Source of the DNA: an uncultured Negativibacillus sp.
Lineage (GTDB): Bacteria > Bacillota > Clostridia > Oscillospirales > Ruminococcaceae
Assembly (NCBI RefSeq): GCF_944388365.1
Contig: NZ_CALXIN010000001.1
Coordinates: forward strand, 24,776-88,775
DNA: 64,000 nt
Reading direction: 5' to 3'
Shown: piece after piece, positions 1-64,000 of the stretch
How the letters are laid out: the number at the start of each line of letters is the position of its first letter
Numbering within the stretch: the stretch's first letter is position 1
Made by a program: the position numbers and the translations under genes
The notes under the pieces: model-generated
Database searches by the model: none
Told to the model about the DNA's origin: nothing
What the model saw: only the letters and a program-made list of their open reading frames with translations

Positions 1-2
1 GC

Positions 3-473
3 CATATTGATCCAGAGCTGCCAAAACTTTCTCCCCTGCATCCATACGTTGCCTACGATTTTTCCATCATTGAAACCGACGAACGGTTTGACGCTGTTTG
101 TCCATATATCGACTTTGCCATCACCTCCTGCGGCGATGCATCGTTCGAGCAAATCAAAGAAAAGTGCGCCCGCATCCATCAGCGCGGATGCAAATATGTC
201 ATTGCAAGCCGTGGAAAAAACGGTTCCGTTTTCTCTGACGGTGAATACCTGTTTACCCGTGCCGCCAATCTGGTCAAGGCAGTGGATACCCTTGGCGCCG
301 GTGACTCTTTCCTGACTGCGTTTCTGCTTTCCTTTGTGGAATGGCTGCGCTCCAGACCGGAAGATGTTTCACTGGAAACCGCTGTTATGCAGGCAATGGA
401 TGCAGGAAGTGCCTTTGCTGCCAAAACCTGTATGGTACATGGTGCATTTGGACACGGAAAACAGTTTGAGTAA
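3..473 (+). CDS. PfkB-family carbohydrate kinase, C-terminal part (5' end lies outside the window)
   Basis: Frame 3 is open from the window edge. The translation contains 'VDTLGAGDSFLTAFLLSF', the PfkB nucleotide-binding signature, and ends at the stop at 471-473. Confidence 0.75.
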   Translation, partial: HIDPELPKLSPLHPYVAYDFSIIETDERFDAVCPYIDFAITSCGDASFEQIKEKCARIHQRGCKYVIASRGKNGSVFSDGEYLFTRAANLVKAVDTLGAGDSFLTAFLLSFVEWLRSRPEDVSLETAVMQAMDAGSAFAAKTCMVHGAFGHGKQFE

Positions 474-520
474 AGTTGAAATCATCGGGGACTTGTCTCT
501 TCTTTGTGGTGTAAAAGCCC

Positions 521-562
521 AAAAAAACACCGAATACACAACTGTGTATCCGGTGTTTTTTT
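521..562. terminator. Bidirectional rho-independent terminator between convergent genes
   Basis: A-run, then a 12-13 bp hairpin (caccgaatacaca / tgtgtatccggtg), then a T-run. Confidence 0.7.
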
Positions 563-579
563 GGCTTTCTCTATATCTC

Positions 580-1419
580 TTAAGAAGGAATTTTTTTCTT
601 GTAGGCACTTTCCTTTGGAATGCGGATGGTATAGACCAGTTCATCGCTTTCCTCCTGTACCTGGGTCTGTGCTTTGATACCCGATAACCTCATGGTCTCC
701 AGCGCCTTATCAATGGTGTTTAAAAAGATGCGCAAATCTCGAACAACAAACAAGCGGTTCTTGTCCCTCTGTTTCTGCTGCTGTTTTCCCTGAAGCTGTG
801 CTAAGTATCGCTCGGTCTGTGCGACGTTCATCTCTTTTTCCGCAATCGTTTTGATCGCCGAAAGAATCACTTCATCGCCCTGATCGTTTAAGCACAGCAA
901 TGCGCGCGCATGTCGTTCGGTCAGGCCATGGTTGACAATTTCTTCCTGAACCTCTTTGGAAAATTGCAGCAGACGCAGTTTGTTTGCTACCGTGGATTGA
1001 TTCTTTCCCAGTTTTTTTGCCACTGCCTGTTGGGTGTATCCTGCCATCTTCATCAGTTTTTGAATTGCCATCGCTTCTTCAAAATAATTGAGGTCGCACC
1101 GCTGAATATTTTCGATCAATGCCAGGGCACTGCTCCGCTCCTCATCCATCGAAGTGAGAATCGCAGGAATCTCCTGCATCTTCAGCTTTCGGCACGCCAG
1201 CAGCCGGCGCTCTCCTGCCACTAACTGATAGTATCCATTTTCCAGCGGCAGAAGGGTGATCGGCTGCAGCAGTCCATATTGTGCAATACTGGAAGCCAGC
1301 TGCTCAATTTTTTCGGCGTCAAATACCTTGCGCGGTTGATATGGATTGGGGAGGATTTTATGTTCTGGAATCAACACCACCTTGTTGATGGTTTTTTGTT
1401 TAGCAAGAAGCGCCTTCAT
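580..1419 (-). CDS. ParB/Noc-family DNA-binding protein (Noc-like by position and C-terminus)
   Basis: ParB box 'GERRLLACRKL' and HTH 'GYTQQAVAKKLGKNQSTVANKLRLL'. C-terminal 'VRDLRIFLNTIDKALETM...IRIPK' resembles Noc as I recall it. The gene lies directly downstream of rsmG, as noc does in Bacilli. Confidence 0.8.
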   Translation of the reverse strand: MKALLAKQKTINKVVLIPEHKILPNPYQPRKVFDAEKIEQLASSIAQYGLLQPITLLPLENGYYQLVAGERRLLACRKLKMQEIPAILTSMDEERSSALALIENIQRCDLNYFEEAMAIQKLMKMAGYTQQAVAKKLGKNQSTVANKLRLLQFSKEVQEEIVNHGLTERHARALLCLNDQGDEVILSAIKTIAEKEMNVAQTERYLAQLQGKQQQKQRDKNRLFVVRDLRIFLNTIDKALETMRLSGIKAQTQVQEESDELVYTIRIPKESAYKKKIPS

Positions 1420-1710
1420 CTCAGCAGCTTCACCTCCTTGAGTTCCCTGGTCCCAAAACGCCCCTGCCTGGACTGGTCACACCAGCCGCAGGCAGGTAAA
1501 GTTTTGAGATATGATGGGAGCAGAAATGTTTGCAGGAGCGGATTAGGGAGCTCCGCACCTGCCGAGCAAAAGAAAGGAAAATAGGAATAGAAAAGGCATG
1601 GACTGCAGACCAGCTTCGGTCCGTGTCCATGCCTATATCATAGCACAGAGTATTCCTGATTTCCAGAAAAATCGTTCGACATGTTTCGACTTATCCCTGC
1701 AAAATCCCCT

Positions 1711-2424
1711 TTAAAGAATCGGTTTCTTTGCCATTTTAGCGGCGGTTCTGGGGAATTGCGGCGGAGTCTGCGATATTTTCTTAATCACAAGGATGCTTCT
1801 GCCGCTGTCTTCCGGCAGTGTAAAGTGCAGAATCTGTTCCACCTTGCCGCCCATTGTGGCGATGGCGTTCTTGGACTCACGCACTTCCTCCTCGACCTCC
1901 GGTCCTTTCAGCGAAACGAAGTAGCCTCCCACCTTGACATACGGCAGGCAGTATTCCGCCAGATCCCGCAGATTGGCAACAGCTCGGGCGGTTGCAAAAT
2001 CAAACTGTTCCCGCAGATGTTTCTGTTTTCCGCCGTCCTCTGCCCGCGAATGCAGGAAACTGCAATCCAGACCCAGCTGGTCATTGACCGCCTGCAAAAA
2101 GGTCAGACGCTTCTGCAAGCTGTCCAGCATCGTTACCTTCAGGTCAGGGCGTGCAATCTTCACCGGCATGGATGGGAAACCCGCACCGGTGCCCACATCA
2201 ATCAGGCTCGCTCCCTGCGGCAGCTGTACCGCTTTGAGCAGCAGCAGGCTGTCCACAAAATGCTTAAATACAATCTCTCTGGCCTCGGTGATGGCTGTCA
2301 GATTCATTTTTTCATTCCATTCCACCAACAGCTGCGCATACACATCCAGCTGATCGGGCGCCTGCTGCGGCAGTTCAATCTCAAAGGAGCGGCAGCCCTC
2401 CAAAAGAAGCTGTTTATCGATCAT
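1711..2424 (-). CDS. rsmG: 16S rRNA (guanine527-N7)-methyltransferase RsmG/GidB
   Basis: SAM-binding 'LIDVGTGAGFPSMPVKI', 237 aa, downstream of mnmG. Confidence 0.9.
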   Translation of the reverse strand: MIDKQLLLEGCRSFEIELPQQAPDQLDVYAQLLVEWNEKMNLTAITEAREIVFKHFVDSLLLLKAVQLPQGASLIDVGTGAGFPSMPVKIARPDLKVTMLDSLQKRLTFLQAVNDQLGLDCSFLHSRAEDGGKQKHLREQFDFATARAVANLRDLAEYCLPYVKVGGYFVSLKGPEVEEEVRESKNAIATMGGKVEQILHFTLPEDSGRSILVIKKISQTPPQFPRTAAKMAKKPIL

Positions 2425-2475
2425 ATCTCTATCCTTCCTGCACCGACGGATGATTTCTCCTCCGGTGCGACAAAA

Positions 2476-2491
2476 TGTTTCATGTGAAACA
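2476..2491. promoter_or_regulatory. parS-like centromere site
   Basis: TGTTTCATGTGAAACA matches the Firmicute parS consensus TGTTNCACGTGAAACA at 15 of 16 positions. It sits in the mnmG-rsmG spacer. Confidence 0.65.
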
Positions 2492-2499
2492 TTGGGTTT

Positions 2500-4392
2500 C
2501 TACGAATTTTTTTCCTCCATCCGATTGCTTTCGAGGTAGATCAGCAGCACCGAGATATCCGCCGGACTGACTCCCGAAATGCGGGAAGCCTGACCAATGT
2601 TGTATGGACGGACCCGCTGCAGCTTTTCAATCGCTTCCAGACGCAGTCCTCGAATCTGGGTGTAGTCAATCTGCTCTGGCAGCTGCTTGCTTTCCAGCTT
2701 GCGCATCTGTTCCACCTGCATCAGCTGCTTCTGGATGTAGCCCTCGTACTTAATCTGAATTTCCACCTGTTCGGTCACCTCGTCAGGCAGGTTCGGACGC
2801 TCCGTGTCAAACGGTGCCAGATCCTGATAGGTGATCTGTGGACGGCGAATCAGATCGGAGGCATGCGCACCGGTTTCCAGCGCTGCTGTTCCTCTTGCAA
2901 CCAGCATGTTGTTCAGCTCTTCGGACGGACCAAAGGTTAGCTTTTCAATGCGCTTGCGCTCCTGTTCGATCTGTTCCTGCTTGTGCAGATAGTTCTGCCA
3001 GCGCTCCTCGCTGATGAGTCCCAGCTCGTGACCGATCGGTGTCAGACGCTGATCCGCATTGTCCTGTCTGAGCAGCAGACGATACTCCGAGCGGCTGGTC
3101 ATCATGCGGTATGGGTCGGAACAGCCCTTGGTAACCAGATCGTCAATCAGGGTGCCGATATAGCTGGATGCACGGTCGAGGATCAACGGATGTTTTCCCT
3201 GTACCTTTCGTGCCGCATTGATGCCGGCAATCAGTCCCTGTGCCGCTGCTTCCTCATAACCGGAAGTACCGTTAAACTGACCCGCACCATACAGACCTTC
3301 CACCTTCAAAAACTCCAGCGATGGACGAAGGTCCAGCGGGTCGATGCAGTCATATTCAATCGCATAGGCGTTGCGCATGATGCGGACATTTTCAAAGCCG
3401 ACAATCGAGCGATAGATCTGCACCTGTACATCCTCCGGCAAAGAGGAAGAAAGGCCCTGCAAATACATCTCCTCGGTGTCCAATCCCACCGGTTCCACAA
3501 AGGACTGGTGGCGTGGTTTTTCTGCAAAGCGCATTACCTTGTCCTCGATACTTGGACAATAGCGCGGACCGACGCCCTCGATCATTCCTCCGTACAGCGG
3601 AGAACGATGGATGTTGTTGCGGATAATCTCGTGTGTCTTTTCGTTGGTATAAGCAATGTGGCAGACCACCTGATTTTTTAAACCTTCGCGCGGTGTCTCA
3701 AAGGAAAACGGGATGATTGGCTCGTCCCCTGCCTGTACCTCCAGCTTGCTGTAATCAATGCTGTCGCGATGGACACGCGCCGGTGTTCCAGTTTTAAACC
3801 GACGCAGGTGGATACCCAGACGCTCCAGTGCCTCGCTGAGTCCTACCGCCGCGTGCAGACCGTCCGGTCCGCTCTCGTAGGAAACATCTCCCACGTAGAT
3901 TCTGCCGTGCAGGAAGGTTCCCGAACAGATGATCGCCGTTTTGACGGTGTAAACTGCACCCAGCTTGGTAACCAGCTCTTTGACTGCACCGTTTTCGTCG
4001 ATGCGAAGATCGCACACCTCCGCCTGAATGATGTCCAGTCCCTTCTGCTTCTCCAGACGGTGCTTCATCTCACGGTGGTAGGCATCCCTATCCGACTGGA
4101 CACGCAGGCTGTGAACAGCCGGTCCTTTTCCTCGATTGAGCATCCTGCTCTGCAAAAAGGTGGCGTCTGCCGCCTTGCCCATCTCGCCGCCCAGCGCATC
4201 AATCTCCCGCACCAGATGGCCCTTGGCAGTTCCTCCAATCGAAGGATTGCACGGCATGTTGCCGATTGCATCGAGGGACATGGTAAAGATGGCCGTTTTT
4301 GCGCCCAGCCTTGCTGCTGCCAGCGCCGCTTCGATGCCGGCATGGCCCGCACCGATTACCGCGACCTCATATTCCCCCATCTTGTACTCCAT
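2500..4392 (-). CDS. mnmG: tRNA uridine-5-carboxymethylaminomethyl modification enzyme MnmG/GidA
   Basis: FAD-binding 'YEVAVIGAGHAGIEAALAAARLG'. About 630 aa. The ATG at 4392 is preferred over 4428 because AGGAA lies 7 nt upstream. Confidence 0.92.
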   Translation of the reverse strand: MEYKMGEYEVAVIGAGHAGIEAALAAARLGAKTAIFTMSLDAIGNMPCNPSIGGTAKGHLVREIDALGGEMGKAADATFLQSRMLNRGKGPAVHSLRVQSDRDAYHREMKHRLEKQKGLDIIQAEVCDLRIDENGAVKELVTKLGAVYTVKTAIICSGTFLHGRIYVGDVSYESGPDGLHAAVGLSEALERLGIHLRRFKTGTPARVHRDSIDYSKLEVQAGDEPIIPFSFETPREGLKNQVVCHIAYTNEKTHEIIRNNIHRSPLYGGMIEGVGPRYCPSIEDKVMRFAEKPRHQSFVEPVGLDTEEMYLQGLSSSLPEDVQVQIYRSIVGFENVRIMRNAYAIEYDCIDPLDLRPSLEFLKVEGLYGAGQFNGTSGYEEAAAQGLIAGINAARKVQGKHPLILDRASSYIGTLIDDLVTKGCSDPYRMMTSRSEYRLLLRQDNADQRLTPIGHELGLISEERWQNYLHKQEQIEQERKRIEKLTFGPSEELNNMLVARGTAALETGAHASDLIRRPQITYQDLAPFDTERPNLPDEVTEQVEIQIKYEGYIQKQLMQVEQMRKLESKQLPEQIDYTQIRGLRLEAIEKLQRVRPYNIGQASRISGVSPADISVLLIYLESNRMEEKNS

Positions 4393-4412
4393 TCTTTGTT
4401 TCCTTCCTTTCT

Positions 4413-5792
4413 CTATTTTCCAACACAAAAACGTGCAAATACCTGGTCAATGACCGCTTCGGAAGCGCGTTCACCGGTCAGTTCCAGCAGATCGTCAATC
4501 GCCGCATCAATGCAGACGTTGACTGCATCCAGCGTCTCGCCCATCTGCAGCGCCTGCTGTGCCTGTTCCATCGTCTTTGCCGCTTCTTCTACGCAGGCTC
4601 TCTGACGTTCGTTTGCAATGATTCCAGACGAGGAATCGAGTTGCGCCAGATTCAAAATCTCCCGCACCTGTGTTTCCAGTTCTTCTACGCCTTCACCTGC
4701 GCTGGCAGAAAGCTGTGCAATATGAGGAATCTTTTCCTTAATTTGCTCGATGTCCATTTTTCGCTCCAGGTCGGTCTTGTTGATGACTGCCACTACCGGA
4801 CGGTCCTTGATTTGGTCGATCAATTCTAAATCCTGCTGGGACAGCTCTTACGAGCTGTCGAACACTGCCAGCACCAAATCGCTGCTGTCCAGACGTTTGC
4901 GCGCCAATTCGACGCCCATTCTTTCCACAGGGTCATCGGTATCGCGCAAACCGGCAGTATCCGCCAGATGCAGCACTACATCGCCCAGACGGATGGTATC
5001 TTCGACAACATCTCGGGTGGTGCCTGGTATCTGGGTGACGATACTTTTTTGTTCTCCCGACAGCAGGTTCATCAGCGTCGATTTTCCAACATTTGGACGG
5101 CCCACAATGACCGTCCGAACTCCTTCGCGCAGCACTCTGCCGCTGTCATATTCCCGCAAAATGGTGTGCAGTGAATCACAAATCTGATCCACACTGCGGC
5201 GCAGATTGTCGTCCGACACTTCCTCAATATCCTCATCGGGATAATCCACCCACGCAGCCAATGCAGAGGACACCCCCAGCATCTTGTCTACAACCTTGTG
5301 GATCTTTTGAAACACCGCACCGTCCCGCGCGCTCAGCGCAGCCTGGGCGCTTTGGCGTCCCTGTGAAGCGATCAAATCGACCACTGCCTCCGCCTGTGTC
5401 AGATTCATTTTTCCGTTCAAAAAGGCACGACGGGTGAACTCACCAGCCTGTGCGGGTCGGGCGCCGGCACTGATGCAGGCGCGCAATGTACGCTGCACCA
5501 GATAGATGCCTCCGTGGCAGCAAATCTCCACCACATCTTCCCCTGTATAGCTCTTAGGGTTGCGATAAACAAAAACAACCGCTTCGTCGATCTCCCCCTG
5601 GTCATCATGCAGTCGTCCAAACAGTCCTCGATATCCTTCTGTCTGGGATACCTTTCGGCCCGAAACCGATACAAATACACTGTCTGCCACTGCAAATGCC
5701 TGCGGACCGGAGATGCGCACCATTCCAATGCCTCCTACTGCCACCGGCGTTGCAATCGCCGCGATGGTGTCTGCAGCAATCATGCTGTTCAT
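4413..5792 (-). pseudogene. mnmE: tRNA modification GTPase MnmE/TrmE interrupted by an in-frame TAA (4848-4850)
   Basis: ORFs 4848-5816 and 4413-4823 are in the same frame (5816-4823=993). Read-through gives '...LVLAVFDSS*ELSQQDLELIDQIKDRPVVAVINKTDL...FCVGK'. This is a colinear MnmE with G1 'GRPNVGKST', G3 'DTAG', G4 'NKTD' and the C-terminal 'CxGK'. Confidence 0.85.
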
Positions 5793-5938
5793 CCTGACCC
5801 TTCCTTTCTCTTGCAAACCTCATTTGTCCATAGATACTGTTATTATAGCAAAAAAACGCATCAATGCAAAGTATCGTGCCAAAAACAGCATAAAAATATC
5901 CCGTCAAACCAATGGTTTGACGGGATATTTTTATGCTG

Positions 5939-6622
5939 TTAAGCAGCTTTTCTCTTTATTGGAATTGGTGCACGATAGCTTGCTGCCTTACGCACCATAC
6001 AATACTGTACCAGGTCAGGATAGTGGTCGATTGTTTCATACAATTCAAACCCAAAGTGCTGGTACATCGACACGTTTTTAGGATTGTGGGTCTCCAAACT
6101 AATGAACATTTCCCTCTGATCCGCATATTCCATCACAACATTCATCAAATATTTAGCAAGTCCTCTGCCCTGACAGGACGGTCGTACCGCCAGGTAGATA
6201 ATATGCAGACGGTTTTCGTCCAGTTCCTCGGTCCAACTGCTGTTAAGATAGTCCCTGCCTTTGACAAAATTGAAAAATGTTTCCAAGCTCGGGTCATCGC
6301 GAATCAAACATGCGTTGGTTTTTACTGTGCTGTACAGCTGCTGCAAATAATATTTAAACGGATTATATGGTGCTGCTTCATCCGATACAACAATAATCGC
6401 ATCAAGATTCTGGTTGTTTGCATAGATTTCGCAGTTTTCCAGCATTTCATCCAGGTCGCATCGAAACAGTTCCGGCAACAGTTTTTCTCTGGTTTCCTCG
6501 TCCGGAATCAGTTCCTGATACAATGGGTCATTGCTGAAGCATTCCGTCAGCAGCGCAATCAGCTTTGTTTCGTCTTCTCTTCCAACCCGATATAACCTAT
6601 CGGTATCCATGATTTCACTCAC
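5939..6622 (-). CDS. GNAT-family N-acetyltransferase
   Basis: Acetyl-CoA motif 'VRPSCQGRGLAKYLMNVVMEYA'. Confidence 0.7.
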   Translation of the reverse strand: MSEIMDTDRLYRVGREDETKLIALLTECFSNDPLYQELIPDEETREKLLPELFRCDLDEMLENCEIYANNQNLDAIIVVSDEAAPYNPFKYYLQQLYSTVKTNACLIRDDPSLETFFNFVKGRDYLNSSWTEELDENRLHIIYLAVRPSCQGRGLAKYLMNVVMEYADQREMFISLETHNPKNVSMYQHFGFELYETIDHYPDLVQYCMVRKAASYRAPIPIKRKAA

Positions 6623-6934
6623 CTTTAATATGATTCAGAGATTTCGATTTGTACAAGGCTGCAGCTTTGTTTTTCTTGTTCCGCGGTACCTTTATTATAC
6701 CCTACCGATGCCTGTCTCTTCAAACCGCATTTGGCCGTGAAAACACAGGGGATTTCTTCTCCATTCACTTTTTACCCTTGTCCATAATTGGGCGATCTCA
6801 CGTTTCCTTTGTTTTTCTCGCTTATGCTCCCTCATCCATCTTTTCTTCACCTGCGCTTCATCTGCTGTTTATCCCTGCTTTACAAAGGATAAACAAAAAA
6901 ACCGACAGCAAAGCTGTCGGTTTTTTCAGATGGA

Positions 6935-7882
6935 TTACTCCAGATCAATTTTTGCGTATAACGGCTTGTCCTCTGCCTCTCTTGGAGGAGTGCTGCGAGG
7001 AACTTCGTTGCGTACGTTTTCATTGGAAGGTGCCGGTCTGTCCTCAAAGCGGCGCTCTTTAAACTCGCGGTTCTGCTTTGGAGCGCGTTTGCGGTTCTCG
7101 ACATCCTCCTTGGTGTTGGTGTTTGGACGGAATACATACGGTTTCTTTTCCTGACCTTCTTTGCGTCTCTCACCCTGCTGTCTGCGTCCACCCTGACGGT
7201 AGCCGCCTTTGCCGTTGTTGTACGGTTTCTTCTTGCCTTTGTAGTTGTTGTACTTCTTAACCGGATTGGTCGAGCTGATGACAACGCGGCGGTTTGGTTC
7301 CTCACCAATCGAAGAAGAGGTTGCACCCTCGACGGTCGAAACGGTCGCATGGATGATTCTTCTTTCGTATGGATTCATCGGTTCCAGGGTCACGCTGCGT
7401 CCGCTTTTGACAACATTGCGGGCAAGACGTTTTGCCAGCGACTCCAGGGTTTTCTCGCGTTTCTCACGGAAATTGCCGCTGTCAATGGTAATTCTCATAT
7501 AGTCACCGTCCAGACGGTTGACTGCAAGACTTGCCAGATACTGGATTGCATCGATCGTTTCGCCGCGTCGACCGATAACAAATCCCAGGTCATCTCCCTT
7601 GAGGGCGATGTTCAGGTTGTCTCCGTCCTTAGTTGCCTCTGCAGTAAAGGACGAAACACCCATTGCTTTGAGGATGGAGGTGACATATTCGACCACCATT
7701 GCCTCTCTGTCCTCCTTGACAAAGACGCGAACCTTTGCCGGGTAGGTCTTTAAACCGAACAGACCTTTTTTCGGCAGGTCGATGATCTCAAACTCCGCCT
7801 GTTCTCTGGAAACATTCAGCTGCTGGCAGGCTTCTTCGATTGCCAGATCAACTGTTTTTCCTGTTGTAATGATCTCTTTCAA
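6935..7882 (-). CDS. jag: Jag/KhpB RNA-binding protein (Jag_N, KH, R3H) with a long basic C-terminal tail
   Basis: 'GRRGETIDAIQYL' (KH) and 'EPMNPYERRIIH' (R3H). Lies downstream of yidC. The last ~100 aa are K/R/G/N-rich. Confidence 0.88.
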   Translation of the reverse strand: MKEIITTGKTVDLAIEEACQQLNVSREQAEFEIIDLPKKGLFGLKTYPAKVRVFVKEDREAMVVEYVTSILKAMGVSSFTAEATKDGDNLNIALKGDDLGFVIGRRGETIDAIQYLASLAVNRLDGDYMRITIDSGNFREKREKTLESLAKRLARNVVKSGRSVTLEPMNPYERRIIHATVSTVEGATSSSIGEEPNRRVVISSTNPVKKYNNYKGKKKPYNNGKGGYRQGGRRQQGERRKEGQEKKPYVFRPNTNTKEDVENRKRAPKQNREFKERRFEDRPAPSNENVRNEVPRSTPPREAEDKPLYAKIDLE

Positions 7883-7921
7883 ACTGTTACCTCCTCTGAT
7901 AATCAGCGAAAAGCTCGGTTG

Positions 7922-8962
7922 CTATTCCAAATCGTCGTCGGTGACCTCGGTATAAACGTCGCCATACTTTTCAGCATCGCGTTTTCTAGCCTCTGCCAGT
8001 TTTTGACGATTGATTTCTTTCTGTGTTTTTGCTTTTGCCTTTGCCTCTGCATCACCATCGCGTGCCTTCTTTTTGGCTTCGATGCGTTCCATGCGCTCCT
8101 GTTCTCTGCGCGCTTCTGCTTCCTGTTTTGCTTTTTCTGCCATTTCCTTTGGATTATAGAACTTATTCAGGATCATGGTCTGCACAAACATCAATACGTT
8201 GGAGACAATCCAGTAGATACCAACACCGGCTGGAACCTGAAAAGCGATCCACAGGGACATCAATGGAGAAATCAACATCATTGCCTTCATGGTGCCTGCG
8301 CCAGGACCTTCCATTGCGGTAGGATTGTTGCGCATAGCCATCCAGGAGGACAGAAAAGCGGTTGCACCCGAAAGGATCGGGATCAAAATCAGAATATTAA
8401 AACCAAACGACGGAGTCGCACCCAGGTTGATACCTAAGAAGTTCAGATCAAATGCCTGGATTTTGCTGACAATCTCCTGTCCCAAAGCCGCATAGGCCTG
8501 TGGGTTTTCCTGTACCGAAGCGATGATGCTGGTCTGTGGAGAATAGTGGCTGAATGCAACGCCAAGTCCCTCCATGATCGACTGTGCCTGAGCAATCAGC
8601 TCACTGCTCATACCAAGAACGTGGGTCATTGGCTTGTAGATAACGTCAATCAGACCGAAGAGTACCAGGAAGGTGATCAGCATCGGCAGACATCCGCCTG
8701 CCGGATTGTAGTGCTCTCTCTGATAGAGCTTTTGCAGCTCTTCGTTCATCTTCTGCTGATTTTTTGCGTACATCTTCTGGATTTCCTGAAGCTGAGGCTG
8801 GATCGCAGCCATTTTAGCAGAAGATTTCTGCTGCTTGATCGACAGCGGAAGCATAACGAGCTTTACAAGCAGTGTAAAAATGATCAGCGACCATCCGTAG
8901 CTGTGCAGAACGTTGTAAAGCAGCCGCATGATTAAACCAAGCGGATAACCAAGAATATACAT
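7922..8962 (-). CDS. yidC: YidC/SpoIIIJ membrane protein insertase
   Basis: 'LPLSIKQQKSSAKMAAIQPQLQEIQKMY...YNPAGGCLPMLI'. Charged C-terminal tail. Confidence 0.92.
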   Translation of the reverse strand: MYILGYPLGLIMRLLYNVLHSYGWSLIIFTLLVKLVMLPLSIKQQKSSAKMAAIQPQLQEIQKMYAKNQQKMNEELQKLYQREHYNPAGGCLPMLITFLVLFGLIDVIYKPMTHVLGMSSELIAQAQSIMEGLGVAFSHYSPQTSIIASVQENPQAYAALGQEIVSKIQAFDLNFLGINLGATPSFGFNILILIPILSGATAFLSSWMAMRNNPTAMEGPGAGTMKAMMLISPLMSLWIAFQVPAGVGIYWIVSNVLMFVQTMILNKFYNPKEMAEKAKQEAEARREQERMERIEAKKKARDGDAEAKAKAKTQKEINRQKLAEARKRDAEKYGDVYTEVTDDDLE

Positions 8963-9145
8963 TGAAAACCTCCATTCTGCGTTTTATCTTCTATATTATA
9001 AGGAAGAAAAAACGCCGCACACCCCTGTCGCTTTCCAGCAGCCAGAGGGAATGCCTGCACTTTTGTTGTGCATTGATTGTGCCCGCCCGAAACATTTCTG
9101 GTAGAAGCGGCATCAAAACCGCCCGCCCATCAAAGGGCTGTGGAG

Positions 9146-9376
9146 TTATCTGTTTCGATCCAATTTTTCAGGCACTGGATCATAACCACCCGGATGAAAT
9201 GGGTGGCACTTTAAAATGCGGCGCAGCGCAAGATAACCGCCCTTAATCGCACCAAACCGCTGGATAGCGGTAAACGCATAGGCCGAACAGGTCGGATAGA
9301 AGCGGCAGCGCGGCGGAAAACACGGCGAGATGATCTTCTGATAAAAACGAATCATCAACAGCATCAGATATTTCAT
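9146..9376 (-). CDS. yidD: Membrane protein insertion efficiency factor YidD
   Basis: '[23 protein letters not shown]', 76 aa. Confidence 0.9.
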
Positions 9377-9506
9377 CCCGATCTTCCCCTTCTAAATAGT
9401 ATAGATGAAGTGACCATCACCTATGTTTTCTGCTTTTGTTTGTGCAAGGCAGAAATTTTCTTTTGCCTTTACACATTGTCTGCTAAAAGCCTTGGGCCAT
9501 TCCCCT

Positions 9507-9905
9507 TTAGCTTTTATCCTTTTTTTTCACTGATTTCTGCTGTCTTTTGCCGGTGGTGTCCCTTTTCTGACTGTCCGGAGATGTAAGGTTTGAAATCTGC
9601 TTTTTTAATACCGGCACCAATTCGGTGGACTTTGCCTGCGTTGTTCTTGCCCGGGCAACAAACACAAAATCCCATCCTTGCTCGATGGAGGGATTGACCT
9701 GATAAAAGGCAGCGCGAATAATACGCTTGCATCTATTTCTGCAAACAGCTTTTCCCACTTTTTTTGTAACCGTGATTCCGATGCGGTTGCGACCCAGACG
9801 ATTTTTGCAAGCATAGGTGACAATCAACGGATGCACAGCACTTTTTCCTTTAAAATAGAGACGTTTAAACTCCTTGTTCAGTTTTAACGTCGTCTTTTTG
9901 TCCAT
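9507..9905 (-). CDS. rnpA: RNase P protein component
   Basis: 'LKLNKEFKRLYFKGKSAVHPLIVTY...RIGITVTKKVGKAVCRNRCKRIIR'. ATG at 9903-9905 with a GAGGAG RBS. The longer track ORF (to 10016) runs through a terminator hairpin. Confidence 0.88.
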   Translation of the reverse strand: MDKKTTLKLNKEFKRLYFKGKSAVHPLIVTYACKNRLGRNRIGITVTKKVGKAVCRNRCKRIIRAAFYQVNPSIEQGWDFVFVARARTTQAKSTELVPVLKKQISNLTSPDSQKRDTTGKRQQKSVKKKDKS

Positions 9906-9928
9906 GACGTTTAACTCCTCTTGTCTTG

Positions 9929-9970
9929 AAATAAATAAAAAGAAAGGCCACTTATCGGGATAAGTGGCCT
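9929..9970 (-). terminator. Hairpin plus U-run between rpmH and rnpA (internal terminator or attenuator)
   Basis: Perfect 12-bp arms aggccacttatc / gataagtggcct, followed on the minus strand by ttctttttattt. Confidence 0.55.
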
Positions 9971-10108
9971 GCTTATTCTGGAACGAAACATGGAAAGCAG
10001 AATAAACAGAATCCATTCCCTGTTTCCTCCCGGTATTCCTTCTTTCAAAAAGGAACCGCGCTGGATATTAAAAAACGGACAGTAAGAAAAAAGCTGCCTG
10101 ACAGGAAA

Positions 10109-10243
10109 TTAGTATGTCAGCTGTTTTCTACCTTTTGCTCTTCTGCGAGCGAGGACCTTACGGCCGTTTTTTGTAGCCATTCTTTTTCTGAAACCGTGCT
10201 CTTTCTTTCTCTGGAGCTTCTTTGGCTGGTATGTTCTTACCAT
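10109..10243 (-). CDS. rpmH: 50S ribosomal protein L34
   Basis: Hand translation gives [44 protein letters not shown] (44 aa), with a GGGAGG RBS. It is below the ORF-track size cut-off. Confidence 0.95.
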
Positions 10244-10832
10244 AATTCTAACCTCCCTTCAAGGCGAAACCTTACAGAGTAAAATTATAGACAAAAATTC
10301 TGCAAAAGTCAATAGAAACCCGCATCACATCCCCGTTTATTTTCCGTATTGAATCATAAAATTTTCTGTTTTTCCGCCCGTTTTATACAAATCACCGACC
10401 CTGGATGAAGATTCCCTTTCTCAGGCTCTATCATCGAATGCTCAGTTTCTATAAAAATCTCTAAAATCCCTCCCAATAATCTGTGAAGTATTGCTCGTTA
10501 AAAACTGTTGAAAGCTCTTGAAAACTTCATTCCACGTGTGTTAAAATATGAAGTGTAAAAAATGTTGAAAGTTTGTTTTACCCATTTATTTCACTTTTTC
10601 TCAACGGCTTTTCCATTGATAATTTATTTAGCTTATTCTTGAGGAATTTCCGTTGGAATCCTGGTGGAATTTCAATTAAAAACTGTAAAACAAAGTTGTA
10701 TTTTTATACACCCCTGCTTGTTCTACCGGTTGACTGGGCTGTAAGCGGGGGTTTTGCTGTCTTTGTTTGCCATCAGGGAATACGGCAAGAGACGGCTTAA
10801 TAAAGCACTGCCAAAAGAAGGGAATTTGAAGT
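10244..10832. other. oriC, upstream half (rpmH-dnaA spacer)
   Basis: Called from position. The 589-bp spacer is AT-rich and non-coding, with degenerate DnaA-box-like 9-mers. Examples are TTATACAAA and two copies of AAAAA[C/A]TGTTGAAAG, with the TGTTGAAAG cores at 10506-10514 and 10563-10571. Confidence 0.6.
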
Positions 10833-12224
10833 ATGGAATCGTTTAAAGAACTGTTTCAGATGGTCAAGGACTACACGCGACAATATGTCATGGACTCCAA
10901 GGAATTATCTGAAATTGCTTATCAGGTATGGATCAAAAGTTTGGAACCGGTCAGTTTTGATGGAAACACCGCTGTTCTTTATATCAAAGCGGAGTTTATG
11001 AAAAAAATTGTAGAGGAAAAATACCTGGGACTGCTTCATCAAGCCTTTGAGGCAGTGGTTGGTTTTCCTGTCAAAATAGAGATCCTCTGTGAAACTTCCG
11101 AAAAAGGAGAGCGAAAGGACTTTACTCCTGCTTCCGTTCAAACCTCTGCCCCCTCTCCAGTCCTCCCCTCTTACAGTCAGGAAGAAATCGATATGAACAG
11201 CCAAGGTGGCGAATATGAATACACCTTCTCCACCTTTATTGTAGGAAGCTCCAACAAATTTGCGCAGGCAGCCTGCCGCGCAGTTGCTCAAAACCCTGGC
11301 AATGCCTATAACCCTCTGTTTATTTACGGCGGGTCCGGCCTTGGAAAGACACATCTTCTGTACGCTATTGCCAGCGAAATCAAAGAAAGCCGTCCTAAAA
11401 CCAACGTCATCTATGTCAAAGGCGAAGAATTTACCAATGAACTGATTGCTGCCATCGGTGCAGAATCCACCAAGGAATTCCACGATAAATACCGTCAAGC
11501 AGATGTCCTTTTGGTCGACGACATCCAGTTCATCGGTGGCAAGGAAAGCACGCAGGAAGAGTTCTTCCACACCTTTAATTCGCTGTATCAGGCAGGAAAA
11601 CAGATCGCTCTGACCTCGGACCGTCCACCAAAGGAGATTAAAACGCTGGAGGAACGCCTGCGCACCCGATTTGAATGGGGACTGATTGCCGATATTCAGC
11701 CGCCGGATTTTGAAACCAGAATTGCTATTATCAAACGAAAAGCGGAATTATTAGATCTGGAAATCCCTAATATTGTTGAAGAATATATCGCAAACCATGT
11801 CAAAAATAACATTCGGCAGCTGGAGGGCGTTGTTAAAAAGCTTAACGCTTACAATAAGCTTGCTCAAACTCCTCCGTCCATTTTGCTGGCTCAAAGTGCA
11901 ATCCGTGAAATTTTAACGGACAACCAGCCTATTCCTGTCACCGTAGAACGCATTATTTCAGAAGTTGGGCGTACATTCGGGGTCAGCTCAGAGGATATTC
12001 GATCTCCAAAACGATCCTCTCAAATTTCCAATGCCCGTCAAATTGCCATGTATGTCATCCGAGAAATCACTCAGATGTCGATGGCTGCCATTGGAGAAGA
12101 ATTCGGAGGCCGAGATCATTCCACTGTGGTATATGCGACAAGTCAGGTTGTCAAAAACATGAAGCAGGATACCAAATACAAAGAAACTGTCGAGGATATT
12201 ATTAAGAATATTCGCGATGCATAA
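10833..12224 (+). CDS. dnaA: Chromosomal replication initiator DnaA
   Basis: Walker A 'GGSGLGKTHLL', 'LLVDDIQF', and C-terminal 'ARQIAMYVIREIT...IGEEFGGRDHSTV'. Confidence 0.97.
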   Translation: MESFKELFQMVKDYTRQYVMDSKELSEIAYQVWIKSLEPVSFDGNTAVLYIKAEFMKKIVEEKYLGLLHQAFEAVVGFPVKIEILCETSEKGERKDFTPASVQTSAPSPVLPSYSQEEIDMNSQGGEYEYTFSTFIVGSSNKFAQAACRAVAQNPGNAYNPLFIYGGSGLGKTHLLYAIASEIKESRPKTNVIYVKGEEFTNELIAAIGAESTKEFHDKYRQADVLLVDDIQFIGGKESTQEEFFHTFNSLYQAGKQIALTSDRPPKEIKTLEERLRTRFEWGLIADIQPPDFETRIAIIKRKAELLDLEIPNIVEEYIANHVKNNIRQLEGVVKKLNAYNKLAQTPPSILLAQSAIREILTDNQPIPVTVERIISEVGRTFGVSSEDIRSPKRSSQISNARQIAMYVIREITQMSMAAIGEEFGGRDHSTVVYATSQVVKNMKQDTKYKETVEDIIKNIRDA

Positions 12225-12700
12225 AAACCATCTGTATTTTAACAGGGCACTTTCCCATTATCCGTGGAAAAGTGCCCTGTAAACCTTTTCATATTGTTTT
12301 TTATCTGTAATATCATTAAATTTTTCACACTGCGTTTTTCACTGTTTCCACTGCTCGTTCTTTATTCTCACTACCCCCTACCAGTTTCCTTCTCTGTCCT
12401 CCACATATTTTCAACTTTTTCAACGAACTTTTCAACTTATTTAAACTTGCATAGCTTCGCCTTTCACATATTCACATTTTTTCAAACTATTTTTCCATCT
12501 TTTTCACCTTTAATTTTTTCTGAAATGATGCGGTTTCTTTTTCATTTTCACATTTTAACAGCCCCTACTACTACTATTACCTTATACTATCTTTTTCTTT
12601 CTCATTTATCTCCTCTCAAATTATTATTTAAAAATTTATTCAAGGAAAAACCATATATTAAGATAGCCGTTTTTCTTTTTCCATTTGTGATCCATTTTTA
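12225..12700. other. oriC, downstream half (DnaA-box cluster, GC cluster, DnaA-trio-like repeats, AT-rich unwinding region)
   Basis: A same-strand run of TT[T/A]T[T/C]CACA-like boxes (TTTTTCACA, TCCTCCACA, ATATTCACA, ATTTTCACA) and 3x TTTTCAAC (12408-12436). Next comes 'agcccc', then CTACTACTACTATTAC (12565-12580), then an AT-rich tract to ~12650. Confidence 0.65.
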
Positions 12701-12956
12701 ATGGATACAATTTTGGGATAAAAAGGACCGGAATATTTATTCCGACCCATATTTAGCCCCTGTCCTCCCCACAAACACACGCGCAAGAAAGGGCCTTTTC
12801 TTTTCCCGAAAATATGGTATAATCTTTTTGTGTATTGATGGATAGAATGAGCTTGTTTCACCTTCAAAGTAATCTAAAACAACATTACAATAAAGTAAGC
12901 GGTGTTCCATCGTGAAACGATTTCAAAGAACCATGTTTTGAGGAGGGTTTAACCAT

Positions 12957-14063
12957 ATGAGAATTATCTGCCAAAAGGATCTTCTGGTAGAAGCTGTCTC
13001 AAATACTGCGCGTGCAACCTGCGCAAAATCTCCCGTACCTGCGTTAGAGGGCATCTTGCTCAAAGCAGAAGAGGGAAAACTTCATCTCACTGGATACGAT
13101 TTGGAACTGGGAATTGTGACCAGCATAGAAGCTAAGACAGAACAACAAGGCGAACTGGTATTATCTGCAAAACTTTTATTAGATATTATCCGCCGCATTC
13201 CAGGAGAAACCGTCAGCATTGATTCAGACGAAAAATATCTGGCAACCATTCGAGGCGGCGCCTCGGAGTTTACCATTCCAGGCCTTTCTGCAGAAGAATT
13301 CCCAGAACTGCCCAATGTAGAGACACAGGCGGATCTGGTTTTAAAACAGGGCGTTTTAAAATCCATGATCGACCAGACCTTGTTTGCAGTTGCAACCACC
13401 GACTCTAAACCGGTTCATACAGGTTCCTTGTTCGACATCAAAGATTCCTGCGTTACACTGGTTTCGGTTGACGGATATCGTTTGGCACTGCGCAGAGAAC
13501 CAATCGTCTCCGATCTTGCAACTCGCTTCATTGTCCCGGGAAAAACCCTGTCCGAAATCTCCAAACTGCTGAGAGAAGAGGAAGAAGAAGCGTACTTAGT
13601 GGTATCGCAAAAACATATTGTTTTCCGCATTGGAGGATACTATGTTGTCTCCAGATTGCTGGAGGGAGATTTCCTCGACTATAATGCGGCGATTCCAAAG
13701 ATCAGCAAAACAACCGTAAAGATCAACTCCCGTGCGCTGACCGAGGCCGTCGAAAGAACTTCCCTGCTGATCTCCGACCGGCTGCGCAGCCCAATTAAGC
13801 TGGCTGTCACCGAGCAGAAGGTACAGCTCAACTGCTCTACCTCGATGGGTAAAGCACACGACGAGGTCGAATGCGAAGTCTCGGGAGAAACAGTCAGCAT
13901 GGGATTTAACAATAAATACCTGCTTGATGCACTCAAGGCCGCTGACTGTGATATGGTCAAGCTCGAAATCAACGGTGCGCTGTCTCCAATGCGCATCATC
14001 CCACTGGAAGGCGACAGCTTCCTGTTCCTGGTGCTGCCGGTAAGGGTGAAGAATGATGACTGA
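12957..14063 (+). CDS. dnaN: DNA polymerase III beta sliding clamp
   Basis: 368 aa following dnaA. '[12 protein letters not shown]...[10 protein letters not shown]...[12 protein letters not shown]...PMRI'. Confidence 0.95.
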
Positions 14064-14292
14064 TTTTGAAAAGATTGAGATTACCACCGAATTTATCAAA
14101 CTGGATTCCTTTTTAAAATTTGCCGGTGTTACCGATACCGGCGGTCAGGCAAAAGAACTGGTTTTGGAAGGCCAGGTAAAAGTAAACGGGGAAGTCTGCA
14201 CCATGCGCGGCAAAAAGATTCGTCATGGAGATACTGTGGAATGCCTGGGACAGAAGTTTCAGGCGGTTCAGGCAGGAAACACCCAAGAATAA
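14053..14292 (+). CDS. yaaA: S4-domain RNA-binding protein YaaA
   Basis: 79 aa, '[46 protein letters not shown]'. Overlaps the dnaN stop and has the conserved dnaN-yaaA-recF position. Confidence 0.85.
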
Positions 14293-14322
14293 AAGCATCA
14301 AACTGGAAGGAGGAAGCGGACT

Positions 14323-15456
14323 GTGCGGTTGGATAACATTGAACTAACCAATTTTCGCAATATCTGTTCGCTTCATCTGGAGGCTGCTGCAGGAGTCAAC
14401 GTGATCCACGGAGAAAATGCGCAGGGAAAAACCAATTTGACCGAAGCGATCTGGATGTTTACCGGAACCCGAAGCTTTCGTGGTGCCAAGGATCGGGAAA
14501 TGATCCGCTTTGGGCAGAATTCCTGTAAAAGTGAGATCACCTTTTCCAATCAGCAACGCACACAGACAGCTTCTATCGAGCTGTTTGATTCAGCAGCTGC
14601 ACAGGACAAAAAGACCAGGCAGATCCTGCTCAATGGGATCACGCTTGAAAACACTTCCGAATTGGCCGGACAGTTTTATGCAGTTGTCTTTTCTCCGGCA
14701 CACCTGTCGCTGGTGCGGGATGGACCGGCGTTTCGCCGCAAATTCCTTGATACTGCTATCAGCCAGATTTTGCCTCGCTATGACCATTATCTGCACGAAT
14801 ATCAGCGTGTCCTGCTGCAGCGCAATACGCTGCTCAAGGATCTGGCGCGTTTTCCGCAGCTGATCGACACGATGGAAGTTTGGGAGGAGCATCTGGCGCG
14901 CGCAGCAGCGGCAGTTGTATTCTGCCGCGCAAGATATGTCGACCGTATTCGTCCGCAGGCGGCGGCGGTTTATAATGGAATCTCCTCTGGAAAAGAACGA
15001 TTTGATCTTCAGTATCAATGTGGAGCACAGTCCGAGTCGCTGCAGACAAGGGACGATTTGCGCACCTTTTTCCTGCGGGAGTACCAGAGAACACGCCGAG
15101 AAGATATCGAACGCGGAGCAACGCTGTGCGGCCCGCACAGAGACGATCTGGAACTTCTGGTCAATGAGATGCCGATGCGTCTGTATGGCTCCCAGGGGCA
15201 GCAGAGAAGCGGTGTGCTGGCATTAAAAATGGCAGAGTGCAGCATGGTGGAAGAGGTGACCGGCGAGACACCGGTGGTTTTGCTGGACGATGTCATGAGC
15301 GAGCTGGATGCATCCAGAAGAGATTATCTCCTCAACCATCTGGAAGGCCGCCAGGTGTTTGTAACCTGCTGCGACGACGAAAACTTCCGTGGACTGAAAG
15401 AGGGCAGGAGCTTTCTGATTCATGCAGGGGAACTGATGGATGTACAGGACTTTTAA
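14323..15456 (+). CDS. recF: DNA replication and repair protein RecF
   Basis: Walker A 'GENAQGKTNL', signature 'YGSQGQQRS', Walker B 'VVLLDDVMSELD'. GTG start. Confidence 0.93.
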   Translation: MRLDNIELTNFRNICSLHLEAAAGVNVIHGENAQGKTNLTEAIWMFTGTRSFRGAKDREMIRFGQNSCKSEITFSNQQRTQTASIELFDSAAAQDKKTRQILLNGITLENTSELAGQFYAVVFSPAHLSLVRDGPAFRRKFLDTAISQILPRYDHYLHEYQRVLLQRNTLLKDLARFPQLIDTMEVWEEHLARAAAAVVFCRARYVDRIRPQAAAVYNGISSGKERFDLQYQCGAQSESLQTRDDLRTFFLREYQRTRREDIERGATLCGPHRDDLELLVNEMPMRLYGSQGQQRSGVLALKMAECSMVEEVTGETPVVLLDDVMSELDASRRDYLLNHLEGRQVFVTCCDDENFRGLKEGRSFLIHAGELMDVQDF

Positions 15457-15479
15457 TATCAGGAACGGGAGGAAACGAC

Positions 15480-15749
15480 GTGTATTTGCATCTTGGACAG
15501 GATGTTGTGGTCAGAAGCAGCGATATTATCGGTATTTTTGATATTGAGAATACCTCTGTTTCTAAAATCACCAAGGAATATCTGAGTGTGCAGGAGAAAA
15601 ACCATTGTGTAGTCAATGTTTCTGCGGAGCTTCCCAAGTCCTTTATCGTCTGTCGGGAGGGAGATCGCAGAATGGTTTATATCTCCCAGATTTCCTGTGC
15701 AACACTTAAAAAAAGAAACGGATATATCGATCGGCTAGGAACGATTTAG
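15480..15749 (+). CDS. DUF370/RemB(YaaB)-like small protein
   Basis: GTG start after a GGGAGGAAAC RBS. 'LHLGQDVVVRSSDIIGIFDIEN' in the conserved recF-yaaB-gyrB position. Confidence 0.7.
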   Translation: MYLHLGQDVVVRSSDIIGIFDIENTSVSKITKEYLSVQEKNHCVVNVSAELPKSFIVCREGDRRMVYISQISCATLKKRNGYIDRLGTI

Positions 15750-15768
15750 GCCGATCATATTTTGAAAA

Positions 15769-15797
15769 ATCCGGCTGCAAAAGCAGCCGGATTTTTT
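15769..15797 (+). terminator. Rho-independent terminator
   Basis: atccggctgc-aaaa-gcagccggat followed by tttttt. Confidence 0.75.
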
Positions 15798-16040
15798 GAT
15801 GCACAGAAAATTACTGTAAACTTGATAATAACGCCCTTTTTTGAAGGTTTTAAAAAATACATATTAAGAAGAAAAGAATCGGCAAAAAACGTTGTAAATA
15901 ACAGCCGATTTATGCTATAATAAACAAGTATCGGAAGTGAAAAATCCTGGCTTATGATGCGTGTTTTTGCCTGTCAGATTGATGCTCACAGAAGGGGAAA
16001 CCATGCGGCTGTGTTTTTTTAAAAGACAGCCAGGAAATAA

Positions 16041-18014
<1,974 letters not shown>

Positions 18015-18030
18015 TAGACGGAGAAGAACT

Positions 18031-18609
18031 ATGAAACAAAATAAAAATCAAAAAGCGGTCGAAAAGCGCCAGCTCAGTGACTTTGAGCATCGAATGACCA
18101 TTCAGCTCAAAGAGGATTACTATGTAGACTACGCACTTTCTCACTCCAAGGAACAGATCCGTCACAACCGCCAGAAGGCAATTTTGTGGGCAGTGCTGTT
18201 CTTTGTCCTGGGATGCATCGCAATCTACAAAGGCGCCATGACAGAAGAGCAGTGGTCGGATATCTATCTGATTGCCGGTGTGGTGATGATCGTTTTCCAG
18301 CTGTTTAACCTGTTTTATAACTTTGTGATGTTCCCTGTGGCTCTCAAACGTTCGGTGCTCAAGGAACTCAAAAAGGACCCCAGCCTGCTGATGCCGATGG
18401 AATATGCGTTTGAACCGGATAAAATCGTCTGCTTCCTCAATGGAAAACACCGCAGCTCGGTGCTGGTCGACGATATTTCCAGACTGGAAGAAACTGCACA
18501 GACCGTGATTATTGAAGTCAAGGATGGAAGAAGGATCATTGTGCCGAAGGACCTTCTGGAAAAGGCAGAGCCGGTGATTCAAAAGCAGATCCAATCCTTT
18601 CGCAAATAA
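18031..18609 (+). CDS. YcxB-like membrane protein (two TM helices plus a C-terminal beta-rich domain)
   Basis: ATG at 18031. Hydrophobic hairpin 'ILWAVLFFVLGCIAIY...IYLIAGVVMIVFQLFNLF', then '...VIIEVKDGRRIIVPKDLL'. Confidence 0.55.
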   Translation: MKQNKNQKAVEKRQLSDFEHRMTIQLKEDYYVDYALSHSKEQIRHNRQKAILWAVLFFVLGCIAIYKGAMTEEQWSDIYLIAGVVMIVFQLFNLFYNFVMFPVALKRSVLKELKKDPSLLMPMEYAFEPDKIVCFLNGKHRSSVLVDDISRLEETAQTVIIEVKDGRRIIVPKDLLEKAEPVIQKQIQSFRK

Positions 18610-18647
18610 ATTGATAGGCGACCGATAACAAGGGAAGGAGCTTTGAG

Positions 18648-19238
18648 ATGACACAGACACAAAACGAGGAAATGAATCATCCACAGGAGCCAGGCAGCGA
18701 GGAACAGACACTTTCCCAGGAAATGAAGCAGGAGGAAGGTATTTTTACCGTTTCTTTCGATGCCGTTTATGCAGATATTTTTGATGGACTGGATGCCACC
18801 GATACTGCGGACGGAACCAACCGGAGAACCAGAAAGCTGTATATCATCATCTCACTGCTGATGTGCATTCAGATTGTCTGGTTTGCTTTTTCTAAGAGCG
18901 GAATTGCATTGCTGTTTGCCATTTTTCTGGGCGCAGTGGCGTTGATGCTCAAATCTAAAAGCCAGCGTTTTAACAAGGAAATTGCCAAGGAATTTGAAAA
19001 AGAGGGACACCAGACCGTTTTGCTCAAAGAGGACGGCCTGATGCTCAATGAAAAGCAGGTGGCTTATACAGAAGTTGCCAAACTGTACGACCTCAAACGT
19101 TGTTTTTCTTTGATTTATCAGGGAAACCATGTTTTTATCATTCCAAAAAAGACGATGGATCAGGAGCAGCTCCAGACCTTCACCTCTTTGATGAAGGACA
19201 AGGTCGGAGATGCCTACGTAGACACGGTCAGCAAGTAA
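18648..19238 (+). CDS. YcxB-like membrane protein, paralogous in layout to 18031-18609
   Basis: Two TM helices 'LYIIISLLMCIQIVWFAF...IALLFAIFLGAVALML', then '...FSLIYQGNHVFIIPKKTM'. Confidence 0.55.
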   Translation: MTQTQNEEMNHPQEPGSEEQTLSQEMKQEEGIFTVSFDAVYADIFDGLDATDTADGTNRRTRKLYIIISLLMCIQIVWFAFSKSGIALLFAIFLGAVALMLKSKSQRFNKEIAKEFEKEGHQTVLLKEDGLMLNEKQVAYTEVAKLYDLKRCFSLIYQGNHVFIIPKKTMDQEQLQTFTSLMKDKVGDAYVDTVSK

Positions 19239-19297
19239 GTTAACCTTCAAATTGCTCGACGCTGTTTGCAGACGGCGTTGGGGGATCATGGAAAGGA

Positions 19298-21883
19298 ATG
19301 AACAAAATGAATACATCGGGTGAAAACCTGATTTTAAAAGACATCGAAGATGAGATGAAGGAAGCTTATCGAGACTATGCGATGTCTGTTATTACAGCAA
19401 GAGCACTGCCGGATGTGCGCGATGGACTCAAACCGGTTCATCGCCGTATCCTGTACACCATGTATGAAAATGGACTGTATCCGGAAAAGGCATTTCGTAA
19501 GTGTGCGGACACGGTCGGAAGCGTACTGGGTCAGTATCATCCACATGGTGATGCTTCGGTCTATGATGCGCTGGTTCGTCTGGCGCAGGACTTTTCTCTG
19601 CGCTATCCGCTGGTACATGGTCACGGTAACTTCGGTTCGGTCGATGGTGACCCACCGGCTGCTTACCGATACACCGAGTCGAAGATGAGCAAAATCTCGA
19701 TGAATATGCTCACCGACATCGACAAAGAAACGGTCGATTTTGCTCCAAACTACGATGACCGTAAGCAGGAACCAACCGTTTTGCCAAGCCGCTTTCCAAA
19801 CCTGCTGGTCAACGGTTCGACCGGTATTGCGGTCGGTATGGCGACCAATATCCCGCCGCATAACCTCGGCGAGGTCATCGACGGCGTCTGCTGCCTGATC
19901 GACAATCCGGATGCAGGTCTGGATCAACTGATGGAGCATATCAAAGGTCCGGATTTCCCGACCGGCGGCATCATCATGGGACGCTCGGGTATTCGTGCAG
20001 CCTATGGAACCGGCCGCGGCAAAATCCTCCTGCGCGCAAAAACACACATTGAGGAATTTAAAAACGGCCGTGAGCGCATCATCGTCACCGAAATTCCTTA
20101 CATGGTCAATAAGGCAAGGTTGATTGAGCGCATTGCGGATCTGGTCAAGGAGAAGAAGATCGACCAGATTAGCTATATCCGCGATGAATCCAACCGCAAA
20201 GGTATGCGCATTGTTATCGAACTCAAACGCGATGCCAATGCACAGATCGTTCTCAATCAGCTGTACAGCTATACCCAGATGCAGGACACCGTCGGCGTCA
20301 TCATGCTGGCGCTGGTCAATGGCGAGCCAAAGACCCTGACCCTCAAACAGATGCTTCAGGAATATATCAAGTTCCAGGAGCAGGTCATCACCCGCAGAAC
20401 CATCTTCGACCTGAAAAAGGCCAAGGAACGCGCTCATATCCTCGAAGGATTGCTCACAGCGCTCGATTATATCGACGAAGTGATCTCGATTATCCGCTCG
20501 CATTACACCGTTCAGGAAGGCAAGGCTGCTTTGATGGAGCGCTTTGGTCTGGATGATGTACAGGCACAGGCGATTGTCCAGATGCCGCTGGGAAGACTGG
20601 CAGGACTGGAAAGAGAGAAGATTCAGACAGAGGTAGACGAACTGCACGCAAAGATTGCAGAATATAACGCCATCCTGGCAGATGAGCATAAGGTGCTGGC
20701 GATTGTCAAAGAGGAACTTTTGCAGATCAAAGAGAAATACAGCGACCCACGCAGAACCGAACTGGCAGCACTGGAAGGTGAAGTGGACATCGAGGACCTG
20801 ATTCCAGAGGAATCCTGTGTTGTTACCCTGACCCACTTTGGCTACCTCAAACGTCAGCCTCTGGATGTCTATAAGACCCAGCGGCGCGGCGGCCGTGGTA
20901 TCAGCGGCATGACCCGCCGTGACGAAGACTTTGTCAGCGATATTTATATCTGTTCGACCCACGATTATCTGATGTTCTTCACCAACAAAGGCAAGGTTTA
21001 CCGCATCAAGGGATATGAGATTCCTGAAGGTTCCCGCGTTTCCCGCGGCACCAATGTGGTCAATATTCTGCCATTGGAGCAGGAAGAAAAGATCACCTGC
21101 GTCATCAAGACCTCGGATATTTCCGCAGAGGATAAATACTATGTCATGGTTACCCGCAAGGGAATCGTCAAGAGAACCGAATATAATGCATATATCAATG
21201 TCCGCAAGAGCGGCCTGATTGCGATTAACCTCGACGAAGGCGACGAGCTGGCCTGGGTGAAGATCACCAGCGGTAAAGATCAGATCATTCTGGCAACCCG
21301 CAACGGTATGAGCATCCGATTCAACGAAGAAGATGCCCGCTCGATGGGAAGAACTGCCCGCGGCGTCAAAGCCATCACACTGGATGAAGGCGATGAAGTT
21401 GTCGGCATGATTGTCGCAGATCAGAACAAGGATGTATTGACCGTATCTCAGTCGGGTCTGGGACGCCGCACCAATGTGGAGGAATATCGTCTGCAGACCA
21501 GAGGCGGAAAGGGTCTGCGCAACTACTACTGCGATAAGAACGGTCCTGTTGCCGGCTTTGACAATGTGGACGACAACACCGATATTATGCTGATTACCGA
21601 CAGCGGTGTCATCATCCGTATTCCAGCGGATCAGATCTCCAAACAGTCGCGCTATGCCGGCGGTGTCAAGGTAATGCGCGTCGACGATCAGACCAGCATC
21701 ATCGGTATTGCAACAGCAGAAAAAGAGGATGAGTCGGAGCAAACCCTTTCGTCGGAGACAGAAATATCCAACGAGGAATCCGTGACCACCCATTCACTGC
21801 CGCAGCCGGATGCAGGCAAGGAGGAAGAGCAAATCTCCCGCCTGTTGGAAGCAGCTACCGGTAAAGATCCTGACGAGGAATAG
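19298..21883 (+). CDS. gyrA: DNA gyrase subunit A
   Basis: '[20 protein letters not shown]', '[19 protein letters not shown]', active-site region '[10 protein letters not shown]'. C-terminal beta-pinwheel repeats and an acidic tail. Confidence 0.97.
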
Positions 21884-21944
21884 ACGGAAGTTTTTCTGCA
21901 TACATCTGTTGGAGGACAGAAACGTAGGAAAGGAAGCGGACAGT

Positions 21945-22448
21945 ATGAAAATAGCAATTATCATCTATAGCGAAAGCGGACGTACACAGCAGGCTGCCGA
22001 ATTGATCGGTAAAGGCATTGAACAGGTGGAAGGCTGCGAGTATCGCATCATGAACGTTGACCCGCAGGCAGGCAAACCGGTGGATAACGATTATATCCAC
22101 CAGGCAGATGCTGTCATCTTTGGAACACCGACCTACTATGCCAATATCTGCTGGCAGCTGAAAAAGTTTATCGACGAAACCGATGCCAGCTTTGCCGGTA
22201 AACTGGGTGCTGTGTTTGCTACCGCAAATGCACTGGGCGGCGGTTCTGAAACAGCAATGCTGACCCTGATTAACCAGATTCTCGTCAAGGGTATGCTGGT
22301 TTATTCAGGAGGAACTTCGCTGGGTAAACCAAATACCCATCTGGGAGTTACCAGCATCAAAGAGGTGCCGATGGAGCAGCAGGAAGAAAAGATGGTCATT
22401 TTCGGAACCCGCATTGCACAAAAAGCAAAGGAACTGTTCGAAAAATAA
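21945..22448 (+). CDS. Flavodoxin/WrbA-like FMN protein
   Basis: 'MKIAIIIYSESGRTQQAAE...DAVIFGTPTYYANICWQLKKFID'. Confidence 0.75.
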   Translation: MKIAIIIYSESGRTQQAAELIGKGIEQVEGCEYRIMNVDPQAGKPVDNDYIHQADAVIFGTPTYYANICWQLKKFIDETDASFAGKLGAVFATANALGGGSETAMLTLINQILVKGMLVYSGGTSLGKPNTHLGVTSIKEVPMEQQEEKMVIFGTRIAQKAKELFEK

Positions 22449-22452
22449 GCAT

Positions 22453-22489
22453 AAAAAAAGAGGGACGGATCATCCGTCCCTCTTTTTTT
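22453..22489. terminator. Bidirectional terminator
   Basis: aaaaaaagagggacgg-atca-tccgtccctcttttttt. Confidence 0.8.
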
Positions 22490-22495
22490 ATGCTT

Positions 22496-23209
22496 TTAGT
22501 GCCCTTTTGGCAGAGTATTTAAACGATCATGTTCGATGGTCAGATCGGCGTGCAGCAGCTTCAGGAATAAATAGGACATTGGAATCAGTGCAAACCAGAT
22601 CGCACGTCCTCCCAGCCAGTTGCAAAGTACAGTGCCGATGACACCACCTAATACAAACATTCCCAACATTCTCAGATGGCGCAGAGAGCGTTTGAGAAAA
22701 GTGACATCCTTCTGCGAGATAAACTTGTGGAGATGGATACCTACCTGCCGCACGTGGTTGGTACAGAAGGTGGTCGCCATTGGAATTCCCTCTGCTTGGC
22801 GGAAGGTGTTGTACTGCATCGAGCAGATAAAGTTGGTGGCAACCTGAGAAATCTGATAAGGAGCTGAATCGGGAATAAAGCCCAAGATGATAATAAAAAT
22901 CAGTTCAATAGCAATCAGCACCGTTTCCCATCGCAGAAAATAGACGTGGGTCAATTTGACCGAGATGGCTTCGGAAACAAAAGCCCCCATCATATATGCA
23001 GTCATCGGAATCAGGAAATAGGCAGCTCCGAGCCAGTTTCCCTGTCCAATCTCGATAGCACACAGCACAAAGTTGGAGGTCTGTGCATTACAAAAAACGC
23101 CGCCGCGCAGCAGAAAGGTGAACACTCCATAAAAACCACCGACAAAAATCAGCAGTGCAAAGACCCAATGATGTTCGCATTCCAGATACTCTTGTTTCTT
23201 TGATTCCAT
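22496..23209 (-). CDS. YoaK/DUF1275-family membrane protein
   Basis: Polytopic. 'FVGGFYGVFTFLLRGGVFCNAQTSNFV'. ATG at 23209 with a GGAGGG RBS. Confidence 0.65.
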   Translation of the reverse strand: MESKKQEYLECEHHWVFALLIFVGGFYGVFTFLLRGGVFCNAQTSNFVLCAIEIGQGNWLGAAYFLIPMTAYMMGAFVSEAISVKLTHVYFLRWETVLIAIELIFIIILGFIPDSAPYQISQVATNFICSMQYNTFRQAEGIPMATTFCTNHVRQVGIHLHKFISQKDVTFLKRSLRHLRMLGMFVLGGVIGTVLCNWLGGRAIWFALIPMSYLFLKLLHADLTIEHDRLNTLPKGH

Positions 23210-23348
23210 AGAAGCCCTCCTTTTCTGATTGTCATGCGGACTATTGTGTATTATACTACTATTATACCATTTTTCAAATACATATTTTTGCTCAAGTCCA
23301 TGCTTTTTTGATATGGACATTATGGAAGATCACAGGAGGCAGCGAACA

Positions 23349-24245
23349 ATGGGAATCAATTTTGAGCTGTATAAGACCTTTTACTATGTGGCACGATACC
23401 GCAATATTACCCATGCAGCAAAGGCGCTGTTTCAGACGCAGCCGACAGTCAGCCGCTGTATTGCCCAGCTGGAAGCACAACTGGGATGTACCCTGTTTAT
23501 ACGTTCCCAAAAGGGTGTTTCGCTGACGCCGGAGGCAGAGGTACTGTATCGCCATGTGGCGACAGCCTGTGAGGAAATCTTCACAGCAGAGCAGCAGATG
23601 AATAAGCGCAAAAACCTGCAGGAAGGTCTGGTGCGCATCGGCGCCAGTGAGATGACGTTGCACCATGGTTTGCTTCATTTTCTTGGCTCCTTTCGGGAGT
23701 GTTATCCAGAAATTCGGCTTCAGATTTCCAGCTTTACCACGCCATCCGCCATTCAGGCGCTCAAAAAGGAGGAGATTGACCTGGCAGTCGTCATCTCTCC
23801 TTATCCGCAAAGTGAGGAATTTCATGTACAGCTCCTTTCCAGCTTTCAGGACATAGCCGTTGCAGGCAAAGGATTTTCCAAGCTGTGCGGTCGTACGCTG
23901 CATCTGCGGGATTTAAATAATTACCCTTTGATTTGTCTGCAGTCAGGAACAGGAACACGACAGCATCTGGAGAGCTTTTTTGAACAGCATGGACAGGTGC
24001 TGCGTCCAGATATCGAACTGCCTACCACCGATCTGATCGTTCCTCTGGTAGAACAGAATTTGGGAATCGGCATTGTGCCGGAAAATTTTGCAGCACATGC
24101 GTTGGAACAGCAATCTATCTTTTCTCTTCGCCTGCGCACACCATTTCCTTTCCGACAGATTGGTGTGGTTACCTGTCTATCGCATCCGCTTTCGTTGGCG
24201 GCACAGCAATTTTTGAAAATGTTGGTGGAAAAAGGCGACTTTTAA
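23349..24245 (+). CDS. LysR-family transcriptional regulator
   Basis: N-terminal HTH 'YKTFYYVARYRNITHAAKALFQTQPTVSRCIAQLEAQLG'. AGGAGG lies 8 nt upstream of the ATG at 23349. Confidence 0.88.
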   Translation: MGINFELYKTFYYVARYRNITHAAKALFQTQPTVSRCIAQLEAQLGCTLFIRSQKGVSLTPEAEVLYRHVATACEEIFTAEQQMNKRKNLQEGLVRIGASEMTLHHGLLHFLGSFRECYPEIRLQISSFTTPSAIQALKKEEIDLAVVISPYPQSEEFHVQLLSSFQDIAVAGKGFSKLCGRTLHLRDLNNYPLICLQSGTGTRQHLESFFEQHGQVLRPDIELPTTDLIVPLVEQNLGIGIVPENFAAHALEQQSIFSLRLRTPFPFRQIGVVTCLSHPLSLAAQQFLKMLVEKGDF

Positions 24246-24379
24246 AACGGTAAAATACGTATTTAGTAGAGTTTTTAATTTGGACATTATTTTTTCGTAA
24301 AATAGACATGGAGTACTGCTATAATCAAGTTATACAAAATCGTTCGAATGATTTTACATTGTGAAAGGACGGATTTATT

Positions 24380-25180
24380 ATGAAACTTTGCGAAAATAAA
24401 ATTGCGCTGGTTACCTCGGCTACCCGCGGCATTGGACTTGCCTGTGCAAAGAAGCTGGCAGAAAACGGTGCAAAGGTATATCTTGCTGTGCGCAGACTGG
24501 ATGCCGGCCAGAAAGTAGCGGATGAAATCATTGCAGAAGGCGGACAGGCAGGTGTCGTTTACTTCGATGCAGACAAGGAGGAGACATTTGCATCGATGGT
24601 GGATGAGGTCGTCGCCAAGGAAGGCAGAATCGACATCCTGGTCAATAACTATGGTGCTACCGATGTGAAGGTTGACTTTGACCTGGTCAACGGCGACACC
24701 GACGGTTTCTTCCGCATTGTAGAAAACAACCTCAAGAGCGTTTATATCCCATGTAAACAGGCCGTTAAGTCGATGATCAAAACCGGCGGCGGCTCGATCG
24801 TCAACATCTCTTCGGTCGGTGGTAAATATCCTGATCTGTCCAGAATGGCATACGGCATTTCCAAATCTGCCATCAACTATCTGACCCAGAATATTGCGGT
24901 TCAGTATGCAAGACAGGGCGTACGCTGCAACGCTGTTATGCCTGGTTTTATTGCGACCGATGCCGCAATGCAGAATATGTCCGAGGACTTCCTGAAAATG
25001 TTCCTGAAGAATGTACCGCTCAATCGCCCAGGACAGCCGGAAGATATTGCAAATGCCGTGCTGTTCTTTGCAAGTGATATGTCCTCCTTTGTCACCGGTG
25101 AAACGATGCCGGTTGCTGGTGGTTTTGGCCTGCCATCTCCGATGTATGCAATGTATCAGGACATGAAGAGCAAAGGTTAA
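24380..25180 (+). CDS. SDR-family oxidoreductase resembling clostridial NADP-dependent 7-alpha-hydroxysteroid dehydrogenases
   Basis: 'IALVTSATRGIGLACA', 'ILVNNYG', 'NISS', 'YGISKSAIN', 'PLNRPGQPEDIANAVLFFASD'. The S-x-T-R-G-I-G cofactor loop and overall colinearity match my recollection of clostridial 7alpha-HSDH. No alignment was run. Confidence 0.85.
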   Translation: MKLCENKIALVTSATRGIGLACAKKLAENGAKVYLAVRRLDAGQKVADEIIAEGGQAGVVYFDADKEETFASMVDEVVAKEGRIDILVNNYGATDVKVDFDLVNGDTDGFFRIVENNLKSVYIPCKQAVKSMIKTGGGSIVNISSVGGKYPDLSRMAYGISKSAINYLTQNIAVQYARQGVRCNAVMPGFIATDAAMQNMSEDFLKMFLKNVPLNRPGQPEDIANAVLFFASDMSSFVTGETMPVAGGFGLPSPMYAMYQDMKSKG

Positions 25181-25196
25181 TCCCAAAAATGACGAT

Positions 25197-25226
25197 AAAA
25201 AAGGACGCCGTTTCGGCGTCCTTTTT
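25197..25226. terminator. Bidirectional terminator
   Basis: aaaaaaggacgcc-gtttc-ggcgtccttttt. Confidence 0.8.
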
Positions 25227-25235
25227 GTTGTGTTG

Positions 25236-25469
25236 TTATTCCTTTGCAGTACATTTGATGCCATAGTTTCCCCGACTGCCAGGCTCATACTCTCTGGAGA
25301 TTTCGTATTTTTGGCCGTTGATTTCGACCTCATCCTCTGCGGTAAAGGTACAGGAATCCCCGTTTTGCTCGCAGTATTTGGAGATGGCATCCATCGTTTT
25401 GACTAGATCGGGATAGACGCTACTGTCCTCATAAGGAACCCAGAATGCTTTCCGAAACAGTTTCAGCAT
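25236..25469 (-). CDS. Small hypothetical protein (77 aa)
   Basis: ORF bracketed by a terminator and an upstream GGAGG RBS. No recognisable motif. Confidence 0.45.
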   Translation of the reverse strand: MLKLFRKAFWVPYEDSSVYPDLVKTMDAISKYCEQNGDSCTFTAEDEVEINGQKYEISREYEPGSRGNYGIKCTAKE

Positions 25470-25592
25470 AAGAAAACCTCCTTTAGACCAAATCGACCAG
25501 TGAAAACGAAGGGCTTATCTTTATGATATTCGGGAGAGGGGCTTTTTTCAAGAGAATAAAGCACTGAAAGTCACAGCTGGATTTCGACATCT

Positions 25593-26093
25593 TTACAGAG
25601 ACTTTTGATACAAAACCTCATCGGCACCAAAATGATTCTTCCGGTGCTCGGTCATGACAAATCCGTGCTTTTCGTAGAATCTGCGGGCGCGAATATTTTC
25701 TTCAAAAACCCACAGAATAACCTGCCGGTATCCGGCAGACTTTATTTTTTCCAGCAGAAATTCCATCATTGTTGAACCGTATCCCTTGCCCCAGTTGCCC
25801 TGAAGGCTGTGGATGCAGATCAGTTCTGCACTTTCAGGATAAAGGTCTGTCCGGCTCTTTCCCCAAAAGGCCATGCAGTGCGGATTTCCGTCGACAAAGA
25901 GGAGATAGCCCTCGGGAAGTTTCTGCTGCAGAACACGGGTGTACATATCAATTACTTTTTGCGGATTGGTGTCCTTTTCCAGCTCGTCTGCGGGAAGGAT
26001 GTTGGCAAAGGCAGTCTTCCAGGCCTCTGTTTGAATCTGTGCCAGGATCAATTCATCGCCGCAGACGGCAGGCCGTATCTGAATGTTGTTCAT
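25593..26093 (-). CDS. GNAT-family N-acetyltransferase
   Basis: 'IHSLQGNWGKGYGSTMMEFLLEKIKSAGY...FYEKHGF'. ATG at 26093. Confidence 0.75.
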   Translation of the reverse strand: MNNIQIRPAVCGDELILAQIQTEAWKTAFANILPADELEKDTNPQKVIDMYTRVLQQKLPEGYLLFVDGNPHCMAFWGKSRTDLYPESAELICIHSLQGNWGKGYGSTMMEFLLEKIKSAGYRQVILWVFEENIRARRFYEKHGFVMTEHRKNHFGADEVLYQKSL

Positions 26094-26110
26094 CGTGATC
26101 ACTCCTAATG

Positions 26111-26629
26111 TTAGTGTTCCATCCGACTGATTGCATTTTGAGCGCCAACCACATCTGCAATGTGGTCCAGAGAAAAGAAGGTGCCGTATCTTCTGCCGTG
26201 GCTGTAACCTGTCTCCCAAAACAGAATTGTGCCGGTTCCGTCGCGGTGATGCTGGATATTCATAGGCGGCAGATCAGCGGACCGGTAGATTTTCACCTTG
26301 CTTCCAGTGCGGATGATGAGTTTTTTGTTGGTGATGATGTAATAAGTTTTCTTGCGCAGAAAGATTGTCTGCAAAAAGCGTCCGAACAGCAGATAGATTC
26401 CCACGCCGACAAAGGGAAGTCCCCAGAGTACCATAAAGAGGGAACCGGTGGTTCGGATGGCGGAAACTTCCCAGAACAGGGAAAAAGCCAGCCAAATCAG
26501 ACTGAAAGGAATCAGGGCGAGGTCTCTGCTGGTAAGAACAAGCCCTTTTTGAGGCGCACCCTCCCACAGGATATACTCGTTATCCATGATGTAGGGTTTG
26601 CAGAAATCATAGTTGTCCAAAGTTGTCAT
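26111..26629 (-). CDS. Membrane protein with bacterial PH-like domain
   Basis: Two TM helices ('LALIPFSLIWLAFSLFW', 'LFMVLWGLPFVGVGIYLLF'), then 'KKTYYIITNKKLIIRTG'. Confidence 0.55.
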   Translation of the reverse strand: MTTLDNYDFCKPYIMDNEYILWEGAPQKGLVLTSRDLALIPFSLIWLAFSLFWEVSAIRTTGSLFMVLWGLPFVGVGIYLLFGRFLQTIFLRKKTYYIITNKKLIIRTGSKVKIYRSADLPPMNIQHHRDGTGTILFWETGYSHGRRYGTFFSLDHIADVVGAQNAISRMEH

Positions 26630-26660
26630 GGGTATGTTAGGCCTCCTTACGGAAAACAGA

Positions 26661-27188
26661 TCAGCGAAGTTTCTTGGAAAGATACAGAATCAGATCATCG
26701 TCGTTGCAGCAGTTGGAATAAGGCTTGCAGATAACATCTCTGTACCAGACGCCGCTTCCGTCCGGCAGATAACCGCGCTTGATATATAGACGCTGTGCGC
26801 TGCCATATCCTGTGTGAAGACCCACACCAAGACAAACGGTATCAGCATATTCTCCGGCAATCTGTTCAGCAATATCCATGAGTTTTGTGCCAATACCTCG
26901 GCGGCGATATTTCTCCAGAACGCCGAAATCTACGATTTCTGGAATATTCTGACCTGCGAATGCACCTTGTCTTGCTTGAAAGTATACATTGATATAACCG
27001 GCAGCCTGTCCGCAATATTCCGCAGCAAGTGCGACTGCCTTGCCGTCCTGTTGATCCTTCAGGCGTTGAAGATACTTTTTAGGGCTGGCGTGAATCCAGC
27101 CCTGTGCGACCTCCTCTGCTGCGATAATATCAGCATCTTCCTGCGTCAGGGAGCGGATGGTGAGTTCTTTGTCCGAATAATAAATCAT
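26661..27188 (-). CDS. GNAT-family N-acetyltransferase
   Basis: 'VLEKYRRRGIGTKLMDIAEQIA...LYIKRGY'. Confidence 0.75.
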   Translation of the reverse strand: MIYYSDKELTIRSLTQEDADIIAAEEVAQGWIHASPKKYLQRLKDQQDGKAVALAAEYCGQAAGYINVYFQARQGAFAGQNIPEIVDFGVLEKYRRRGIGTKLMDIAEQIAGEYADTVCLGVGLHTGYGSAQRLYIKRGYLPDGSGVWYRDVICKPYSNCCNDDDLILYLSKKLR

Positions 27189-27191
27189 AAC

Positions 27192-27680
27192 TTATCCCCT
27201 GTCCTGCACGTGATATTCCAGATAAACCGATTCTCTGCCGTCCTCCACAAAGGATTCTTGTGCTGTAAACCCGTTTTTCTCCAGTACGCAGATCGAAGCG
27301 ATGTTATCTGCATAAGTAAAAGCACCGATACTTTGGAGTGAAAATCTTGGGATAATATCTTTTAGAAAGAGGGAAACTGCCTGCGAAGCAATTCCTTTTC
27401 CCCAGCACTCCTTTTCAAAGATACAGTAGCTGAGCATGGCATTGGGTGTTTCTTTGGGGTCGATGCAGTAACACCAGATGTCACCGACGTAGCGGCCGTC
27501 AGCGTAGATGGTTCTGCCGTAGCTGGAAGCGTTGGGCAGCAGGGTCTGTTCAAAGTTTGCCAGTGCCTGTTCCAGCGTCTCCACGCTTCTTGGAAGCATC
27601 CGGTCGATCTGAGCGTCCTGTGTTTGCTCAAAATAGATACGCACATGGTCGGCAGTGCGTTTTTGCAGTTCGATGTTCAT
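27192..27680 (-). CDS. GNAT-family N-acetyltransferase (RimJ/RimL-like)
   Basis: 'IFEKECWGKGIASQAVSLFLKDI...VLEKNGF'. Confidence 0.72.
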   Translation of the reverse strand: MNIELQKRTADHVRIYFEQTQDAQIDRMLPRSVETLEQALANFEQTLLPNASSYGRTIYADGRYVGDIWCYCIDPKETPNAMLSYCIFEKECWGKGIASQAVSLFLKDIIPRFSLQSIGAFTYADNIASICVLEKNGFTAQESFVEDGRESVYLEYHVQDRG

Positions 27681-27712
27681 TTTCTGCTTCCCTCCTCAGA
27701 AAAAAGGAGCGA

Positions 27713-29104
27713 TTATAATGCGTTGACCAGTTCTTTAAAGTGTCTGCCTCTTGCCTCAAAATCGGGATAGAGGTCAAAGCTGGCACAAGCAGGCGACAGC
27801 GAAACAATATCTCCTTTTTCGGCAACTTCTTTTGCCTTTTCGACCGCCTCCTGCATCGAAGAAACGTGCAGAATGGCCAGCTCCTTCGGGTCGTATCCTT
27901 CGCAGGAGGTGACGGCAGCTTCAATCTTTGGCGCAGTGACGCCCATCAGAATCAGCACCTTGACCTTCTCGATAATTTTTGGAGCAAGTGGTTCAAATGG
28001 GATCTTCTTGTCGTAGCCGCCTGCAATCAGGATTAGCTTCTGTTTAAACGAGTTGAGTCCGGCGATGGTTCGTGTTGGGCTGGATGCGATCGAATCGTTG
28101 TACCATTTAACGCCGTCCAGTTCACGGACAAACTCGATGCGGTGTTCCACACCCGCAAAGGTTTTGGCGACCGATACGATATTTTCTTTGGACACTTCGC
28201 CCCAGACAGCGCTGATCGCTGCCAGATAGTTCTCGACGTTGTGGATGCCAGGGATGCGGATTTCGTCCATGTGCAGCACAGGAGTGGTGCTGTGGCGGTC
28301 AGCCATGGTCAGCACACCGTCTTCGGACAGATAACATCCGAGGGCAGGAGTCATTTTGCGGCTGAACTGCATCGCTTCACCGCGGATTTCCGGCAGGAAG
28401 GAGGCGGTGATTTCGTTGTCAGCGTTGATGACAGTGCGGCTGATACCGCCCTGATGCAGATAGATGTTGCGTTTGGCGTCGATATATTCCTGCATATCCT
28501 TGTGGACATCCAGATGGTTTGGCGCAACATTGGTGACGACAGCCACATCGGGAGATTTTCTCATCGAGATGAGCTGGAAGCTGGACAGCTCGACCACAGC
28601 GCGGTCGTCCGGCCCGATCTGCTCAATTCTTGGAAGAAGCGGGAAGCCGATATTGCCGCCTAAAAATACCGAAAAGCCCTGTGCCTTTAAAAACTCTGCA
28701 ATGACCGAGGTGGTTGTTGTTTTGCCGTCCGAACCGGTGACCGCATAGATTTTGCAGGGACAAAGGTCGAAGAACAGCTCCATCTCGCTGGTGACAGCGA
28801 CGCCGCTCTCCTTTGCCTGCTGGAGAGCAAGAGTAAAGTAGTTCATGCCAGGGGTGCGCAGGATGATGTCCTCCTCACACAGGCCGTCCAAATAGTGTTC
28901 TCCCAGAGTGAGCTGGATGCCCATGGCTTCGAGTTTGTCCGCTTCCTCTCCGATCTGTTCGCGGGTGCGTTTGTCGCGCAGGGTGACCTTTGCTCCTTTG
29001 GAGGCAAACATCGGCAGCAGTTCGCGGTGGCTGCGTCCAAGGCCGATAAAGGATACTTTTTTGTTATGTAAGCTCTTGTAAAAAGAGTTCAGTTTGTCGT
29101 TCAT
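27713..29104 (-). CDS. murD: UDP-N-acetylmuramoylalanine--D-glutamate ligase
   Basis: 'IYAVTGSDGKTTTTSVIAEFL', 'NHLDVH', and a C-terminal Mur ligase domain. ATG at 29104 with a GAGGAG RBS. Confidence 0.88.
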   Translation of the reverse strand: MNDKLNSFYKSLHNKKVSFIGLGRSHRELLPMFASKGAKVTLRDKRTREQIGEEADKLEAMGIQLTLGEHYLDGLCEEDIILRTPGMNYFTLALQQAKESGVAVTSEMELFFDLCPCKIYAVTGSDGKTTTTSVIAEFLKAQGFSVFLGGNIGFPLLPRIEQIGPDDRAVVELSSFQLISMRKSPDVAVVTNVAPNHLDVHKDMQEYIDAKRNIYLHQGGISRTVINADNEITASFLPEIRGEAMQFSRKMTPALGCYLSEDGVLTMADRHSTTPVLHMDEIRIPGIHNVENYLAAISAVWGEVSKENIVSVAKTFAGVEHRIEFVRELDGVKWYNDSIASSPTRTIAGLNSFKQKLILIAGGYDKKIPFEPLAPKIIEKVKVLILMGVTAPKIEAAVTSCEGYDPKELAILHVSSMQEAVEKAKEVAEKGDIVSLSPACASFDLYPDFEARGRHFKELVNAL

Positions 29105-29252
29105 CGTTGATCTCTCCTCTGACAAAATTTGTAAATTACAGGGATGGTTTCATTATACTCCCAAAGAGGTGGGATGTCGAGCGAGAACGGTCGTTTTTTT
29201 GATGAAATACCAAGCAGAAGATAGAAAAAATAATAAACAATATTTATTTTAG

Positions 29253-29281
29253 TTGACATAAATAATAAACGTAAATATAAT
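29253..29281 (+). promoter_or_regulatory. Sigma-A-type promoter
   Basis: TTGACA, 17 nt, TATAAT, all consensus. AATAATAAAC occurs twice around the -35 element. Confidence 0.6.
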
Positions 29282-29305
29282 TAGTTTATAAAGGAGGGAA
29301 AGACG

Positions 29306-30067
29306 ATGAAAGAAGCATGGGAGAAATGCAGTATCGAGCAAATTGTACGCGGTTGGTTTACCGATGCAGAAGGAAACCTGTGTTGTGTCGAATGTGGAAA
29401 GCAGTTTGATCCACAGGAAATTTTTGCAGTGGACGGAAAATTTTATACCGCACAGAAGGCAGTGGAGCTGCATCTGCAAAAGGAACATCCGCAGCGGTTG
29501 GAGGAGCTGCTTGAGCAGGAAAAAAAGCTGCTCTCGTTGACCGATAAGCAGGAACAGCTGCTGCTGTTGTTTTCGCAGGGAATTTCGGACCAGGAGATTG
29601 CCAGACAGAATGGCACAGCAGTCTCGACAGTCCGACACCAGCGCTTTGTTTTTCGGGAGAGGGCAAAGGCGGCAAAGATTTATCTGGCAGCCTGGGAAAT
29701 GATGCAGCAGGGCCGCAGAGAATCCCAGGGACATGAGGAACTGATTTCAATTCATGGAGGTGCTACAATGGTGGATTCCCGTTATGAAATCACGCAGCAG
29801 GAGGAACAGAAGATTTTGCAGGGAGCATTTTCCTCGCTCGATCCGCTCAAACTCAAGACGTTTTCGCCGAAGGAAAAGAAAAAGATTGTCATTCTGCGCA
29901 GGATTGCACAGCAGTTTACAGCCGGACAGCGTTATACCGAAAAGCAGGTTAACGAGGTGTTAAAGGAAATTTTTGACGATTATGTTACCCTCCGCCGTTA
30001 TCTGATCGAGTATGGATTTTTAAAGAGAGAAAAGGACGGCTCCGCCTATTGGAAGGAGCAGGAATAG
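29306..30067 (+). CDS. Putative regulator: LuxR/sigma-70-region-4-type HTH plus DUF2087
   Basis: 'LTDKQEQLLLLFSQGISDQEIARQNGTAVSTVRHQRF' and C-terminal 'RYTEKQVNEVLKEIFDDYVTLRRYLIEYGFLKRE'. Confidence 0.65.
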   Translation: MKEAWEKCSIEQIVRGWFTDAEGNLCCVECGKQFDPQEIFAVDGKFYTAQKAVELHLQKEHPQRLEELLEQEKKLLSLTDKQEQLLLLFSQGISDQEIARQNGTAVSTVRHQRFVFRERAKAAKIYLAAWEMMQQGRRESQGHEELISIHGGATMVDSRYEITQQEEQKILQGAFSSLDPLKLKTFSPKEKKKIVILRRIAQQFTAGQRYTEKQVNEVLKEIFDDYVTLRRYLIEYGFLKREKDGSAYWKEQE

Positions 30068-30277
30068 GGTTTTGGGACAGGCAGTTTTATTTAAAACGGC
30101 CTGTCCTTTTTGCATTGTTGAAAACTCGAGGGCAATCTGAACAACAAATCGGCGTAAAGGATGACAAAGTTTCGTGTAAAAAATGAAACAGCAATCGAGT
30201 TAGGGAGAGAAAACGAGCAAAACAAAGAGAATTTGAGAGATAGTGGGCTATAAATTAAAAAAACAGCAAGAAAGCCC

Positions 30278-30306
30278 TTGACAGCCGATTTTGAATTGGT
30301 TATAAT
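30278..30306 (+). promoter_or_regulatory. Sigma-A-type promoter of rplM-rpsI, followed by a ~90-nt structured leader
   Basis: TTGACA, 17 nt, TATAAT. The leader contains the hairpin tcatca...tgatga. It may be an L13-leader-type autoregulatory element, but that was not verified. Confidence 0.6.
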
Positions 30307-30396
30307 AGAGAACGTTGATTTGTCATCATTGGGATTTTTACGGAAAACCGATGATATAAATTGTATTCGATACAAAATAAACAGGAGGTAGTAAAC

Positions 30397-30819
30397 ATGT
30401 CTACAACAATGCCAAATGCACAGAACATCACTCGTAAATGGTATGTTATCGACGCTGCAGACAAGCCACTGGGCCGCACCGCTGCCAAAGCTGCTGACCT
30501 GCTCCGCGGCAAACATAAACCGACTTTTGCTCCACACGTTGACTGTGGTGACCACGTTATCATCATCAACGCTGAGAAAGCAGTCCTCACCGGTAAGAAA
30601 CTGGTTCAGAAGGTTCATTATCATCACTCCGGTTGGATCGGCGGCATGAAAGCCATCCGTTACGACAAACTGATGAAAGAGAACCCAGAAAAAGCAATGA
30701 TGCTGGCTGTTAAAGGAATGGTTCCAGACACCACCATCGGCAGACAGGCTCTGACCCGCTGCAGAATCTACAGAGGCAGCGAGCACAACCATGCTGCACA
30801 GAAACCAGAACAGCTCTAA
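30397..30819 (+). CDS. rplM: 50S ribosomal protein L13
   Basis: 'RKWYVIDAADKPLGRTAAKAADLLRGKHKPTFAPHVDCGDHVIIINA'. AGGAGG RBS. Confidence 0.96.
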   Translation: MSTTMPNAQNITRKWYVIDAADKPLGRTAAKAADLLRGKHKPTFAPHVDCGDHVIIINAEKAVLTGKKLVQKVHYHHSGWIGGMKAIRYDKLMKENPEKAMMLAVKGMVPDTTIGRQALTRCRIYRGSEHNHAAQKPEQL

Positions 30820-30841
30820 TTCGGAAGGAGGACAATGAATT

Positions 30842-31240
30842 ATGTACGAATCTAAAGCATATTTCTACGGAACTGGCAGAAGAAAACACTCTGTTTCCAG
30901 AGTAAGACTCTACCCAGGTACCGGTAAAGTTACCATCAACGACAGAGATATCGACGATTACTTCGGTCTGGATACTCTGAAAGTTATCGTTCGTCAGCCA
31001 TTTGAAGTTACCAACACTGCTGGTAAATTCGACGTTGTCTGCACCGTTCGTGGCGGCGGCGTTTCTGGTCAGGCTGGTGCTATCCGTCACGGTATCGCTC
31101 GCGCTCTGCTGCAGAACGGCGAAGAGATGCGTCCAGAACTGAAAAAAGCAGGTCTGCTGACCCGTGACCCAAGAATGAAAGAGCGTAAGAAGTACGGTCT
31201 CAAAGCTGCTCGTCGCGCTCCTCAGTTCTCCAAGAGATAA
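30842..31240 (+). CDS. rpsI: 30S ribosomal protein S9
   Basis: '[15 protein letters not shown]...[19 protein letters not shown]...[27 protein letters not shown]'. Confidence 0.96.
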
Positions 31241-31269
31241 TTTCCCATTTGGGGTTTTTATATCGCATC

Positions 31270-31304
31270 AAAAGCGTTTCCGATCTTCGGAAACGCTTTT
31301 TTTG
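31270..31304 (+). terminator. Rho-independent terminator
   Basis: aaaagcgtttccg-atct-tcggaaacgcttttttt. Confidence 0.8.
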
Positions 31305-31376
31305 TTGAAATAAATTGTACAAAGGGTATATACTATCAAGGAAAACACATATGACGATTGTGGAGAAGAAAATAAT

Positions 31377-32459
31377 ATGGAAAGAACAAGAAATTATGGA
31401 ATTGATCTGTTGCGCTTGGCATCTATGTTTTTTGTGGTAATGTTACATGTACTGGCACAAGGAGGCGTTCTGGAAAATGCGTCTGGAATTCAGTACGCAA
31501 TCAGCTGGTATATGGAAATAACAGCTTATTGTGCAGTTAATTGTTATGCGCTGATCAGTGGATATGTATGTTATCGGGAAGAGGAAACACCTTACAATTA
31601 TGCAGGTTATCTGGAATTTTGGATTCCAGTGTTTATTTATAGCTTTGGTATTACAGTGGCATTTTCTGTTTTTTGTCCACAAATGGTTGGAAGTGATGAA
31701 CTGCTTAAATCGGCATTACCAGTATCTTCAGCAAGATACTGGTATGTTAATGCATATACAGGACTTTTCTTTATCATTCCATGGCTTAATAAGTTGCTTC
31801 GAACAATTACAGAGCGGCAGCTTAATCGCCTGGTTTTGATGTTGTTTATTATATTTTCGGTTTTTCCTACATTCTCAAATATCTGGACAGATGTTTTTAG
31901 AATGTATGGTGGGTATAGTTTTGTGTGGCTAGTAATTTTATATGTTGTTGGAGCGTGGGTTAAGAAAAACAAAATCGATCAGAAAAAAAGAATGTTTTGG
32001 TGGTTAATAATAATCTTCATCTGTATCGGTGTAACATGGGCCGAAAAAATGCTCATAGGAAATCGTCCATCCAGGCTGGTATCTTATATGAGCTTTACAA
32101 TGGTGATAATATCGCTTGGTATGCTGATGATTTTTTCTCGTCTAAAACTTTCTTGTGGGATGGTTTCTGTTGTCAAAATATTTTCACCGGCAGCATTTGG
32201 AGTATACTTGATCCATACCCAGACTTTGGTGTGGAAATATGGGTTGAAGGATGCATTTTTGTGGATTGCACAATCCAAAGCCTGGTTACTGCCCTTGGAA
32301 GTTCTGGGGTGTACGCTAGGGATATTTGTAGTTTGTCCTATTACGGAAGTTTTGCGGAAAATAATTTTTAGAAAACTGGGATTGGATTGGTTAATTAAAA
32401 AGATTGAAGAAAGATGTAACGTTGCAGTAGGGAAATTAGTCTGCAGAATCTGTGATTAA
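31377..32459 (+). CDS. Acyltransferase-3 family membrane O-acyltransferase
   Basis: 360 aa, polytopic. 'YGIDLLRLASMFFVVMLHVL' is the typical N-terminus of the family. Confidence 0.75.
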   Translation: MERTRNYGIDLLRLASMFFVVMLHVLAQGGVLENASGIQYAISWYMEITAYCAVNCYALISGYVCYREEETPYNYAGYLEFWIPVFIYSFGITVAFSVFCPQMVGSDELLKSALPVSSARYWYVNAYTGLFFIIPWLNKLLRTITERQLNRLVLMLFIIFSVFPTFSNIWTDVFRMYGGYSFVWLVILYVVGAWVKKNKIDQKKRMFWWLIIIFICIGVTWAEKMLIGNRPSRLVSYMSFTMVIISLGMLMIFSRLKLSCGMVSVVKIFSPAAFGVYLIHTQTLVWKYGLKDAFLWIAQSKAWLLPLEVLGCTLGIFVVCPITEVLRKIIFRKLGLDWLIKKIEERCNVAVGKLVCRICD

Positions 32460-32538
32460 AAAGAATTAAAAAACCTTCTTGACGGGAGAATCACTTTTGG
32501 ATAAACTGAAAGTAACCCAAATAAAGGAGGGTGTTGTT

Positions 32539-32838
32539 GTGTTTTGTAGAAATTGTGGTCAACCAATCGACGAACATCAGCAGGTATGTCCGAATTGTGG
32601 AGCGTATCAGCAGCAGGGTCCGCAGACTCCGCCGGTAGTGGATAATGGCGGCATTGGATGGGGCATTCTGGGATGCTGTATCCCGATTGTAGGTCTGGTA
32701 CTGTTTTTAGTCTGGAAGGACACCAAGCCTCGTACAGCAAAAGCTGCCGGTATTGGTGCACTGGTAGCGGTGATTCTGTATGCCTTGTATTATTTGATTG
32801 TTTTTACCTCTGCGATAACGATTGGATTTTTGAGCTAG
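32539..32838 (+). CDS. Zinc-ribbon plus two-TM small membrane protein
   Basis: GTG start 6 nt after AAGGAGG. 'FCRNCGQPIDEHQQVCPNCG', then two hydrophobic helices. Confidence 0.6.
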   Translation: MFCRNCGQPIDEHQQVCPNCGAYQQQGPQTPPVVDNGGIGWGILGCCIPIVGLVLFLVWKDTKPRTAKAAGIGALVAVILYALYYLIVFTSAITIGFLS

Positions 32839-32841
32839 TCA

Positions 32842-33207
32842 ATGAGTGCATGGTTATATCGGTGGCTGCCGATTATCTTCGGCTGCCACTGTCGGAGTGA
32901 TCGCTCTTTTTTCTGGAAAGGAAGACAGTTTCCCATCTGTGCAAGGTGTACCGGTGAGCTGGTTGGAATTCTTTTTTCACCACTGATCCTGGTGCTGTGC
33001 GGCGTGCCGGACTGGAAACTGTGTGTCATACTGGCACTGCCGCTGGTGGCGGATGGATTTGCCCAGAAGCTGACCAGATATGAAAGCGGAAATCTGCGGC
33101 GGTTGGTAACAGGGATTCTGTTTGGCTGTGCACTGGCAGGATGGATTGTATTTTCCAGTCTGCAGGCTGCTCAAATGGGGTTTATCATTGGAAAGAATCT
33201 AAAATAA
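32842..33207 (+). CDS. DUF2085-family membrane protein
   Basis: 'CHCRSDRSFFWKGRQFPICARCTG'. Confidence 0.65.
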   Translation: MSAWLYRWLPIIFGCHCRSDRSFFWKGRQFPICARCTGELVGILFSPLILVLCGVPDWKLCVILALPLVADGFAQKLTRYESGNLRRLVTGILFGCALAGWIVFSSLQAAQMGFIIGKNLK

Positions 33208-33236
33208 AAAACGTCCTCATCAGAGAGGACGTTTTT
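33201..33236 (+). repeat. 36-nt terminator hairpin, copy 1 of a perfect direct repeat
   Basis: aaaataaaaaacgtcctcatcagagaggacgttttt, identical to 33584-33619. Confidence 0.9.
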
Positions 33237-33308
33237 TATTCTAATGTATCTATAATATATAAATCATCGTTGTAAATTTATGTTTTTACTGAATACAGGG
33301 GTTATAAT

Positions 33309-33506
33309 ATGGGATTTGTTTTAAAGAAAAAGAATCATAAAAAGGAGAAAGTAGTCTTTTCCATAAGGATCGATCGAGAATTGGCAGAACAGATCGAAAA
33401 GGCGATTACAAATACGGAAATTTCCCGCAATGAGTTCATCAGTCAAGCCATCGCGTATGCTTTGCAAAATATGGAAATAGATAGTGAGCAGGAAAATCAA
33501 CAGTAA
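33309..33506 (+). CDS. Ribbon-helix-helix (CopG/Arc-type) protein, 65 aa
   Basis: 'VVFSIRIDRELAEQIEKAI...ISRNEFISQAIAYAL' shows a beta-strand/helix/helix pattern. Confidence 0.65.
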   Translation: MGFVLKKKNHKKEKVVFSIRIDRELAEQIEKAITNTEISRNEFISQAIAYALQNMEIDSEQENQQ

Positions 33507-33583
33507 GTTTCGTTATAATACCTATTTTTCAATATGGCTTTATGGCGTTCTAAAAGCTGTCTGTAATAGTTCACCAACAATCA

Positions 33584-33619
33584 AAAATAAAAAACGTCCT
33601 CATCAGAGAGGACGTTTTT
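33584..33619 (+). repeat. 36-nt terminator hairpin, copy 2
   Basis: Identical to 33201-33236. Also placed to terminate the convergent gene 33648-33983. Confidence 0.9.
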
Positions 33620-33647
33620 CTTTTTGTATTTTATTATATAGAGAGTG

Positions 33648-33983
33648 TTAGAGTAATAAGCGATCGAGCTGTTCGGGATGCTGAAGAATATTTGGAAGAT
33701 CAACCCGCAACATGGACATAACGGCACAGCAAAAGTTGACCTGACTATCAAGTGTATACAGTTCCATTTCCCGAAGAGTGTTTAAAAAATCAGGATAAAA
33801 GGGTAAAGTGTTGCGAATATCGCTGTAATAGTCCCAGGGATCAGGCTTTTGTTGAGGACGTGAAATCTCAGAAAAATAGATAACGTTGCTTTTTTGCTGT
33901 TGTTCACGCTCAATCTGTTGCTTGAGTTTGTCCATCAGACCGCTGCGCTGGAAAAAATCAAGAATTTTTTCGGCGGTGGTCAT
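33648..33983 (-). CDS. Hypothetical protein (111 aa, acidic, no TM helix)
   Basis: ORF in an AT-rich islet, divergent from the RHH gene at 34133. No recognisable motif. Confidence 0.45.
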   Translation of the reverse strand: MTTAEKILDFFQRSGLMDKLKQQIEREQQQKSNVIYFSEISRPQQKPDPWDYYSDIRNTLPFYPDFLNTLREMELYTLDSQVNFCCAVMSMLRVDLPNILQHPEQLDRLLL

Positions 33984-34132
33984 AAGTCTTTCCCCCTTTT
34001 TTAATAACAGAACGTTTTCTTTAATATATCATGTTTTTATATATAAATCAAATACTTATAAGCAATAGCATATTTTAGCATATATCAATATATAATTATT
34101 TTATATATGATATAGATATCGAATAAAGGGGG

Positions 34133-34345
34133 ATGAATATGGAGTTTTTACCAGGAAAAGTAGAGAAAGTTTTGATCTCTTTAAGAATCGAAGAACCGTT
34201 TTTAAACAAGATTGATATGGCAGCAAACCAGTGGGCTCTTTCCAGAAATGAATTTATTTGTCAGGCGATTGCGTATGCAATGGAACATATGTCAGATAAA
34301 AAAGATGATGTAATAGAAATGGAAAACGATAGAAAATCTCGTTGA
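34133..34345 (+). CDS. Ribbon-helix-helix protein, paralog of 33309-33506
   Basis: 'VLISLRIEEPFLNKIDMAA...LSRNEFICQAIAYAM'. The ATG at 34139 has better spacing to GGGGG than the one at 34133. Confidence 0.6.
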   Translation: MNMEFLPGKVEKVLISLRIEEPFLNKIDMAANQWALSRNEFICQAIAYAMEHMSDKKDDVIEMENDRKSR

Positions 34346-34450
34346 TTTGGAAAACCAGAACGTGCTGAGGGACAAAATCATTGGGATTTTCCTGGCAAAA
34401 TACAGCGTGATAATGCGTTCCGCAGTTTGTATGGCAGCAAGTTTTTGAGT

Positions 34451-34479
34451 TTGACAATACATTCAAAAATGGATATAAT
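34451..34479 (+). promoter_or_regulatory. Sigma-A-type promoter
   Basis: TTGACA, 17 nt, TATAAT, all consensus. Lies ~80 nt upstream of the ATG at 34560. Confidence 0.6.
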
Positions 34480-34559
34480 AATCATGAAGTTCTCATCATA
34501 AATTTATGCAAGTTAAGGTTATTGTCCAATAAATTTTTTGAATGTAAGGAGAATGTAGT

Positions 34560-34847
34560 ATGAGAAAAGTTGTATTGTATGGAACAGGTACATGAGGCGG
34601 TTGTCCAGTAGTGAAAGAGGTTCTTTCCAAGAATGACATCAAGTACATGTATGTCGATGTATGTGAAAGCGTAGGAAAACTTAAGAGCTTTTTGAAGATT
34701 CGTGATACTTCCGAAGCTCACAAGGAAGCACGTGAATCCCACAGAGCTGGTATTCCATGCATCGTGATTGACGACGATGTTATTTTGGTCTCGGGTGCTG
34801 AACATATGCAGCAGCTGATTGATCAGTATCACCTGAAAGAAGAATAA
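34560..34847 (+). CDS. Glutaredoxin/NrdH-like small redox protein with in-frame UGA (putative selenocysteine) in a U-G-G-C motif
   Basis: ATG at 34560 lies 8 nt after AAGGAG. The translation is MRKVVLYGTGT-[TGA 34593-34595]-GGCPVVKEVLSKNDIKYMYVDV..., a beta1/redox-motif/alpha1 layout. The track ORF (34611, GTG) has no RBS and would lack the active site. Confidence 0.7.
34611..34629 (+). other. Candidate bacterial SECIS hairpin
   Basis: gaaaga-GGT-tctttc stem-loop. It starts 17 nt after the UGA and has GG in the apical loop. Confidence 0.4.
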
Positions 34848-34857
34848 GAAAAGACAA

Positions 34858-34903
34858 AATCCCCGTTGTCTGTGTGGTAAACGGACAACGGGGATTATTT
34901 TCT
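34858..34903 (+). terminator. Rho-independent terminator
   Basis: aatccccgttgtc...gacaacggggatt followed by a T-rich run. Confidence 0.75.
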
Positions 34904-34945
34904 TCAAAAAAACAGGACAAATTTTTACGTTTGTCCCGTTTTTAT

Positions 34946-36502
34946 TTATTTTGCATAATCAACAGCACGATTTTCGCGGATAATATTGACCTTAATCTGT
35001 CCTGGATATTCCAGTTCAGCTTCGATCTTGTTGACGATGTCGCGGGCAATAATTGCCATCTTGTCGTCAGTAATCACTTCTGGACGAACCATAATGCGAA
35101 TTTCACGTCCAGCCTGTACAGCAAAACATTTTTCAACGCCTTCAAAGGAGTTTGCAATTTCCTCCAGCTTTTCCAGACGCTTGATATAGTTTTCCAGGTT
35201 TTCACGTCTTGCACCAGGTCTTGCAGCGCTGATAGCATCTGCCGCCTGAACGATGCAGGCAACCAGGGTTTTTGGCTCTACGTCACCATGATGAGCTTCG
35301 ATTGCATGGATGACAGCAGGGCTTTCTTTATATTTTCTGGCAAGATCTACACCGATCTTGACATGGCTTCCTTCGATTTCGTGGGTCAGTGCTTTTCCGA
35401 TATCATGAATCAGACCGGCACGTTTTGCAGTAGCGACATCTGCGCCCAGTTCTGCGGCCATCACGCCGGCAAGGTGGGAAACTTCAATCGAGTGCTGCAG
35501 CACGTTCTGACCATAGCTGGAACGATAGCGCATCCGTCCGAGAAGTTTGATCATATCTGGATGCATACCGTGAACGTTGGTTTCCAGAACAGCACGTTCA
35601 CCGTCCTGCTTGATCTTGGTTTCAATTTCGCGGCGAGCGCGATCCACCATCTCTTCGATTCTGGCTGGGTGGATTCTTCCATCCTGAATCAGACGTTCCA
35701 GAGCGGTGCGGGCAATTTCACGTTTGACAGCATCGTGGCTGGACAGGGTGATTGCTTCAGGAGTGTCATCGATGATGAGGTCGACGCCGGTCAATGTTTC
35801 CAGTGTGCGGATGTTGCGTCCTTCACGGCCGATGATGCGACCTTTCATCTCATCATTTGGCAGCGGTACAACCGATACGGTTACCTCACCGACATAGTCG
35901 GATGCACATTTCTGAATGGCAGTAGCGATAATTTCTTTGGCTTTCTGCTCGGATTCGTCCTTGAACTTCTGTTCGTAAAGGTTGATCTTCAGTGCTTTTT
36001 CATGAATCAGCTCATTTTCCAGGCTGGACAGCAGGTATTCTTTTGCCTGCTCTGCGGTGTAGCCGGAAATCTTTTCCAGAATCTCAAACTGATTTGCCTT
36101 GATCTGGTTTGCTTCTTTGAGCTTGCCTTCAGCTTCTTTGATCTTGTTTTGCAGGGTTTCTTCTTTCTTTTCCAGGTTATCCAGCTTGCGGTCGACCGAT
36201 TCTTCCTTCTGCTGTACACGGCGTTCCAGACGCTGAACCTCGTTGCGGCGCTCTTTTACTTCCTTGTCGGCTTCGGTGCGCTGCTTGTGGATTTCGTCCT
36301 TTGCCTCGACCAGCGCCTCTTTCTTTTTAACCTCTGCGTCTTTAATCGCATCGCTGACGATACGTTTTGCTTCTTCTTCGGCGGTGCCAAGCTCTGCTTC
36401 GGCTACCTTTTTGCGATACTGGATTCCCAATGGGAATGCAATCGCAATACCTGCTGCCAGGGAAAGCAGAATGCAGGCAACATAACTGATAATGGATCCC
36501 AT
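34946..36502 (-). CDS. rny: Ribonuclease Y
   Basis: N-terminal TM helix '[20 protein letters not shown]', coiled coil, KH '[24 protein letters not shown]', HD '[18 protein letters not shown]...LIHDIGK'. ATG at 36502 with an AGGAGGAAG RBS. Confidence 0.95.
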
Positions 36503-37138
36503 GAATGTTTCTTCCTCCTTTTTTGCGGATAGTTGCAAAGATGTTTTCAGGACAGGTGACTGCCTGGGGAAATTGTAACGTTGTTGCGAAACTGTTTTGC
36601 ACACAACAAAACGCGCGAACCGGACATGTCCACAAAAGGACAGGCTGTTCAGAGCAATCCCCAAAATCCAGGAGAAAGAGCCAATTTGGCAGTATTTTCG
36701 ATTTTCTTTTTACTATTTGTAATAAAAATAAAATAAACTCCAATTTGTAAGCAATCAAAAAGGTCAATTTATGCTCCAGAAGCTTAAAAAAGGAAAGACC
36801 GCTTTCGAACACAAATACAACGGATTGCCTGATTGGTGGAGAGTGCGAGGAGTTTTCGAAAATTATATCAATCTCAAATCATTTTAAGAATAGACTCTGA
36901 AAGATGTTTTGCTGATGCAGCAACAGAGCGATGCAACACAAAAAGCGCACGGTATCCCTGTTTTCTTACAGAAAAATCAGCTAACCACTTAAAAAAATCC
37001 GGCGGTGCCGGAAGGTTTGCAGACAGGCATACAAAGAACAGATGCGCTTTTATTATACATTTGCCAACACATTTTAGAACATGTGAAAGGTCTATATTCA
37101 TTTTATATGTTATGAGAAGAGTTGTCAAGAAATTTGTG

Positions 37139-37167
37139 TTGACATTTAAAGGTTTGGGTGGTAACAT
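37139..37167 (+). promoter_or_regulatory. Probable promoter of the T-box leader
   Basis: TTGACA, 17 nt, then tgg-TAACAT (extended -10 type). Confidence 0.45.
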
Positions 37168-37189
37168 GAAACTTAAAACAAAGAGAATA

Positions 37190-37456
37190 TCCCAAAATCA
37201 ATGAAAGGGACGCGCATTGGCAAAATTTTGTCGGACAGAGAGCGGGCACAGCAGCTGAAAGTGCCTGTGACAGAATGCTTTTGTGTACCACCCGGGAGAG
37301 CGTGTGAGCTTGCAATACAAGGAAAGCACGACGCAGCGGCAGCGTTACAGGCCGAAAATGAGAGATACATCTCTTTCAAGAGATGTATAATACGGGTGGA
37401 ACCGTGGAGTAGAAAAAATGCTTCATCCCTGATGATGGGATGGAGCTTTTTGTTTT
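37190..37456 (+). promoter_or_regulatory. T-box riboswitch leader (probable Thr specifier) with terminator
   Basis: AGAGAG bulge plus a GGCAC...GUGCC distal stem with a loop ending in CUGAAA. Stem III is acatctct/agagatgt. T-box core is AAUACGGGUGGAACCGUGG (37394-37407). The terminator is gcttcatccc/gggatggagc plus a U-run (37420-37456). ACC-A at 37287-37290 lies in an internal loop. Confidence 0.8.
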
Positions 37457-37505
37457 ATCTGCCCAAAACCGGCGATACTGATAAAAAGAAAAAAGGGGGA
37501 CGCCG

Positions 37506-38081
37506 ATGGAGCAAGCACAAACACAAAAATCCGGCAGTACAAAGCCACAGGCGGAAATCTGTGACATCTATGATGTGTATGGCAACCGCACGGGAAAAAC
37601 CTTTGTACGGGGAGAACCGTTGTCTGACGGACAGTATGTCATGGTTGTGGATGTCTGGATTGTCAACAGCCGCGATGAGATTTTGATTCAAAAGCGTTCC
37701 GAACTGAAAAAGGATCTGCCAGGAACATGGGCAACGCACAGTGGATGTGTGCTGGCGGGAGAAAGCGCGCAGCAGGCGTGTATTCGGGAGCCGATGGAAG
37801 AAATTGGCATCCGGATTCTTCCGTCCCAGATTCATAAACTCAACCGAAAACTGCGCGGCAAGCTGCTCTCGGAAAATTTTGTAGTGGAACAGGATTTTGA
37901 TGCTGCCAAAGCTGTTTTGCAGGAGGAGGAAGTCAGCCAGATCAAATGGGTGACTGTCTCCCAGTTAAAACAGATGGCCAGCCGCAGGGAATTTTACCGT
38001 TATCCCGAATTTTTTGATGTTGTCAGATTTCTGGAGCAGCGTCGCAAACGAACATCAGCCCACAAAACCCCAAAAGAGTAA
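37506..38081 (+). CDS. Nudix hydrolase
   Basis: The region 'GCVLAGESAQQACIREPMEEIGI' is Nudix-box-like (GX5EX7REUXEEXGU). Confidence 0.8.
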   Translation: MEQAQTQKSGSTKPQAEICDIYDVYGNRTGKTFVRGEPLSDGQYVMVVDVWIVNSRDEILIQKRSELKKDLPGTWATHSGCVLAGESAQQACIREPMEEIGIRILPSQIHKLNRKLRGKLLSENFVVEQDFDAAKAVLQEEEVSQIKWVTVSQLKQMASRREFYRYPEFFDVVRFLEQRRKRTSAHKTPKE

Positions 38082-38117
38082 CGAGAGGACATTGATACGA
38101 TCAAGGAGGTATATTCT

Positions 38118-40055
38118 ATGATTCATGTAACATTGAAAGACGGCAGCGTCAAAGAATTTGAAGCAGGCGTATCCGTCATTGACGTAGCAAAAAGCCTGGG
38201 CGCAGGTCTTGCAAAAGCAGCCTGTGCAGGAAGAATCAACGGCGAAGTCGTTGACCTGAGAGCAGCAATCAACGAGGACTGCAATCTGGAAATCTGCACC
38301 TTTGATGACGAGGACGGCAAAAAAGCGTTCTGGCATACCGCAGCACATGTAATGGCACAGGCAATCCAGCACCTCTATCCAGAAGCTAAATTCGGCATCG
38401 GTCCTGCTTTGGATAATGGATGGTACTACGATATCGGCGGCGTAAAACCATTTACTCCGGATCAGTTTGCTGCCATTGAAGCAGAGATGAAAAAAATCGT
38501 CAAGGAAAATATTCCGGTAGAAAAACGCATCATCACCGTCGAAGAAGGCCGCACCATCTTTGCCGGTCAGGATTATAAACTGGAACTGCTGGAAGAGTAT
38601 GCAGAAAAAGGCTGGGAACTGAGCGTTTATACCCAGGGCGACTTTACCGACCTGTGTGCAGGACCTCATCTGATGAGCACCGGCACCATCAAGGCAGTGA
38701 AGCTGACACAGGCAACCAGCGCATACTGGAGAGGTGACTCCACTCGCGATACCATGTGCCGTATGTACGGCGTTGCTTTCCCGAAGGCAAGCGAGCTGGA
38801 AGCATATCTCAAACAGCAGGAAGAAGCGCTGCGCCGCGACCACAACAAGATCGGCCGTGAGCTGGAATACTTCACCACTGTTGATGTCATCGGTCAGGGT
38901 CTGCCGGTCATCCTGCCAAATGGTGCAAAGGTAATTCAGCAGCTGCAGCGCTGGATTGAAGACACCGAGGAAAAATGGGGCTACCAGCTGACAAAGACTC
39001 CTTATATGGCAAAACGTGAGCTGTACAAGATCAGCGGCCATTGGGATCACTATCTGGATGGCATGTTTGTACTGGGCGATCCTCACGACGAAACCAAGGA
39101 ATGCTTTGCACTTCGTCCAATGACCTGCCCATTCCAGTATCAGGTTTACCTCAACCGCGCACGTTCTTACCGTGACCTGCCGATGAGACTCAACGAAACT
39201 TCTACCCTGTTCCGTAACGAGGACTCCGGCGAGATGCACGGACTGATCCGTGTTCGTCAGTTCACCATTTCCGAAGGTCATCTGATTCTTCGTCCAGACC
39301 AGCTGGAAGATGAGTTCCGCGGCTGTCTGGAACTGGCAAAATATTGTCTGGAAACCGTCGGCCTTGCTGAGGATGTCAGCTACCGCTTCAGCCAGTGGGA
39401 TCCAAACAGAACCGATAAATACGAAGGCACCGCAGAGCAGTGGGAAGAAGCACAGAATGCAATGAAGAGAATTCTGGATCATCTGGGCCTGGATTACAAA
39501 GTCGGTGTAGACGAGGCTGCTTTCTATGGTCCAAAACTGGATATCCAGATCAAGAACGTTTTCGGCAAGGAAGATACCCTCATTACCATCCAGATCGACA
39601 TGCTGCTGGCTCAGAAGTTTGGCATGACCTATGTTGGAGAAGACGGCAAAGAGCATTATCCATACATCATCCACCGTACTTCGATCGGCTGCTATGAGCG
39701 TACTCTGGCTCTGCTGCTGGAAAAATATGCCGGTGCTCTGCCAACATGGCTGATGCCGACCCAGACAATGATCGTTCCAATCAGCGAAAAATATCATGAT
39801 TATGCACATGAGGTCCTGGAGAAACTCCGTGCAGCTGGTATCCGTGCAGAAGCAGACTGGCGCTCTGAAAAGATGGGCTACAAGATCCGTGAGGCACAGC
39901 TGAAGAAGATCCCATATATGCTGGTTGTTGGCGAAAAAGAAGCTGCCGATGGCACTGTTTCGGTTCGTACCCGCAAGGGCGGCGACAATGGTGTCATGAA
40001 GACAGAAGAATTTATCGAGCTGATTGTCGAAGAGATTCGCTCCAAACAGAGATAA
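38118..40055 (+). CDS. thrS: Threonine--tRNA ligase
   Basis: TGS domain at the N-terminus, editing-domain 'HTAAHVMAQA', class II core 'FRNEDSGEMHGLIRVRQFT', and a C-terminal anticodon-binding domain. Confidence 0.96.
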   Translation: MIHVTLKDGSVKEFEAGVSVIDVAKSLGAGLAKAACAGRINGEVVDLRAAINEDCNLEICTFDDEDGKKAFWHTAAHVMAQAIQHLYPEAKFGIGPALDNGWYYDIGGVKPFTPDQFAAIEAEMKKIVKENIPVEKRIITVEEGRTIFAGQDYKLELLEEYAEKGWELSVYTQGDFTDLCAGPHLMSTGTIKAVKLTQATSAYWRGDSTRDTMCRMYGVAFPKASELEAYLKQQEEALRRDHNKIGRELEYFTTVDVIGQGLPVILPNGAKVIQQLQRWIEDTEEKWGYQLTKTPYMAKRELYKISGHWDHYLDGMFVLGDPHDETKECFALRPMTCPFQYQVYLNRARSYRDLPMRLNETSTLFRNEDSGEMHGLIRVRQFTISEGHLILRPDQLEDEFRGCLELAKYCLETVGLAEDVSYRFSQWDPNRTDKYEGTAEQWEEAQNAMKRILDHLGLDYKVGVDEAAFYGPKLDIQIKNVFGKEDTLITIQIDMLLAQKFGMTYVGEDGKEHYPYIIHRTSIGCYERTLALLLEKYAGALPTWLMPTQTMIVPISEKYHDYAHEVLEKLRAAGIRAEADWRSEKMGYKIREAQLKKIPYMLVVGEKEAADGTVSVRTRKGGDNGVMKTEEFIELIVEEIRSKQR

Positions 40056-40061
40056 AACCCG

Positions 40062-40101
40062 AAAAAAATCCCCTTTCCAACCCTTGGAAAGGGGATTTTT
40101 G
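40062..40101 (+). terminator. Rho-independent terminator
   Basis: atcccctttccaa-ccc-ttggaaaggggat followed by tttt. Confidence 0.8.
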
Positions 40102-40174
40102 CGTGTGCCGTCGAATTTGGCGAAAGGATATTTTTACAAATAACAAAAGTTTTCTTTATTTTCGCAAACAATTC

Positions 40175-40203
40175 TTGCACTCGTCGAGTATTTCCTCTAT
40201 AAT
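40175..40203 (+). promoter_or_regulatory. Sigma-A-type promoter upstream of the 1076-aa fusion gene
   Basis: TTGCAC, 17 nt, TATAAT. Confidence 0.5.
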
Positions 40204-40281
40204 TACACTTGAACAGATATGTAAAAAAACGAACCGACAGTATTTTCTGCCAGTTTTTGGACGTTAGGAAGGAATGAATCG

Positions 40282-43200
40282 GTGAATCATAAAGTATTGT
40301 TACTAAACGCCGGTTATTCCCTTCGTGGGCTGATGAGGAAAAATCCCAATCTGCGCGATCAGTTTGCGCTGCTGGGAATCGACTTTGCAAACGAAGTGGT
40401 AATAACCGACCGAAATCAGCTGATTAACCAGATCAGCCAATCGGTAAAAGAGAATAAACTGCTTTTAATTGTAGATAATGCTCCTCAGCTGCAAGCCAGA
40501 GAGATTTTAGCACAGGGGTTTAATAAGCCGCTGCATAAGGACCCCACAGCGGTGGAAAATTTGCAGCTGTACTGCAGCAAAACCGGACGCGGAAACACAG
40601 AAGAGATGCTGCGCGGTACGATGATCCCACAGGGAGCAACGGTGCTCAGCGATCCTGCCTGCGCGCAGGCAGGATTTGTCATGTCTTATCCTTCGATCAA
40701 CATCGTGCTGGTGTCCGGTCCATCGCAGTCAACACTGCGCCTGATTGTCAACCAGCTTTATCCTGTGTTGCTCGGGAAATTTTTCCCTGGAGCCGTCATG
40801 GTGGACATTCCCCTCAAAGAGGGAAGAGAAGAGGATGTCCAGGATTACATTGAGCGGGTACAGGACCGTTTGTATGATTTTTTGCCGCTGCTGGGAGGGA
40901 CCGCAGATAATCCCGTGCTTCGTCTGATCGCAGTCAAGGAGGACGAAAAGTCTTCCCGCCAAAGCTGCAACAGCTTTTTGGAGGATCTGGTCAGCGAGTG
41001 CGGCAATGTTACGACCATTGCCCGCATTGGCATGAAAGGGCTGCGCGCTGTTGAGAAAAAACAGAAAAAATCGGCGGCAGTACCGACCGACTTTGCACAG
41101 CCGGCAACGGGGGATCATCCGTATGCGCCTATACAGCAAAGAGAACTGGCTTCTCAACAGAAGAGCAGCATCTATGCTGTAGGTGGAACAGTCGCCGCTG
41201 TGCAGCCAGAGCGTTCCACAGAAGGCATGATGCAGCAGTCATCCGGTCTGACGGACGATTATCTGATCGACGGTGATGACTTCTCGGACGATCAGGACGA
41301 TTGGGACGAGGAAACCGAGTGGGAAGAAAAACCCAAGAAAAAGAAAAAAGAAAAAAAGGTGAAGAAAAAAGAGCGGGACTACGAAGAAGAAAAACCGCGC
41401 CGTTCACCGATTATCAAGCTGTTGCTGCTTCTCTTTGTTCTGATTTTCTTAGGCTCGGTCGGCTATCTGGGCTATTATTATTGGAAATCTGCGCAGAACC
41501 GCAGTACATATGAGTCGCTTCGTGAGGTGTATGACAGCACAACGCTGTTTGCTCCGCCAGGTTATCCATCTGACTATGATAAGTCCTTTGCGGCTCTGTG
41601 GGAGATTAATCCTGATATTGTCGGATGGATCAGCATTGATGACACAGATTTGGACTATCCGGTCGTTCAGACAACCGATAATACAAAATACTACCGCATG
41701 AACTTTGAAGGCGAATACAGTGAGCATGCAGTGCCGTTTGTAGATACCGAGGTTGACTTGAAAGCGCCGAGCTCCAATATTATCATCTACGGCCACAATA
41801 TCCGCACCGACGGACAGATGTTCAACATTCTGAAGGGCTACAAGGATCTGGAATATTACCAGCAGCATCCGGTGGTTCAGTTTGACAGCGTTTATCATGA
41901 GGGAGAGTATAAGATCTTCTCCATCTTCTATACCAATACCAATGCTTCTCATGGAGAGATTTTCCCTTACCATGAGTTTATCAACGCACAGAGCACCGAG
42001 GAGATGCAGAACTACATCGACGACGTCATGATCCGCAGTATCATCAATACCGGCGTGGATGTTCTGCCGACCGATCAGCTGCTGACCCTGTCGACCTGTT
42101 CCTATGAATTTGATGATGCCCGTTTCGTCATCGTGGCAAGAAAGGTGAGGGACGGTGAGAGCTCCTCGGTGGATACCTCTCAGGCAACCATGAATCCGAC
42201 ACCGCTCTATCCAGATATTTGGTACCAGCTGTTTGGCGGCACCAAACCGGATGAAGCACAGCTCAAGGCAAATCTGCCGCAGTACTCTTCGTCGGCACAG
42301 GCTGAGGAACCACAGGACACCGTTTCTGCACAGCTGGATGAAACACCGATGGAGATACAGGATGAGGAAGGTACCTTCAGTGAGCTTGCCGATGTAAAGT
42401 ACGCACAGACTGCACAGCAAACGCCCGCGCCGCAGGAGCAAACGGTGGCAGTCCAGAGCGAGGCAGAGCCGACGCAGGAGGAAACAACGACGCAGTCGGA
42501 ACCTCCGGTGCAGGAAAGCCAGCCGGAACCTCAGGTGATGTCCGAACCGGAACAGCCCGAGCGGGAAGAATCCACGGCGCCGCAGGAGCAGGATCAAAAG
42601 CAGCCGGAACCGGAGCAGCCTTTGGAACAGGAAGTGCCTGAGGAACCGGAGCAGACAGAACCGGAGCTTCCGGATAAGATACAGACAGTACAGGAGGAAG
42701 AAGAACCTTCTATGGAAGAACCGAACCGTATCGTGGATTCTTCCAGCCTGCCAACACTGTCCGTCCAGATCAACGGCAGCACCGTCCGAGGTTCTGCTGA
42801 AGAGATTGTAGGACGAATGGTGGAAGCGGAGATGGGACCTACCTTCCAGACAGAGGCACTCAAAGCACAGGCTGTTGCCGCTTATACCTATGTGCTGTAT
42901 CACAATGAGCAGGGAACCAGCCCGTCGGTGGTTGCTAAGGATAGCGTTTCTTCCAAAGTGGCATCCGCAGTCCAGTCGGTACTGGGACAGGCTTTGTACT
43001 ATAATGGTTCTTATATCAATTCTACCTACTGTGCCTCCAATGCAGGATATTCGATGGACGCCCAGCATGTTTGGGGAAGTTATGTCCCCTATCTGGTCAG
43101 CGTAGAAAGCCCTGGAGATACCACACTGAAGGCCTACGGAGCCACCAAGACCTTCTCAGAAAGTCAGATGGCGCAGTATATTGAGGATTACCTGAATGTG

Positions 43201-43512
43201 GACCCATACAGCTGGGGAAGCCCAGAGGACTGGTTCTCCAATCCAGGGTATATCAATGGGCAGTATGTGGATACCATTGAAGTCTGCGGGCAGACAATCA
43301 CCGGCAGAAAGGTGCGGGAAAATCTGCTGAAGGCGCAGATCAACTCCGCGGCCTTTGAGGTTACATACGACGGAAACAGCTTCACCTTTACGACCTATGG
43401 CTATGGCCATGGCGTTGGTATGAGCCAACAGGGTGCAGACTATTATGCACAGCAGGGATGGAGCTATCAGGAGATTTTGACCCATTATTATACCGGTGCG
43501 CAGCTGCACTAA
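40282..43512 (+). CDS. Multidomain membrane protein: CinA-N/MoCF-like, TM helix, class-B sortase domain, P/E/Q-rich linker, SpoIID domain
   Basis: - aa ~1-170 are colinear with the CinA N-terminal domain ('MIPQGATVLSDPACAQAGFVM...IVLVSGPSQS').
- TM helix at nt 41407-41484.
- Sortase B at nt 41587-42156 ('NPDIVGWISIDDTDLDYPVVQ', 'IIYGHNI', 'LTLSTC', 'RFVIVARKV').
- SpoIID at nt ~42754-43509 ('EALKAQAVAAYTY', 'GYGHGVGMSQQGA'). Confidence 0.8.
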   Translation: MNHKVLLLNAGYSLRGLMRKNPNLRDQFALLGIDFANEVVITDRNQLINQISQSVKENKLLLIVDNAPQLQAREILAQGFNKPLHKDPTAVENLQLYCSKTGRGNTEEMLRGTMIPQGATVLSDPACAQAGFVMSYPSINIVLVSGPSQSTLRLIVNQLYPVLLGKFFPGAVMVDIPLKEGREEDVQDYIERVQDRLYDFLPLLGGTADNPVLRLIAVKEDEKSSRQSCNSFLEDLVSECGNVTTIARIGMKGLRAVEKKQKKSAAVPTDFAQPATGDHPYAPIQQRELASQQKSSIYAVGGTVAAVQPERSTEGMMQQSSGLTDDYLIDGDDFSDDQDDWDEETEWEEKPKKKKKEKKVKKKERDYEEEKPRRSPIIKLLLLLFVLIFLGSVGYLGYYYWKSAQNRSTYESLREVYDSTTLFAPPGYPSDYDKSFAALWEINPDIVGWISIDDTDLDYPVVQTTDNTKYYRMNFEGEYSEHAVPFVDTEVDLKAPSSNIIIYGHNIRTDGQMFNILKGYKDLEYYQQHPVVQFDSVYHEGEYKIFSIFYTNTNASHGEIFPYHEFINAQSTEEMQNYIDDVMIRSIINTGVDVLPTDQLLTLSTCSYEFDDARFVIVARKVRDGESSSVDTSQATMNPTPLYPDIWYQLFGGTKPDEAQLKANLPQYSSSAQAEEPQDTVSAQLDETPMEIQDEEGTFSELADVKYAQTAQQTPAPQEQTVAVQSEAEPTQEETTTQSEPPVQESQPEPQVMSEPEQPEREESTAPQEQDQKQPEPEQPLEQEVPEEPEQTEPELPDKIQTVQEEEEPSMEEPNRIVDSSSLPTLSVQINGSTVRGSAEEIVGRMVEAEMGPTFQTEALKAQAVAAYTYVLYHNEQGTSPSVVAKDSVSSKVASAVQSVLGQALYYNGSYINSTYCASNAGYSMDAQHVWGSYVPYLVSVESPGDTTLKAYGATKTFSESQMAQYIEDYLNVDPYSWGSPEDWFSNPGYINGQYVDTIEVCGQTITGRKVRENLLKAQINSAAFEVTYDGNSFTFTTYGYGHGVGMSQQGADYYAQQGWSYQEILTHYYTGAQLH

Positions 43513-43557
43513 AAACATAAAAAAGGCATGCACTTTCGTGCATGCCTTTTTTATGTT
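43513..43557. terminator. Terminator hairpin (21-bp perfect arms) in the convergent spacer
   Basis: aaacataaaaaaggcatgcac-tttc-gtgcatgccttttttatgttt. Confidence 0.8.
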
Positions 43558-43576
43558 TCCTGTTTTTCCGAGAAAG

Positions 43577-43612
43577 AAAAACCACCAACCCTTTTAGGGT
43601 TGGTGGTAAAGT
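43577..43612 (-). terminator. Terminator of the minus-strand giant gene
   Basis: accaccaaccct/agggttggtggt, with a U-run on the minus strand. Confidence 0.75.
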
Positions 43613-43616
43613 TTTA

Positions 43617-46600
43617 TTATCCGCGCTGGCTGTCGGATTCACCGTAGCCATAACCGGAATTGGTGCCATATCCACCGCCCTCAACAGTGACGGTAATCGT
43701 GGAAGTCTGCTGTTTTCCGGTGGATTTTTCAGTAGCAGTGATGGTAACGGTGGCAGTACCTGGGCTGACACCGGTTGCAATACCGTTGTTGTCTACATGA
43801 ACGACGTTGGAATCGCTGGAGGAGCACTGAACGGAAACGTCGCTGGCAGCCAGTTCAATACTGATGTCCAGCTCAACCGAAGAACCAACACTAACGGAGG
43901 CATCCTTTGCGGACAGACCTAAATCGGCCTGCTGATGCTGGTTGTTGTTCTGATTATTCTGGTCGCTCTGGTCGGTATTCGAGCCGCTGCTGGAGGAGGA
44001 ACCATTGGTACCTACGACGGTGACAGTGGTTTGAGAGGTGACGCTGCCGTCCTTTGTCGCCATGGTGATGGTGACGTCGGTCGTTTGATCCAGCGAATTG
44101 ATGGTGGTAACATAACCGTTTTCGTCGACATCCGCAATACGAGGATCGCTGGAGGTCCAGACAATTTCGGTGTTGGAAGGCTCGACCTTGTATTGCAGCT
44201 GAGCTTCCTCACCAGGATTCAGAACCAACGGATTTGCACTCATCTTAACCGAAGCGGTAGAGGTGCCCTCTGCCTTGACGGTAATGGTACAGCTTGCGGT
44301 CAATCCCGTGGAAGTAGTCGCTGTCAAGGTGGCCTGACCGGCAGATTTTCCGGTGATGATGACATCGGTGTCGGAATATCCGTCCTGAACGCTGATGGCA
44401 TCGCTGCTGGAGGAGAAGGTAACTTCGCCGACATCAGCGTTGGTCGGTGTGATCGACAGCTTGATGTTCTGCGCCTGACCGACGGTGAGTGTCAGGCTGC
44501 TCTGTGCAAAGACAGCCTGCGGATGGGAAGCATCCGCACCGCCTGCTGCAACGGTGATCTTGCAGGTTGCACTGTATTTTCCGTCGGAGGTAGTTACAGT
44601 GACGTCCGCAGTACCCGCCTTGACCGCAGTGAGCGAAGCTGTGGTGTCTCCGCTGGAGCTGACGCGAACGATGCTTTCATCGCTGCTCTTCCAGTTTAAA
44701 CTTGCCTGTGCGCCAGATGGCTGCAAGGTGGCAGTCAGAGTGGCAGTACCTTCCGGTTTCATTGCCAGAGCGCTGGTGTTGAGAGAGATACCGGTCGGCT
44801 CTTTGCCGTCGCTCTTGACGGTGATGGTGATATAATCAATATAGCCGCCATCGTCTGCCGTTACGGTAATCTGCGTGGTTCCTGCGCCAACAGCGGTGAC
44901 AAGACCGGTCGTTCTGTCTACCGTTGCGACCGAGGTGTTGCTCGAATCCCAGGTACAGGACTGAATTGCTGCATCGGACGGGCTGACCTTAGCGGTGAGG
45001 GTGGTAGTATCGCCCACCTTCATGCTCAGTTCACGGTCACCCTGGATAGTGATGCTCTTTACCTGACCGAGTTTCTTTGCGTATTCGGCAGCGTTAGCAT
45101 AGACTGCCGGATAGTATGCGTCCTCGTTGATGACTGCCTGATCGACATCAACACTGGCGTCTTCGCCATCACGAACTCTTCTGGCAACAACAACAAAACG
45201 TGCATCGGTAAACTCGTATGTACAGGTGGAGAGGGTCAGCAGTTCATCGCCGTATTTGACGTCGACAGGAGTGTCGAAAATGCTGCGGCGGCGAACTTCG
45301 TCGATAAATTCGTTGAACTCCTCTTCGCTCTCTGCATTAACGAAGTGGTTATACTGGAAAACGTTGCCGTTGTCGTGCTCTGCGGTGTTGTTGGTGATAA
45401 AGGCACCGATGATTTTGTAGGTGCCGGTCTTATAGACACTGTCAAAGCTGACGGTTGGATACTGCTGATAGAAGGAGAGCTGCTTATATTTGGTCAGGTC
45501 GTTGAACATCTGACCATCGTTGCGGATATTGTGTCCGTAGATGATGATATTGGTGCTTGGGGTTTTGACATCGCACTCATAGTCGATATATGGAGTACCA
45601 TAGTAGTCGTACTCGCCATCAAATCCCAAACGGCTGTAGTAATCATTGTCTGCCGCCTGCACAACAGGGAAATTGACGTTGGTGCCATCAATTTTCAGCC
45701 AGCCTTTGATATCCTCATTCTGCAGATAGAAAGGATAGAATTTTGGCAGATAGTCGTTAGGATAACCTTCGATGTTGGAGGCGTTGATTTTGCCGTCGGC
45801 AACGTCTTTTTCTGCCTGTTCCATCTGATCCTGAAGATTTGCCAGGTTTTCCTGCGACTTTTTATTCTGGGCATTGAAGTCGACCAGATAAAAGACCGAG
45901 CTGCAGAATACCAGCAGACAAATCCACATCAAAACCTTGCGGATCTTGTCAAAGGTGCTGTCGTCCTTGTTAGGGAAGATACGATATAAAATTCCTTTAA
46001 AGCCTTTTGGAGCTTTTGAAGGAGCCTGCGATTTTTTCTTTCCTTTTTTGCCGGTAGCTTCCAAAGGAGCATCCTCGGAAACGGCCAAAGCTCCCGAAGC
46101 GGCAGCAGCCATACCTTCCAGAACAGCTTCTTCAGCGTCACAGCTGTCAACAGGAGCCTGTGGATAGCTGGCGGCCAGTTTGCGGGCAAGATTAAACATT
46201 TTTGCAACAGCATCTTCGGTCATCTGGGTCAGAGAACGATAGTTGGAGGCATCCAGCTCCTGCATCATGCAGACACCGTTCAAGACAGCGGCGATATACG
46301 CCTTGCGTGTTTTGAATACGGCGTTTGGCAGAGTGATAGCAAGACCCAGCAGATCTTTTTCCTCCTGTTTAGAGGCACCCAGAGCCATGGCAGCAGCAAC
46401 GTTTGCGCTGACTGGACCAAAGGTCTGACCGATCTTATCGTTGATGCCCAGCTTCTCCAGATCCATCTGTTCCGGCTGGCAGGCATAGGTCGAATAGACC
46501 AGTTTTTTCTCCTTATCTACATTCAGGAACCGTTTTGCAGCCAGTCCGGCAGAACCGGATTCCGCAAAAGCAATGCGGATGTTTTTGCTGGCACACAGCA

Positions 46601-47387
46601 AAGCAACCGCCTGTTCGATGCCGCTGACATCAATGCCATAGACATGTTCACCAAGACGCTCGGCGGCAATGTTCAATACGGTTTTACAGTCCTTGGCAGC
46701 CTGCTGGCGGTCAGGATTGTTGTCCGAAATGCGAACGATGATTTCCGAACGCTTTTTATACAGTGCAACACAGGGTTTGGGAGCAGCCAGCAAATCTTTT
46801 AGCTGTTCTTCAACCTCTTCCATGCTCATCTCCATGATGCGAAGAACACGGCTGCAGCAGGGAGAAGAACTGGTCTTGTTGAGAATCTGATACAGGTAGT
46901 TTAAAAACAGGCTGTTTTGCTCTTCTTTGTCGGAAGGAAGAACAACGATGTGGAATCCTTCCCCTGCAATTTCAAAGCCAGGCAGCAGCGAATGGCGGCA
47001 CGGGAAGATACGTGCACCATCAGGCAGCATGGCAAGCTTGGCAGCTTCCTGCTCAGAAATTTTTGCGGATTTTACCAGACGATGTGCAATCTCGTTGTTT
47101 TCGGAGAGCGTTTTTCCGCATACCTCAGCAGCAGCGCGGATGCAGGCAGCATCGGCCGGCAGTTTGCCGGTCAGAGGACATAAAATCAATGCCTGCGGCT
47201 GTGCGCATGCTTCAAATGAATGTTTGAGACTGTCGATGTTCTTGGCAGGAAATTGCTGGATTTCATAGCCAAGCATCTTTAGCTCTTTTTCCATATAGGT
47301 TGATCCCAGAAGTCCGAGCGGATTGCCGGTGTCAACCCCGACGATAAAAACTTTCAATATATCCACCTCGATTACATCGCTGACCAT
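43617..47387 (-). CDS. Multidomain membrane protein: full-length CinA-like (MoCF plus degenerate PncC-like), TM helix, class-B sortase domain, five Big_2 Ig-like domains
   Basis: - CinA C-domain-like 'IRIAFAESGSAGLAAKRF'.
- TM helix at nt ~45876-45935.
- Sortase B at nt ~45162-45740 ('IKGWLKIDGTNVNFPVVQ', 'IIYGHNI', 'LTLSTC', 'RFVVVARRV').
- Repeated '...TLTA.V.P......W.SS....A.V...G.VTAV..G.A.ITV' units.
- The true start may be the TTG at 47357, which follows GAGGTGG. Confidence 0.8.
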   Translation of the reverse strand: MVSDVIEVDILKVFIVGVDTGNPLGLLGSTYMEKELKMLGYEIQQFPAKNIDSLKHSFEACAQPQALILCPLTGKLPADAACIRAAAEVCGKTLSENNEIAHRLVKSAKISEQEAAKLAMLPDGARIFPCRHSLLPGFEIAGEGFHIVVLPSDKEEQNSLFLNYLYQILNKTSSSPCCSRVLRIMEMSMEEVEEQLKDLLAAPKPCVALYKKRSEIIVRISDNNPDRQQAAKDCKTVLNIAAERLGEHVYGIDVSGIEQAVALLCASKNIRIAFAESGSAGLAAKRFLNVDKEKKLVYSTYACQPEQMDLEKLGINDKIGQTFGPVSANVAAAMALGASKQEEKDLLGLAITLPNAVFKTRKAYIAAVLNGVCMMQELDASNYRSLTQMTEDAVAKMFNLARKLAASYPQAPVDSCDAEEAVLEGMAAAASGALAVSEDAPLEATGKKGKKKSQAPSKAPKGFKGILYRIFPNKDDSTFDKIRKVLMWICLLVFCSSVFYLVDFNAQNKKSQENLANLQDQMEQAEKDVADGKINASNIEGYPNDYLPKFYPFYLQNEDIKGWLKIDGTNVNFPVVQAADNDYYSRLGFDGEYDYYGTPYIDYECDVKTPSTNIIIYGHNIRNDGQMFNDLTKYKQLSFYQQYPTVSFDSVYKTGTYKIIGAFITNNTAEHDNGNVFQYNHFVNAESEEEFNEFIDEVRRRSIFDTPVDVKYGDELLTLSTCTYEFTDARFVVVARRVRDGEDASVDVDQAVINEDAYYPAVYANAAEYAKKLGQVKSITIQGDRELSMKVGDTTTLTAKVSPSDAAIQSCTWDSSNTSVATVDRTTGLVTAVGAGTTQITVTADDGGYIDYITITVKSDGKEPTGISLNTSALAMKPEGTATLTATLQPSGAQASLNWKSSDESIVRVSSSGDTTASLTAVKAGTADVTVTTSDGKYSATCKITVAAGGADASHPQAVFAQSSLTLTVGQAQNIKLSITPTNADVGEVTFSSSSDAISVQDGYSDTDVIITGKSAGQATLTATTSTGLTASCTITVKAEGTSTASVKMSANPLVLNPGEEAQLQYKVEPSNTEIVWTSSDPRIADVDENGYVTTINSLDQTTDVTITMATKDGSVTSQTTVTVVGTNGSSSSSGSNTDQSDQNNQNNNQHQQADLGLSAKDASVSVGSSVELDISIELAASDVSVQCSSSDSNVVHVDNNGIATGVSPGTATVTITATEKSTGKQQTSTITVTVEGGGYGTNSGYGYGESDSQRG

Positions 47388-47469
47388 GTATTTGACCGGC
47401 GAGTAGTTCTACAAGAATAATAATACAAACACCCTATGCTTTCAAGCGGAAAATCCTGTTTGCCCCGAA

Positions 47470-48645
47470 TTAAGAATTGGAAATAGAAAGTTCCTCGATA
47501 TTTTCGATGGCGCGGGAGATCAGTTCCTCCTGCTTCATCTCATCCTCAGCAAATTTGACAAACTTCAGCTGTGGTTTTGTACGCGGGTGTTTTGGCGTAA
47601 ATACTGTACAGCAGTCCTCGTAAGGGAGGATAGAAGTTTCGAAGGTGTCGATTTTGCGGGAGATGATGACGATCTCGTCCTTGTCCATGCCGATGACCGG
47701 ACGCAGTACCGGCATGTCGCAAGCTTCGTCGGTGCAAGCGATCGCCTGAATGGTCTGGCTTGCAACCTGGCCCACACTTTCGCCGGTGACCAGCGCCTCG
47801 CACTCGTTGGCACGGGCAACGCGGCAGGCAATCTTCATCATATAGCGACGCATGATGATGGTGAACAGATCTTCCGGACACTGGTCACGGATTGCTTCCT
47901 GAATCTCGGTGAAAGGAACGATGTACATTTTGATGCGTCCACAGTAGGAACACATCTTCTGTGCAAGGTCGATTACCTTCTGTTTTGCACGCTCCGAGGT
48001 GTACGGAGGAGAAACAAAATGGATCGCACTGATTTCCAGTCCGCGCTTTGCCATCATATAGCCGGCAACAGGGCTGTCAATACCGCCGGAGATCAGAAGC
48101 ATTGCTTTGCCGCCGCTTCCTACCGGAATGCCGCCGGCACCTTTGATCTGGCTGCCATGAATGTAGGCTGCATAGTCACGTACTTCTACCATAACGGTGA
48201 CGTCAGGGTGATGCACGTCAACGGTCAGATGCGGGAATTTTTCCAGCAGATACTCACCGACTCCTGCACAGATTTCCGGAGATTTGAGCGGGAAGGTTTT
48301 GTCCGAACGTTTTGCCTCCACTTTAAAGGTGGCAGCGTTCTCCAGTTCCTCTGCAAGGTATGCGGCAGCGGTGGTTTTGATGAGTTCAAAATCCTTATCC
48401 ACAACACAGGCACGAGTCAGTGCAGCAATACCAAATACCTTTTGCAGGCGGTCGACTGCCTCGTCCAAATCATAGCCGTCCTCGTCCGGCTCCACATAGA
48501 TGGTGGACTGGGCCTTTTTAAAGTGGAAGGAGCCGACCGGCATCAGCTTGCGGCGGGCATTTTTGATCAATCGGTCTTCAAACGCATGGCGGTTAAGACC
48601 CTTGAGGGCGATTTCGCCGTTTTTGAGCAGAATTACTTCTTTCAT
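47470..48645 (-). CDS. thiI: tRNA 4-thiouridine(8) synthase ThiI
   Basis: THUMP N-terminus and PP-loop 'LLISGGIDSPVAGYMMAKRG'. Confidence 0.93.
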   Translation of the reverse strand: MKEVILLKNGEIALKGLNRHAFEDRLIKNARRKLMPVGSFHFKKAQSTIYVEPDEDGYDLDEAVDRLQKVFGIAALTRACVVDKDFELIKTTAAAYLAEELENAATFKVEAKRSDKTFPLKSPEICAGVGEYLLEKFPHLTVDVHHPDVTVMVEVRDYAAYIHGSQIKGAGGIPVGSGGKAMLLISGGIDSPVAGYMMAKRGLEISAIHFVSPPYTSERAKQKVIDLAQKMCSYCGRIKMYIVPFTEIQEAIRDQCPEDLFTIIMRRYMMKIACRVARANECEALVTGESVGQVASQTIQAIACTDEACDMPVLRPVIGMDKDEIVIISRKIDTFETSILPYEDCCTVFTPKHPRTKPQLKFVKFAEDEMKQEELISRAIENIEELSISNS

Positions 48646-48671
48646 ACAATACCTCTCTATTCAAAATGGGA

Positions 48672-49811
48672 TTATTTTCGGAAACGTTCCAGACCCTGCT
48701 GCAAAGCGGACAGAAATACAGGAACCTCTTCAAGGGTGTTATAGCGGCCAAAGCTCAGGCGAATGGCGCTGTCGGCGCGCTGATGTTCCAGTCCCATGGA
48801 GGAAAGAACATGGCTGGCGCCGCCTTTGGCACAGGCAGAACCGCTGGAAACATAAATATTTTGTTCTTCCAAAAAGTGAAGCATGATCTCCGAACGGACT
48901 CCCAATGCAGAGAAGTTCAGAATATAAGGTGTCGCGTCGGAGGGAGAGTTGATGCAGATGTCAGGAAGTTTTGTCAATCCATCCAAAAGTGCGTCCCGAA
49001 TTTGGGTTACTCTTTCATGATTTTCCTGTTGTTCCTTCATTAGAAGTTCTGCGCAAAGTCCCATAGCACAGGCGCCGGAGATATTTTCGGTGCCAGGACG
49101 GACATTCTTTTCCTGCCCGCCGCCGAAGGTAACCGGACGGAAGCGTGTCCCTTTTTTGATGTACAGTGCGCCGATGCCCTTGGGCGCATAGATCTTGTGA
49201 CCGCTGACCGACAAAAAGTCGACATCCAGCGTTTTTCCCAGACGCAGCGGCTCCTTGCAGTAGGCCTGCACGGCATCACAGTGGATGAGCAGCTGCGGAT
49301 ATTTGCGGCGCAGCAGGCGGCTGACCTGTCCCACCGGCAGGATGCTGCCGACCTCATTGTTGACCGCCATCATCGAAACCAGCACGGTTTTGTCATCCAC
49401 CGCATCCAGCACCTGCTGCGCAGTGATCTGACCATTCTGGTCAGGCGTCAGGCGGACAATCTCCCAGCCCTCACTCTCGAGATATTTAACGGTATTGAGC
49501 ACCGCGTCATGCTCAAAGGCAGTGGTGACAATGCGATTTCCAAGGCGGCGCTGTGCACGGGCTGCTCCCAGAATGGCAATGTTATCGGCGTCGGTTCCGC
49601 CGGAGGTAAAATAAATTTCCGAGCTTTGGCATCCCAGCGAACGGGCGACCTGCTCCCGCGCAGTGTCCAGCCGTTTCTGCGCCTGAAATCCCTTGCGGTG
49701 CAAGGAGGATGGATTTCCGTAGCAGTCGGTCAGCATCTCATAGACAAGTTTGGCGGCTTCCTCTCTGGTTCGGGTCGTCGCGCTGTTATCATAGTAAATT
49801 TCTTCCGGCAA
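48672..49811 (-). CDS. Cysteine desulfurase (NifS/IscS-like, class V aminotransferase)
   Basis: PLP-lysine 'SVSGHKIYAPKGIGALY' and active-site loop 'SSGSACA'. Adjacent to thiI. Confidence 0.9.
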   Translation of the reverse strand: MPEEIYYDNSATTRTREEAAKLVYEMLTDCYGNPSSLHRKGFQAQKRLDTAREQVARSLGCQSSEIYFTSGGTDADNIAILGAARAQRRLGNRIVTTAFEHDAVLNTVKYLESEGWEIVRLTPDQNGQITAQQVLDAVDDKTVLVSMMAVNNEVGSILPVGQVSRLLRRKYPQLLIHCDAVQAYCKEPLRLGKTLDVDFLSVSGHKIYAPKGIGALYIKKGTRFRPVTFGGGQEKNVRPGTENISGACAMGLCAELLMKEQQENHERVTQIRDALLDGLTKLPDICINSPSDATPYILNFSALGVRSEIMLHFLEEQNIYVSSGSACAKGGASHVLSSMGLEHQRADSAIRLSFGRYNTLEEVPVFLSALQQGLERFRK

Positions 49812-50136
49812 AACCTACACTTCCCTCAGAATGATACTGGTACTTCGCAGACAAAGTACCGCACAGAATCGGCCGCCGTTGGCCGTCTGTTAAAAACAAT
49901 GCATACTTTTTCATTATACCTCATTCGGCAATATCTTTCAAACCCTGCGGCGCTATTTTACAGTATTTTTACAGCCGACGAAAACAATAGATGGGACAAA
50001 TGAAAAAAATACACAGCGATTCCATAAAACGCCTTTGTTTCTGACGCGTTATCAGTTATAATAAGAGCAGATTTACATACTGTCGTATGAAGATTGGAAG
50101 TTTCATTGAAATAAGTGAGGATGTTTTAACAAATTT

Positions 50137-51156
50137 ATGGCGATCAATCGATTTATGCGCGCAACACTCAAAGCGCTCTCTTACCCCGAAATTTTGGACA
50201 AGAAAAACGGATACCGCCTGCAGCGGGCTGCAGTAAATGCGGCACATCCGCATGTGCTGCGACCGTTTTATAAAATCTGGGACCGTGAGGTCTATGCAGG
50301 GGATCACAACGTCCCTGTGCGAATTTTTTCTCCGGATCTGGAGGGTACCTATCCGGCGCTGCTGTTTTTCCACGGCGGTGGATGGGTCACCGGCAATATT
50401 GACTCCTACGACAAAGTTTGCACCAATATGGCTAAAATTACCAGACATACGGTGATTTCGGTCGATTACCGGCTGGCGCCGGAATATAAGTTTCCGGCAG
50501 CGCCGGAGGACTGTTACCAGGTGGCTCGGGAGCTGTTTTTGCACAGCGATCTGTTTGGCATTAAGCCGGAGCAGATCACGCTGATTGGCGACAGCGCAGG
50601 CGGCAATCTGGCAGCGGTTGTTTCGCTGATGGCACGTGACCGCGGCGAATTTTTGCCAAGCCGACAGATTTTACTATATCCTGCCACCAACAACGACCAT
50701 ACGGAAAACTCGCCGTTTGAATCGGTCCGTTCCAACGGGAAAGGTTATCTGCTGACCAGCAAGCGTATGGTGGATTATATGGCGCTGTATCGTTCCTCAG
50801 AGGAAGATCTGCACAATCCGTATTATGCGCCGCTGATCTGCGATGACCTGCGCAACCAGCCACAGACGCTCATTATCACCGCAGAGTTTGATCCGCTGCG
50901 CGACGAAGGAGAAGCCTATGGACGGAAACTGATGGAGTTTGGCAATGTGGTGGAGATGCACCGCATCCATGACGCTCTGCATGGATTTATGTCGCTGGGT
51001 CCAGGATTCAAGCATGTGAAAAAAGCGTACCGTTATATCAATGCATTTTTGAATCGTCCGGTGGATCACTTGAACCGGATGGTTTTTGAGTCGCAGGACA
51101 CTGGTGACGAACAGAAACAGAATGATCACGAAGAGGTGAATGGCCTTGAAGCCTAA
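50137..51156 (+). CDS. Alpha/beta hydrolase, hormone-sensitive-lipase-like esterase
   Basis: Oxyanion 'FHGGGW', nucleophile elbow 'GDSAGGNL', and a C-terminal 'DALHGF'. Confidence 0.85.
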   Translation: MAINRFMRATLKALSYPEILDKKNGYRLQRAAVNAAHPHVLRPFYKIWDREVYAGDHNVPVRIFSPDLEGTYPALLFFHGGGWVTGNIDSYDKVCTNMAKITRHTVISVDYRLAPEYKFPAAPEDCYQVARELFLHSDLFGIKPEQITLIGDSAGGNLAAVVSLMARDRGEFLPSRQILLYPATNNDHTENSPFESVRSNGKGYLLTSKRMVDYMALYRSSEEDLHNPYYAPLICDDLRNQPQTLIITAEFDPLRDEGEAYGRKLMEFGNVVEMHRIHDALHGFMSLGPGFKHVKKAYRYINAFLNRPVDHLNRMVFESQDTGDEQKQNDHEEVNGLEA

Positions 51157-52420
51157 CGTAAAAGATTGGAGCCGGTTGGACAATGCGGCAAAAATTTTCC
51201 CACCAACCAGCAACAAGCAGGATACCAAGGTGTTTCGATTTGCCTGTCAGCTCAATGAGTGGGTGGACAGAGATATTTTGCAGCAGGCAGCCGAGCGGAC
51301 GTTGGAGGTATTTCCTACCTTCCGCAGCGTTCTCAAGCACGGACTGTTCTGGTATTATCTGGAAAAGACAGATTTGCTTCCGATTGTGGAGCCTGAATAC
51401 CGTCCGCCGTGTGGGCAGATCTATGATCCCAGCAGCCGCAACCTGCTGTTTGAGATCACCTGTTATCGCGACCGAATCAACCTGGAGGTCTATCATGCGC
51501 TGACCGATGGAACCGGTGCGCTCCAATTTTTAAAGACACTGGTCTGCAACTATCTGAGCATCAAATATCCGCAGCTTCGCCAGGAGCTGTTGTCGGAGAT
51601 AGAATATGATGCTTCGGTAAGCGACCGTGGTGAGGACAGCTTTTTAAAATACTATGACCCGCATCAAAAGGTCAAACAAACCAAGGCAAGAAAATCCTGT
51701 CAGCTCAAAGGTGCAAGGGTGCCGGAGGGAAGATTGAAGATCATCGAGGGAATTATGCCGGTCAAGGAGGTCATTGCGCTGGCAAAGGCGCACCAGACCA
51801 CGCTGACGGTGCTGCTTACCTCCATGATGCTGATTGCCTTTGCCCAGGAAATTCCTCTGCGGAAAAAGAAACGTCCGGTGATCTTGTCGGTGCCGGTTAA
51901 TCTGCGCAATTATTTCCATTCGGACACCGCACGCAACTTTTTTGGAGTCATTCAGGTGGGCTATAACTTCTCAGAAGGTCCAGGAACGCTGGAGGATGTG
52001 ATTGCACATGTCAAAGAGGAGTTTAAGCGGGAGCTGACGGCGGAGCAGCTGGGCGCCAGAATGGCGGCTCTGTCAAAGGCAGAGCACAATTTTGTTGCTC
52101 GTGCGGTGCCGCTGGTCATTAAGGACGTCATTTTGTGGACAGCGGATACAATTAGTGAGTCCTATACGGCAGGAAGCATCTCCAACATTGGAAAAATCGA
52201 CCTGCCACAGGCTGCCAAACCGTATGTCAAACGTTTTGATGTCTTTGTCAGCACCGATAAATTGCAGGCGTGTCTGTGCTCCTACGGAGAGGAGCTTACC
52301 ATCAGCTTTACTTCAGCTTTTTTGAGTGCCAATGTACAGAAGCACTTTTTCCGGCAGCTGACCAACGAGGGCATTTCGGTCGAGATTCAGTCGAATAAGT
52401 TGGAGGATGATATCCAGTGA
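51140..52420 (+). CDS. HxxxD acyltransferase of the condensation-domain/alcohol-acetyltransferase superfamily
   Basis: 'EVYHALTDGTGALQFLKTL' (HxxxDG). 426 aa. Overlaps the upstream gene by 17 nt. Confidence 0.7.
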   Translation: MALKPNVKDWSRLDNAAKIFPPTSNKQDTKVFRFACQLNEWVDRDILQQAAERTLEVFPTFRSVLKHGLFWYYLEKTDLLPIVEPEYRPPCGQIYDPSSRNLLFEITCYRDRINLEVYHALTDGTGALQFLKTLVCNYLSIKYPQLRQELLSEIEYDASVSDRGEDSFLKYYDPHQKVKQTKARKSCQLKGARVPEGRLKIIEGIMPVKEVIALAKAHQTTLTVLLTSMMLIAFAQEIPLRKKKRPVILSVPVNLRNYFHSDTARNFFGVIQVGYNFSEGPGTLEDVIAHVKEEFKRELTAEQLGARMAALSKAEHNFVARAVPLVIKDVILWTADTISESYTAGSISNIGKIDLPQAAKPYVKRFDVFVSTDKLQACLCSYGEELTISFTSAFLSANVQKHFFRQLTNEGISVEIQSNKLEDDIQ

Positions 52421-53088
52421 AGTACTGTGAAAAATGCAAGGTGTATGTCCCTTCGGGAAGAGAACGCTGCCCGTTGTGTCAGCGCTTTCTGGTGGAGGGA
52501 GAACATCAGGGATATAACGACGAAATTTTTCCTTATATTCCAACCATGTATCATCAGCACAATCTGCTGATCCGTATCCTGTTGTTTTTATCTGTTGTTT
52601 TTTGTGTCGTCTGTTTTGCGCTGAACCTGCTGATTTGGAACCACAGCTGGTGGTCGTTATTTGTTCTGTTGGGTGTGGCGGCTGCCTGGCTGACGGTGGC
52701 ACAGGCTATTCGCAAAAGAACCACCTTCTGCAAACATGTGTTGTACCAGATGGTCACCATTGCGCTGGTAGCGGTGATTTTTGATCTGCTGACCGGTTTT
52801 TATCGTTGGTCGTTTAACTATGTGATACCGGCTTTGTGCGCTTTTTCCATGGTGGTGGTTGCGACCATCGCGGTGATGGGCCATCGGTTGATTCAAAACT
52901 ACATCATTTACATGGTGGTGTCCGCAATCTTTGGCATTGTACCGCTGCTGTTTTTGATTCCGGATTGGACCACCGTCTTGTGGCCGACGGTGTTGACCGC
53001 CTCGGCTGGTGTGATCTATCTGGCAGCATTGGTGCTGTTCATTGGACAGGACACCTGGGTGGAACTGAAAAAAAGGCTTCATATGTAA
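52417..53088 (+). CDS. Zinc-ribbon plus polytopic membrane protein (DUF6320-like)
   Basis: 'YCEKCKVYVPSGRERCPLCQ', then 5-6 TM helices. GTGA start/stop overlap with the upstream gene. Confidence 0.6.
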   Translation: MKYCEKCKVYVPSGRERCPLCQRFLVEGEHQGYNDEIFPYIPTMYHQHNLLIRILLFLSVVFCVVCFALNLLIWNHSWWSLFVLLGVAAAWLTVAQAIRKRTTFCKHVLYQMVTIALVAVIFDLLTGFYRWSFNYVIPALCAFSMVVVATIAVMGHRLIQNYIIYMVVSAIFGIVPLLFLIPDWTTVLWPTVLTASAGVIYLAALVLFIGQDTWVELKKRLHM

Positions 53089-53125
53089 AACAAAACCGCT
53101 GAAGAATCTTCAGCGGTTTTGTTTT
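53087..53125. terminator. Bidirectional terminator
   Basis: aaaacaaaaccgctgaaga-a-tcttcagcggttttgtttt. Confidence 0.8.
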
Positions 53126-53138
53126 AGATGGATTGTAC

Positions 53139-53699
53139 TTAGAAAAGGAGAAGGAGCAGTGCAACTGCTACAGCAACGCCTCCTCCGATTCGGTTGAGGA
53201 CCAGAGCAGCTTCGGAGGGCTCTGCATTGCTGTATCGCCAGCCGTAGCCCAGATACCACGAAGTCTGCGGAAAAAACAGATTAAAAATACCGACAGCAAT
53301 CAGCACTACGATGAGCAGAATATTTTTGGGCTCCTGAGGTTCTGGTATCCTGCTGATGACAGCTTTCTGAAGGACACTGCCTTCAATGTAGCTTGTTTCA
53401 TCATAATCATCGCTCCATCCGCCAAACCCGCTGGAAAATTCGCCGCTGCGTTGCTCATTCCACCACCAGGAGGAGCCGTCAGGATAGGTGATGTTGACCT
53501 TATAACCGTTGGCGTATGCAGAAACGGTGTAGCGGTAGAGATTGGTCCCATCCGAAATGGTGCCTGCTTCTGGGTTTACCGTGAGGTTAATTCCATTGAC
53601 AGAGGTTGTATAGGAGATATCGGCAGATTCCGAGGATGTACAAGAGCAGAGGGAAAATATCAGCAACATTCCAAAGAGAAATACCAGCCATTTTTTCAT
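53139..53699 (-). CDS. Putative lipoprotein with a C-terminal membrane anchor
   Basis: Signal peptide plus lipobox 'MKKWLVFLFGMLLIFSLC'. Two C-terminal hydrophobic helices. Confidence 0.6.
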   Translation of the reverse strand: MKKWLVFLFGMLLIFSLCSCTSSESADISYTTSVNGINLTVNPEAGTISDGTNLYRYTVSAYANGYKVNITYPDGSSWWWNEQRSGEFSSGFGGWSDDYDETSYIEGSVLQKAVISRIPEPQEPKNILLIVVLIAVGIFNLFFPQTSWYLGYGWRYSNAEPSEAALVLNRIGGGVAVAVALLLLLF

Positions 53700-53825
53700 G
53701 CAAACACCTCACTTAAAACAGAGGAAAACCATATTTATTGGCTTTATTATACCATCTCTAAAGGAAGGATACAATCAAGACGAAAGAAAAACCAGAGGAC
53801 ATCTTTGATATCCTCTGGTTTTGTA

Positions 53826-55223
53826 TTATTCTTCCTCAAGGCTGTCAGGCATTTCCTGGATACATTTGGTATAGGTCAAACGCAGCAGCAGGATGCTGAC
53901 GATGAGCGAAAAGATTTCTGCGATAGGGAACGCAAGCCATACCTGATTGAGGGTGCCAAACTTGGAGATCAGCCATGCACAAGGCAGCAGGATCACCAGC
54001 TGACGCAGCACCGAGATCAGCAGACTGTTTTTGCCCTCGCCGATCGCCTGAAAGAAGTTGGAGAAGGCGATGCCCAAAGCGGCAGCAGGGAAGCACAGGC
54101 TGATGATTCGCAGAGCAGAGATACCGATCTGCATCATTTCATCGCTGGCGTTAAAGAGCAGGAGCAGGTATTTTGCACCGAACTGGAACAGCAGCAGACC
54201 AACCAGCATGATACCCAGCGAGATCATCGAGGAGAGCTTGAGGGTGTGGGTCAGACGCTTTTTGTTGCGTGCGCCAAAGTTGTAACCCATGATCGGCATA
54301 GCGCCGTGGCCCAGGCCGAATACCGGCATGAACACAAAGGACTGGAGTTTAAAGTAGACGCCCAGAACGGCGACGGCTGCCTGCGAAAAGACGATGAGGA
54401 TATTATTGAGCACCATAATCATCACAGAGCCGATCGACTGCATGATGATCGAAGGAAAACCGACGGCAAAGATGTCCCGAACAATCTGTCCCGAAAAACG
54501 GAAGCCCTTAAAGTGAACCTGTACAGCGTGTTCCTTTTTGATAATGATATAGATGGCAAAGAACATCGACAAGATCTGTCCGGCAACAGTGGCAATCGCA
54601 GCGCCCTTGACTCCCATGGCAGGCAGACCGAACCAGCCGAAGATGAAGATAGGGTCCAGAATGATATTGGAGATAGCGCCGGTGAGCTGGAACAGCATGG
54701 GATAGACCATGTTTCCGGTTGCCTGAAGGGTTTTTTCGAGGGTAATTTCAACAAAGCAGCCGAACGAGAAGATGGTGACAATCGAGGTGTAGTCGATACC
54801 CATCTGTACAACAATCGGGTCGTTGGTGAACGACTCAAAGAATATCCGGCAGAAGAACAGGCCGAAGATGCAGAAGCACAGCCATTCTGCCAGTGCAATC
54901 AAAACGCCGTGGGTGGCAGCAAGACTCGCTTCTCGATCGCGGCGTTCGCCAAGACGGCGGGAGATCAACGAGTTTAAGCCGATGCAGGTTCCTACACTGA
55001 CGGCAATCAGAAAGTTCTGGATAGGGAAGGCGAGCGAAACAGCGGTCAAAGCATTTTCACCGATCTGTGCGACGTAGATGCTGTCGACGACGTTGTACAA
55101 TGCCTGAATCAGCATCGAGAACATGGCGGGCAGAGACATCGAGATCAGCAGTTTTCCGACGGGGACAGTTCCCATCTTGTTCTGTGGTGCAGGGGAAGCG
55201 TTAGGCGTCGAATTTTCTGGCAT
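53826..55223 (-). CDS. MATE-family efflux transporter
   Basis: 12-TM profile. 'PAMFSMLIQALYNVVDSIYVAQIGENALTAVSLAFPI'. Confidence 0.88.
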   Translation of the reverse strand: MPENSTPNASPAPQNKMGTVPVGKLLISMSLPAMFSMLIQALYNVVDSIYVAQIGENALTAVSLAFPIQNFLIAVSVGTCIGLNSLISRRLGERRDREASLAATHGVLIALAEWLCFCIFGLFFCRIFFESFTNDPIVVQMGIDYTSIVTIFSFGCFVEITLEKTLQATGNMVYPMLFQLTGAISNIILDPIFIFGWFGLPAMGVKGAAIATVAGQILSMFFAIYIIIKKEHAVQVHFKGFRFSGQIVRDIFAVGFPSIIMQSIGSVMIMVLNNILIVFSQAAVAVLGVYFKLQSFVFMPVFGLGHGAMPIMGYNFGARNKKRLTHTLKLSSMISLGIMLVGLLLFQFGAKYLLLLFNASDEMMQIGISALRIISLCFPAAALGIAFSNFFQAIGEGKNSLLISVLRQLVILLPCAWLISKFGTLNQVWLAFPIAEIFSLIVSILLLRLTYTKCIQEMPDSLEEE

Positions 55224-55441
55224 AAAAAACAATCCTTTCGTCTTTCATCTTTACCGGTGGCAGTAACACACGACCGGAGTTATTCACACGATTTCCTATT
55301 ATAGCACAGTTTGCAGAAAAGACAATGAAAGAAAGCAAGCTGTCGGAAGTTCTGTAAAAATGGGTAAAAACGCTCTTGTGAGCATTGCGGTGATTGTGTA
55401 TAATGGTAGACAAAAAAGATGTATTGATGAGGAGGAGCAGC

Positions 55442-56047
55442 ATGTCAAAAGTATTCTGGAAGGGTTCGACCCTGCTGGCACCGGTTTCGCCGACAATGGT
55501 CAGCTGTGGTACCGAAGAAAAACCCAATATCATCACCATTGCCTGGACAGGTATTGTCAATTCCAATCCGCCGATGACCTATATCTCGGTTCGTCCCAGC
55601 CGGTATTCCTATGATCTGATTAAGGAGAGCGGAGAGTTTGTCATCAACCTGACTCCGTCCAAACTGGTCCGTCAGGCGGACTGGTGCGGCGTTAAAAGCG
55701 GCAGGGACGTCGATAAATTTAAAGAGTGCCGTCTGACCCCAGGCAAGGCAAATCAGGTGTCGGTGCCGCTGATCCAGGAGTGCCCGATCAATCTGGAATG
55801 CAAGGTAAAGAGCATCACGCCGCTTGGCAGCCACGATATGTTCCTGGCAGAGATCGTCGGTGTGGACATCGACGAGGAGTATCTGGACGAGGATGGCAAA
55901 CTGCACATGGAGCAGTGCGGACTGGCGTCCTATATGCATGGAGAGTATTTCGCACCAGGCAAGAAGGTGGGCAGCTTTGGATACAGCGTGCGCAAGCGTC
56001 CAAAGCGCAAACCGGAGGCAAAAAATAAGAAGTCAAAGAAAAAATAA
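55442..56047 (+). CDS. Flavin reductase-like FMN-binding protein with a Lys-rich tail
   Basis: 'LLAPVSPTMVSCGTEEKPNIITIAWTG', typical of the flavin reductase-like FMN-binding family. GAGGAGG RBS. Ends 'RKRPKRKPEAKNKKSKKK'. Confidence 0.78.
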   Translation: MSKVFWKGSTLLAPVSPTMVSCGTEEKPNIITIAWTGIVNSNPPMTYISVRPSRYSYDLIKESGEFVINLTPSKLVRQADWCGVKSGRDVDKFKECRLTPGKANQVSVPLIQECPINLECKVKSITPLGSHDMFLAEIVGVDIDEEYLDEDGKLHMEQCGLASYMHGEYFAPGKKVGSFGYSVRKRPKRKPEAKNKKSKKK

Positions 56048-56075
56048 TTTTTTTCAAAAAAATTGAAAAAAGGTG

Positions 56076-56104
56076 TTGACAGATGCGAATCTCGATGCTA
56101 TAAT
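56076..56104 (+). promoter_or_regulatory. Consensus sigma-A promoter of tRNA-Leu
   Basis: TTGACA, 17 nt, TATAAT, preceded by an A/T-rich UP-like tract. Confidence 0.7.
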
Positions 56105-56118
56105 AATACTCGTGATTC

Positions 56119-56205
56119 GCGGATATGGCGGAATTGGCAGACGCGCTAGATTCAGGTTCTAGTGAGGTTAAACTCATACAGGTTCAAGTCCTGCTATCCG
56201 CACCA
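56119..56205 (+). tRNA. tRNA-Leu (anticodon CAG), encoded CCA end
   Basis: Cloverleaf by hand. Acceptor stem is GCGGATA/TATCCGC. The anticodon stem CTAGA/TCTAG carries the loop TTCAGGT. It has a long variable arm and a T-arm with GGTTCAAGTCC. Confidence 0.9.
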
Positions 56206-56250
56206 CAAAAAAGAGAGTTCCAACCGAAAGGTTGGGACTCTTCTTTTTTT
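56206..56250 (+). terminator. Rho-independent terminator
   Basis: aagagagttccaacc-gaaa-ggttgggactctt followed by ctttttttt. Confidence 0.8.
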
Positions 56251-56427
56251 GTCCTGGAGTGGTCAGGACCTGAGCATTGGAAGTTTTACGGTTTTGCAAA
56301 AGCAAAATTGTGCCGGTCCGATATAGCACAAAGAAAAACGCTTCGACCAATCGGTCGGGGCATTTTTGTTGTCCGAAAATAAAATGTCTAATGTGTTGCT
56401 ATAGAGAAAAAGGTGGTTTGTCTGGAC

Positions 56428-56838
56428 ATGAAGAAAACCGTTGCAGCGATACTGGGGTATCTGATCATGGCGGCGCTGGTTCTGCTGGTTTTGGCAGGCG
56501 TGATTCTGGGAATAGTAGTCTTGATGCGTTTTTTTGGATTTACCTACGAGTCACTGGGAAGTTTGTTATTGTTCTTTATGGTGGTTATGGTACTGGGTTT
56601 TCCATTGGAACTGGTTTCCAAAGCGTTGCCCAAAGCCCTTTTGGGTCAGGGAAAGCTCAGTCTCAACCAAGCCAGAGGAATGTTTGTGCTCATGGATAGC
56701 CTTTCCACAATAACAGTTATGAGAATTGCGGATGAACAGATGAGTAGAATCTATGCCAGTGACGCTTCCGTGCTAGTGGCAGCACTGGCAATGGCACTTT
56801 TATTGATGAATGATTTGAACCAAGACAAAGCAGGATAG
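56428..56838 (+). CDS. Small membrane protein (YrvL-like?)
   Basis: Two or three TM helices at the N-terminus. The family assignment is tentative. Confidence 0.45.
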   Translation: MKKTVAAILGYLIMAALVLLVLAGVILGIVVLMRFFGFTYESLGSLLLFFMVVMVLGFPLELVSKALPKALLGQGKLSLNQARGMFVLMDSLSTITVMRIADEQMSRIYASDASVLVAALAMALLLMNDLNQDKAG

Positions 56839-56941
56839 TCAGAAACATAATGAATAATTGACATTTAACTGGTGTTTTGCTATACTTGCAAAAATCCTTT
56901 CGCATTGCGGGAAGGAATCAAATCTTACAGGAGGGAAGGTT

Positions 56942-57463
56942 ATGAGCAGATTACAACTGGTTCTGCCGACAGAACAACACAAACAGGCGATATGGGACTA
57001 TCGCGAGGAATTTTTGAATCATCACGACAGCATGGATGGCACAGGCGGTCTTGCTGACGCACAGAGTTTTGAAGAGTGGTATCAGAATAATGTCAATAAC
57101 CGCACAGAGGAAACGGTTCGTGCGGGACTGGTTCCTGCGACGACCTTCCTGGGCATAGAGCAGGAGAACGGAAAGCTGGTGGGAATGATCGACATTCGCC
57201 ATCGACTCAATGAATTTCTGCTGAGGTTCGGTGGAAACATCGGATACAGTGTGCGTCCGTCCTGCCGCAGAAATGGATATGCAACCGAGATGCTCTCTCT
57301 GGCGCTGGAGGAATGCCGCAAACTGGGGCTGGAAAAAGCACTGGTGACCTGCGACAAAGAGAATATCGGTTCGGCAAAGACGATTTTACACAACGGCGGT
57401 GTTCTGGAAAACGAGGTGCCGGAAGGGGACCGAGTTACCCAGCGATACTGGATCACATTGTAA
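56942..57463 (+). CDS. GNAT-family acetyltransferase
   Basis: 'IGYSVRPSCRRNGYATEMLSLALEECRKLG...ILHNGG'. AGGAGGGAAGG RBS. Confidence 0.72.
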   Translation: MSRLQLVLPTEQHKQAIWDYREEFLNHHDSMDGTGGLADAQSFEEWYQNNVNNRTEETVRAGLVPATTFLGIEQENGKLVGMIDIRHRLNEFLLRFGGNIGYSVRPSCRRNGYATEMLSLALEECRKLGLEKALVTCDKENIGSAKTILHNGGVLENEVPEGDRVTQRYWITL

Positions 57464-57468
57464 AAAGT

Positions 57469-57508
57469 AAAAAAACGGGGTGCAGTTTTATAAACTGCAC
57501 CCCGTTTG
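57469..57508. terminator. Bidirectional terminator
   Basis: acggggtgcagtt...aactgcaccccgt flanked by A and T runs. Confidence 0.75.
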
Positions 57509-57511
57509 ATG

Positions 57512-58294
57512 TTACAGGATGGAAATTGGTTCTTTTCTTGGCTCCTGGAAGTTTGCCAGGCACCAGGCGACCGAACCTTGAAACGCTTCGGAGGTGAAGG
57601 CCTTGGAGCCGAGCGGACACAGACGGACGCAGGACAGGCATTTCAGGCACTTGCTGGCATCCACTTTGCCAGGGTCCTGCGGGTCGATGGCGCCAACCGG
57701 ACAATTTTTCACGCAGAGGCCGCATTTGATGCAGCCGTTGGTGTTTTCCGGCGCCATCGGTGCGGAAGGTTTGCGCTCCCTGTAGGGACGATTGCCTGGA
57801 ATTTTGCCTTTTTCCAGCGGCTGTACCGGCGCTTCGAGCTTGCCGGCGAGCTGTTTGCCAAACTCTTTTGCCCAGACAAGGTCCTGTGCATCCGGACGAC
57901 CGGTGGCAATCTTGGTGGTGTAGGAGTGTTCACCCAAGCAGGCAGCTGCTGCAGTGACAACAAAGCCCTGTTCGGTCATCAGATCCTCCATCTCGACAAG
58001 GCAGTCATCAAAATGACGGTTGCCATAGACGGCAACGACAGCACAGCCGGTCTGGGTTGCGGTGACGTGCTGCTGGATGTATTCGCGCACCAGCAGCGGC
58101 ATCAGGCCGCCATAAACCGGACAGCCAAAGATAACGAAGTCATCCTGGTCAAAGTGCAGATCCTGCTGACGGTTCTGCGGCAGGGTGAAATCTACCTCAG
58201 TGACAGGACAGCCCATTCCTTCGGCGATAGCACGCAGATTTTTCTGGGTGGTTTTGGTGCTGCTGAAATAAAGCAGTGTGACCTTTTTTAACAT
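57512..58294 (-). CDS. Flavodoxin-like domain fused to a 2x[4Fe-4S] ferredoxin domain (EFR1-type)
   Basis: 'VTLLYFSSTKTTQKN' plus 'CIKCGLCVKNCPVGAI' and 'CLKCLSCVRLCP'. Confidence 0.75.
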   Translation of the reverse strand: MLKKVTLLYFSSTKTTQKNLRAIAEGMGCPVTEVDFTLPQNRQQDLHFDQDDFVIFGCPVYGGLMPLLVREYIQQHVTATQTGCAVVAVYGNRHFDDCLVEMEDLMTEQGFVVTAAAACLGEHSYTTKIATGRPDAQDLVWAKEFGKQLAGKLEAPVQPLEKGKIPGNRPYRERKPSAPMAPENTNGCIKCGLCVKNCPVGAIDPQDPGKVDASKCLKCLSCVRLCPLGSKAFTSEAFQGSVAWCLANFQEPRKEPISIL

Positions 58295-58333
58295 GGCAAA
58301 AGCCTCCTTACAATAAGTCCTTCTTCTCTATTG

Positions 58334-59995
58334 TCATCGCAATGCGACAGCATTCTTAAAAATGACCTTTCCGCCGTAGGGATAAAAGTCGATTCCAGAC
58401 ACATCCTTGCCGAGCACAAAGTAGTTTTTTTCCACCAGCAATGGAAAAGCGACCGCATCATCGAGCAGCATGGTTTCGGCCTGCACATATTGATTGAGAA
58501 TCTGCTGGCTGTCGTGAGAACTGCCGAGCGAGGAAAGAATAGTATCAAATTCGGTGTTCTTATAAAAGGAGATATTGGAAGTAGAAGAGGAAGTAAAACG
58601 GTTGAGAATATCTGCAGGGGTATTTGCCGAAGCCTCCAGAGGAACCAGAGCGACCTGGTAGTCGCCGATGCTCAGGCGGGAGGAAAGTTCGTCGCGGCTG
58701 ACCTCCTCAATATTGACCGAAATGGCCAGCACGCTCTGCCATGCCTGCTGCAGCAGACCGCACATCTCAGGGATGTTGCTGTCCTCTGGAACCAGAAGCT
58801 GGATCTTGCGCAGTGTATCGGCCTCCAGTTCGTCCATACCGGCACGATAGGTGTTATAGGCTGCCTGTGGGTCATAGGTATTGACGGTCGAGACGCTGGT
58901 CTGCTCGGTGTAGGAATCGGTATACAGTGTGATCGCAGGTGGAATCAGGCGGTCGTATATACGCAGATTTTCCTGCCCGTTTTCCCGCAAAAAGTTTTCC
59001 AGCGTTGTCCGGTCGATGGCGCGGATAAATCCTTCGCGCACCTGTTGATTGCAGAAAGCAGTATGGGTCTGGTTAAATACCAGCGCCCACACGACATTTT
59101 CGGTTTCTTCACAGGTCATGCCAGCTTCCTTGGCCTGGCGATACTGATTGTAATCGGCAATACAGCAGTCGGCGCTGCCCTCCATGAGCAGGGAAAAGCG
59201 GGTAGGAGCCTGTTCTCCTCGTGCTTCCTGTGCACTGGTCAGAACATCACGATCCATATACAGATAGATGCCAGGAGTCTGCACCGATGCGGCATCGTAG
59301 TAGTTTTCGTTCTTTTTCAGATAGACGCGGTTGCCGTTTTCCCACTGCATGAGATAGAACGGGCCGTTGGAATAGGTTTCTTTGATGGTTGCACCATATT
59401 TTCCGTTTGCATTGTTAAACAGCTTTTCACTGCACGGCATTGCCGAGGAATGGGCAAGGTTTTCCAAAAAGGAAGGGTCGGCATAGTCCAGCGTAAACTG
59501 GACGGTCAAATCGTCCAGAGCCTGCACACCGAGCTGATCCTCCGACAGTTCACCGGCCAGCACCTGCTGGCTGTTGTGGATGGAAGAGTAAAGCGAAGCA
59601 AATGGAGAAGGGTAGATGTTATTAAAGATGCGCTGGAAGGCAAACACAAAGTCATGTGCTGTCACCGGAGTGTTGTCGGCGTCATCCCAGACCATTCCTT
59701 CTCGAAGGTGAAAGGTGTATATCTTCTGGTCATCGGAAACCTCATATCCGTTGATGACTCCGTTTTCCAGATCGCCGGAAGGAAGCTGACACATCAGACC
59801 TTCCATCATATTATAGATAATTAACTGTTCGTTTTCGCTGTCTGCAAACTGCGGGTCCAGGCTGTCTGCACTGCCTGAAATATCATAGCGAATCAGCGAT
59901 GGGCTGGTGCCGCAGGCTGTCAATGAAAGAACAATAAGAAGGGTTGCCATGAAAACACACCATGTTCGAACAAGGCGGTAAATCCGATAACTCAA
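58334..59995 (-). CDS. ABC-transporter family-5 (peptide/nickel type) solute-binding lipoprotein, orphan
   Basis: Lipobox 'LSLTAC'. About 550 aa with an OppA/DppA-like layout. No permease or ATPase genes adjacent. Confidence 0.75.
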   Translation of the reverse strand: MSYRIYRLVRTWCVFMATLLIVLSLTACGTSPSLIRYDISGSADSLDPQFADSENEQLIIYNMMEGLMCQLPSGDLENGVINGYEVSDDQKIYTFHLREGMVWDDADNTPVTAHDFVFAFQRIFNNIYPSPFASLYSSIHNSQQVLAGELSEDQLGVQALDDLTVQFTLDYADPSFLENLAHSSAMPCSEKLFNNANGKYGATIKETYSNGPFYLMQWENGNRVYLKKNENYYDAASVQTPGIYLYMDRDVLTSAQEARGEQAPTRFSLLMEGSADCCIADYNQYRQAKEAGMTCEETENVVWALVFNQTHTAFCNQQVREGFIRAIDRTTLENFLRENGQENLRIYDRLIPPAITLYTDSYTEQTSVSTVNTYDPQAAYNTYRAGMDELEADTLRKIQLLVPEDSNIPEMCGLLQQAWQSVLAISVNIEEVSRDELSSRLSIGDYQVALVPLEASANTPADILNRFTSSSTSNISFYKNTEFDTILSSLGSSHDSQQILNQYVQAETMLLDDAVAFPLLVEKNYFVLGKDVSGIDFYPYGGKVIFKNAVALR

Positions 59996-60334
59996 GAGAA
60001 ACGCTCTCCTTTGTAATGAAAGTTTAAAACATACATTTTCCAGTATAAAAAGCCGCTGTATCTCATGAAATCAAGATTGAACACAGGCGGCAGACAAAAT
60101 CAGACAATATATGATAGGGGTACGATTTAGTTTATCATGCTCAAAAAATAAATTCAATTCCAATATTATGAACCTTCCCGTAATTCGTGTTTTTTTGCGG
60201 TTTTTCATCAAAATTTCTGAAATTTTACGGTTTATCTTGCAATCCAGAAGCGTGGATGATACTATTATTCCATTAAAGCGATGAATATGAAGGCGCTTTA
60301 TTTGCTGTGTCACCTGTGTAATAGAGAGGATTGT

Positions 60335-62425
60335 ATGAAGATGAACATTGAAGAAATTTTTGGCATCCGCGCATTTGACGATGCCGCCATGAAAAAGCGA
60401 CTGCCTAAACGTGTTTATGAAAGCCTGTCCCGCACCCGTCGACTGGGAGAAAATCTGGACCCCAGCATCGCGGATGTTGTCGCCTGCGCCATGAAGGATT
60501 GGGCGATTGAGCAGGGAGCAACCCACTATTCCCATTGGTTCCAGCCGATGAACAACTTTACCGCAGGTAAGCACGATGCCTTTTTATCCACCACCGATGG
60601 CGATGGACGCATCTCGCTGGAATTTTCCAGCAAGGCTTTGATCCGCGGCGAGGCAGACTCTTCCTCCTTCCCATCCGGCGGTCTGCGTGCGACCTTTGAG
60701 GCAAGAGGCTACACCACCTGGGACCCGACCTCTCCGGCCTTTGTCCGCGACGGCACTCTGTTTATTCCGACAGCATTCTGTTCCTATAACGGCGAGGCAC
60801 TGGATGCCAAAACACCGCTGCTGCGTTCGATGCAGGCAGTTTCCCGCGAAGGTGTGCGTCTTCTGCGCGCATTGGGCAATGACACCGTCAGCAAGGTCAC
60901 GCCGATGGTGGGTGCTGAGCAGGAATACTTCCTGGTCGACTACAACCTGTACAATCAGCGCCTGGACCTGAAAATCTGCGGTCGAACCCTCTTTGGAGCA
61001 AAGCCTTCCAAGGGACAGGAGCTGGATGACCACTACTGCGGACGCATCCGCATCCGTGTGGGCGAATTTATGCAGGACCTGGACAAGAACCTGTGGGAGA
61101 TGGGAATTGCCAGCAAAACAAAGCACAACGAAGCTGCGCCTGCACAGCACGAGCTGGCGCCGGAATACTCCACAGCCAATATCGCCTGCGACCACAACCA
61201 GCTGATCATGGAAACCATGCGCACCATCAGCAAAAAACACGGTCTGGCCTGCCTGCTGCATGAAAAGCCGTTTGCCAACATCAACGGCTCGGGCAAGCAC
61301 AACAACTATTCGCTGTGCACCGACACCGGAGAAAATCTGCTCAAACCAGGAAAAAACCCTGAAAATAACTTGCAGTTCCTGCTGGTACTGTGTGCATTTC
61401 TGCGCGGCGTCGATCTGTATGCTGATCTGCTGCGTATGTCCGCCGCCTGTGCAGGAAACGACCATCGTCTGGGCGGCTGTGAGGCACCTCCGCCGATCAT
61501 CTCGATGTTCCTGGGCAATCATCTGACCTCGATTCTTCAGAACATTGCAAAAGGCGATAGCCCCGACAGCATCGTTCATCAGGAGATGGACATCGGTGTC
61601 GATGCAATCCCTTCCTTTACCAAAGACGAAACCGACCGCAACCGTACTTCACCCTTTGCCTTTACCGGAAACAAGTTTGAGTTCCGCATGGTTGGTTCTT
61701 CTCAGTCTCTGGCATATTCTGAAGTAGTGCTCAACACCATCCTGGCAGATTCGTTCCACGCCTTTGCAGAGCGTCTGGAACAGGTGGAGGACACCGACGA
61801 GGAGATTCGCAACATCATCCGCGACACCATGCACGAGCATGGACGCATCATTTACAACGGAAACAACTATTCTCAGACCTGGGTGGAGGAAGCGATCCGC
61901 CGTGGACTGCCGATTCTGCGCACCTCTGCCGAGGCGTTCCGCACCCTGACCGATCCAAAGAACATTCAGCTGTTCGATCAGTACCGTGTATTCTCTCCAA
62001 AGGAGACAGCGGCACGCTATGAGATTCAGCTGGAAAACTACATTCATGTCATCCAGATCGAGGCTTCGACCATGCTGGAGATTGCAAAACGGCAGATCAT
62101 CCCAAGCTGCATCAAGTACAGCGGCAAGATTGCGCAGAGCCTGCACGAGATTTCGGCCTGCGGTATGACACCGAAACGGATTCAGAACCATCTGGAGACG
62201 GTCACCGAATCGGTGGAGAGCATCATGGCGCTGACCGATGAGCTGGAAAGTGCGTTGAACCGCTCCGGCAGCTTTGAGGACCTGTATCAGCGTGCGCAGT
62301 ATATGGCAGGAGAGATCAGCGAGGCGATGAGCAGACTGCGTGCCCGCTGCGATGCGCTGGAAACCATCGTCGATCAGAAGGACTGGCCGATGCCAACCTA
62401 CACCGACCTTCTGCACCGCATCTAA
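60335..62425 (+). CDS. glnN: Glutamine synthetase type III
   Basis: About 697 aa. 'HYSHWFQPM', 'KHNEAAPAQHELAPEY', 'NGSGKHNNYS'. The length and motifs fit GSIII rather than GSI. Confidence 0.88.
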   Translation: MKMNIEEIFGIRAFDDAAMKKRLPKRVYESLSRTRRLGENLDPSIADVVACAMKDWAIEQGATHYSHWFQPMNNFTAGKHDAFLSTTDGDGRISLEFSSKALIRGEADSSSFPSGGLRATFEARGYTTWDPTSPAFVRDGTLFIPTAFCSYNGEALDAKTPLLRSMQAVSREGVRLLRALGNDTVSKVTPMVGAEQEYFLVDYNLYNQRLDLKICGRTLFGAKPSKGQELDDHYCGRIRIRVGEFMQDLDKNLWEMGIASKTKHNEAAPAQHELAPEYSTANIACDHNQLIMETMRTISKKHGLACLLHEKPFANINGSGKHNNYSLCTDTGENLLKPGKNPENNLQFLLVLCAFLRGVDLYADLLRMSAACAGNDHRLGGCEAPPPIISMFLGNHLTSILQNIAKGDSPDSIVHQEMDIGVDAIPSFTKDETDRNRTSPFAFTGNKFEFRMVGSSQSLAYSEVVLNTILADSFHAFAERLEQVEDTDEEIRNIIRDTMHEHGRIIYNGNNYSQTWVEEAIRRGLPILRTSAEAFRTLTDPKNIQLFDQYRVFSPKETAARYEIQLENYIHVIQIEASTMLEIAKRQIIPSCIKYSGKIAQSLHEISACGMTPKRIQNHLETVTESVESIMALTDELESALNRSGSFEDLYQRAQYMAGEISEAMSRLRARCDALETIVDQKDWPMPTYTDLLHRI

Positions 62426-62443
62426 TAAAGTAATAAAGAGCAT

Positions 62444-62479
62444 AAAAAAACTCCGCCGGAACTTCCGGCGGAGTTTTTT
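62444..62479. terminator. Bidirectional terminator
   Basis: aaaaaaactccgccgga-ac-ttccggcggagtttttt. Confidence 0.8.
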
Positions 62480-62501
62480 GCTGCCGTTTTGGAAAAACAG
62501 G

Positions 62502-63350
62502 TTACAGGGCATTTGCGATGTCGGCAAACTGCTGCATCGAAAGCTGTTCGGCGCGCAGATTGGAGGCGACGCCAGCGCGGTTGAGCAACTCAGTAGCCTG
62601 CGCTTTGCTGATGCCAAGACCCGAGGAGAGGGTATTGGCCAGCGTCTTTCGGCGTTGGGAAAAGGCGGCCTTGACCACGCGGAAGAAGTTTTCTTCCTTA
62701 TCGACCTGGACGGCAGGCTCCTTGCGGATGTCCAGACGGATGACAGTGGAGTCGACATCAGGAGCAGGCATAAAGGAACCGCGGGACACCTGGAACAGCA
62801 CCTGTGGTTCACAGTAGTAGCGGACTGCGATGGAAACTGCACCGACTTCGCGGCTGCCTGGCAGCGCACAGATGCGCTGGGCGGCTTCCTTCTGCACCAT
62901 GACGGTCAGCGAGGAGATAGGCAGGCGGGATTCCAGCAGATTCATAATGATCGGCGAGGTGATGTAATAGGGAAGATTTGCACAGACGGCCACCGGCATA
63001 TTGGGAAATTCCTCGGCGATCAGCTGGTGCAGATCCACCTTCAGGACATCCTGATTGACGATTTTGATATTGTCAAATTCCGCAAGGGTTTCGTCGAGGA
63101 TAGGCAGCAGGCGGCTGTCGATCTCGATGCAGACCACCTTGTCGGCGCGGCTGGCAAGCTCGGCGGTCAGCACTCCGACGCCGGCTCCAATTTCGATCAT
63201 TCCCCAACCTGGCTGGGCATTGCCCATCTCCGCCATACGAGGACAGACGGTGGGATTGATCAGAAAGTTTTGCCCCAGACCCTTGGAAAAGGAAAATCCG
63301 TGGCGGGAAAGGACATCCCGAATGACCGAGATGTTGGACAGGTTTTCCAT
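62502..63350 (-). CDS. rsmA: 16S rRNA (adenine1518/1519-N6)-dimethyltransferase RsmA/KsgA
   Basis: 'KGLGQNFLINP', 'MIEIGAGVGVLT', 'ANLPYYITSPI'. Confidence 0.93.
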   Translation of the reverse strand: MENLSNISVIRDVLSRHGFSFSKGLGQNFLINPTVCPRMAEMGNAQPGWGMIEIGAGVGVLTAELASRADKVVCIEIDSRLLPILDETLAEFDNIKIVNQDVLKVDLHQLIAEEFPNMPVAVCANLPYYITSPIIMNLLESRLPISSLTVMVQKEAAQRICALPGSREVGAVSIAVRYYCEPQVLFQVSRGSFMPAPDVDSTVIRLDIRKEPAVQVDKEENFFRVVKAAFSQRRKTLANTLSSGLGISKAQATELLNRAGVASNLRAEQLSMQQFADIANAL

Positions 63351-63501
63351 GAAAAGCTCCTTTCAGATGGAAATTCATTTGGAACAAATTCGTTTATGGC
63401 CTCTATTATAGCACAAAAATCCCCTCCGGCAGAGGATGTTTACAAAAAAGTGTGGGAAGTACACAGAAAACATACGCTGTATTCGGAGGGGAAAAGGGGG
63501 C

Positions 63502-63711
63502 TTATTGCTGTTCTCTCTCGAGAATGACCAGATAATTGCCGGCACCAGGAACGTTCATCTGCGGCTCCAGAATCTGTTTTAATCTCCATCCGCTCTGTGC
63601 TTCCGAGCCGATGACACGGGCACAGACCTTGTAAAGAGAAGGAGCATTGGCAGCATCGTTGCCATCCAGAGTGGATGGGATCTCGACAAATTTGTATTCG
63701 TATTTGTTCAT
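63502..63711 (-). CDS. DUF4177-like small protein
   Basis: 69 aa, 'MNKYEYKFVEI...GWRLKQIL'. Confidence 0.5.
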   Translation of the reverse strand: MNKYEYKFVEIPSTLDGNDAANAPSLYKVCARVIGSEAQSGWRLKQILEPQMNVPGAGNYLVILEREQQ

Positions 63712-63741
63712 AGGAAAAACCTCCTGTTTTTTGTTGTGGGT

Positions 63742-64000
63742 TTAATAACTTAAATTCATGGGTCCAAAGCCCTTGGGAAGCAGCTGCGCAAGGGTATACG
63801 CCTTATAGTGTTCCGCGTCGGAGGCGCAGAATACCAGAAAGGTCTGCGGGTTGCAAAATTCCATCATGACCTGACGGCAGACACCGCAGGGAGTGGTGAT
63901 AGGCAAAACGTCGGCATCCTGCCGTCCGCCGGCGACCGCCATACAGATAAATTCCCGTTTGCCCTCGGACACCGCTTTGAAAAAGGCGGTGCGTTCGGCG
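63742..64000 (-). CDS. cdd: Cytidine deaminase, C-terminal part (5' end lies outside the window)
   Basis: Zinc-ligand motif 'PCGVCRQVMMEF'. The frame stays open to the window edge ('AERTAFFKAVSEGKREF'). Confidence 0.8.
   Translation of the reverse strand, partial: AERTAFFKAVSEGKREFICMAVAGGRQDADVLPITTPCGVCRQVMMEFCNPQTFLVFCASDAEHYKAYTLAQLLPKGFGPMNLSY

Follow-up and report, generated by a model that had tools for sequence, protein, structure and literature searches.

Two convergent genes in the 64-kb stretch of DNA analysed (the window) encode proteins, here termed P1 and P2, in which a CinA-derived fold, a single transmembrane (TM) helix, a class B sortase (SrtB) domain and a C-terminal passenger are combined in one chain. 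In the preferred reading both are bitopic CinA-anchored class B sortases with a pseudo-CinA scaffold and a tethered peptidoglycan-directed passenger, which together would form an envelope module; this model as a whole is given a probability of about 0.55. Taken alone, the architecture, the call of a dead CinA module and the call of an intact sortase can be held with high confidence, and the scaffold and envelope-module role is put forward tentatively.

The features of the locus are listed in Table 1. Both reading frames and the 104 bp spacer between them (43513–43616), with its two strong terminator hairpins, were exactly as reported in the initial annotation. T-runs are present on both strands of the P2 terminator. 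The sequence TTGCAC-17-TATAAT located 5' of P1 is invariant across four aligned orthologous upstream regions, and the GTG start of P1 and its GGAAGG ribosome-binding site are kept in relatives. The true start of P2 is most likely TTG 47357, giving a protein of 1246 aa, because a Shine–Dalgarno sequence (GAGGTG) lies upstream of it and homologues begin with MKVYIVGVD; ATG 47387 is without a ribosome-binding site. The genes around the pair are housekeeping genes (thrS, thiI, iscS and rny).

Table 1. Features of the P1/P2 locus (window coordinates; residue numbers refer to the listed reading frames)
Feature	Coordinates	Strand	Residues	Details
P1 sigma-A-type promoter	40175–40203	+		TTGCAC, 17-nt spacer, TATAAT; consensus match only
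P1 ORF	40282–43512	+		1076 aa, GTG start; truncated predicted pseudo-CinA, TM, SrtB, E/Q/P-rich spacer, SpoIID/LytB
P1 CinA-derived COG1058 + KH fold	40282–41067	+	1–262	without PncC domain
P1 single TM helix	41410–41484	+	377–401	Lys-rich stretch N-terminal to helix; Kyte–Doolittle
P1 class B sortase catalytic domain	41575–42171	+	~432–630	H505, C606, R614
P1 family-signature motif after sortase domain	42184–42249	+	635–656	AxxNPTPLYPDIWYQLFGGTKP
P1 SpoIID/LytB domain	42757–43509	+	~826–1076	catalytic Glu of 'EAEM' kept
P1 intrinsic terminator	43514–43557	+		20–21-bp stem, dG -30.8 kcal/mol, z -10.3
P2 intrinsic terminator	43581–43607	-		12-bp stem, dG -21.1, z -5.9, then UUUUUCU
P2 ORF	43617–47387	-		1256 aa as listed; predicted pseudo-CinA, TM, SrtB, five Big_2 repeats
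P2 passenger, five Big_2 Ig-like repeats	43665–45062	-	776 to ~1240	Pfam PF02368
P2 class B sortase catalytic domain	45153–45707	-	~561–745	H619, C722, R730
P2 single TM helix	45879–45935	-	485–503	Kyte–Doolittle
P2 complete CinA fold, COG1058 + KH + PncC	46158–47357	-	~11–410	
thiI	47470–48645	-		directly upstream of P2, same strand; Pfam assignment
Class-V aminotransferase/cysteine desulfurase gene	48672–49811	-		5' of thiI, same strand; Pfam assignment

Membrane helices were assigned by a hydropathy (Kyte–Doolittle) peak of at least 1.6. Exactly one such peak was present in each protein, in agreement with the TM span that had been placed between the CinA and sortase folds. Lys and Arg residues flanking the helix are more numerous upstream than downstream (9 versus 3 in P1, 5 versus 2 in P2), and P1 and P2 would be type II bitopic proteins (N-in/C-out) with the sortase outside the cell. 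The helix is connected to the CinA module by a charged linker of ~70–115 aa with an AF2 pLDDT below 50.

Against the SrtB profile TIGR03064 (curated equivalog cut-off 153.75 bits) the P1 sortase scored 168.4 bits and was thus above the cut-off; P2 was marginal with 151.0 bits, 2.75 bits short. Both exceeded the Pfam Sortase cut-off of 26.6, with scores of 44.4 (P1) and 42.6 (P2). The catalytic domain is homologous to those of the class B sortases of S. aureus, B. anthracis, C. difficile and C. perfringens (MEROPS C60B; E values of 1e-33 to 1e-35), with which P1 and P2 share the His–Cys–Arg triad and, by prediction, an N-terminal membrane helix directly ahead of the domain. Among solved structures, the P1 domain matched B. 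anthracis SrtB (1rz2, E = 5.6e-35) and S. aureus SrtB (1qwz, E = 7e-33); AF2 confidence is low for the sortase domains of both proteins, and the fold call rests mainly on such sequence matches to SrtB structures. The TM and sortase regions of the two proteins, whose sortase domains had been described as gap-free over long runs, are 48% identical over 285 aa (E = 3e-72). In alignments with 1qwz and 1rz2 the triads of P1 and P2 fall on S. aureus SrtB H130, C223 and R233. The codons given earlier for the catalytic Cys are correct (42097–42099 for C606, 45222–45224 for C722), as is the retention of all three residues; the Arg had been sought in 'VARxV', but it is that of 'DARFV' (P1 R614, P2 R730), since this is the residue aligned to R233.

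The triad is invariant among close homologues and intact in 91 of 105 family representatives, and the sortase domains of both P1 and P2 are predicted to be active. SpoIID-carrying paralogues from distant loci frequently show a dead sortase triad; the sortase fold of P1 and P2 may therefore be non-catalytic in role too, as in those paralogues. Known SrtBs consist of ~220–250 aa with few cytoplasmic residues and nothing past the last strand, whereas P1 and P2 carry a CinA-fold cytoplasmic module of 260–410 aa, an NPxPLYPxxWY extension and 430–490 aa of spacer and passenger. Characterised srtB genes adjoin their substrates (in isd or pilus loci); P1 and P2, in contrast, have no substrate gene nearby, and a C-terminus resembling a sorting signal (NPxTx or [SP]PxTG type) was found in none of the ORFs of the 64-kb window, P1 and P2 included.

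The passengers differ between the two proteins. In P2, the Big_2 match was above cut-off (E = 7.9e-42, 141.5 bits) and comprised five stretches. The P1 passenger is preceded by a long disordered low-complexity spacer, and the C-terminal 250 aa resemble SpoIID/LytB lytic transglycosylases (B. anthracis 4RWR and C. difficile 5I1T, E of ~1e-29) with the catalytic Glu conserved: TIGR02669 (SpoIID/LytB domain) was matched with 142.9 bits (cut-off 83.3), 4rwr and 5i1t were matched with E values of 2e-29 and 1.5e-28 (Foldseek for 5i1t, E = 1.9e-14), and the Glu of 'VEAEMG' aligns to 'AGEM'/'ASEM' of 5i1t/4rwr (C. difficile E101). With this fold and Glu in place, P1 could be the SpoIID that serves this organism in sporulation as the lytic transglycosylase of engulfment; it would then carry an unusual N-terminal anchor and mark what is in essence a sporulation locus. 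Such an assignment would also suit the match to TIGR02870 (spore_II_D; E = 6.5e-48), the clostridial nature of the family and the germination gene ypeB near one member. It is nevertheless unlikely: the score of 163.6 bits lies below the equivalog cut-off of 234.75 while the generic SpoIID/LytB model is passed, the conserved P1 promoter is sigma-A-like and not sigma-E-like (on consensus evidence only), and the neighbours are the housekeeping genes named above. Canonical SpoIID (~340 aa) is anchored by an N-terminal TM segment of its own and is under sigma-E control; P1 differs from it in its predicted pseudo-CinA–TM–sortase anchor, its vegetative-looking promoter and its score under the sporulation cut-off.

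CinA is a soluble enzyme of ~400 aa, and its fold, as seen in T. thermophilus CinA (TtCinA; 4CT8/4CTA) and S. mutans CinA (6MR3), is common to P2 (three domains) and P1 (the first two). In profile searches with NF001813, P2 gave 123.6 bits (E = 1e-35) and P1 34.8 bits (E = 9e-9, residues 24–164), both missing the CinA equivalog cut-off of 379 bits (NF001813/TIGR00200) by far. The Pfam scores of P2 for CinA_KH (54.3 bits) and CinA (28.1 bits) were above cut-off, and P2 matched S. mutans CinA 6mr3 with E = 2e-9. The modules were modelled by AF2 with pLDDT values of ~88 (P1) and ~90 (P2), and Foldseek matched them to TtCinA 4ct8 (P1; E = 7.7e-10, ~290 columns) and 4cta (P2; E = 5.9e-20, 415 columns). 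The N-termini of P1 and P2 are barely alike (BLASTP E = 0.026), both having the CinA fold. An N-terminal CinA-like core in both proteins, as originally described, therefore holds as far as the fold is concerned, but only P2 has the complete COG1058–KH–PncC arrangement; P1 is limited to COG1058 and KH (~262 aa) and is without PncC. Profile searches thus recovered both the CinA and the sortase fold, and the bitopic CinA-fold/TM/SrtB architecture with passengers is borne out by profiles, matches to solved structures, AF2 and Foldseek.

The catalytic residues of TtCinA are E12, D45, D76, E156 and E187 (ADP-ribose pyrophosphatase) and K301, T340 and R377 (NMN deamidase) (PMC4246079). Only E156 and T340 of these eight are kept in P2 (D45K, D76A, E187M, K301D, R377L), and in P1 a single residue of the pyrophosphatase set of five is retained (the E187 column). 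P1 and P2 differ from CinA in being tethered to a membrane helix and sortase and in the replacement of the Mg2+/ADP-ribose and K301/R377 deamidase residues. With most or all catalytic residues lost, the modules of P1 and P2 are predicted to be pseudoenzymes, and an active CinA-like module is not supported for either protein. In every domain of P1 and P2, the CinA-like modules included, pN is far below pS (0.18–0.25 versus 0.66–0.77); the pseudo-CinA modules are under purifying selection.

This selection would be compatible with a trans-membrane coupling in which nucleotide binding by the cytoplasmic CinA (of NMN, ADP-ribose, NAD or a wall precursor) controls the extracellular sortase or SpoIID via the TM helix or oligomerisation, so that wall remodelling would respond to NAD or precursor status. 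CinA/PncC and SrtB have stayed fused or adjacent over deep divergence, and every ligand-contacting or catalytic residue is kept in 46 of the 105 members, which also speaks for it. The Mg2+- and ligand-binding residues are, however, lost in P1 and P2, the low-confidence charged linker together with a single TM helix makes a poor allosteric conduit, and no sortase is known to be regulated by coupling of this type. It is considered improbable, and the trans-membrane signalling suggested initially is disfavoured by the same linker and single helix. An equally low probability is assigned to a fusion without joint function, in which cinA, lying beside srtB 3' of thiI, was fused to it by stop-codon loss and persists as a neutral tether, the CinA decaying here. 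At one locus (L007) an intact PncC gene adjoins srtB unfused, and CinA catalytic residues have decayed in a majority of members, as such a history would have it; but the folded module has been retained long after the loss of catalysis (pN far below pS, AF2 pLDDT ~90), more than 100 clusters at 50% identity still share the architecture, and neutral relics would be expected to be deleted.

Nearly every member has an NPxPLYPxxWY motif 20–30 residues beyond its catalytic Arg; N638 and P644 of P1 are conserved in 97 and 102 of the 105 representatives, respectively, and the P1 motif has 91% identity to relatives. Known SrtB signals (NPQTN, NPKTG, [SP]PxTG) contain a Thr-Gly or Thr-Asn scissile pair. 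Processing in cis, in which the sortase cuts its own chain in or after the motif so that the passenger is freed into the wall and the sortase is left acylated or wall-linked, would accord with this near-invariant Asn/Pro motif, with the long disordered spacer before the passengers and with the split SpoIID proteins of close relatives, which imply that covalent linkage is dispensable, but it is the least probable of the alternatives, as the motif is without such a scissile pair, is equally conserved in passenger-free members and occurs in triad-dead members (P0080, L012_574), this last point suggesting a structural role. Sortases transfer the portion of the chain that precedes the scissile bond, and a cut in cis would therefore release and not anchor a C-terminal passenger; as P1 and P2 are also without a C-terminal sorting signal, the earlier idea that the passenger is self-anchored is not supported.

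Of the 145 best representatives of 50%-identity clusters from an exhaustive search, 105 had the CinA–TM–SrtB architecture. The family therefore comprises no fewer than 105 separate clusters at this identity level, a lower bound, and is not the 'small family' it was first taken for; it is common, but it does not coincide with a characterised one, and a characterised example of the architecture, or a paper on it, was not found in the literature searched, as had been anticipated. Among 47 distant members, Pfam domains were assigned as Sortase in 46, CinA_KH in 45, MoCF in 41, CinA in 40 and SpoIID in 14. All eight CinA catalytic residues are intact in 46 of the 105 representatives, and many members are full-length canonical CinA by sequence, for example P0054, which contains SrtB as well and whose match to S. 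mutans CinA covers the full length (E = 5.9e-84). SpoIID is fused in 29 of the 105 representatives and elsewhere encoded directly downstream; in close relatives it is a separate gene without an export signal, so that a simple picture of a tethered extracellular passenger fits poorly. The order iscS–thiI–CinA/SrtB is conserved in seven loci, and the gene order seen upstream of P2 recurs in L002, L011, L013, L015, L016 and L017. The closest sortase relatives of P1 and of P2 lie elsewhere and are closer than P1 and P2 are to each other. From these comparisons P1 and P2 are judged to be an old paralogue pair, since CinA–SrtB is found 3' of iscS–thiI in distant genomes with SpoIID fused or adjoining. 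Paralogue pairs of the family show complementary loss, one having an intact CinA and an active-type sortase and the other a degenerate N-terminus, a dead triad and SpoIID. This resembles the pseudoenzyme paralogue pairs of envelope machines by analogy only; in P1 and P2 both sortase triads are intact.

In the preferred model of CinA-anchored sortases, the short cytoplasmic tail usual for SrtB would be replaced by a whole CinA (COG1058 + KH + PncC), and on the outer side a helical stalk would lead to the SrtB transpeptidase and the NPxPLYPxxWY motif, after which a spacer of low complexity would span the wall, frequently with a passenger at its end. For about one half of the members, the CinA part resembles a membrane-tethered working NMN deamidase and ADP-ribose pyrophosphatase. 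TtCinA dimerises via its COG1058 domains, and for this reason we infer that the pseudo-CinA of P1 and P2 might serve as a folded cytoplasmic scaffold for dimerisation or localisation. The SpoIID/LytB domain of P1 is predicted to cleave glycan strands with its catalytic Glu, and the Ig-like repeats of P2 may act as a binding domain. The promoters of this module look vegetative, and the pair would most likely represent a membrane-anchored envelope module that brings a peptidoglycan cutter and a binder beside sortase transpeptidation at the site of new-wall synthesis.

Members of the family can be found in public databases, where they carry generic names; NCBI annotates them either as 'class B sortase' or as 'competence/damage-inducible protein A'. 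As a family they are unstudied in the literature searched. Judged by the sequence searches, CinA-anchored class B sortases are a widespread family in Oscillospiraceae-type gut Clostridia and not a rare oddity.

P1 and P2, the two convergent paralogues, were confirmed at the ORF positions given in the initial annotation, which had described them accurately. Domains were called with Pfam and NCBIfam profiles. Each protein contains exactly one strongly hydrophobic segment, no N-terminal signal peptide was found in either, and in both Lys and Arg residues are commoner N-terminal than C-terminal of this transmembrane (TM) segment. Across their TM and sortase regions P1 and P2 share 48% identity in 285 residues (E = 3e-72). 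Against solved structures, the P1 sortase domain matched the class B sortases (SrtB) of B. anthracis (1rz2, E = 5.6e-35) and S. aureus (1qwz, 7e-33), the P1 C-terminus matched SpoIID (4rwr and 5i1t, about 1e-29) and retains the catalytic Glu, and the P2 N-terminus matched S. mutans CinA (6mr3, 2e-9). The N-terminal modules of both proteins were modelled by AlphaFold with a pLDDT of ~90; using Foldseek the P2 model was matched to full-length T. thermophilus CinA (4cta, E = 5.9e-20, 415 columns) and the P1 model to SpoIID, SrtB and CinA (4ct8, E = 7.7e-10, ~290 columns comprising COG1058 and KH only). Model confidence was low in both sortase domains and in the motif that follows them, so the sortase fold rests on sequence. 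Profiles, solved structures and AlphaFold/Foldseek agree on the order CinA fold, TM helix, SrtB and passenger that had been proposed.

Features of the P1/P2 region, of the rest of the window and of comparison loci from other genomes (L numbers; L002, N. massiliensis)
Feature	Location	Strand	Details
P1 promoter match	40175-40203		TTGCAC-17-TATAAT; upstream of P1, kept in four orthologous regions
P1	40282-43512	+	1076 aa, GTG start
P1 N-terminus	residues 24-164		weak match to the CinA N-terminus (NF001813, E 9e-9)
P1 hydrophobic segment	residues 377-401		
P1 sortase			TIGR03064 168.4 bits (cut-off 153.75)
P1 spacer	42229-42770 (residues 650-830)		extremely rich in E/Q/P; residues 630-835 (206 aa) include 37 Glu, 30 Gln and 27 Pro
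P1 C-terminus			SpoIID/LytB, TIGR02669 142.9 bits (cut-off 83.3), beyond 180-aa E/Q/P-rich spacer
Hairpin 1	43514-43557		dG -30.8 kcal/mol, z -10.3 versus shuffles
Hairpin 2	43581-43607		dG -21.1, z -5.9; then U-run on P2 strand
P2	43617-47387	-	1256 aa as ORF listed
P2 N-terminus	residues 50-352		CinA NF001813 E 1e-35; CinA_KH 54.3 bits; CinA/PncC 28.1 bits
P2 hydrophobic segment	residues 485-503		
P2 sortase			TIGR03064 151.0 bits (cut-off 153.75)
P2 C-terminus			five Big_2 repeats, E 7.9e-42
P2 promoter match	47445-47417		TTGAAA-17-TATTAT; consensus match
rny-Nudix interval	36665-37505		~840 bp between rny start and Nudix gene; no convincing ORF or Rfam match; relatives call a 93-aa gene here (L013 4513-4794)
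Nudix-thrS gap	38082-38117		only 36 nt; Nudix-thrS region 37506-40055
Three co-directional ORFs	51140-52420, 52417-53088, 53133-54977	+	downstream of Abhydrolase_3 esterase; 426-aa and 614-aa ORFs without Pfam match, flanking DUF6320 protein
tRNA-Leu(CAG)	56119-56205		sole RNA gene in the window by Rfam
Separate SpoIID gene	L002 13888-14850	-	320 aa
Separate SpoIID gene	L013 10016-10978	+	320 aa
Protein downstream of CinA-SrtB	L016 5406-8249		947 aa; TM helix, sortase-like domain with dead triad, SpoIID
Protein downstream of CinA-SrtB	L015 11174-13237		687 aa; same domains as in L016
PncC-srtB locus	L007 9427-13544		Oscillospiraceae MAG; intact stand-alone PncC gene, 168 aa, Pfam CinA E 9.8e-51
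Paralogue pair	L012 6998-13486		

The two genes converge, as first described, on a 104-bp spacer holding two hairpins. The ATG at the head of the listed P2 ORF (47387) lacks a ribosome-binding site; ten codons inside, TTG 47357 follows a GAGGTG Shine-Dalgarno sequence and is where P2 homologues begin (MKVYIVGVD), which argues that it is probably the true start and that P2 has 1246 aa. The GGAAGG ribosome-binding site of P1 is kept in four orthologous regions. Both promoters, as consensus matches only, look vegetative and not sigma-E-like. Rfam, run over the entire window, returned no leader or riboswitch near P1 or P2 and, at the gathering threshold, no T-box leader anywhere.

The sortase His/Cys/Arg triad is intact in P1 and P2. 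The Cys codons had been assigned correctly at the outset; the catalytic Arg had been placed in VARxV and is instead that of DARFV, where P1 R614 and P2 R730 align with R233 of S. aureus SrtB. Immediately C-terminal of the last strand of the sortase domain, nearly all family members carry the motif A-x-x-N-P-x-P-[LV]-[YM]-P-x-x-[WY]-Y (NPTPLYPDIWY in P1, NEDAYYPAVY in P2), and GGxKP often comes next; the chain of canonical SrtBs stops before this position. Members without a globular passenger have S/T/P-rich tails of 100-160 aa after the motif. A search of all window ORFs for sorting-signal C-termini (motif, hydrophobic tail and basic end) gave only spurious matches in non-coding frames, and no sortase or CinA was found in the window besides those of P1 and P2.

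A word-indexed search recovered close relatives only (15 for P2, 25 for P1). A pattern-based genome scan likewise gave close relatives only, apart from matches in Lachnospiraceae to the sortase alone. The wider family became visible only by an exhaustive HMMER search with P2 residues 1-770 against 1.84 billion 50%-identity representatives (17,152 matches). Among the best 145 non-self representatives, 105 (500-1400 aa) have a CinA-like N-terminus together with a single TM helix and SrtB; as a family size the count is a lower bound, since such proteins were still abundant at the end of this list. Within the 105 the triad is intact in 91, and the Asn and Pro of the post-sortase motif are present in 97 and 102, respectively. 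Pfam domains in 47 distant members were Sortase (46), CinA_KH (45), MoCF_biosynth (41), CinA (40), SpoIID (14) and Big_2 (5). The 'small family' of the initial annotation is thus wrong, and its reading is tempered for the window, P1 and P2 being members of a common family. Members are deposited as 'class B sortase' (Zongyangia hominis, WP_262397658.1), 'competence/damage-inducible protein A' (Clostridia MAGs, 897-1024 aa), 'nicotinamide-nucleotide amidohydrolase family protein' (Provencibacterium sp., 1252 aa) and 'Ig-like domain-containing protein' (Negativibacillus sp.); the named genome nearest to the window is that of Negativibacillus massiliensis (73% identity). Two homologues with sortase domains 77-78% identical to that of P1 carry other precomputed Pfam domains, GH92 (PF17678/PF07971) in P0039 and TPR repeats in P0040, and hint at further fusion partners. 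No CinA-sortase or SpoIID-sortase fusion was found in the literature covered (CC-licensed PMC papers and bioRxiv, where absence is not proof), and within that coverage the earlier statement that no example had been characterized holds. SrtB, CinA and SpoIID are each of a known kind; what stands out is their conserved and unexplained linkage.

The catalytic residues of T. thermophilus CinA are E12, D45, D76, E156 and E187 in the ADP-ribose pyrophosphatase site and K301, T340 and R377 in the NMN deamidase site (PMC4246079). In an alignment of all N-termini, all eight are kept in 46 of the 105 representatives; one of these, P0054, matched S. mutans CinA end to end (E = 5.9e-84). Only E156 and T340/S remain in P2 and its close homologues, with D45K, D76A, E187M, K301D and R377L as replacements; in P1, which has no PncC domain, the E187 column alone is retained. 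The CinA modules of P1 and P2 are predicted pseudoenzymes, most likely non-catalytic, and the initial annotation is probably wrong as regards CinA activity. Compared with three relatives, pN was 0.18-0.25 versus a pS of 0.66-0.77 in these modules, which are predicted to be still folded (high pLDDT) and evolving under constraint; the sortase domains, at 82-90% amino-acid identity, and the motif behind them (~90%) were conserved more tightly still.

On the minus strand of the window a class-V aminotransferase gene (cysteine desulfurase type), thiI and P2 lie head to tail, and thrS and P1 occupy the plus strand. The order aminotransferase-thiI-[CinA-SrtB] recurs with short gaps in N. massiliensis and L013, and, at 30-35% identity, in the distant members L011, L015, L016 and L017. 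SpoIID is fused in 29 of the 105 representatives and in others is often encoded immediately downstream. Each of the separate SpoIID genes of N. massiliensis and L013 is preceded by a strong AAAGGAGG ribosome-binding site of its own, and neither product has a signal peptide or a TM helix. Joint expression with the sortase gene by read-through or frameshifting was rejected, the SpoIID gene lying 38 nt downstream in another frame with that site of its own. The P1 spacer is missing in these split relatives, whose sortase protein stops at about P1 residue 666. P0080, in which CinA is intact, the triad is dead (N/N/R) and SpoIID is present, adjoins a 574-aa sortase predicted to be active. Complementary degeneration was seen in the pairs of L012, L015 and L016, in which the SpoIID-bearing paralogue lacks the triad and its neighbour has it. 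In L007 the end of the PncC gene is 1 nt from the start of the first of three srtB genes in tandem, an unfused version of the CinA-sortase linkage. The sortase domains nearest to that of P1 belong to SpoIID-bearing representatives (68-52% identity) and those nearest to that of P2 to Big_2-bearing ones (74-51%), with 51% identity between P1 and P2, which argues that their duplication is long older than this species.

The best-supported model is that of bitopic, N-in/C-out class B sortases with a CinA-derived tail and a tethered passenger. The cytoplasmic tail would be a CinA protein, predicted active in about half of the family and degenerated to a conserved scaffold in the window genome, and the ectodomain would carry a passenger directed at peptidoglycan or at binding. 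A role of P1 in sporulation only is possible but not favoured, because its score lies under the sporulation equivalog cut-off, its promoter is a consensus match of vegetative type and its gene context is housekeeping. A juxtamembrane linker that is long and disordered, together with the lost ligand residues, speaks against trans-membrane (allosteric) signalling, which had been raised initially. Self-anchoring of the passenger, also raised, is unlikely on mechanistic grounds, since what a sortase transfers is the part N-terminal to its cleavage site, and a passenger on the C-terminal side would be set free instead of being anchored. An artefact of assembly or annotation was rejected because both ORFs are intact, 98-99% identical proteins are present in independent assemblies and every domain is under purifying selection.

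The bitopic sortase model may be extended, at what we would put at about one chance in eight, to a heteromeric trans-envelope machine of CinA-TM-SrtB proteins and SpoIID partners, found throughout gut Clostridia and co-transcribed with iscS-thiI, in which CinA couples metabolism to the wall. The coupler, acting by physical linkage, would be CinA as a cytoplasmic enzyme or a pseudo-CinA descended from that enzyme. It would join the metabolism of pyridine nucleotides or of ADP-ribose, or else a wall precursor linked to a nucleotide, to two processes on the outer side of the membrane, transpeptidation of the sortase type and cleavage of glycan strands. Sortases are small, single-domain, membrane-anchored enzymes. 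CinA, a soluble NAD-salvage enzyme of long-debated cellular role, was found as a competence/damage-induced, membrane-associated protein, and its physiological role has been unclear ever since; such a machine would give it a direct job in cell-envelope biogenesis. In many genomes the annotated 'CinA' is a predicted membrane protein with a sortase outside, which bears on annotation and metabolic reconstruction. The family offers natural experiments (CinA intact or dead, sortase active or dead, SpoIID fused or split) and the question is therefore testable. The fusion or adjacency of CinA and sortase is deep and conserved, and SpoIID recurs as their partner; in Rosetta-stone fashion, this hints at a functional link between CinA and wall assembly in a large set of abundant gut Clostridia.

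Follow-up and report, generated by a model that had tools for sequence, protein, structure and literature searches.

Sortases have been studied as attachers of surface proteins and SpoIID as a sporulation enzyme. A gene in the window, the 64-kb stretch of DNA from an uncultured Negativibacillus sp. analyzed here, appears to encode both in one polypeptide, which raises the questions whether this chain is real, which of its activities are conserved and what it may do for the cell. No publication describing a CinA-sortase B-SpoIID-like fusion protein was found in the literature. The gene and its surroundings were read as follows.

40175..40203, plus strand: sigma-A-type promoter TTGCAC-17-TATAAT (direct reading; conserved across loci)
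40204..40281, plus strand: 5' leader with the conserved element CCGACAGTATTTTCTGCC, a T-run, the Shine-Dalgarno sequence AGGAAGG and a mini-ORF (conservation across loci)
40282..43512, plus strand: complete coding sequence, 1076 aa, GTG start, TAA stop (ORF reading, full-length homologues, cluster members)
40282..41076, plus strand: cytoplasmic CinA-N-like domain, MoCF-type fold with KH-like subdomain, aa 1-265 (profile match, AF2, Foldseek)
41077..41406, plus strand: cytoplasmic disordered linker, aa 266-375, ending in the Lys-rich stretch KKKKKEKKVKKKER (pLDDT, composition)
41407..41478, plus strand: single transmembrane helix, aa ~376-399, SPIIKLLLLLFVLIFLGSVGYLGYYYW (hydrophobicity scan; AF2 helix 376-398)
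41479..42267, plus strand: extracellular class B sortase domain with conserved C-terminal tail, aa 400-662 (TIGR03064, PDB and Foldseek SrtB matches)
41794-41796, 42097-42099 and 42121-42123, plus strand: codons of the sortase catalytic residues H505, C606 and R614 (codons checked)
42268..42747, plus strand: acidic P/E/Q-rich disordered tether, aa 663-822 (composition and charge, pLDDT, homologue alignment)
42748..43509, plus strand: SpoIID/LytB-type lytic transglycosylase domain, aa 823-1076 (TIGR02669, structure alignment, AF2, Foldseek)
42829-42831 and 43027-43029, plus strand: codons of the SpoIID-like catalytic residues E850 and Y916
~43513..43568, plus strand: strong intrinsic terminator, a 20-bp stem followed by a T-run, directly after the stop codon
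43617..47387, minus strand: convergent paralogue, 1256 aa (profile searches)
47470-49811: nifS-thiI, with the paralogue lying downstream of them

A preliminary description of this DNA had reported a sortase B-SpoIID fusion. The gene is indeed a real fusion of these two, one uninterrupted ORF of 1076 aa with an added cytoplasmic CinA-like domain, and its ribosome-binding site AGGAAGG lies 9 nt 5' of the GTG start. From the N- to the C-terminus it encodes a CinA-N-like domain, one transmembrane helix, a class B sortase, an acidic tether and a SpoIID/LytB-type lytic transglycosylase domain. The peptide strings quoted earlier were all found in place: NPTP at aa 638, LPTLS at aa 823, AEEIVGRMVEAEMGP at aa 839, YCASNAGYS at aa 916 and TYGYGHGVGMSQQGADYYA at aa 1038. 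The cluster at 90 % identity has 128 members; of the 15 members listed, 11 have the length of 1076 aa and come from independent assemblies. The single-chain architecture is kept in nine diverged clusters, 46-63 % identical. Two genes do occupy the same position in sister species, as might be expected if an assembly or frameshift artefact had joined them here. This reading is barely credible, however, and was rejected: the ORF is intact, the same protein recurs across many independent assemblies, L001, L002 and L007 as well as dozens of diverged representatives have single-ORF forms, and the former intergenic spacer is now in frame with its ribosome-binding site decayed. The first 400 aa (CinA-like domain and transmembrane helix), the convergent paralogue next door and the two-gene form in sister species had been overlooked in the preliminary description.

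The two-gene form, srtB-like followed by spoIID-like, was found in 7 of 10 related genomes, including that of Negativibacillus massiliensis. These split loci have a stop codon, a spacer and a separate AAGGAGG ribosome-binding site before the spoIID-like gene; compared with them, the tether of the fused protein keeps relics of the former gene boundary (…ANLPQ/YSSS…TP/MEIQ…GTFSELADVKY). Covalent tethering, as claimed earlier, is real and conserved, but the link itself is dispensable in sister species. In more distant Clostridia cinA, srtB and spoIID-like are separate neighbouring genes. The gene order is nifS-thiI-cinA-srtB-spoIID-like in L014, nifS-thiI-cinA-srtB-(SH3_3/3D)-spoIID-like in L015, nifS-thiI-[CinA+Sortase, 921 aa]-spoIID-like in L016 and srtB-spoIID-like in L012. 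By sequence comparison, the target unites in one chain the products of a conserved cinA, srtB, spoIID-like gene cluster, which elsewhere in Clostridia takes the form of three genes, two genes or other fusions. The adjacency of the three genes, together with their fusions, points to a functional link. In the split species the SpoIID-like protein showed neither a signal peptide nor a transmembrane helix in a hydrophobicity scan, which fits poorly with work outside the cell unless some other export route serves it. It does have a conserved N-terminal peptide, MIQxQNxQQPPQGVTAELYSQLEDYLALG, which might be a docking or export signal.

The N-terminal domain was modelled by AF2 with pLDDT >90 and matched the CinA profile NF001813 over aa 24-164 (E=9e-9). 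The best Foldseek matches were Thermus thermophilus CinA structures 4cta/4ct8 (E=4e-12, ~285 columns), and T. acidophilum CinA 3kbq was matched with a TM of 0.67. The score of 34.8 bits is far below the cut-off of 379 for full CinA (NF001813/TIGR00200), and the PncC domain is absent. According to the models, membership of CinA is thus confined to the MoCF and KH fold. The linker that follows has a pLDDT <50. Its Lys-rich cluster lies just N-terminal of the transmembrane helix, from which, by the positive-inside rule, an N-in topology is inferred; the protein would cross the membrane once, with its N-terminus in the cytoplasm.

The sortase domain (Pfam PF04203, aa 450-622) scored 168.4 bits with the class B profile TIGR03064, above the cut-off of 153.75, and matched SrtB structures in the PDB with E values down to 9e-36; Foldseek also returned SrtB structures. 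Alignment to solved SrtB structures showed an intact His-Cys-Arg triad, H505/C606/R614, with C606 inside LTLSTC (TLxTC motif), and this triad is invariant among close relatives. The conserved tail NPxPLYPDxWYxLFGGTKP is part of the sortase module. The wider family shows a different pattern. SrtB and SpoIID-like domains occur in one chain in 93 of the best 150 representatives at 50 % identity. The SpoIID Glu is present in all 93, the Tyr position holds Y or F in 88, and the GYGHGxGxSQxG motif is kept in ~97 %, while only 41 keep the whole sortase triad and 52 have lost it. Transpeptidase activity is therefore not a family-wide requirement. The contrast in triad loss between fused and SrtB-only proteins is biased by the ranking of matches.

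These counts bear on the earlier proposal that both peptidoglycan chemistries are united in one polypeptide, the sortase removing or rearranging stem peptides and the SpoIID-like domain cutting the denuded glycan, in place of SpoIIP. Both catalytic sets are indeed intact in the target and in all close relatives, and the two genes are linked as operon or fusion across many lineages. Canonical SpoIID moreover needs denuded glycan (PMC6221140), stripped of its peptides by an amidase, and the cluster contains no gene for such an enzyme. The union is not a conserved principle, however, with over half of the fused family dispensing with the triad, the Glu invariant, and the covalent link unnecessary in sister species. 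To our knowledge, no sortase hydrolyses peptidoglycan stem peptides. The proposal is considered improbable.

The tether is 160 aa long by composition (E36, Q26, P22, net charge -38) and spans aa ~669-816 by AF2 disorder (pLDDT ~30). An acidic P/E/Q-rich linker of ~195 aa had been described; its character was right, but its length is nearer 150-160 aa, since the NPxPLYPDxWYxLFGGTKP tail belongs to the sortase module. The tether is hypervariable among homologues, and no tandem DNA repeats were found in it. NPTP and LPTLS had been regarded as weak resemblances to sorting motifs, rightly so: LPTLS is unconserved and NPxP falls in the conserved sortase tail. Class B sortase genes typically lie beside the genes of their substrates, as in isd and pilus loci. 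The very well conserved srtB/spoIID-like adjacency may accordingly be read as that of an enzyme and its cargo, a cut in the tether releasing the transglycosylase or attaching part of the chain to the wall. The Pro/Glu-rich tether resembles wall-spanning regions of sorted proteins, and a SpoIID-like protein of C. acetobutylicum has been listed among predicted sortase substrates (PMC4877998). This reading has a low probability nonetheless. The tether holds no conserved sorting motif (NPxP has Pro at the position of the scissile Thr), the protein ends with the SpoIID fold and not with a C-terminal sorting signal, and the sortase is dead in 52 of the 93 fused representatives. No cognate substrate with a sorting signal (motif, hydrophobic stretch, basic tail) was found among the ORFs of the window and loci L001-L011. 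Furthermore, a sortase transfers the part N-terminal to the cut, which here would be the sortase itself and not the transglycosylase.

The C-terminal domain scored 142.9 bits with TIGR02669 (SpoIID/LytB domain; cut-off 83.3), covering 15-268 of 270 positions, and 38.1 bits with PF08486 (23). It was modelled with pLDDT >90, and Foldseek aligned it with 5i1t_A at TM 0.80 and rmsd 2.4 Å. The SpoIID-like domain reported earlier is thus complete, and the catalytic residues, proposed there as a check, are present: in the 5I1T/5TXU/4RWR alignment E850 aligns with C. difficile E101 and Y916 with Y194 (numbering from the 5TXU alignment; the motif-1 Glu is E101 in C. difficile and E88 in B. subtilis). 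The roles of this catalytic Glu and orienting Tyr in SpoIID have been described (PMC6221140, PMC6934232), and neither residue varies among the aligned close fused relatives. The earlier comparison with the stand-alone, sigma-E-dependent SpoIID was apt for the catalytic residues only. The spore_II_D equivalog TIGR02870 gave 163.6 bits, below its cut-off of 234.75, as it did for seven other members of the sortase-associated subfamily (138-178 bits). Motif 2 (yCxdxxHCQ), the clostridial Zn loop with ligands H134/C140/H145/C146 (PMC6221140, PMC6934232), is absent: ~20-27 residues are missing at its position, leaving 8 residues without a Cys/His motif compared with ~35 in C. difficile SpoIID. The Zn ligands are missing from B. 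anthracis SpoIID too, and motif 2 is therefore not a universal SpoIID feature. On sequence grounds the domain is assigned to a SpoIID/LytB subfamily associated with sortases, in which a long low-complexity spacer is a constant feature. In stand-alone relatives, a signal peptide, a lipoprotein signal or a transmembrane anchor is followed by a low-complexity spacer of ~130-180 aa and then the domain.

The vegetative-type promoter claimed earlier is present, sigma-A-like and phylogenetically conserved. Its hexamers and spacing (TTCTTGCAC-N17-TTCCTCTATAAT) are kept in 10 of 10 orthologous loci with diverging flanks; a consensus scan missed it because its -35 hexamer agrees with the consensus at just 3 of 6 positions. 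In the leader a mini-ORF of 3 codons (ATG AAT CGG TGA) overlaps the GTG start. RNAalifold pairs the CCGACAGTATTTTCTGCC element with the Shine-Dalgarno sequence and start codon, with weak support, and an Rfam search of the leader matched no family. The convergent paralogue consists of a full CinA (MoCF, KH and PncC), a transmembrane helix, an SrtB with intact triad and 5 Big_2 repeats, and its synteny is kept in L003, L006, L008, L010 and L011.

The target might be the engulfment SpoIID of the organism, its CinA-TM-sortase part replacing the usual N-terminal membrane anchor. The conserved Glu and Tyr and the match to the C. difficile fold agree with this, N. massiliensis has been reported to sporulate (PMC5328706), and related clusters elsewhere lie near the germination and spore genes ypeB, Spore_YtfJ or SASP. 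JGI labels some members of the subfamily 'stage II sporulation protein D'. The 64-kb window and 18 loci showed no further gene of the SpoIID family, a result of little weight because this sequence covers a small fraction of any genome. The promoter, though not of the sigma-E type, may still be compatible with expression during sporulation. An engulfment role is nevertheless unlikely: the target and the seven other subfamily members fall below the equivalog cut-off, the motif-2 loop is missing, the tethers of 150-350 aa contrast with the membrane-proximal position of canonical SpoIID, and no spoIIP or spoIIM gene was found in the window or the loci. The automatic sporulation labels on this sortase-associated subfamily are probably over-annotations.

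The preferred reading, given about an even chance, is that of a membrane-tethered wall-remodelling transglycosylase, positioned by its sortase module, for growth or division and not for sigma-E engulfment. The invariant catalytic payload would be the transglycosylase, which would work outside the membrane and cut the glycan strands of peptidoglycan. The sortase module would hold and position it at the membrane-wall interface, and in the lineage of the target is probably still an active transpeptidase for a putative substrate. The long tether, constant in the SpoIID-like subfamily, would allow the enzyme to extend from the membrane into the wall. The gene appears to be monocistronic, in a housekeeping neighbourhood near oriC; this setting, the conserved sigma-A-type promoter and the direct terminator make wall remodelling in growth or division the most likely function and vegetative expression probable. 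Several points speak against this reading: canonical SpoIID needs amidase-denuded glycan and the cluster has no amidase; the genus forms spores and related clusters have ypeB or SASP neighbours, so that a sporulation role keeps some probability; and the split SpoIID-like protein is signal-less.

A further and rather unlikely extension would make the protein a trans-envelope device, in which the CinA-like domain would bind a nucleotide or metabolite and control or localise an extracellular active sortase and tethered lytic transglycosylase. The cinA-srtB order is conserved, membrane-crossing fusions arose repeatedly, and within the fused family the triad is intact in 28 of 38 proteins with a CinA-like N-terminus and in 13 of 55 without (a raw count that ignores kinship), all of which hint at such a device. 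If true, wall remodelling or surface-protein attachment would be coupled to the internal state of the cell or to its division machinery.

The locus exemplifies an association that is widespread among gut Clostridia and has apparently gone undescribed, as operon or fusions, of a class B sortase that is often catalytically dead, a SpoIID-type glycan cutter with an always intact catalytic Glu and a cytoplasmic CinA-like protein. It offers a concrete, testable hypothesis, a new wall-remodelling module in abundant, poorly studied gut anaerobes. The fused family also yields a naturally occurring collection of 'pseudo-sortases' and a first hint at what membrane-linked CinA domains may do.

Compared with the SrtB enzymes of S. 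aureus, B. anthracis and C. difficile, the target likewise passes TIGR03064 and has its domain outside the cell after an N-terminal membrane anchor, and its triad aligns with H130/C223/R233 of S. aureus SrtB. Unlike class B sortases, it has ~375 cytoplasmic residues preceding its anchor and another ~410 following the domain, carries the conserved tail, has no sorting-signal substrate nearby, and belongs to a fused family in which many relatives have lost the triad. With CinA (COG1058, KH and PncC) it shares the confidently modelled MoCF-type and KH part in its N-terminal 265 aa; the neighbouring paralogue holds all three CinA domains, and distant relatives have a separate cinA directly upstream of srtB. 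It differs in lacking the PncC deamidase domain, in its very weak sequence similarity (34.8 bits against 379) and in being membrane-tethered as part of an envelope protein.

With SpoIID of B. subtilis, B. anthracis and C. difficile (4RWR, 5I1T, 5TXU) the target has in common the fold (Foldseek TM 0.76-0.80, ~30 % identity), the motif-1 Glu (GxxVxxEM), the orienting Tyr and the C-terminal GYGHGVGMSQ motif. It fails the equivalog cut-off, however, and lacks ~20-27 residues including Zn-binding motif 2. Its domain comes last, after a CinA-like domain, a sortase and a tether of 160 aa, whereas SpoIID is a short anchor-plus-domain protein, and its promoter is sigma-A-like and not of the sigma-E type, with no spoIIP/spoIIM partner seen nearby. 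SpoIID-type enzymes are also known outside sporulation, in B. subtilis LytB and the division-septum SpoIID homologue of Waddlia (Chlamydiae), which combine a SpoIID/LytB domain with other targeting modules and use it to remodel the wall in vegetative growth or division (PMC6934232, PMC13104611). The target passes the TIGR02669 domain cut-off. No partner amidase such as LytC is evident for it, and its targeting module is a membrane-anchored sortase with a cytoplasmic CinA-like domain instead of wall-binding repeats.

The target is encoded by a single reading frame downstream of thrS.

Window 40282-43512, forward strand: uninterrupted ORF of 1076 aa, with a GTG start and an RBS (AGGAAGG) 9 nt upstream

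Profile searches with the target protein identified a class B sortase (TIGR03064, 168.4 bits vs a cut-off of 153.75), with the Pfam Sortase match covering aa 450-622, and a SpoIID/LytB domain (TIGR02669, 142.9 bits vs a cut-off of 83.3) covering model positions 15-268 of 270. The peptide strings quoted in a preliminary description, made by a model from the nucleotide sequence, were all found in this protein, and its layout of a sortase linked to SpoIID was borne out; however, that account began at the sortase and overlooked the initial 400 residues. Within these, aa 24-164 weakly match CinA (NF001813, E = 9e-9). AlphaFold modelled aa 1-265 with confidence (pLDDT above 90), and this model has CinA of Thermus thermophilus as its best structural match (E = 4e-12 over ~285 columns), spanning the MoCF-type and KH subdomains; CinA of Thermoplasma acidophilum was also matched (TM 0.67). 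When the N-terminal domain alone was used to search for homologues, nothing but fragments and chimeric contigs came up. A disordered stretch with KKKKKEKKVKKKER at its end precedes the sole hydrophobic helix of the protein (aa ~376-399). The positive-inside rule would place the CinA-like part in the cytoplasm and all residues past the helix outside the cell. The two domains past the helix are connected by a long tether.

Target aa 663-822: tether with 36 E, 26 Q and 22 P residues, net charge -38, pLDDT around 30

The tether sequence is hypervariable across homologues. A search for tandem DNA repeats as its origin found none, and the NPTP and LPTLS strings in it, earlier noted as weakly resembling sorting motifs, were rejected as such, neither being conserved as a motif.

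An assembly or frameshift artefact was rejected, as the ORF is uninterrupted and the same protein is present in independent assemblies. The closest cluster at 90% identity comprises 128 members, and 11 of the 15 listed, from independent assemblies, are 1076 aa long. The whole architecture is kept in nine clusters, down to 46% identity, with conserved folded domains and scrambled linkers. The sortase-SpoIID fusion of the preliminary description is genuine, and these nine clusters have it as a single chain. Domain mapping was applied after an exhaustive search through 1.84 billion representatives, and the best 150 representatives at 50% identity were analyzed. The SrtB-SpoIID-like fusion is common: 93 of these 150 combine both domains in one chain of 600-1400 aa, and 38 of the 93 also have a CinA-like N-terminus.

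The sortase domain of the target aligns to solved SrtB structures (E down to 9e-36), and H505, C606 (in LTLSTC) and R614, of which the codons were checked, line up with the Staphylococcus aureus sortase triad. The SpoIID-like domain aligns to SpoIID of Clostridioides difficile and Bacillus anthracis (E about 2e-29). In this alignment VEAEM of the target lies opposite LAGEM of SpoIID, making E850 the counterpart of the catalytic E101, and Y916 corresponds to Y194, the only sugar-orienting residue whose mutation kills activity (residue roles: PMC6221140, PMC6934232). Both residues of C. difficile SpoIID thus have their equivalents in the target. In the region between the E850 and Y916 motifs the target has 8 residues in place of about 35 in C. 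difficile SpoIID, and therefore the Zn-binding 'motif 2' loop is missing. The model of aa 824-1076 (pLDDT above 90) superposes on 5I1T with a TM of 0.80 and an rmsd of 2.4 Å.

Residue counts over the 93 fused representatives (within P0241-P0383, not corrected for phylogeny) revealed that the two active sites fared differently. The SpoIID Glu is kept in 93/93 and the GYGHGxGxSQxG motif in about 97%, while the complete sortase triad of His, Cys and Arg is found in no more than 41 and is lost in 52. These losses are concerted, for instance LTLSTC to LTLVTD, with adjoining positions still conserved. Of 66 SrtB matches lacking a SpoIID domain, 62 keep the intact triad (Fisher p about 1e-11 vs the fused set), a contrast inflated by ascertainment because the sortase-only proteins were ranked by likeness to the active sortase of the query. 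Within the fused set, again without phylogenetic correction, the triad is intact in 28 of 38 proteins with a CinA-like N-terminus vs 13 of 55 without. What can be said robustly is that many lineages carry, judged by residues, a dead-site sortase fold fused to a live transglycosylase. The target and all its close relatives have kept the sortase triad. It is proposed that sortase B would serve as anchor and positioning module of the transglycosylase. Two other readings, namely that the transglycosylase is the cargo of the sortase, or that both enzymes act jointly in catalysis on peptidoglycan, as put forward in the preliminary description, are ranked lower.

In seven of ten related genomes, including Negativibacillus massiliensis, the target locus consists of two genes. 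The product of the first, a CinA-N/TM/SrtB protein, is about 650 aa long and ends in QLKANLH(S/N)*; the second, which comes after a spacer of 20-60 nt with a strong AAGGAGG RBS, specifies a SpoIID-like protein of some 319 aa.

L003 (an orthologous locus) 11953-12984, with equivalent positions in L004, L005, L006, L008, L009 and L010: separate SpoIID-like gene, proteins P0121-P0133

The former boundary is visible in the tether of the target (ANLPQ|YSSS…TP|MEIQ…GTFSELADVKY), its split-gene counterpart being ANLHS*, then MIQ…AELYSQLEDYLALG; an RBS before the internal Met of the target is absent in the window. The separate SpoIID-like protein, which has neither a signal peptide nor a TM helix, is well conserved and also abundant, with 544 members in cluster P0122 and 673 in P0132. 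Its N-terminus carries the conserved peptide MIQxQNxQQPPQGVTAELYSQLEDYLALG, which is decayed in fused forms. More distant stand-alone SpoIID-like relatives (42-52% identical) have a sortase gene directly upstream in 4/4 informative contexts. The arrangements on these contigs are as follows.

L012: srtB-spoIID-like
L014: nifS-thiI-cinA (186 aa)-srtB (324 aa)-spoIID-like (402 aa)
L015: nifS-thiI-cinA-srtB-(SH3_3/3D protein)-spoIID-like
L015 4832-5836: gene of the SH3_3 and 3D-domain protein, inserted between srtB and spoIID-like
L016: ypeB-nifS-thiI-(MoCF+KH+CinA+Sortase, 921 aa)-spoIID-like

From these contexts and the fusions it follows that cinA, srtB and spoIID-like are conserved neighbours, fused in several combinations, of which the window carries the three-way fused form. 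The SH3_3 and 3D domains represent another wall-binding, transglycosylase-like fold, and the insertion of this gene supports a wall-remodelling theme of the cluster. Each stand-alone relative is equipped with a signal peptide, lipoprotein signal or TM anchor of its own, followed by a low-complexity spacer of ~130-180 aa and then the domain; a long spacer thus characterizes the subfamily and not just the target. The per-domain neighbour-joining trees were so star-like that fusion and fission could not be ordered from them. In the SpoIID tree all split forms fall in one group, and these proteins, unlike the distant stand-alone relatives, lack a signal peptide, which suggests an order of separate genes, fusion and secondary fission.

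The window covers the chromosome origin region (noc/parB, mnmG, mnmE, jag, yidC, rnpA, dnaA, dnaN, recF, gyrB, gyrA), followed by rny, nudix, thrS, the target, a convergent paralogue, and thiI and nifS. Orthologous loci with the same synteny occur in N. massiliensis, Clostridium sp. CAG:169 and MAGs of Oscillospiraceae/Ruminococcaceae; ThrRS shares 95% identity with its N. massiliensis counterpart, but the target's domains only 54-82%. In mnmE (~4430-5816) an in-frame TAA was observed (window 4848-4850, reverse strand; AVFDSS*ELSQQD), past which the frame runs on to a normal C-terminus (FCVGK); the gene may be a pseudogene, or the stop may stem from a strain mutation or from a sequencing error. 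A 2.4-kb stretch without long ORFs holds two small paralogous ORFs of 65 and 70 aa (window 33309-33506 and 34133-34345, forward strand) with the common motif SRNEFI(S/C)QAIAYA(L/M), which by eye look like ribbon-helix-helix proteins. No match to an anti-phage defence system was obtained with PADLOC.

Window 43617-47387, reverse strand: convergent paralogue of 1256 aa with full CinA (MoCF + KH + PncC), TM helix, SrtB and Big_2

In this paralogue the SrtB triad is intact, Big_2 occurs as five repeats, and there is an N/Q/S-rich tail. The gene sits in the ancestral slot, downstream of nifS-thiI, where distant relatives have cinA-srtB-spoIID-like. What the sortase module carries at its C-terminal side seems to be an exchangeable payload. 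ORFs with a sorting signal, as sortase substrates, were found neither in the window nor in loci L001-L011.

Expression of the target appears to depend on its own promoter.

Window 40175-40203, forward strand: promoter TTGCAC-17-TATAAT, conserved in orthologous loci

A generic scan missed this element because its -35 hexamer matches at only 3/6 positions. The preliminary description had called it vegetative-type. The element recurs as TTCTTGCAC-N17-TTCCTCTATAAT in 10/10 orthologous loci amid diverged intergenic surroundings, comparative evidence that speaks well for a functional promoter of the sigma-A type. The gene is monocistronic, as it lies between the thrS terminator and, 3' of its stop codon, a terminator with a 20-bp stem. 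The 5' leader (window 40204-40284) is conserved, with counterparts in L001, L002, L006, L007, L008 and L010. Its element CCGACAGTATTTTCTGCC is predicted to pair with the SD (GGAAGGAA) and UCGGU at the GTG start, and a 3-codon mini-ORF (ATG AAT CGG TGA) overlaps the start codon. One compensatory pair supports the predicted anti-SD pairing, against a fold z-score of just 0.16 and weak statistics from shuffling, and an Rfam scan of the leader gave no family at gathering score. The leader may be a candidate translational control element.

With its architecture, topology logic, catalytic residues and gene linkage established, the target is proposed to be a membrane-anchored lytic transglycosylase that would reach into the wall, with the cytoplasmic CinA-like domain attached on the inner side, and that would be expressed from the housekeeping-type promoter for wall remodelling in growth or division. 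SpoIID-type domains outside sporulation are known from LytB of B. subtilis and a septal SpoIID homologue of Waddlia (PMC6934232, PMC13104611). A role as the engulfment SpoIID would fit a genus that appears to sporulate (PMC5328706) and the spore genes near some related clusters. However, the target scores 163.6 bits with the spore_II_D equivalog model TIGR02870 vs a cut-off of 234.75 and is therefore not SpoIID by the curated criteria of NCBI; this role is ranked lower than that of a wall-remodelling transglycosylase. Seven other members of its subfamily score 138-178 bits, and all pass the SpoIID/LytB domain model. No second SpoIID gene was found in the 64-kb window or the 18 loci examined.

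In open-access papers and preprints on sortases with SpoIID, CinA or lytic transglycosylases, no description of this architecture or operon was found. Every domain of the target belongs to a known family; the novelty lies in the conserved association of these domains, in the frequency of the pseudo-sortase state and in the link to CinA across the membrane.
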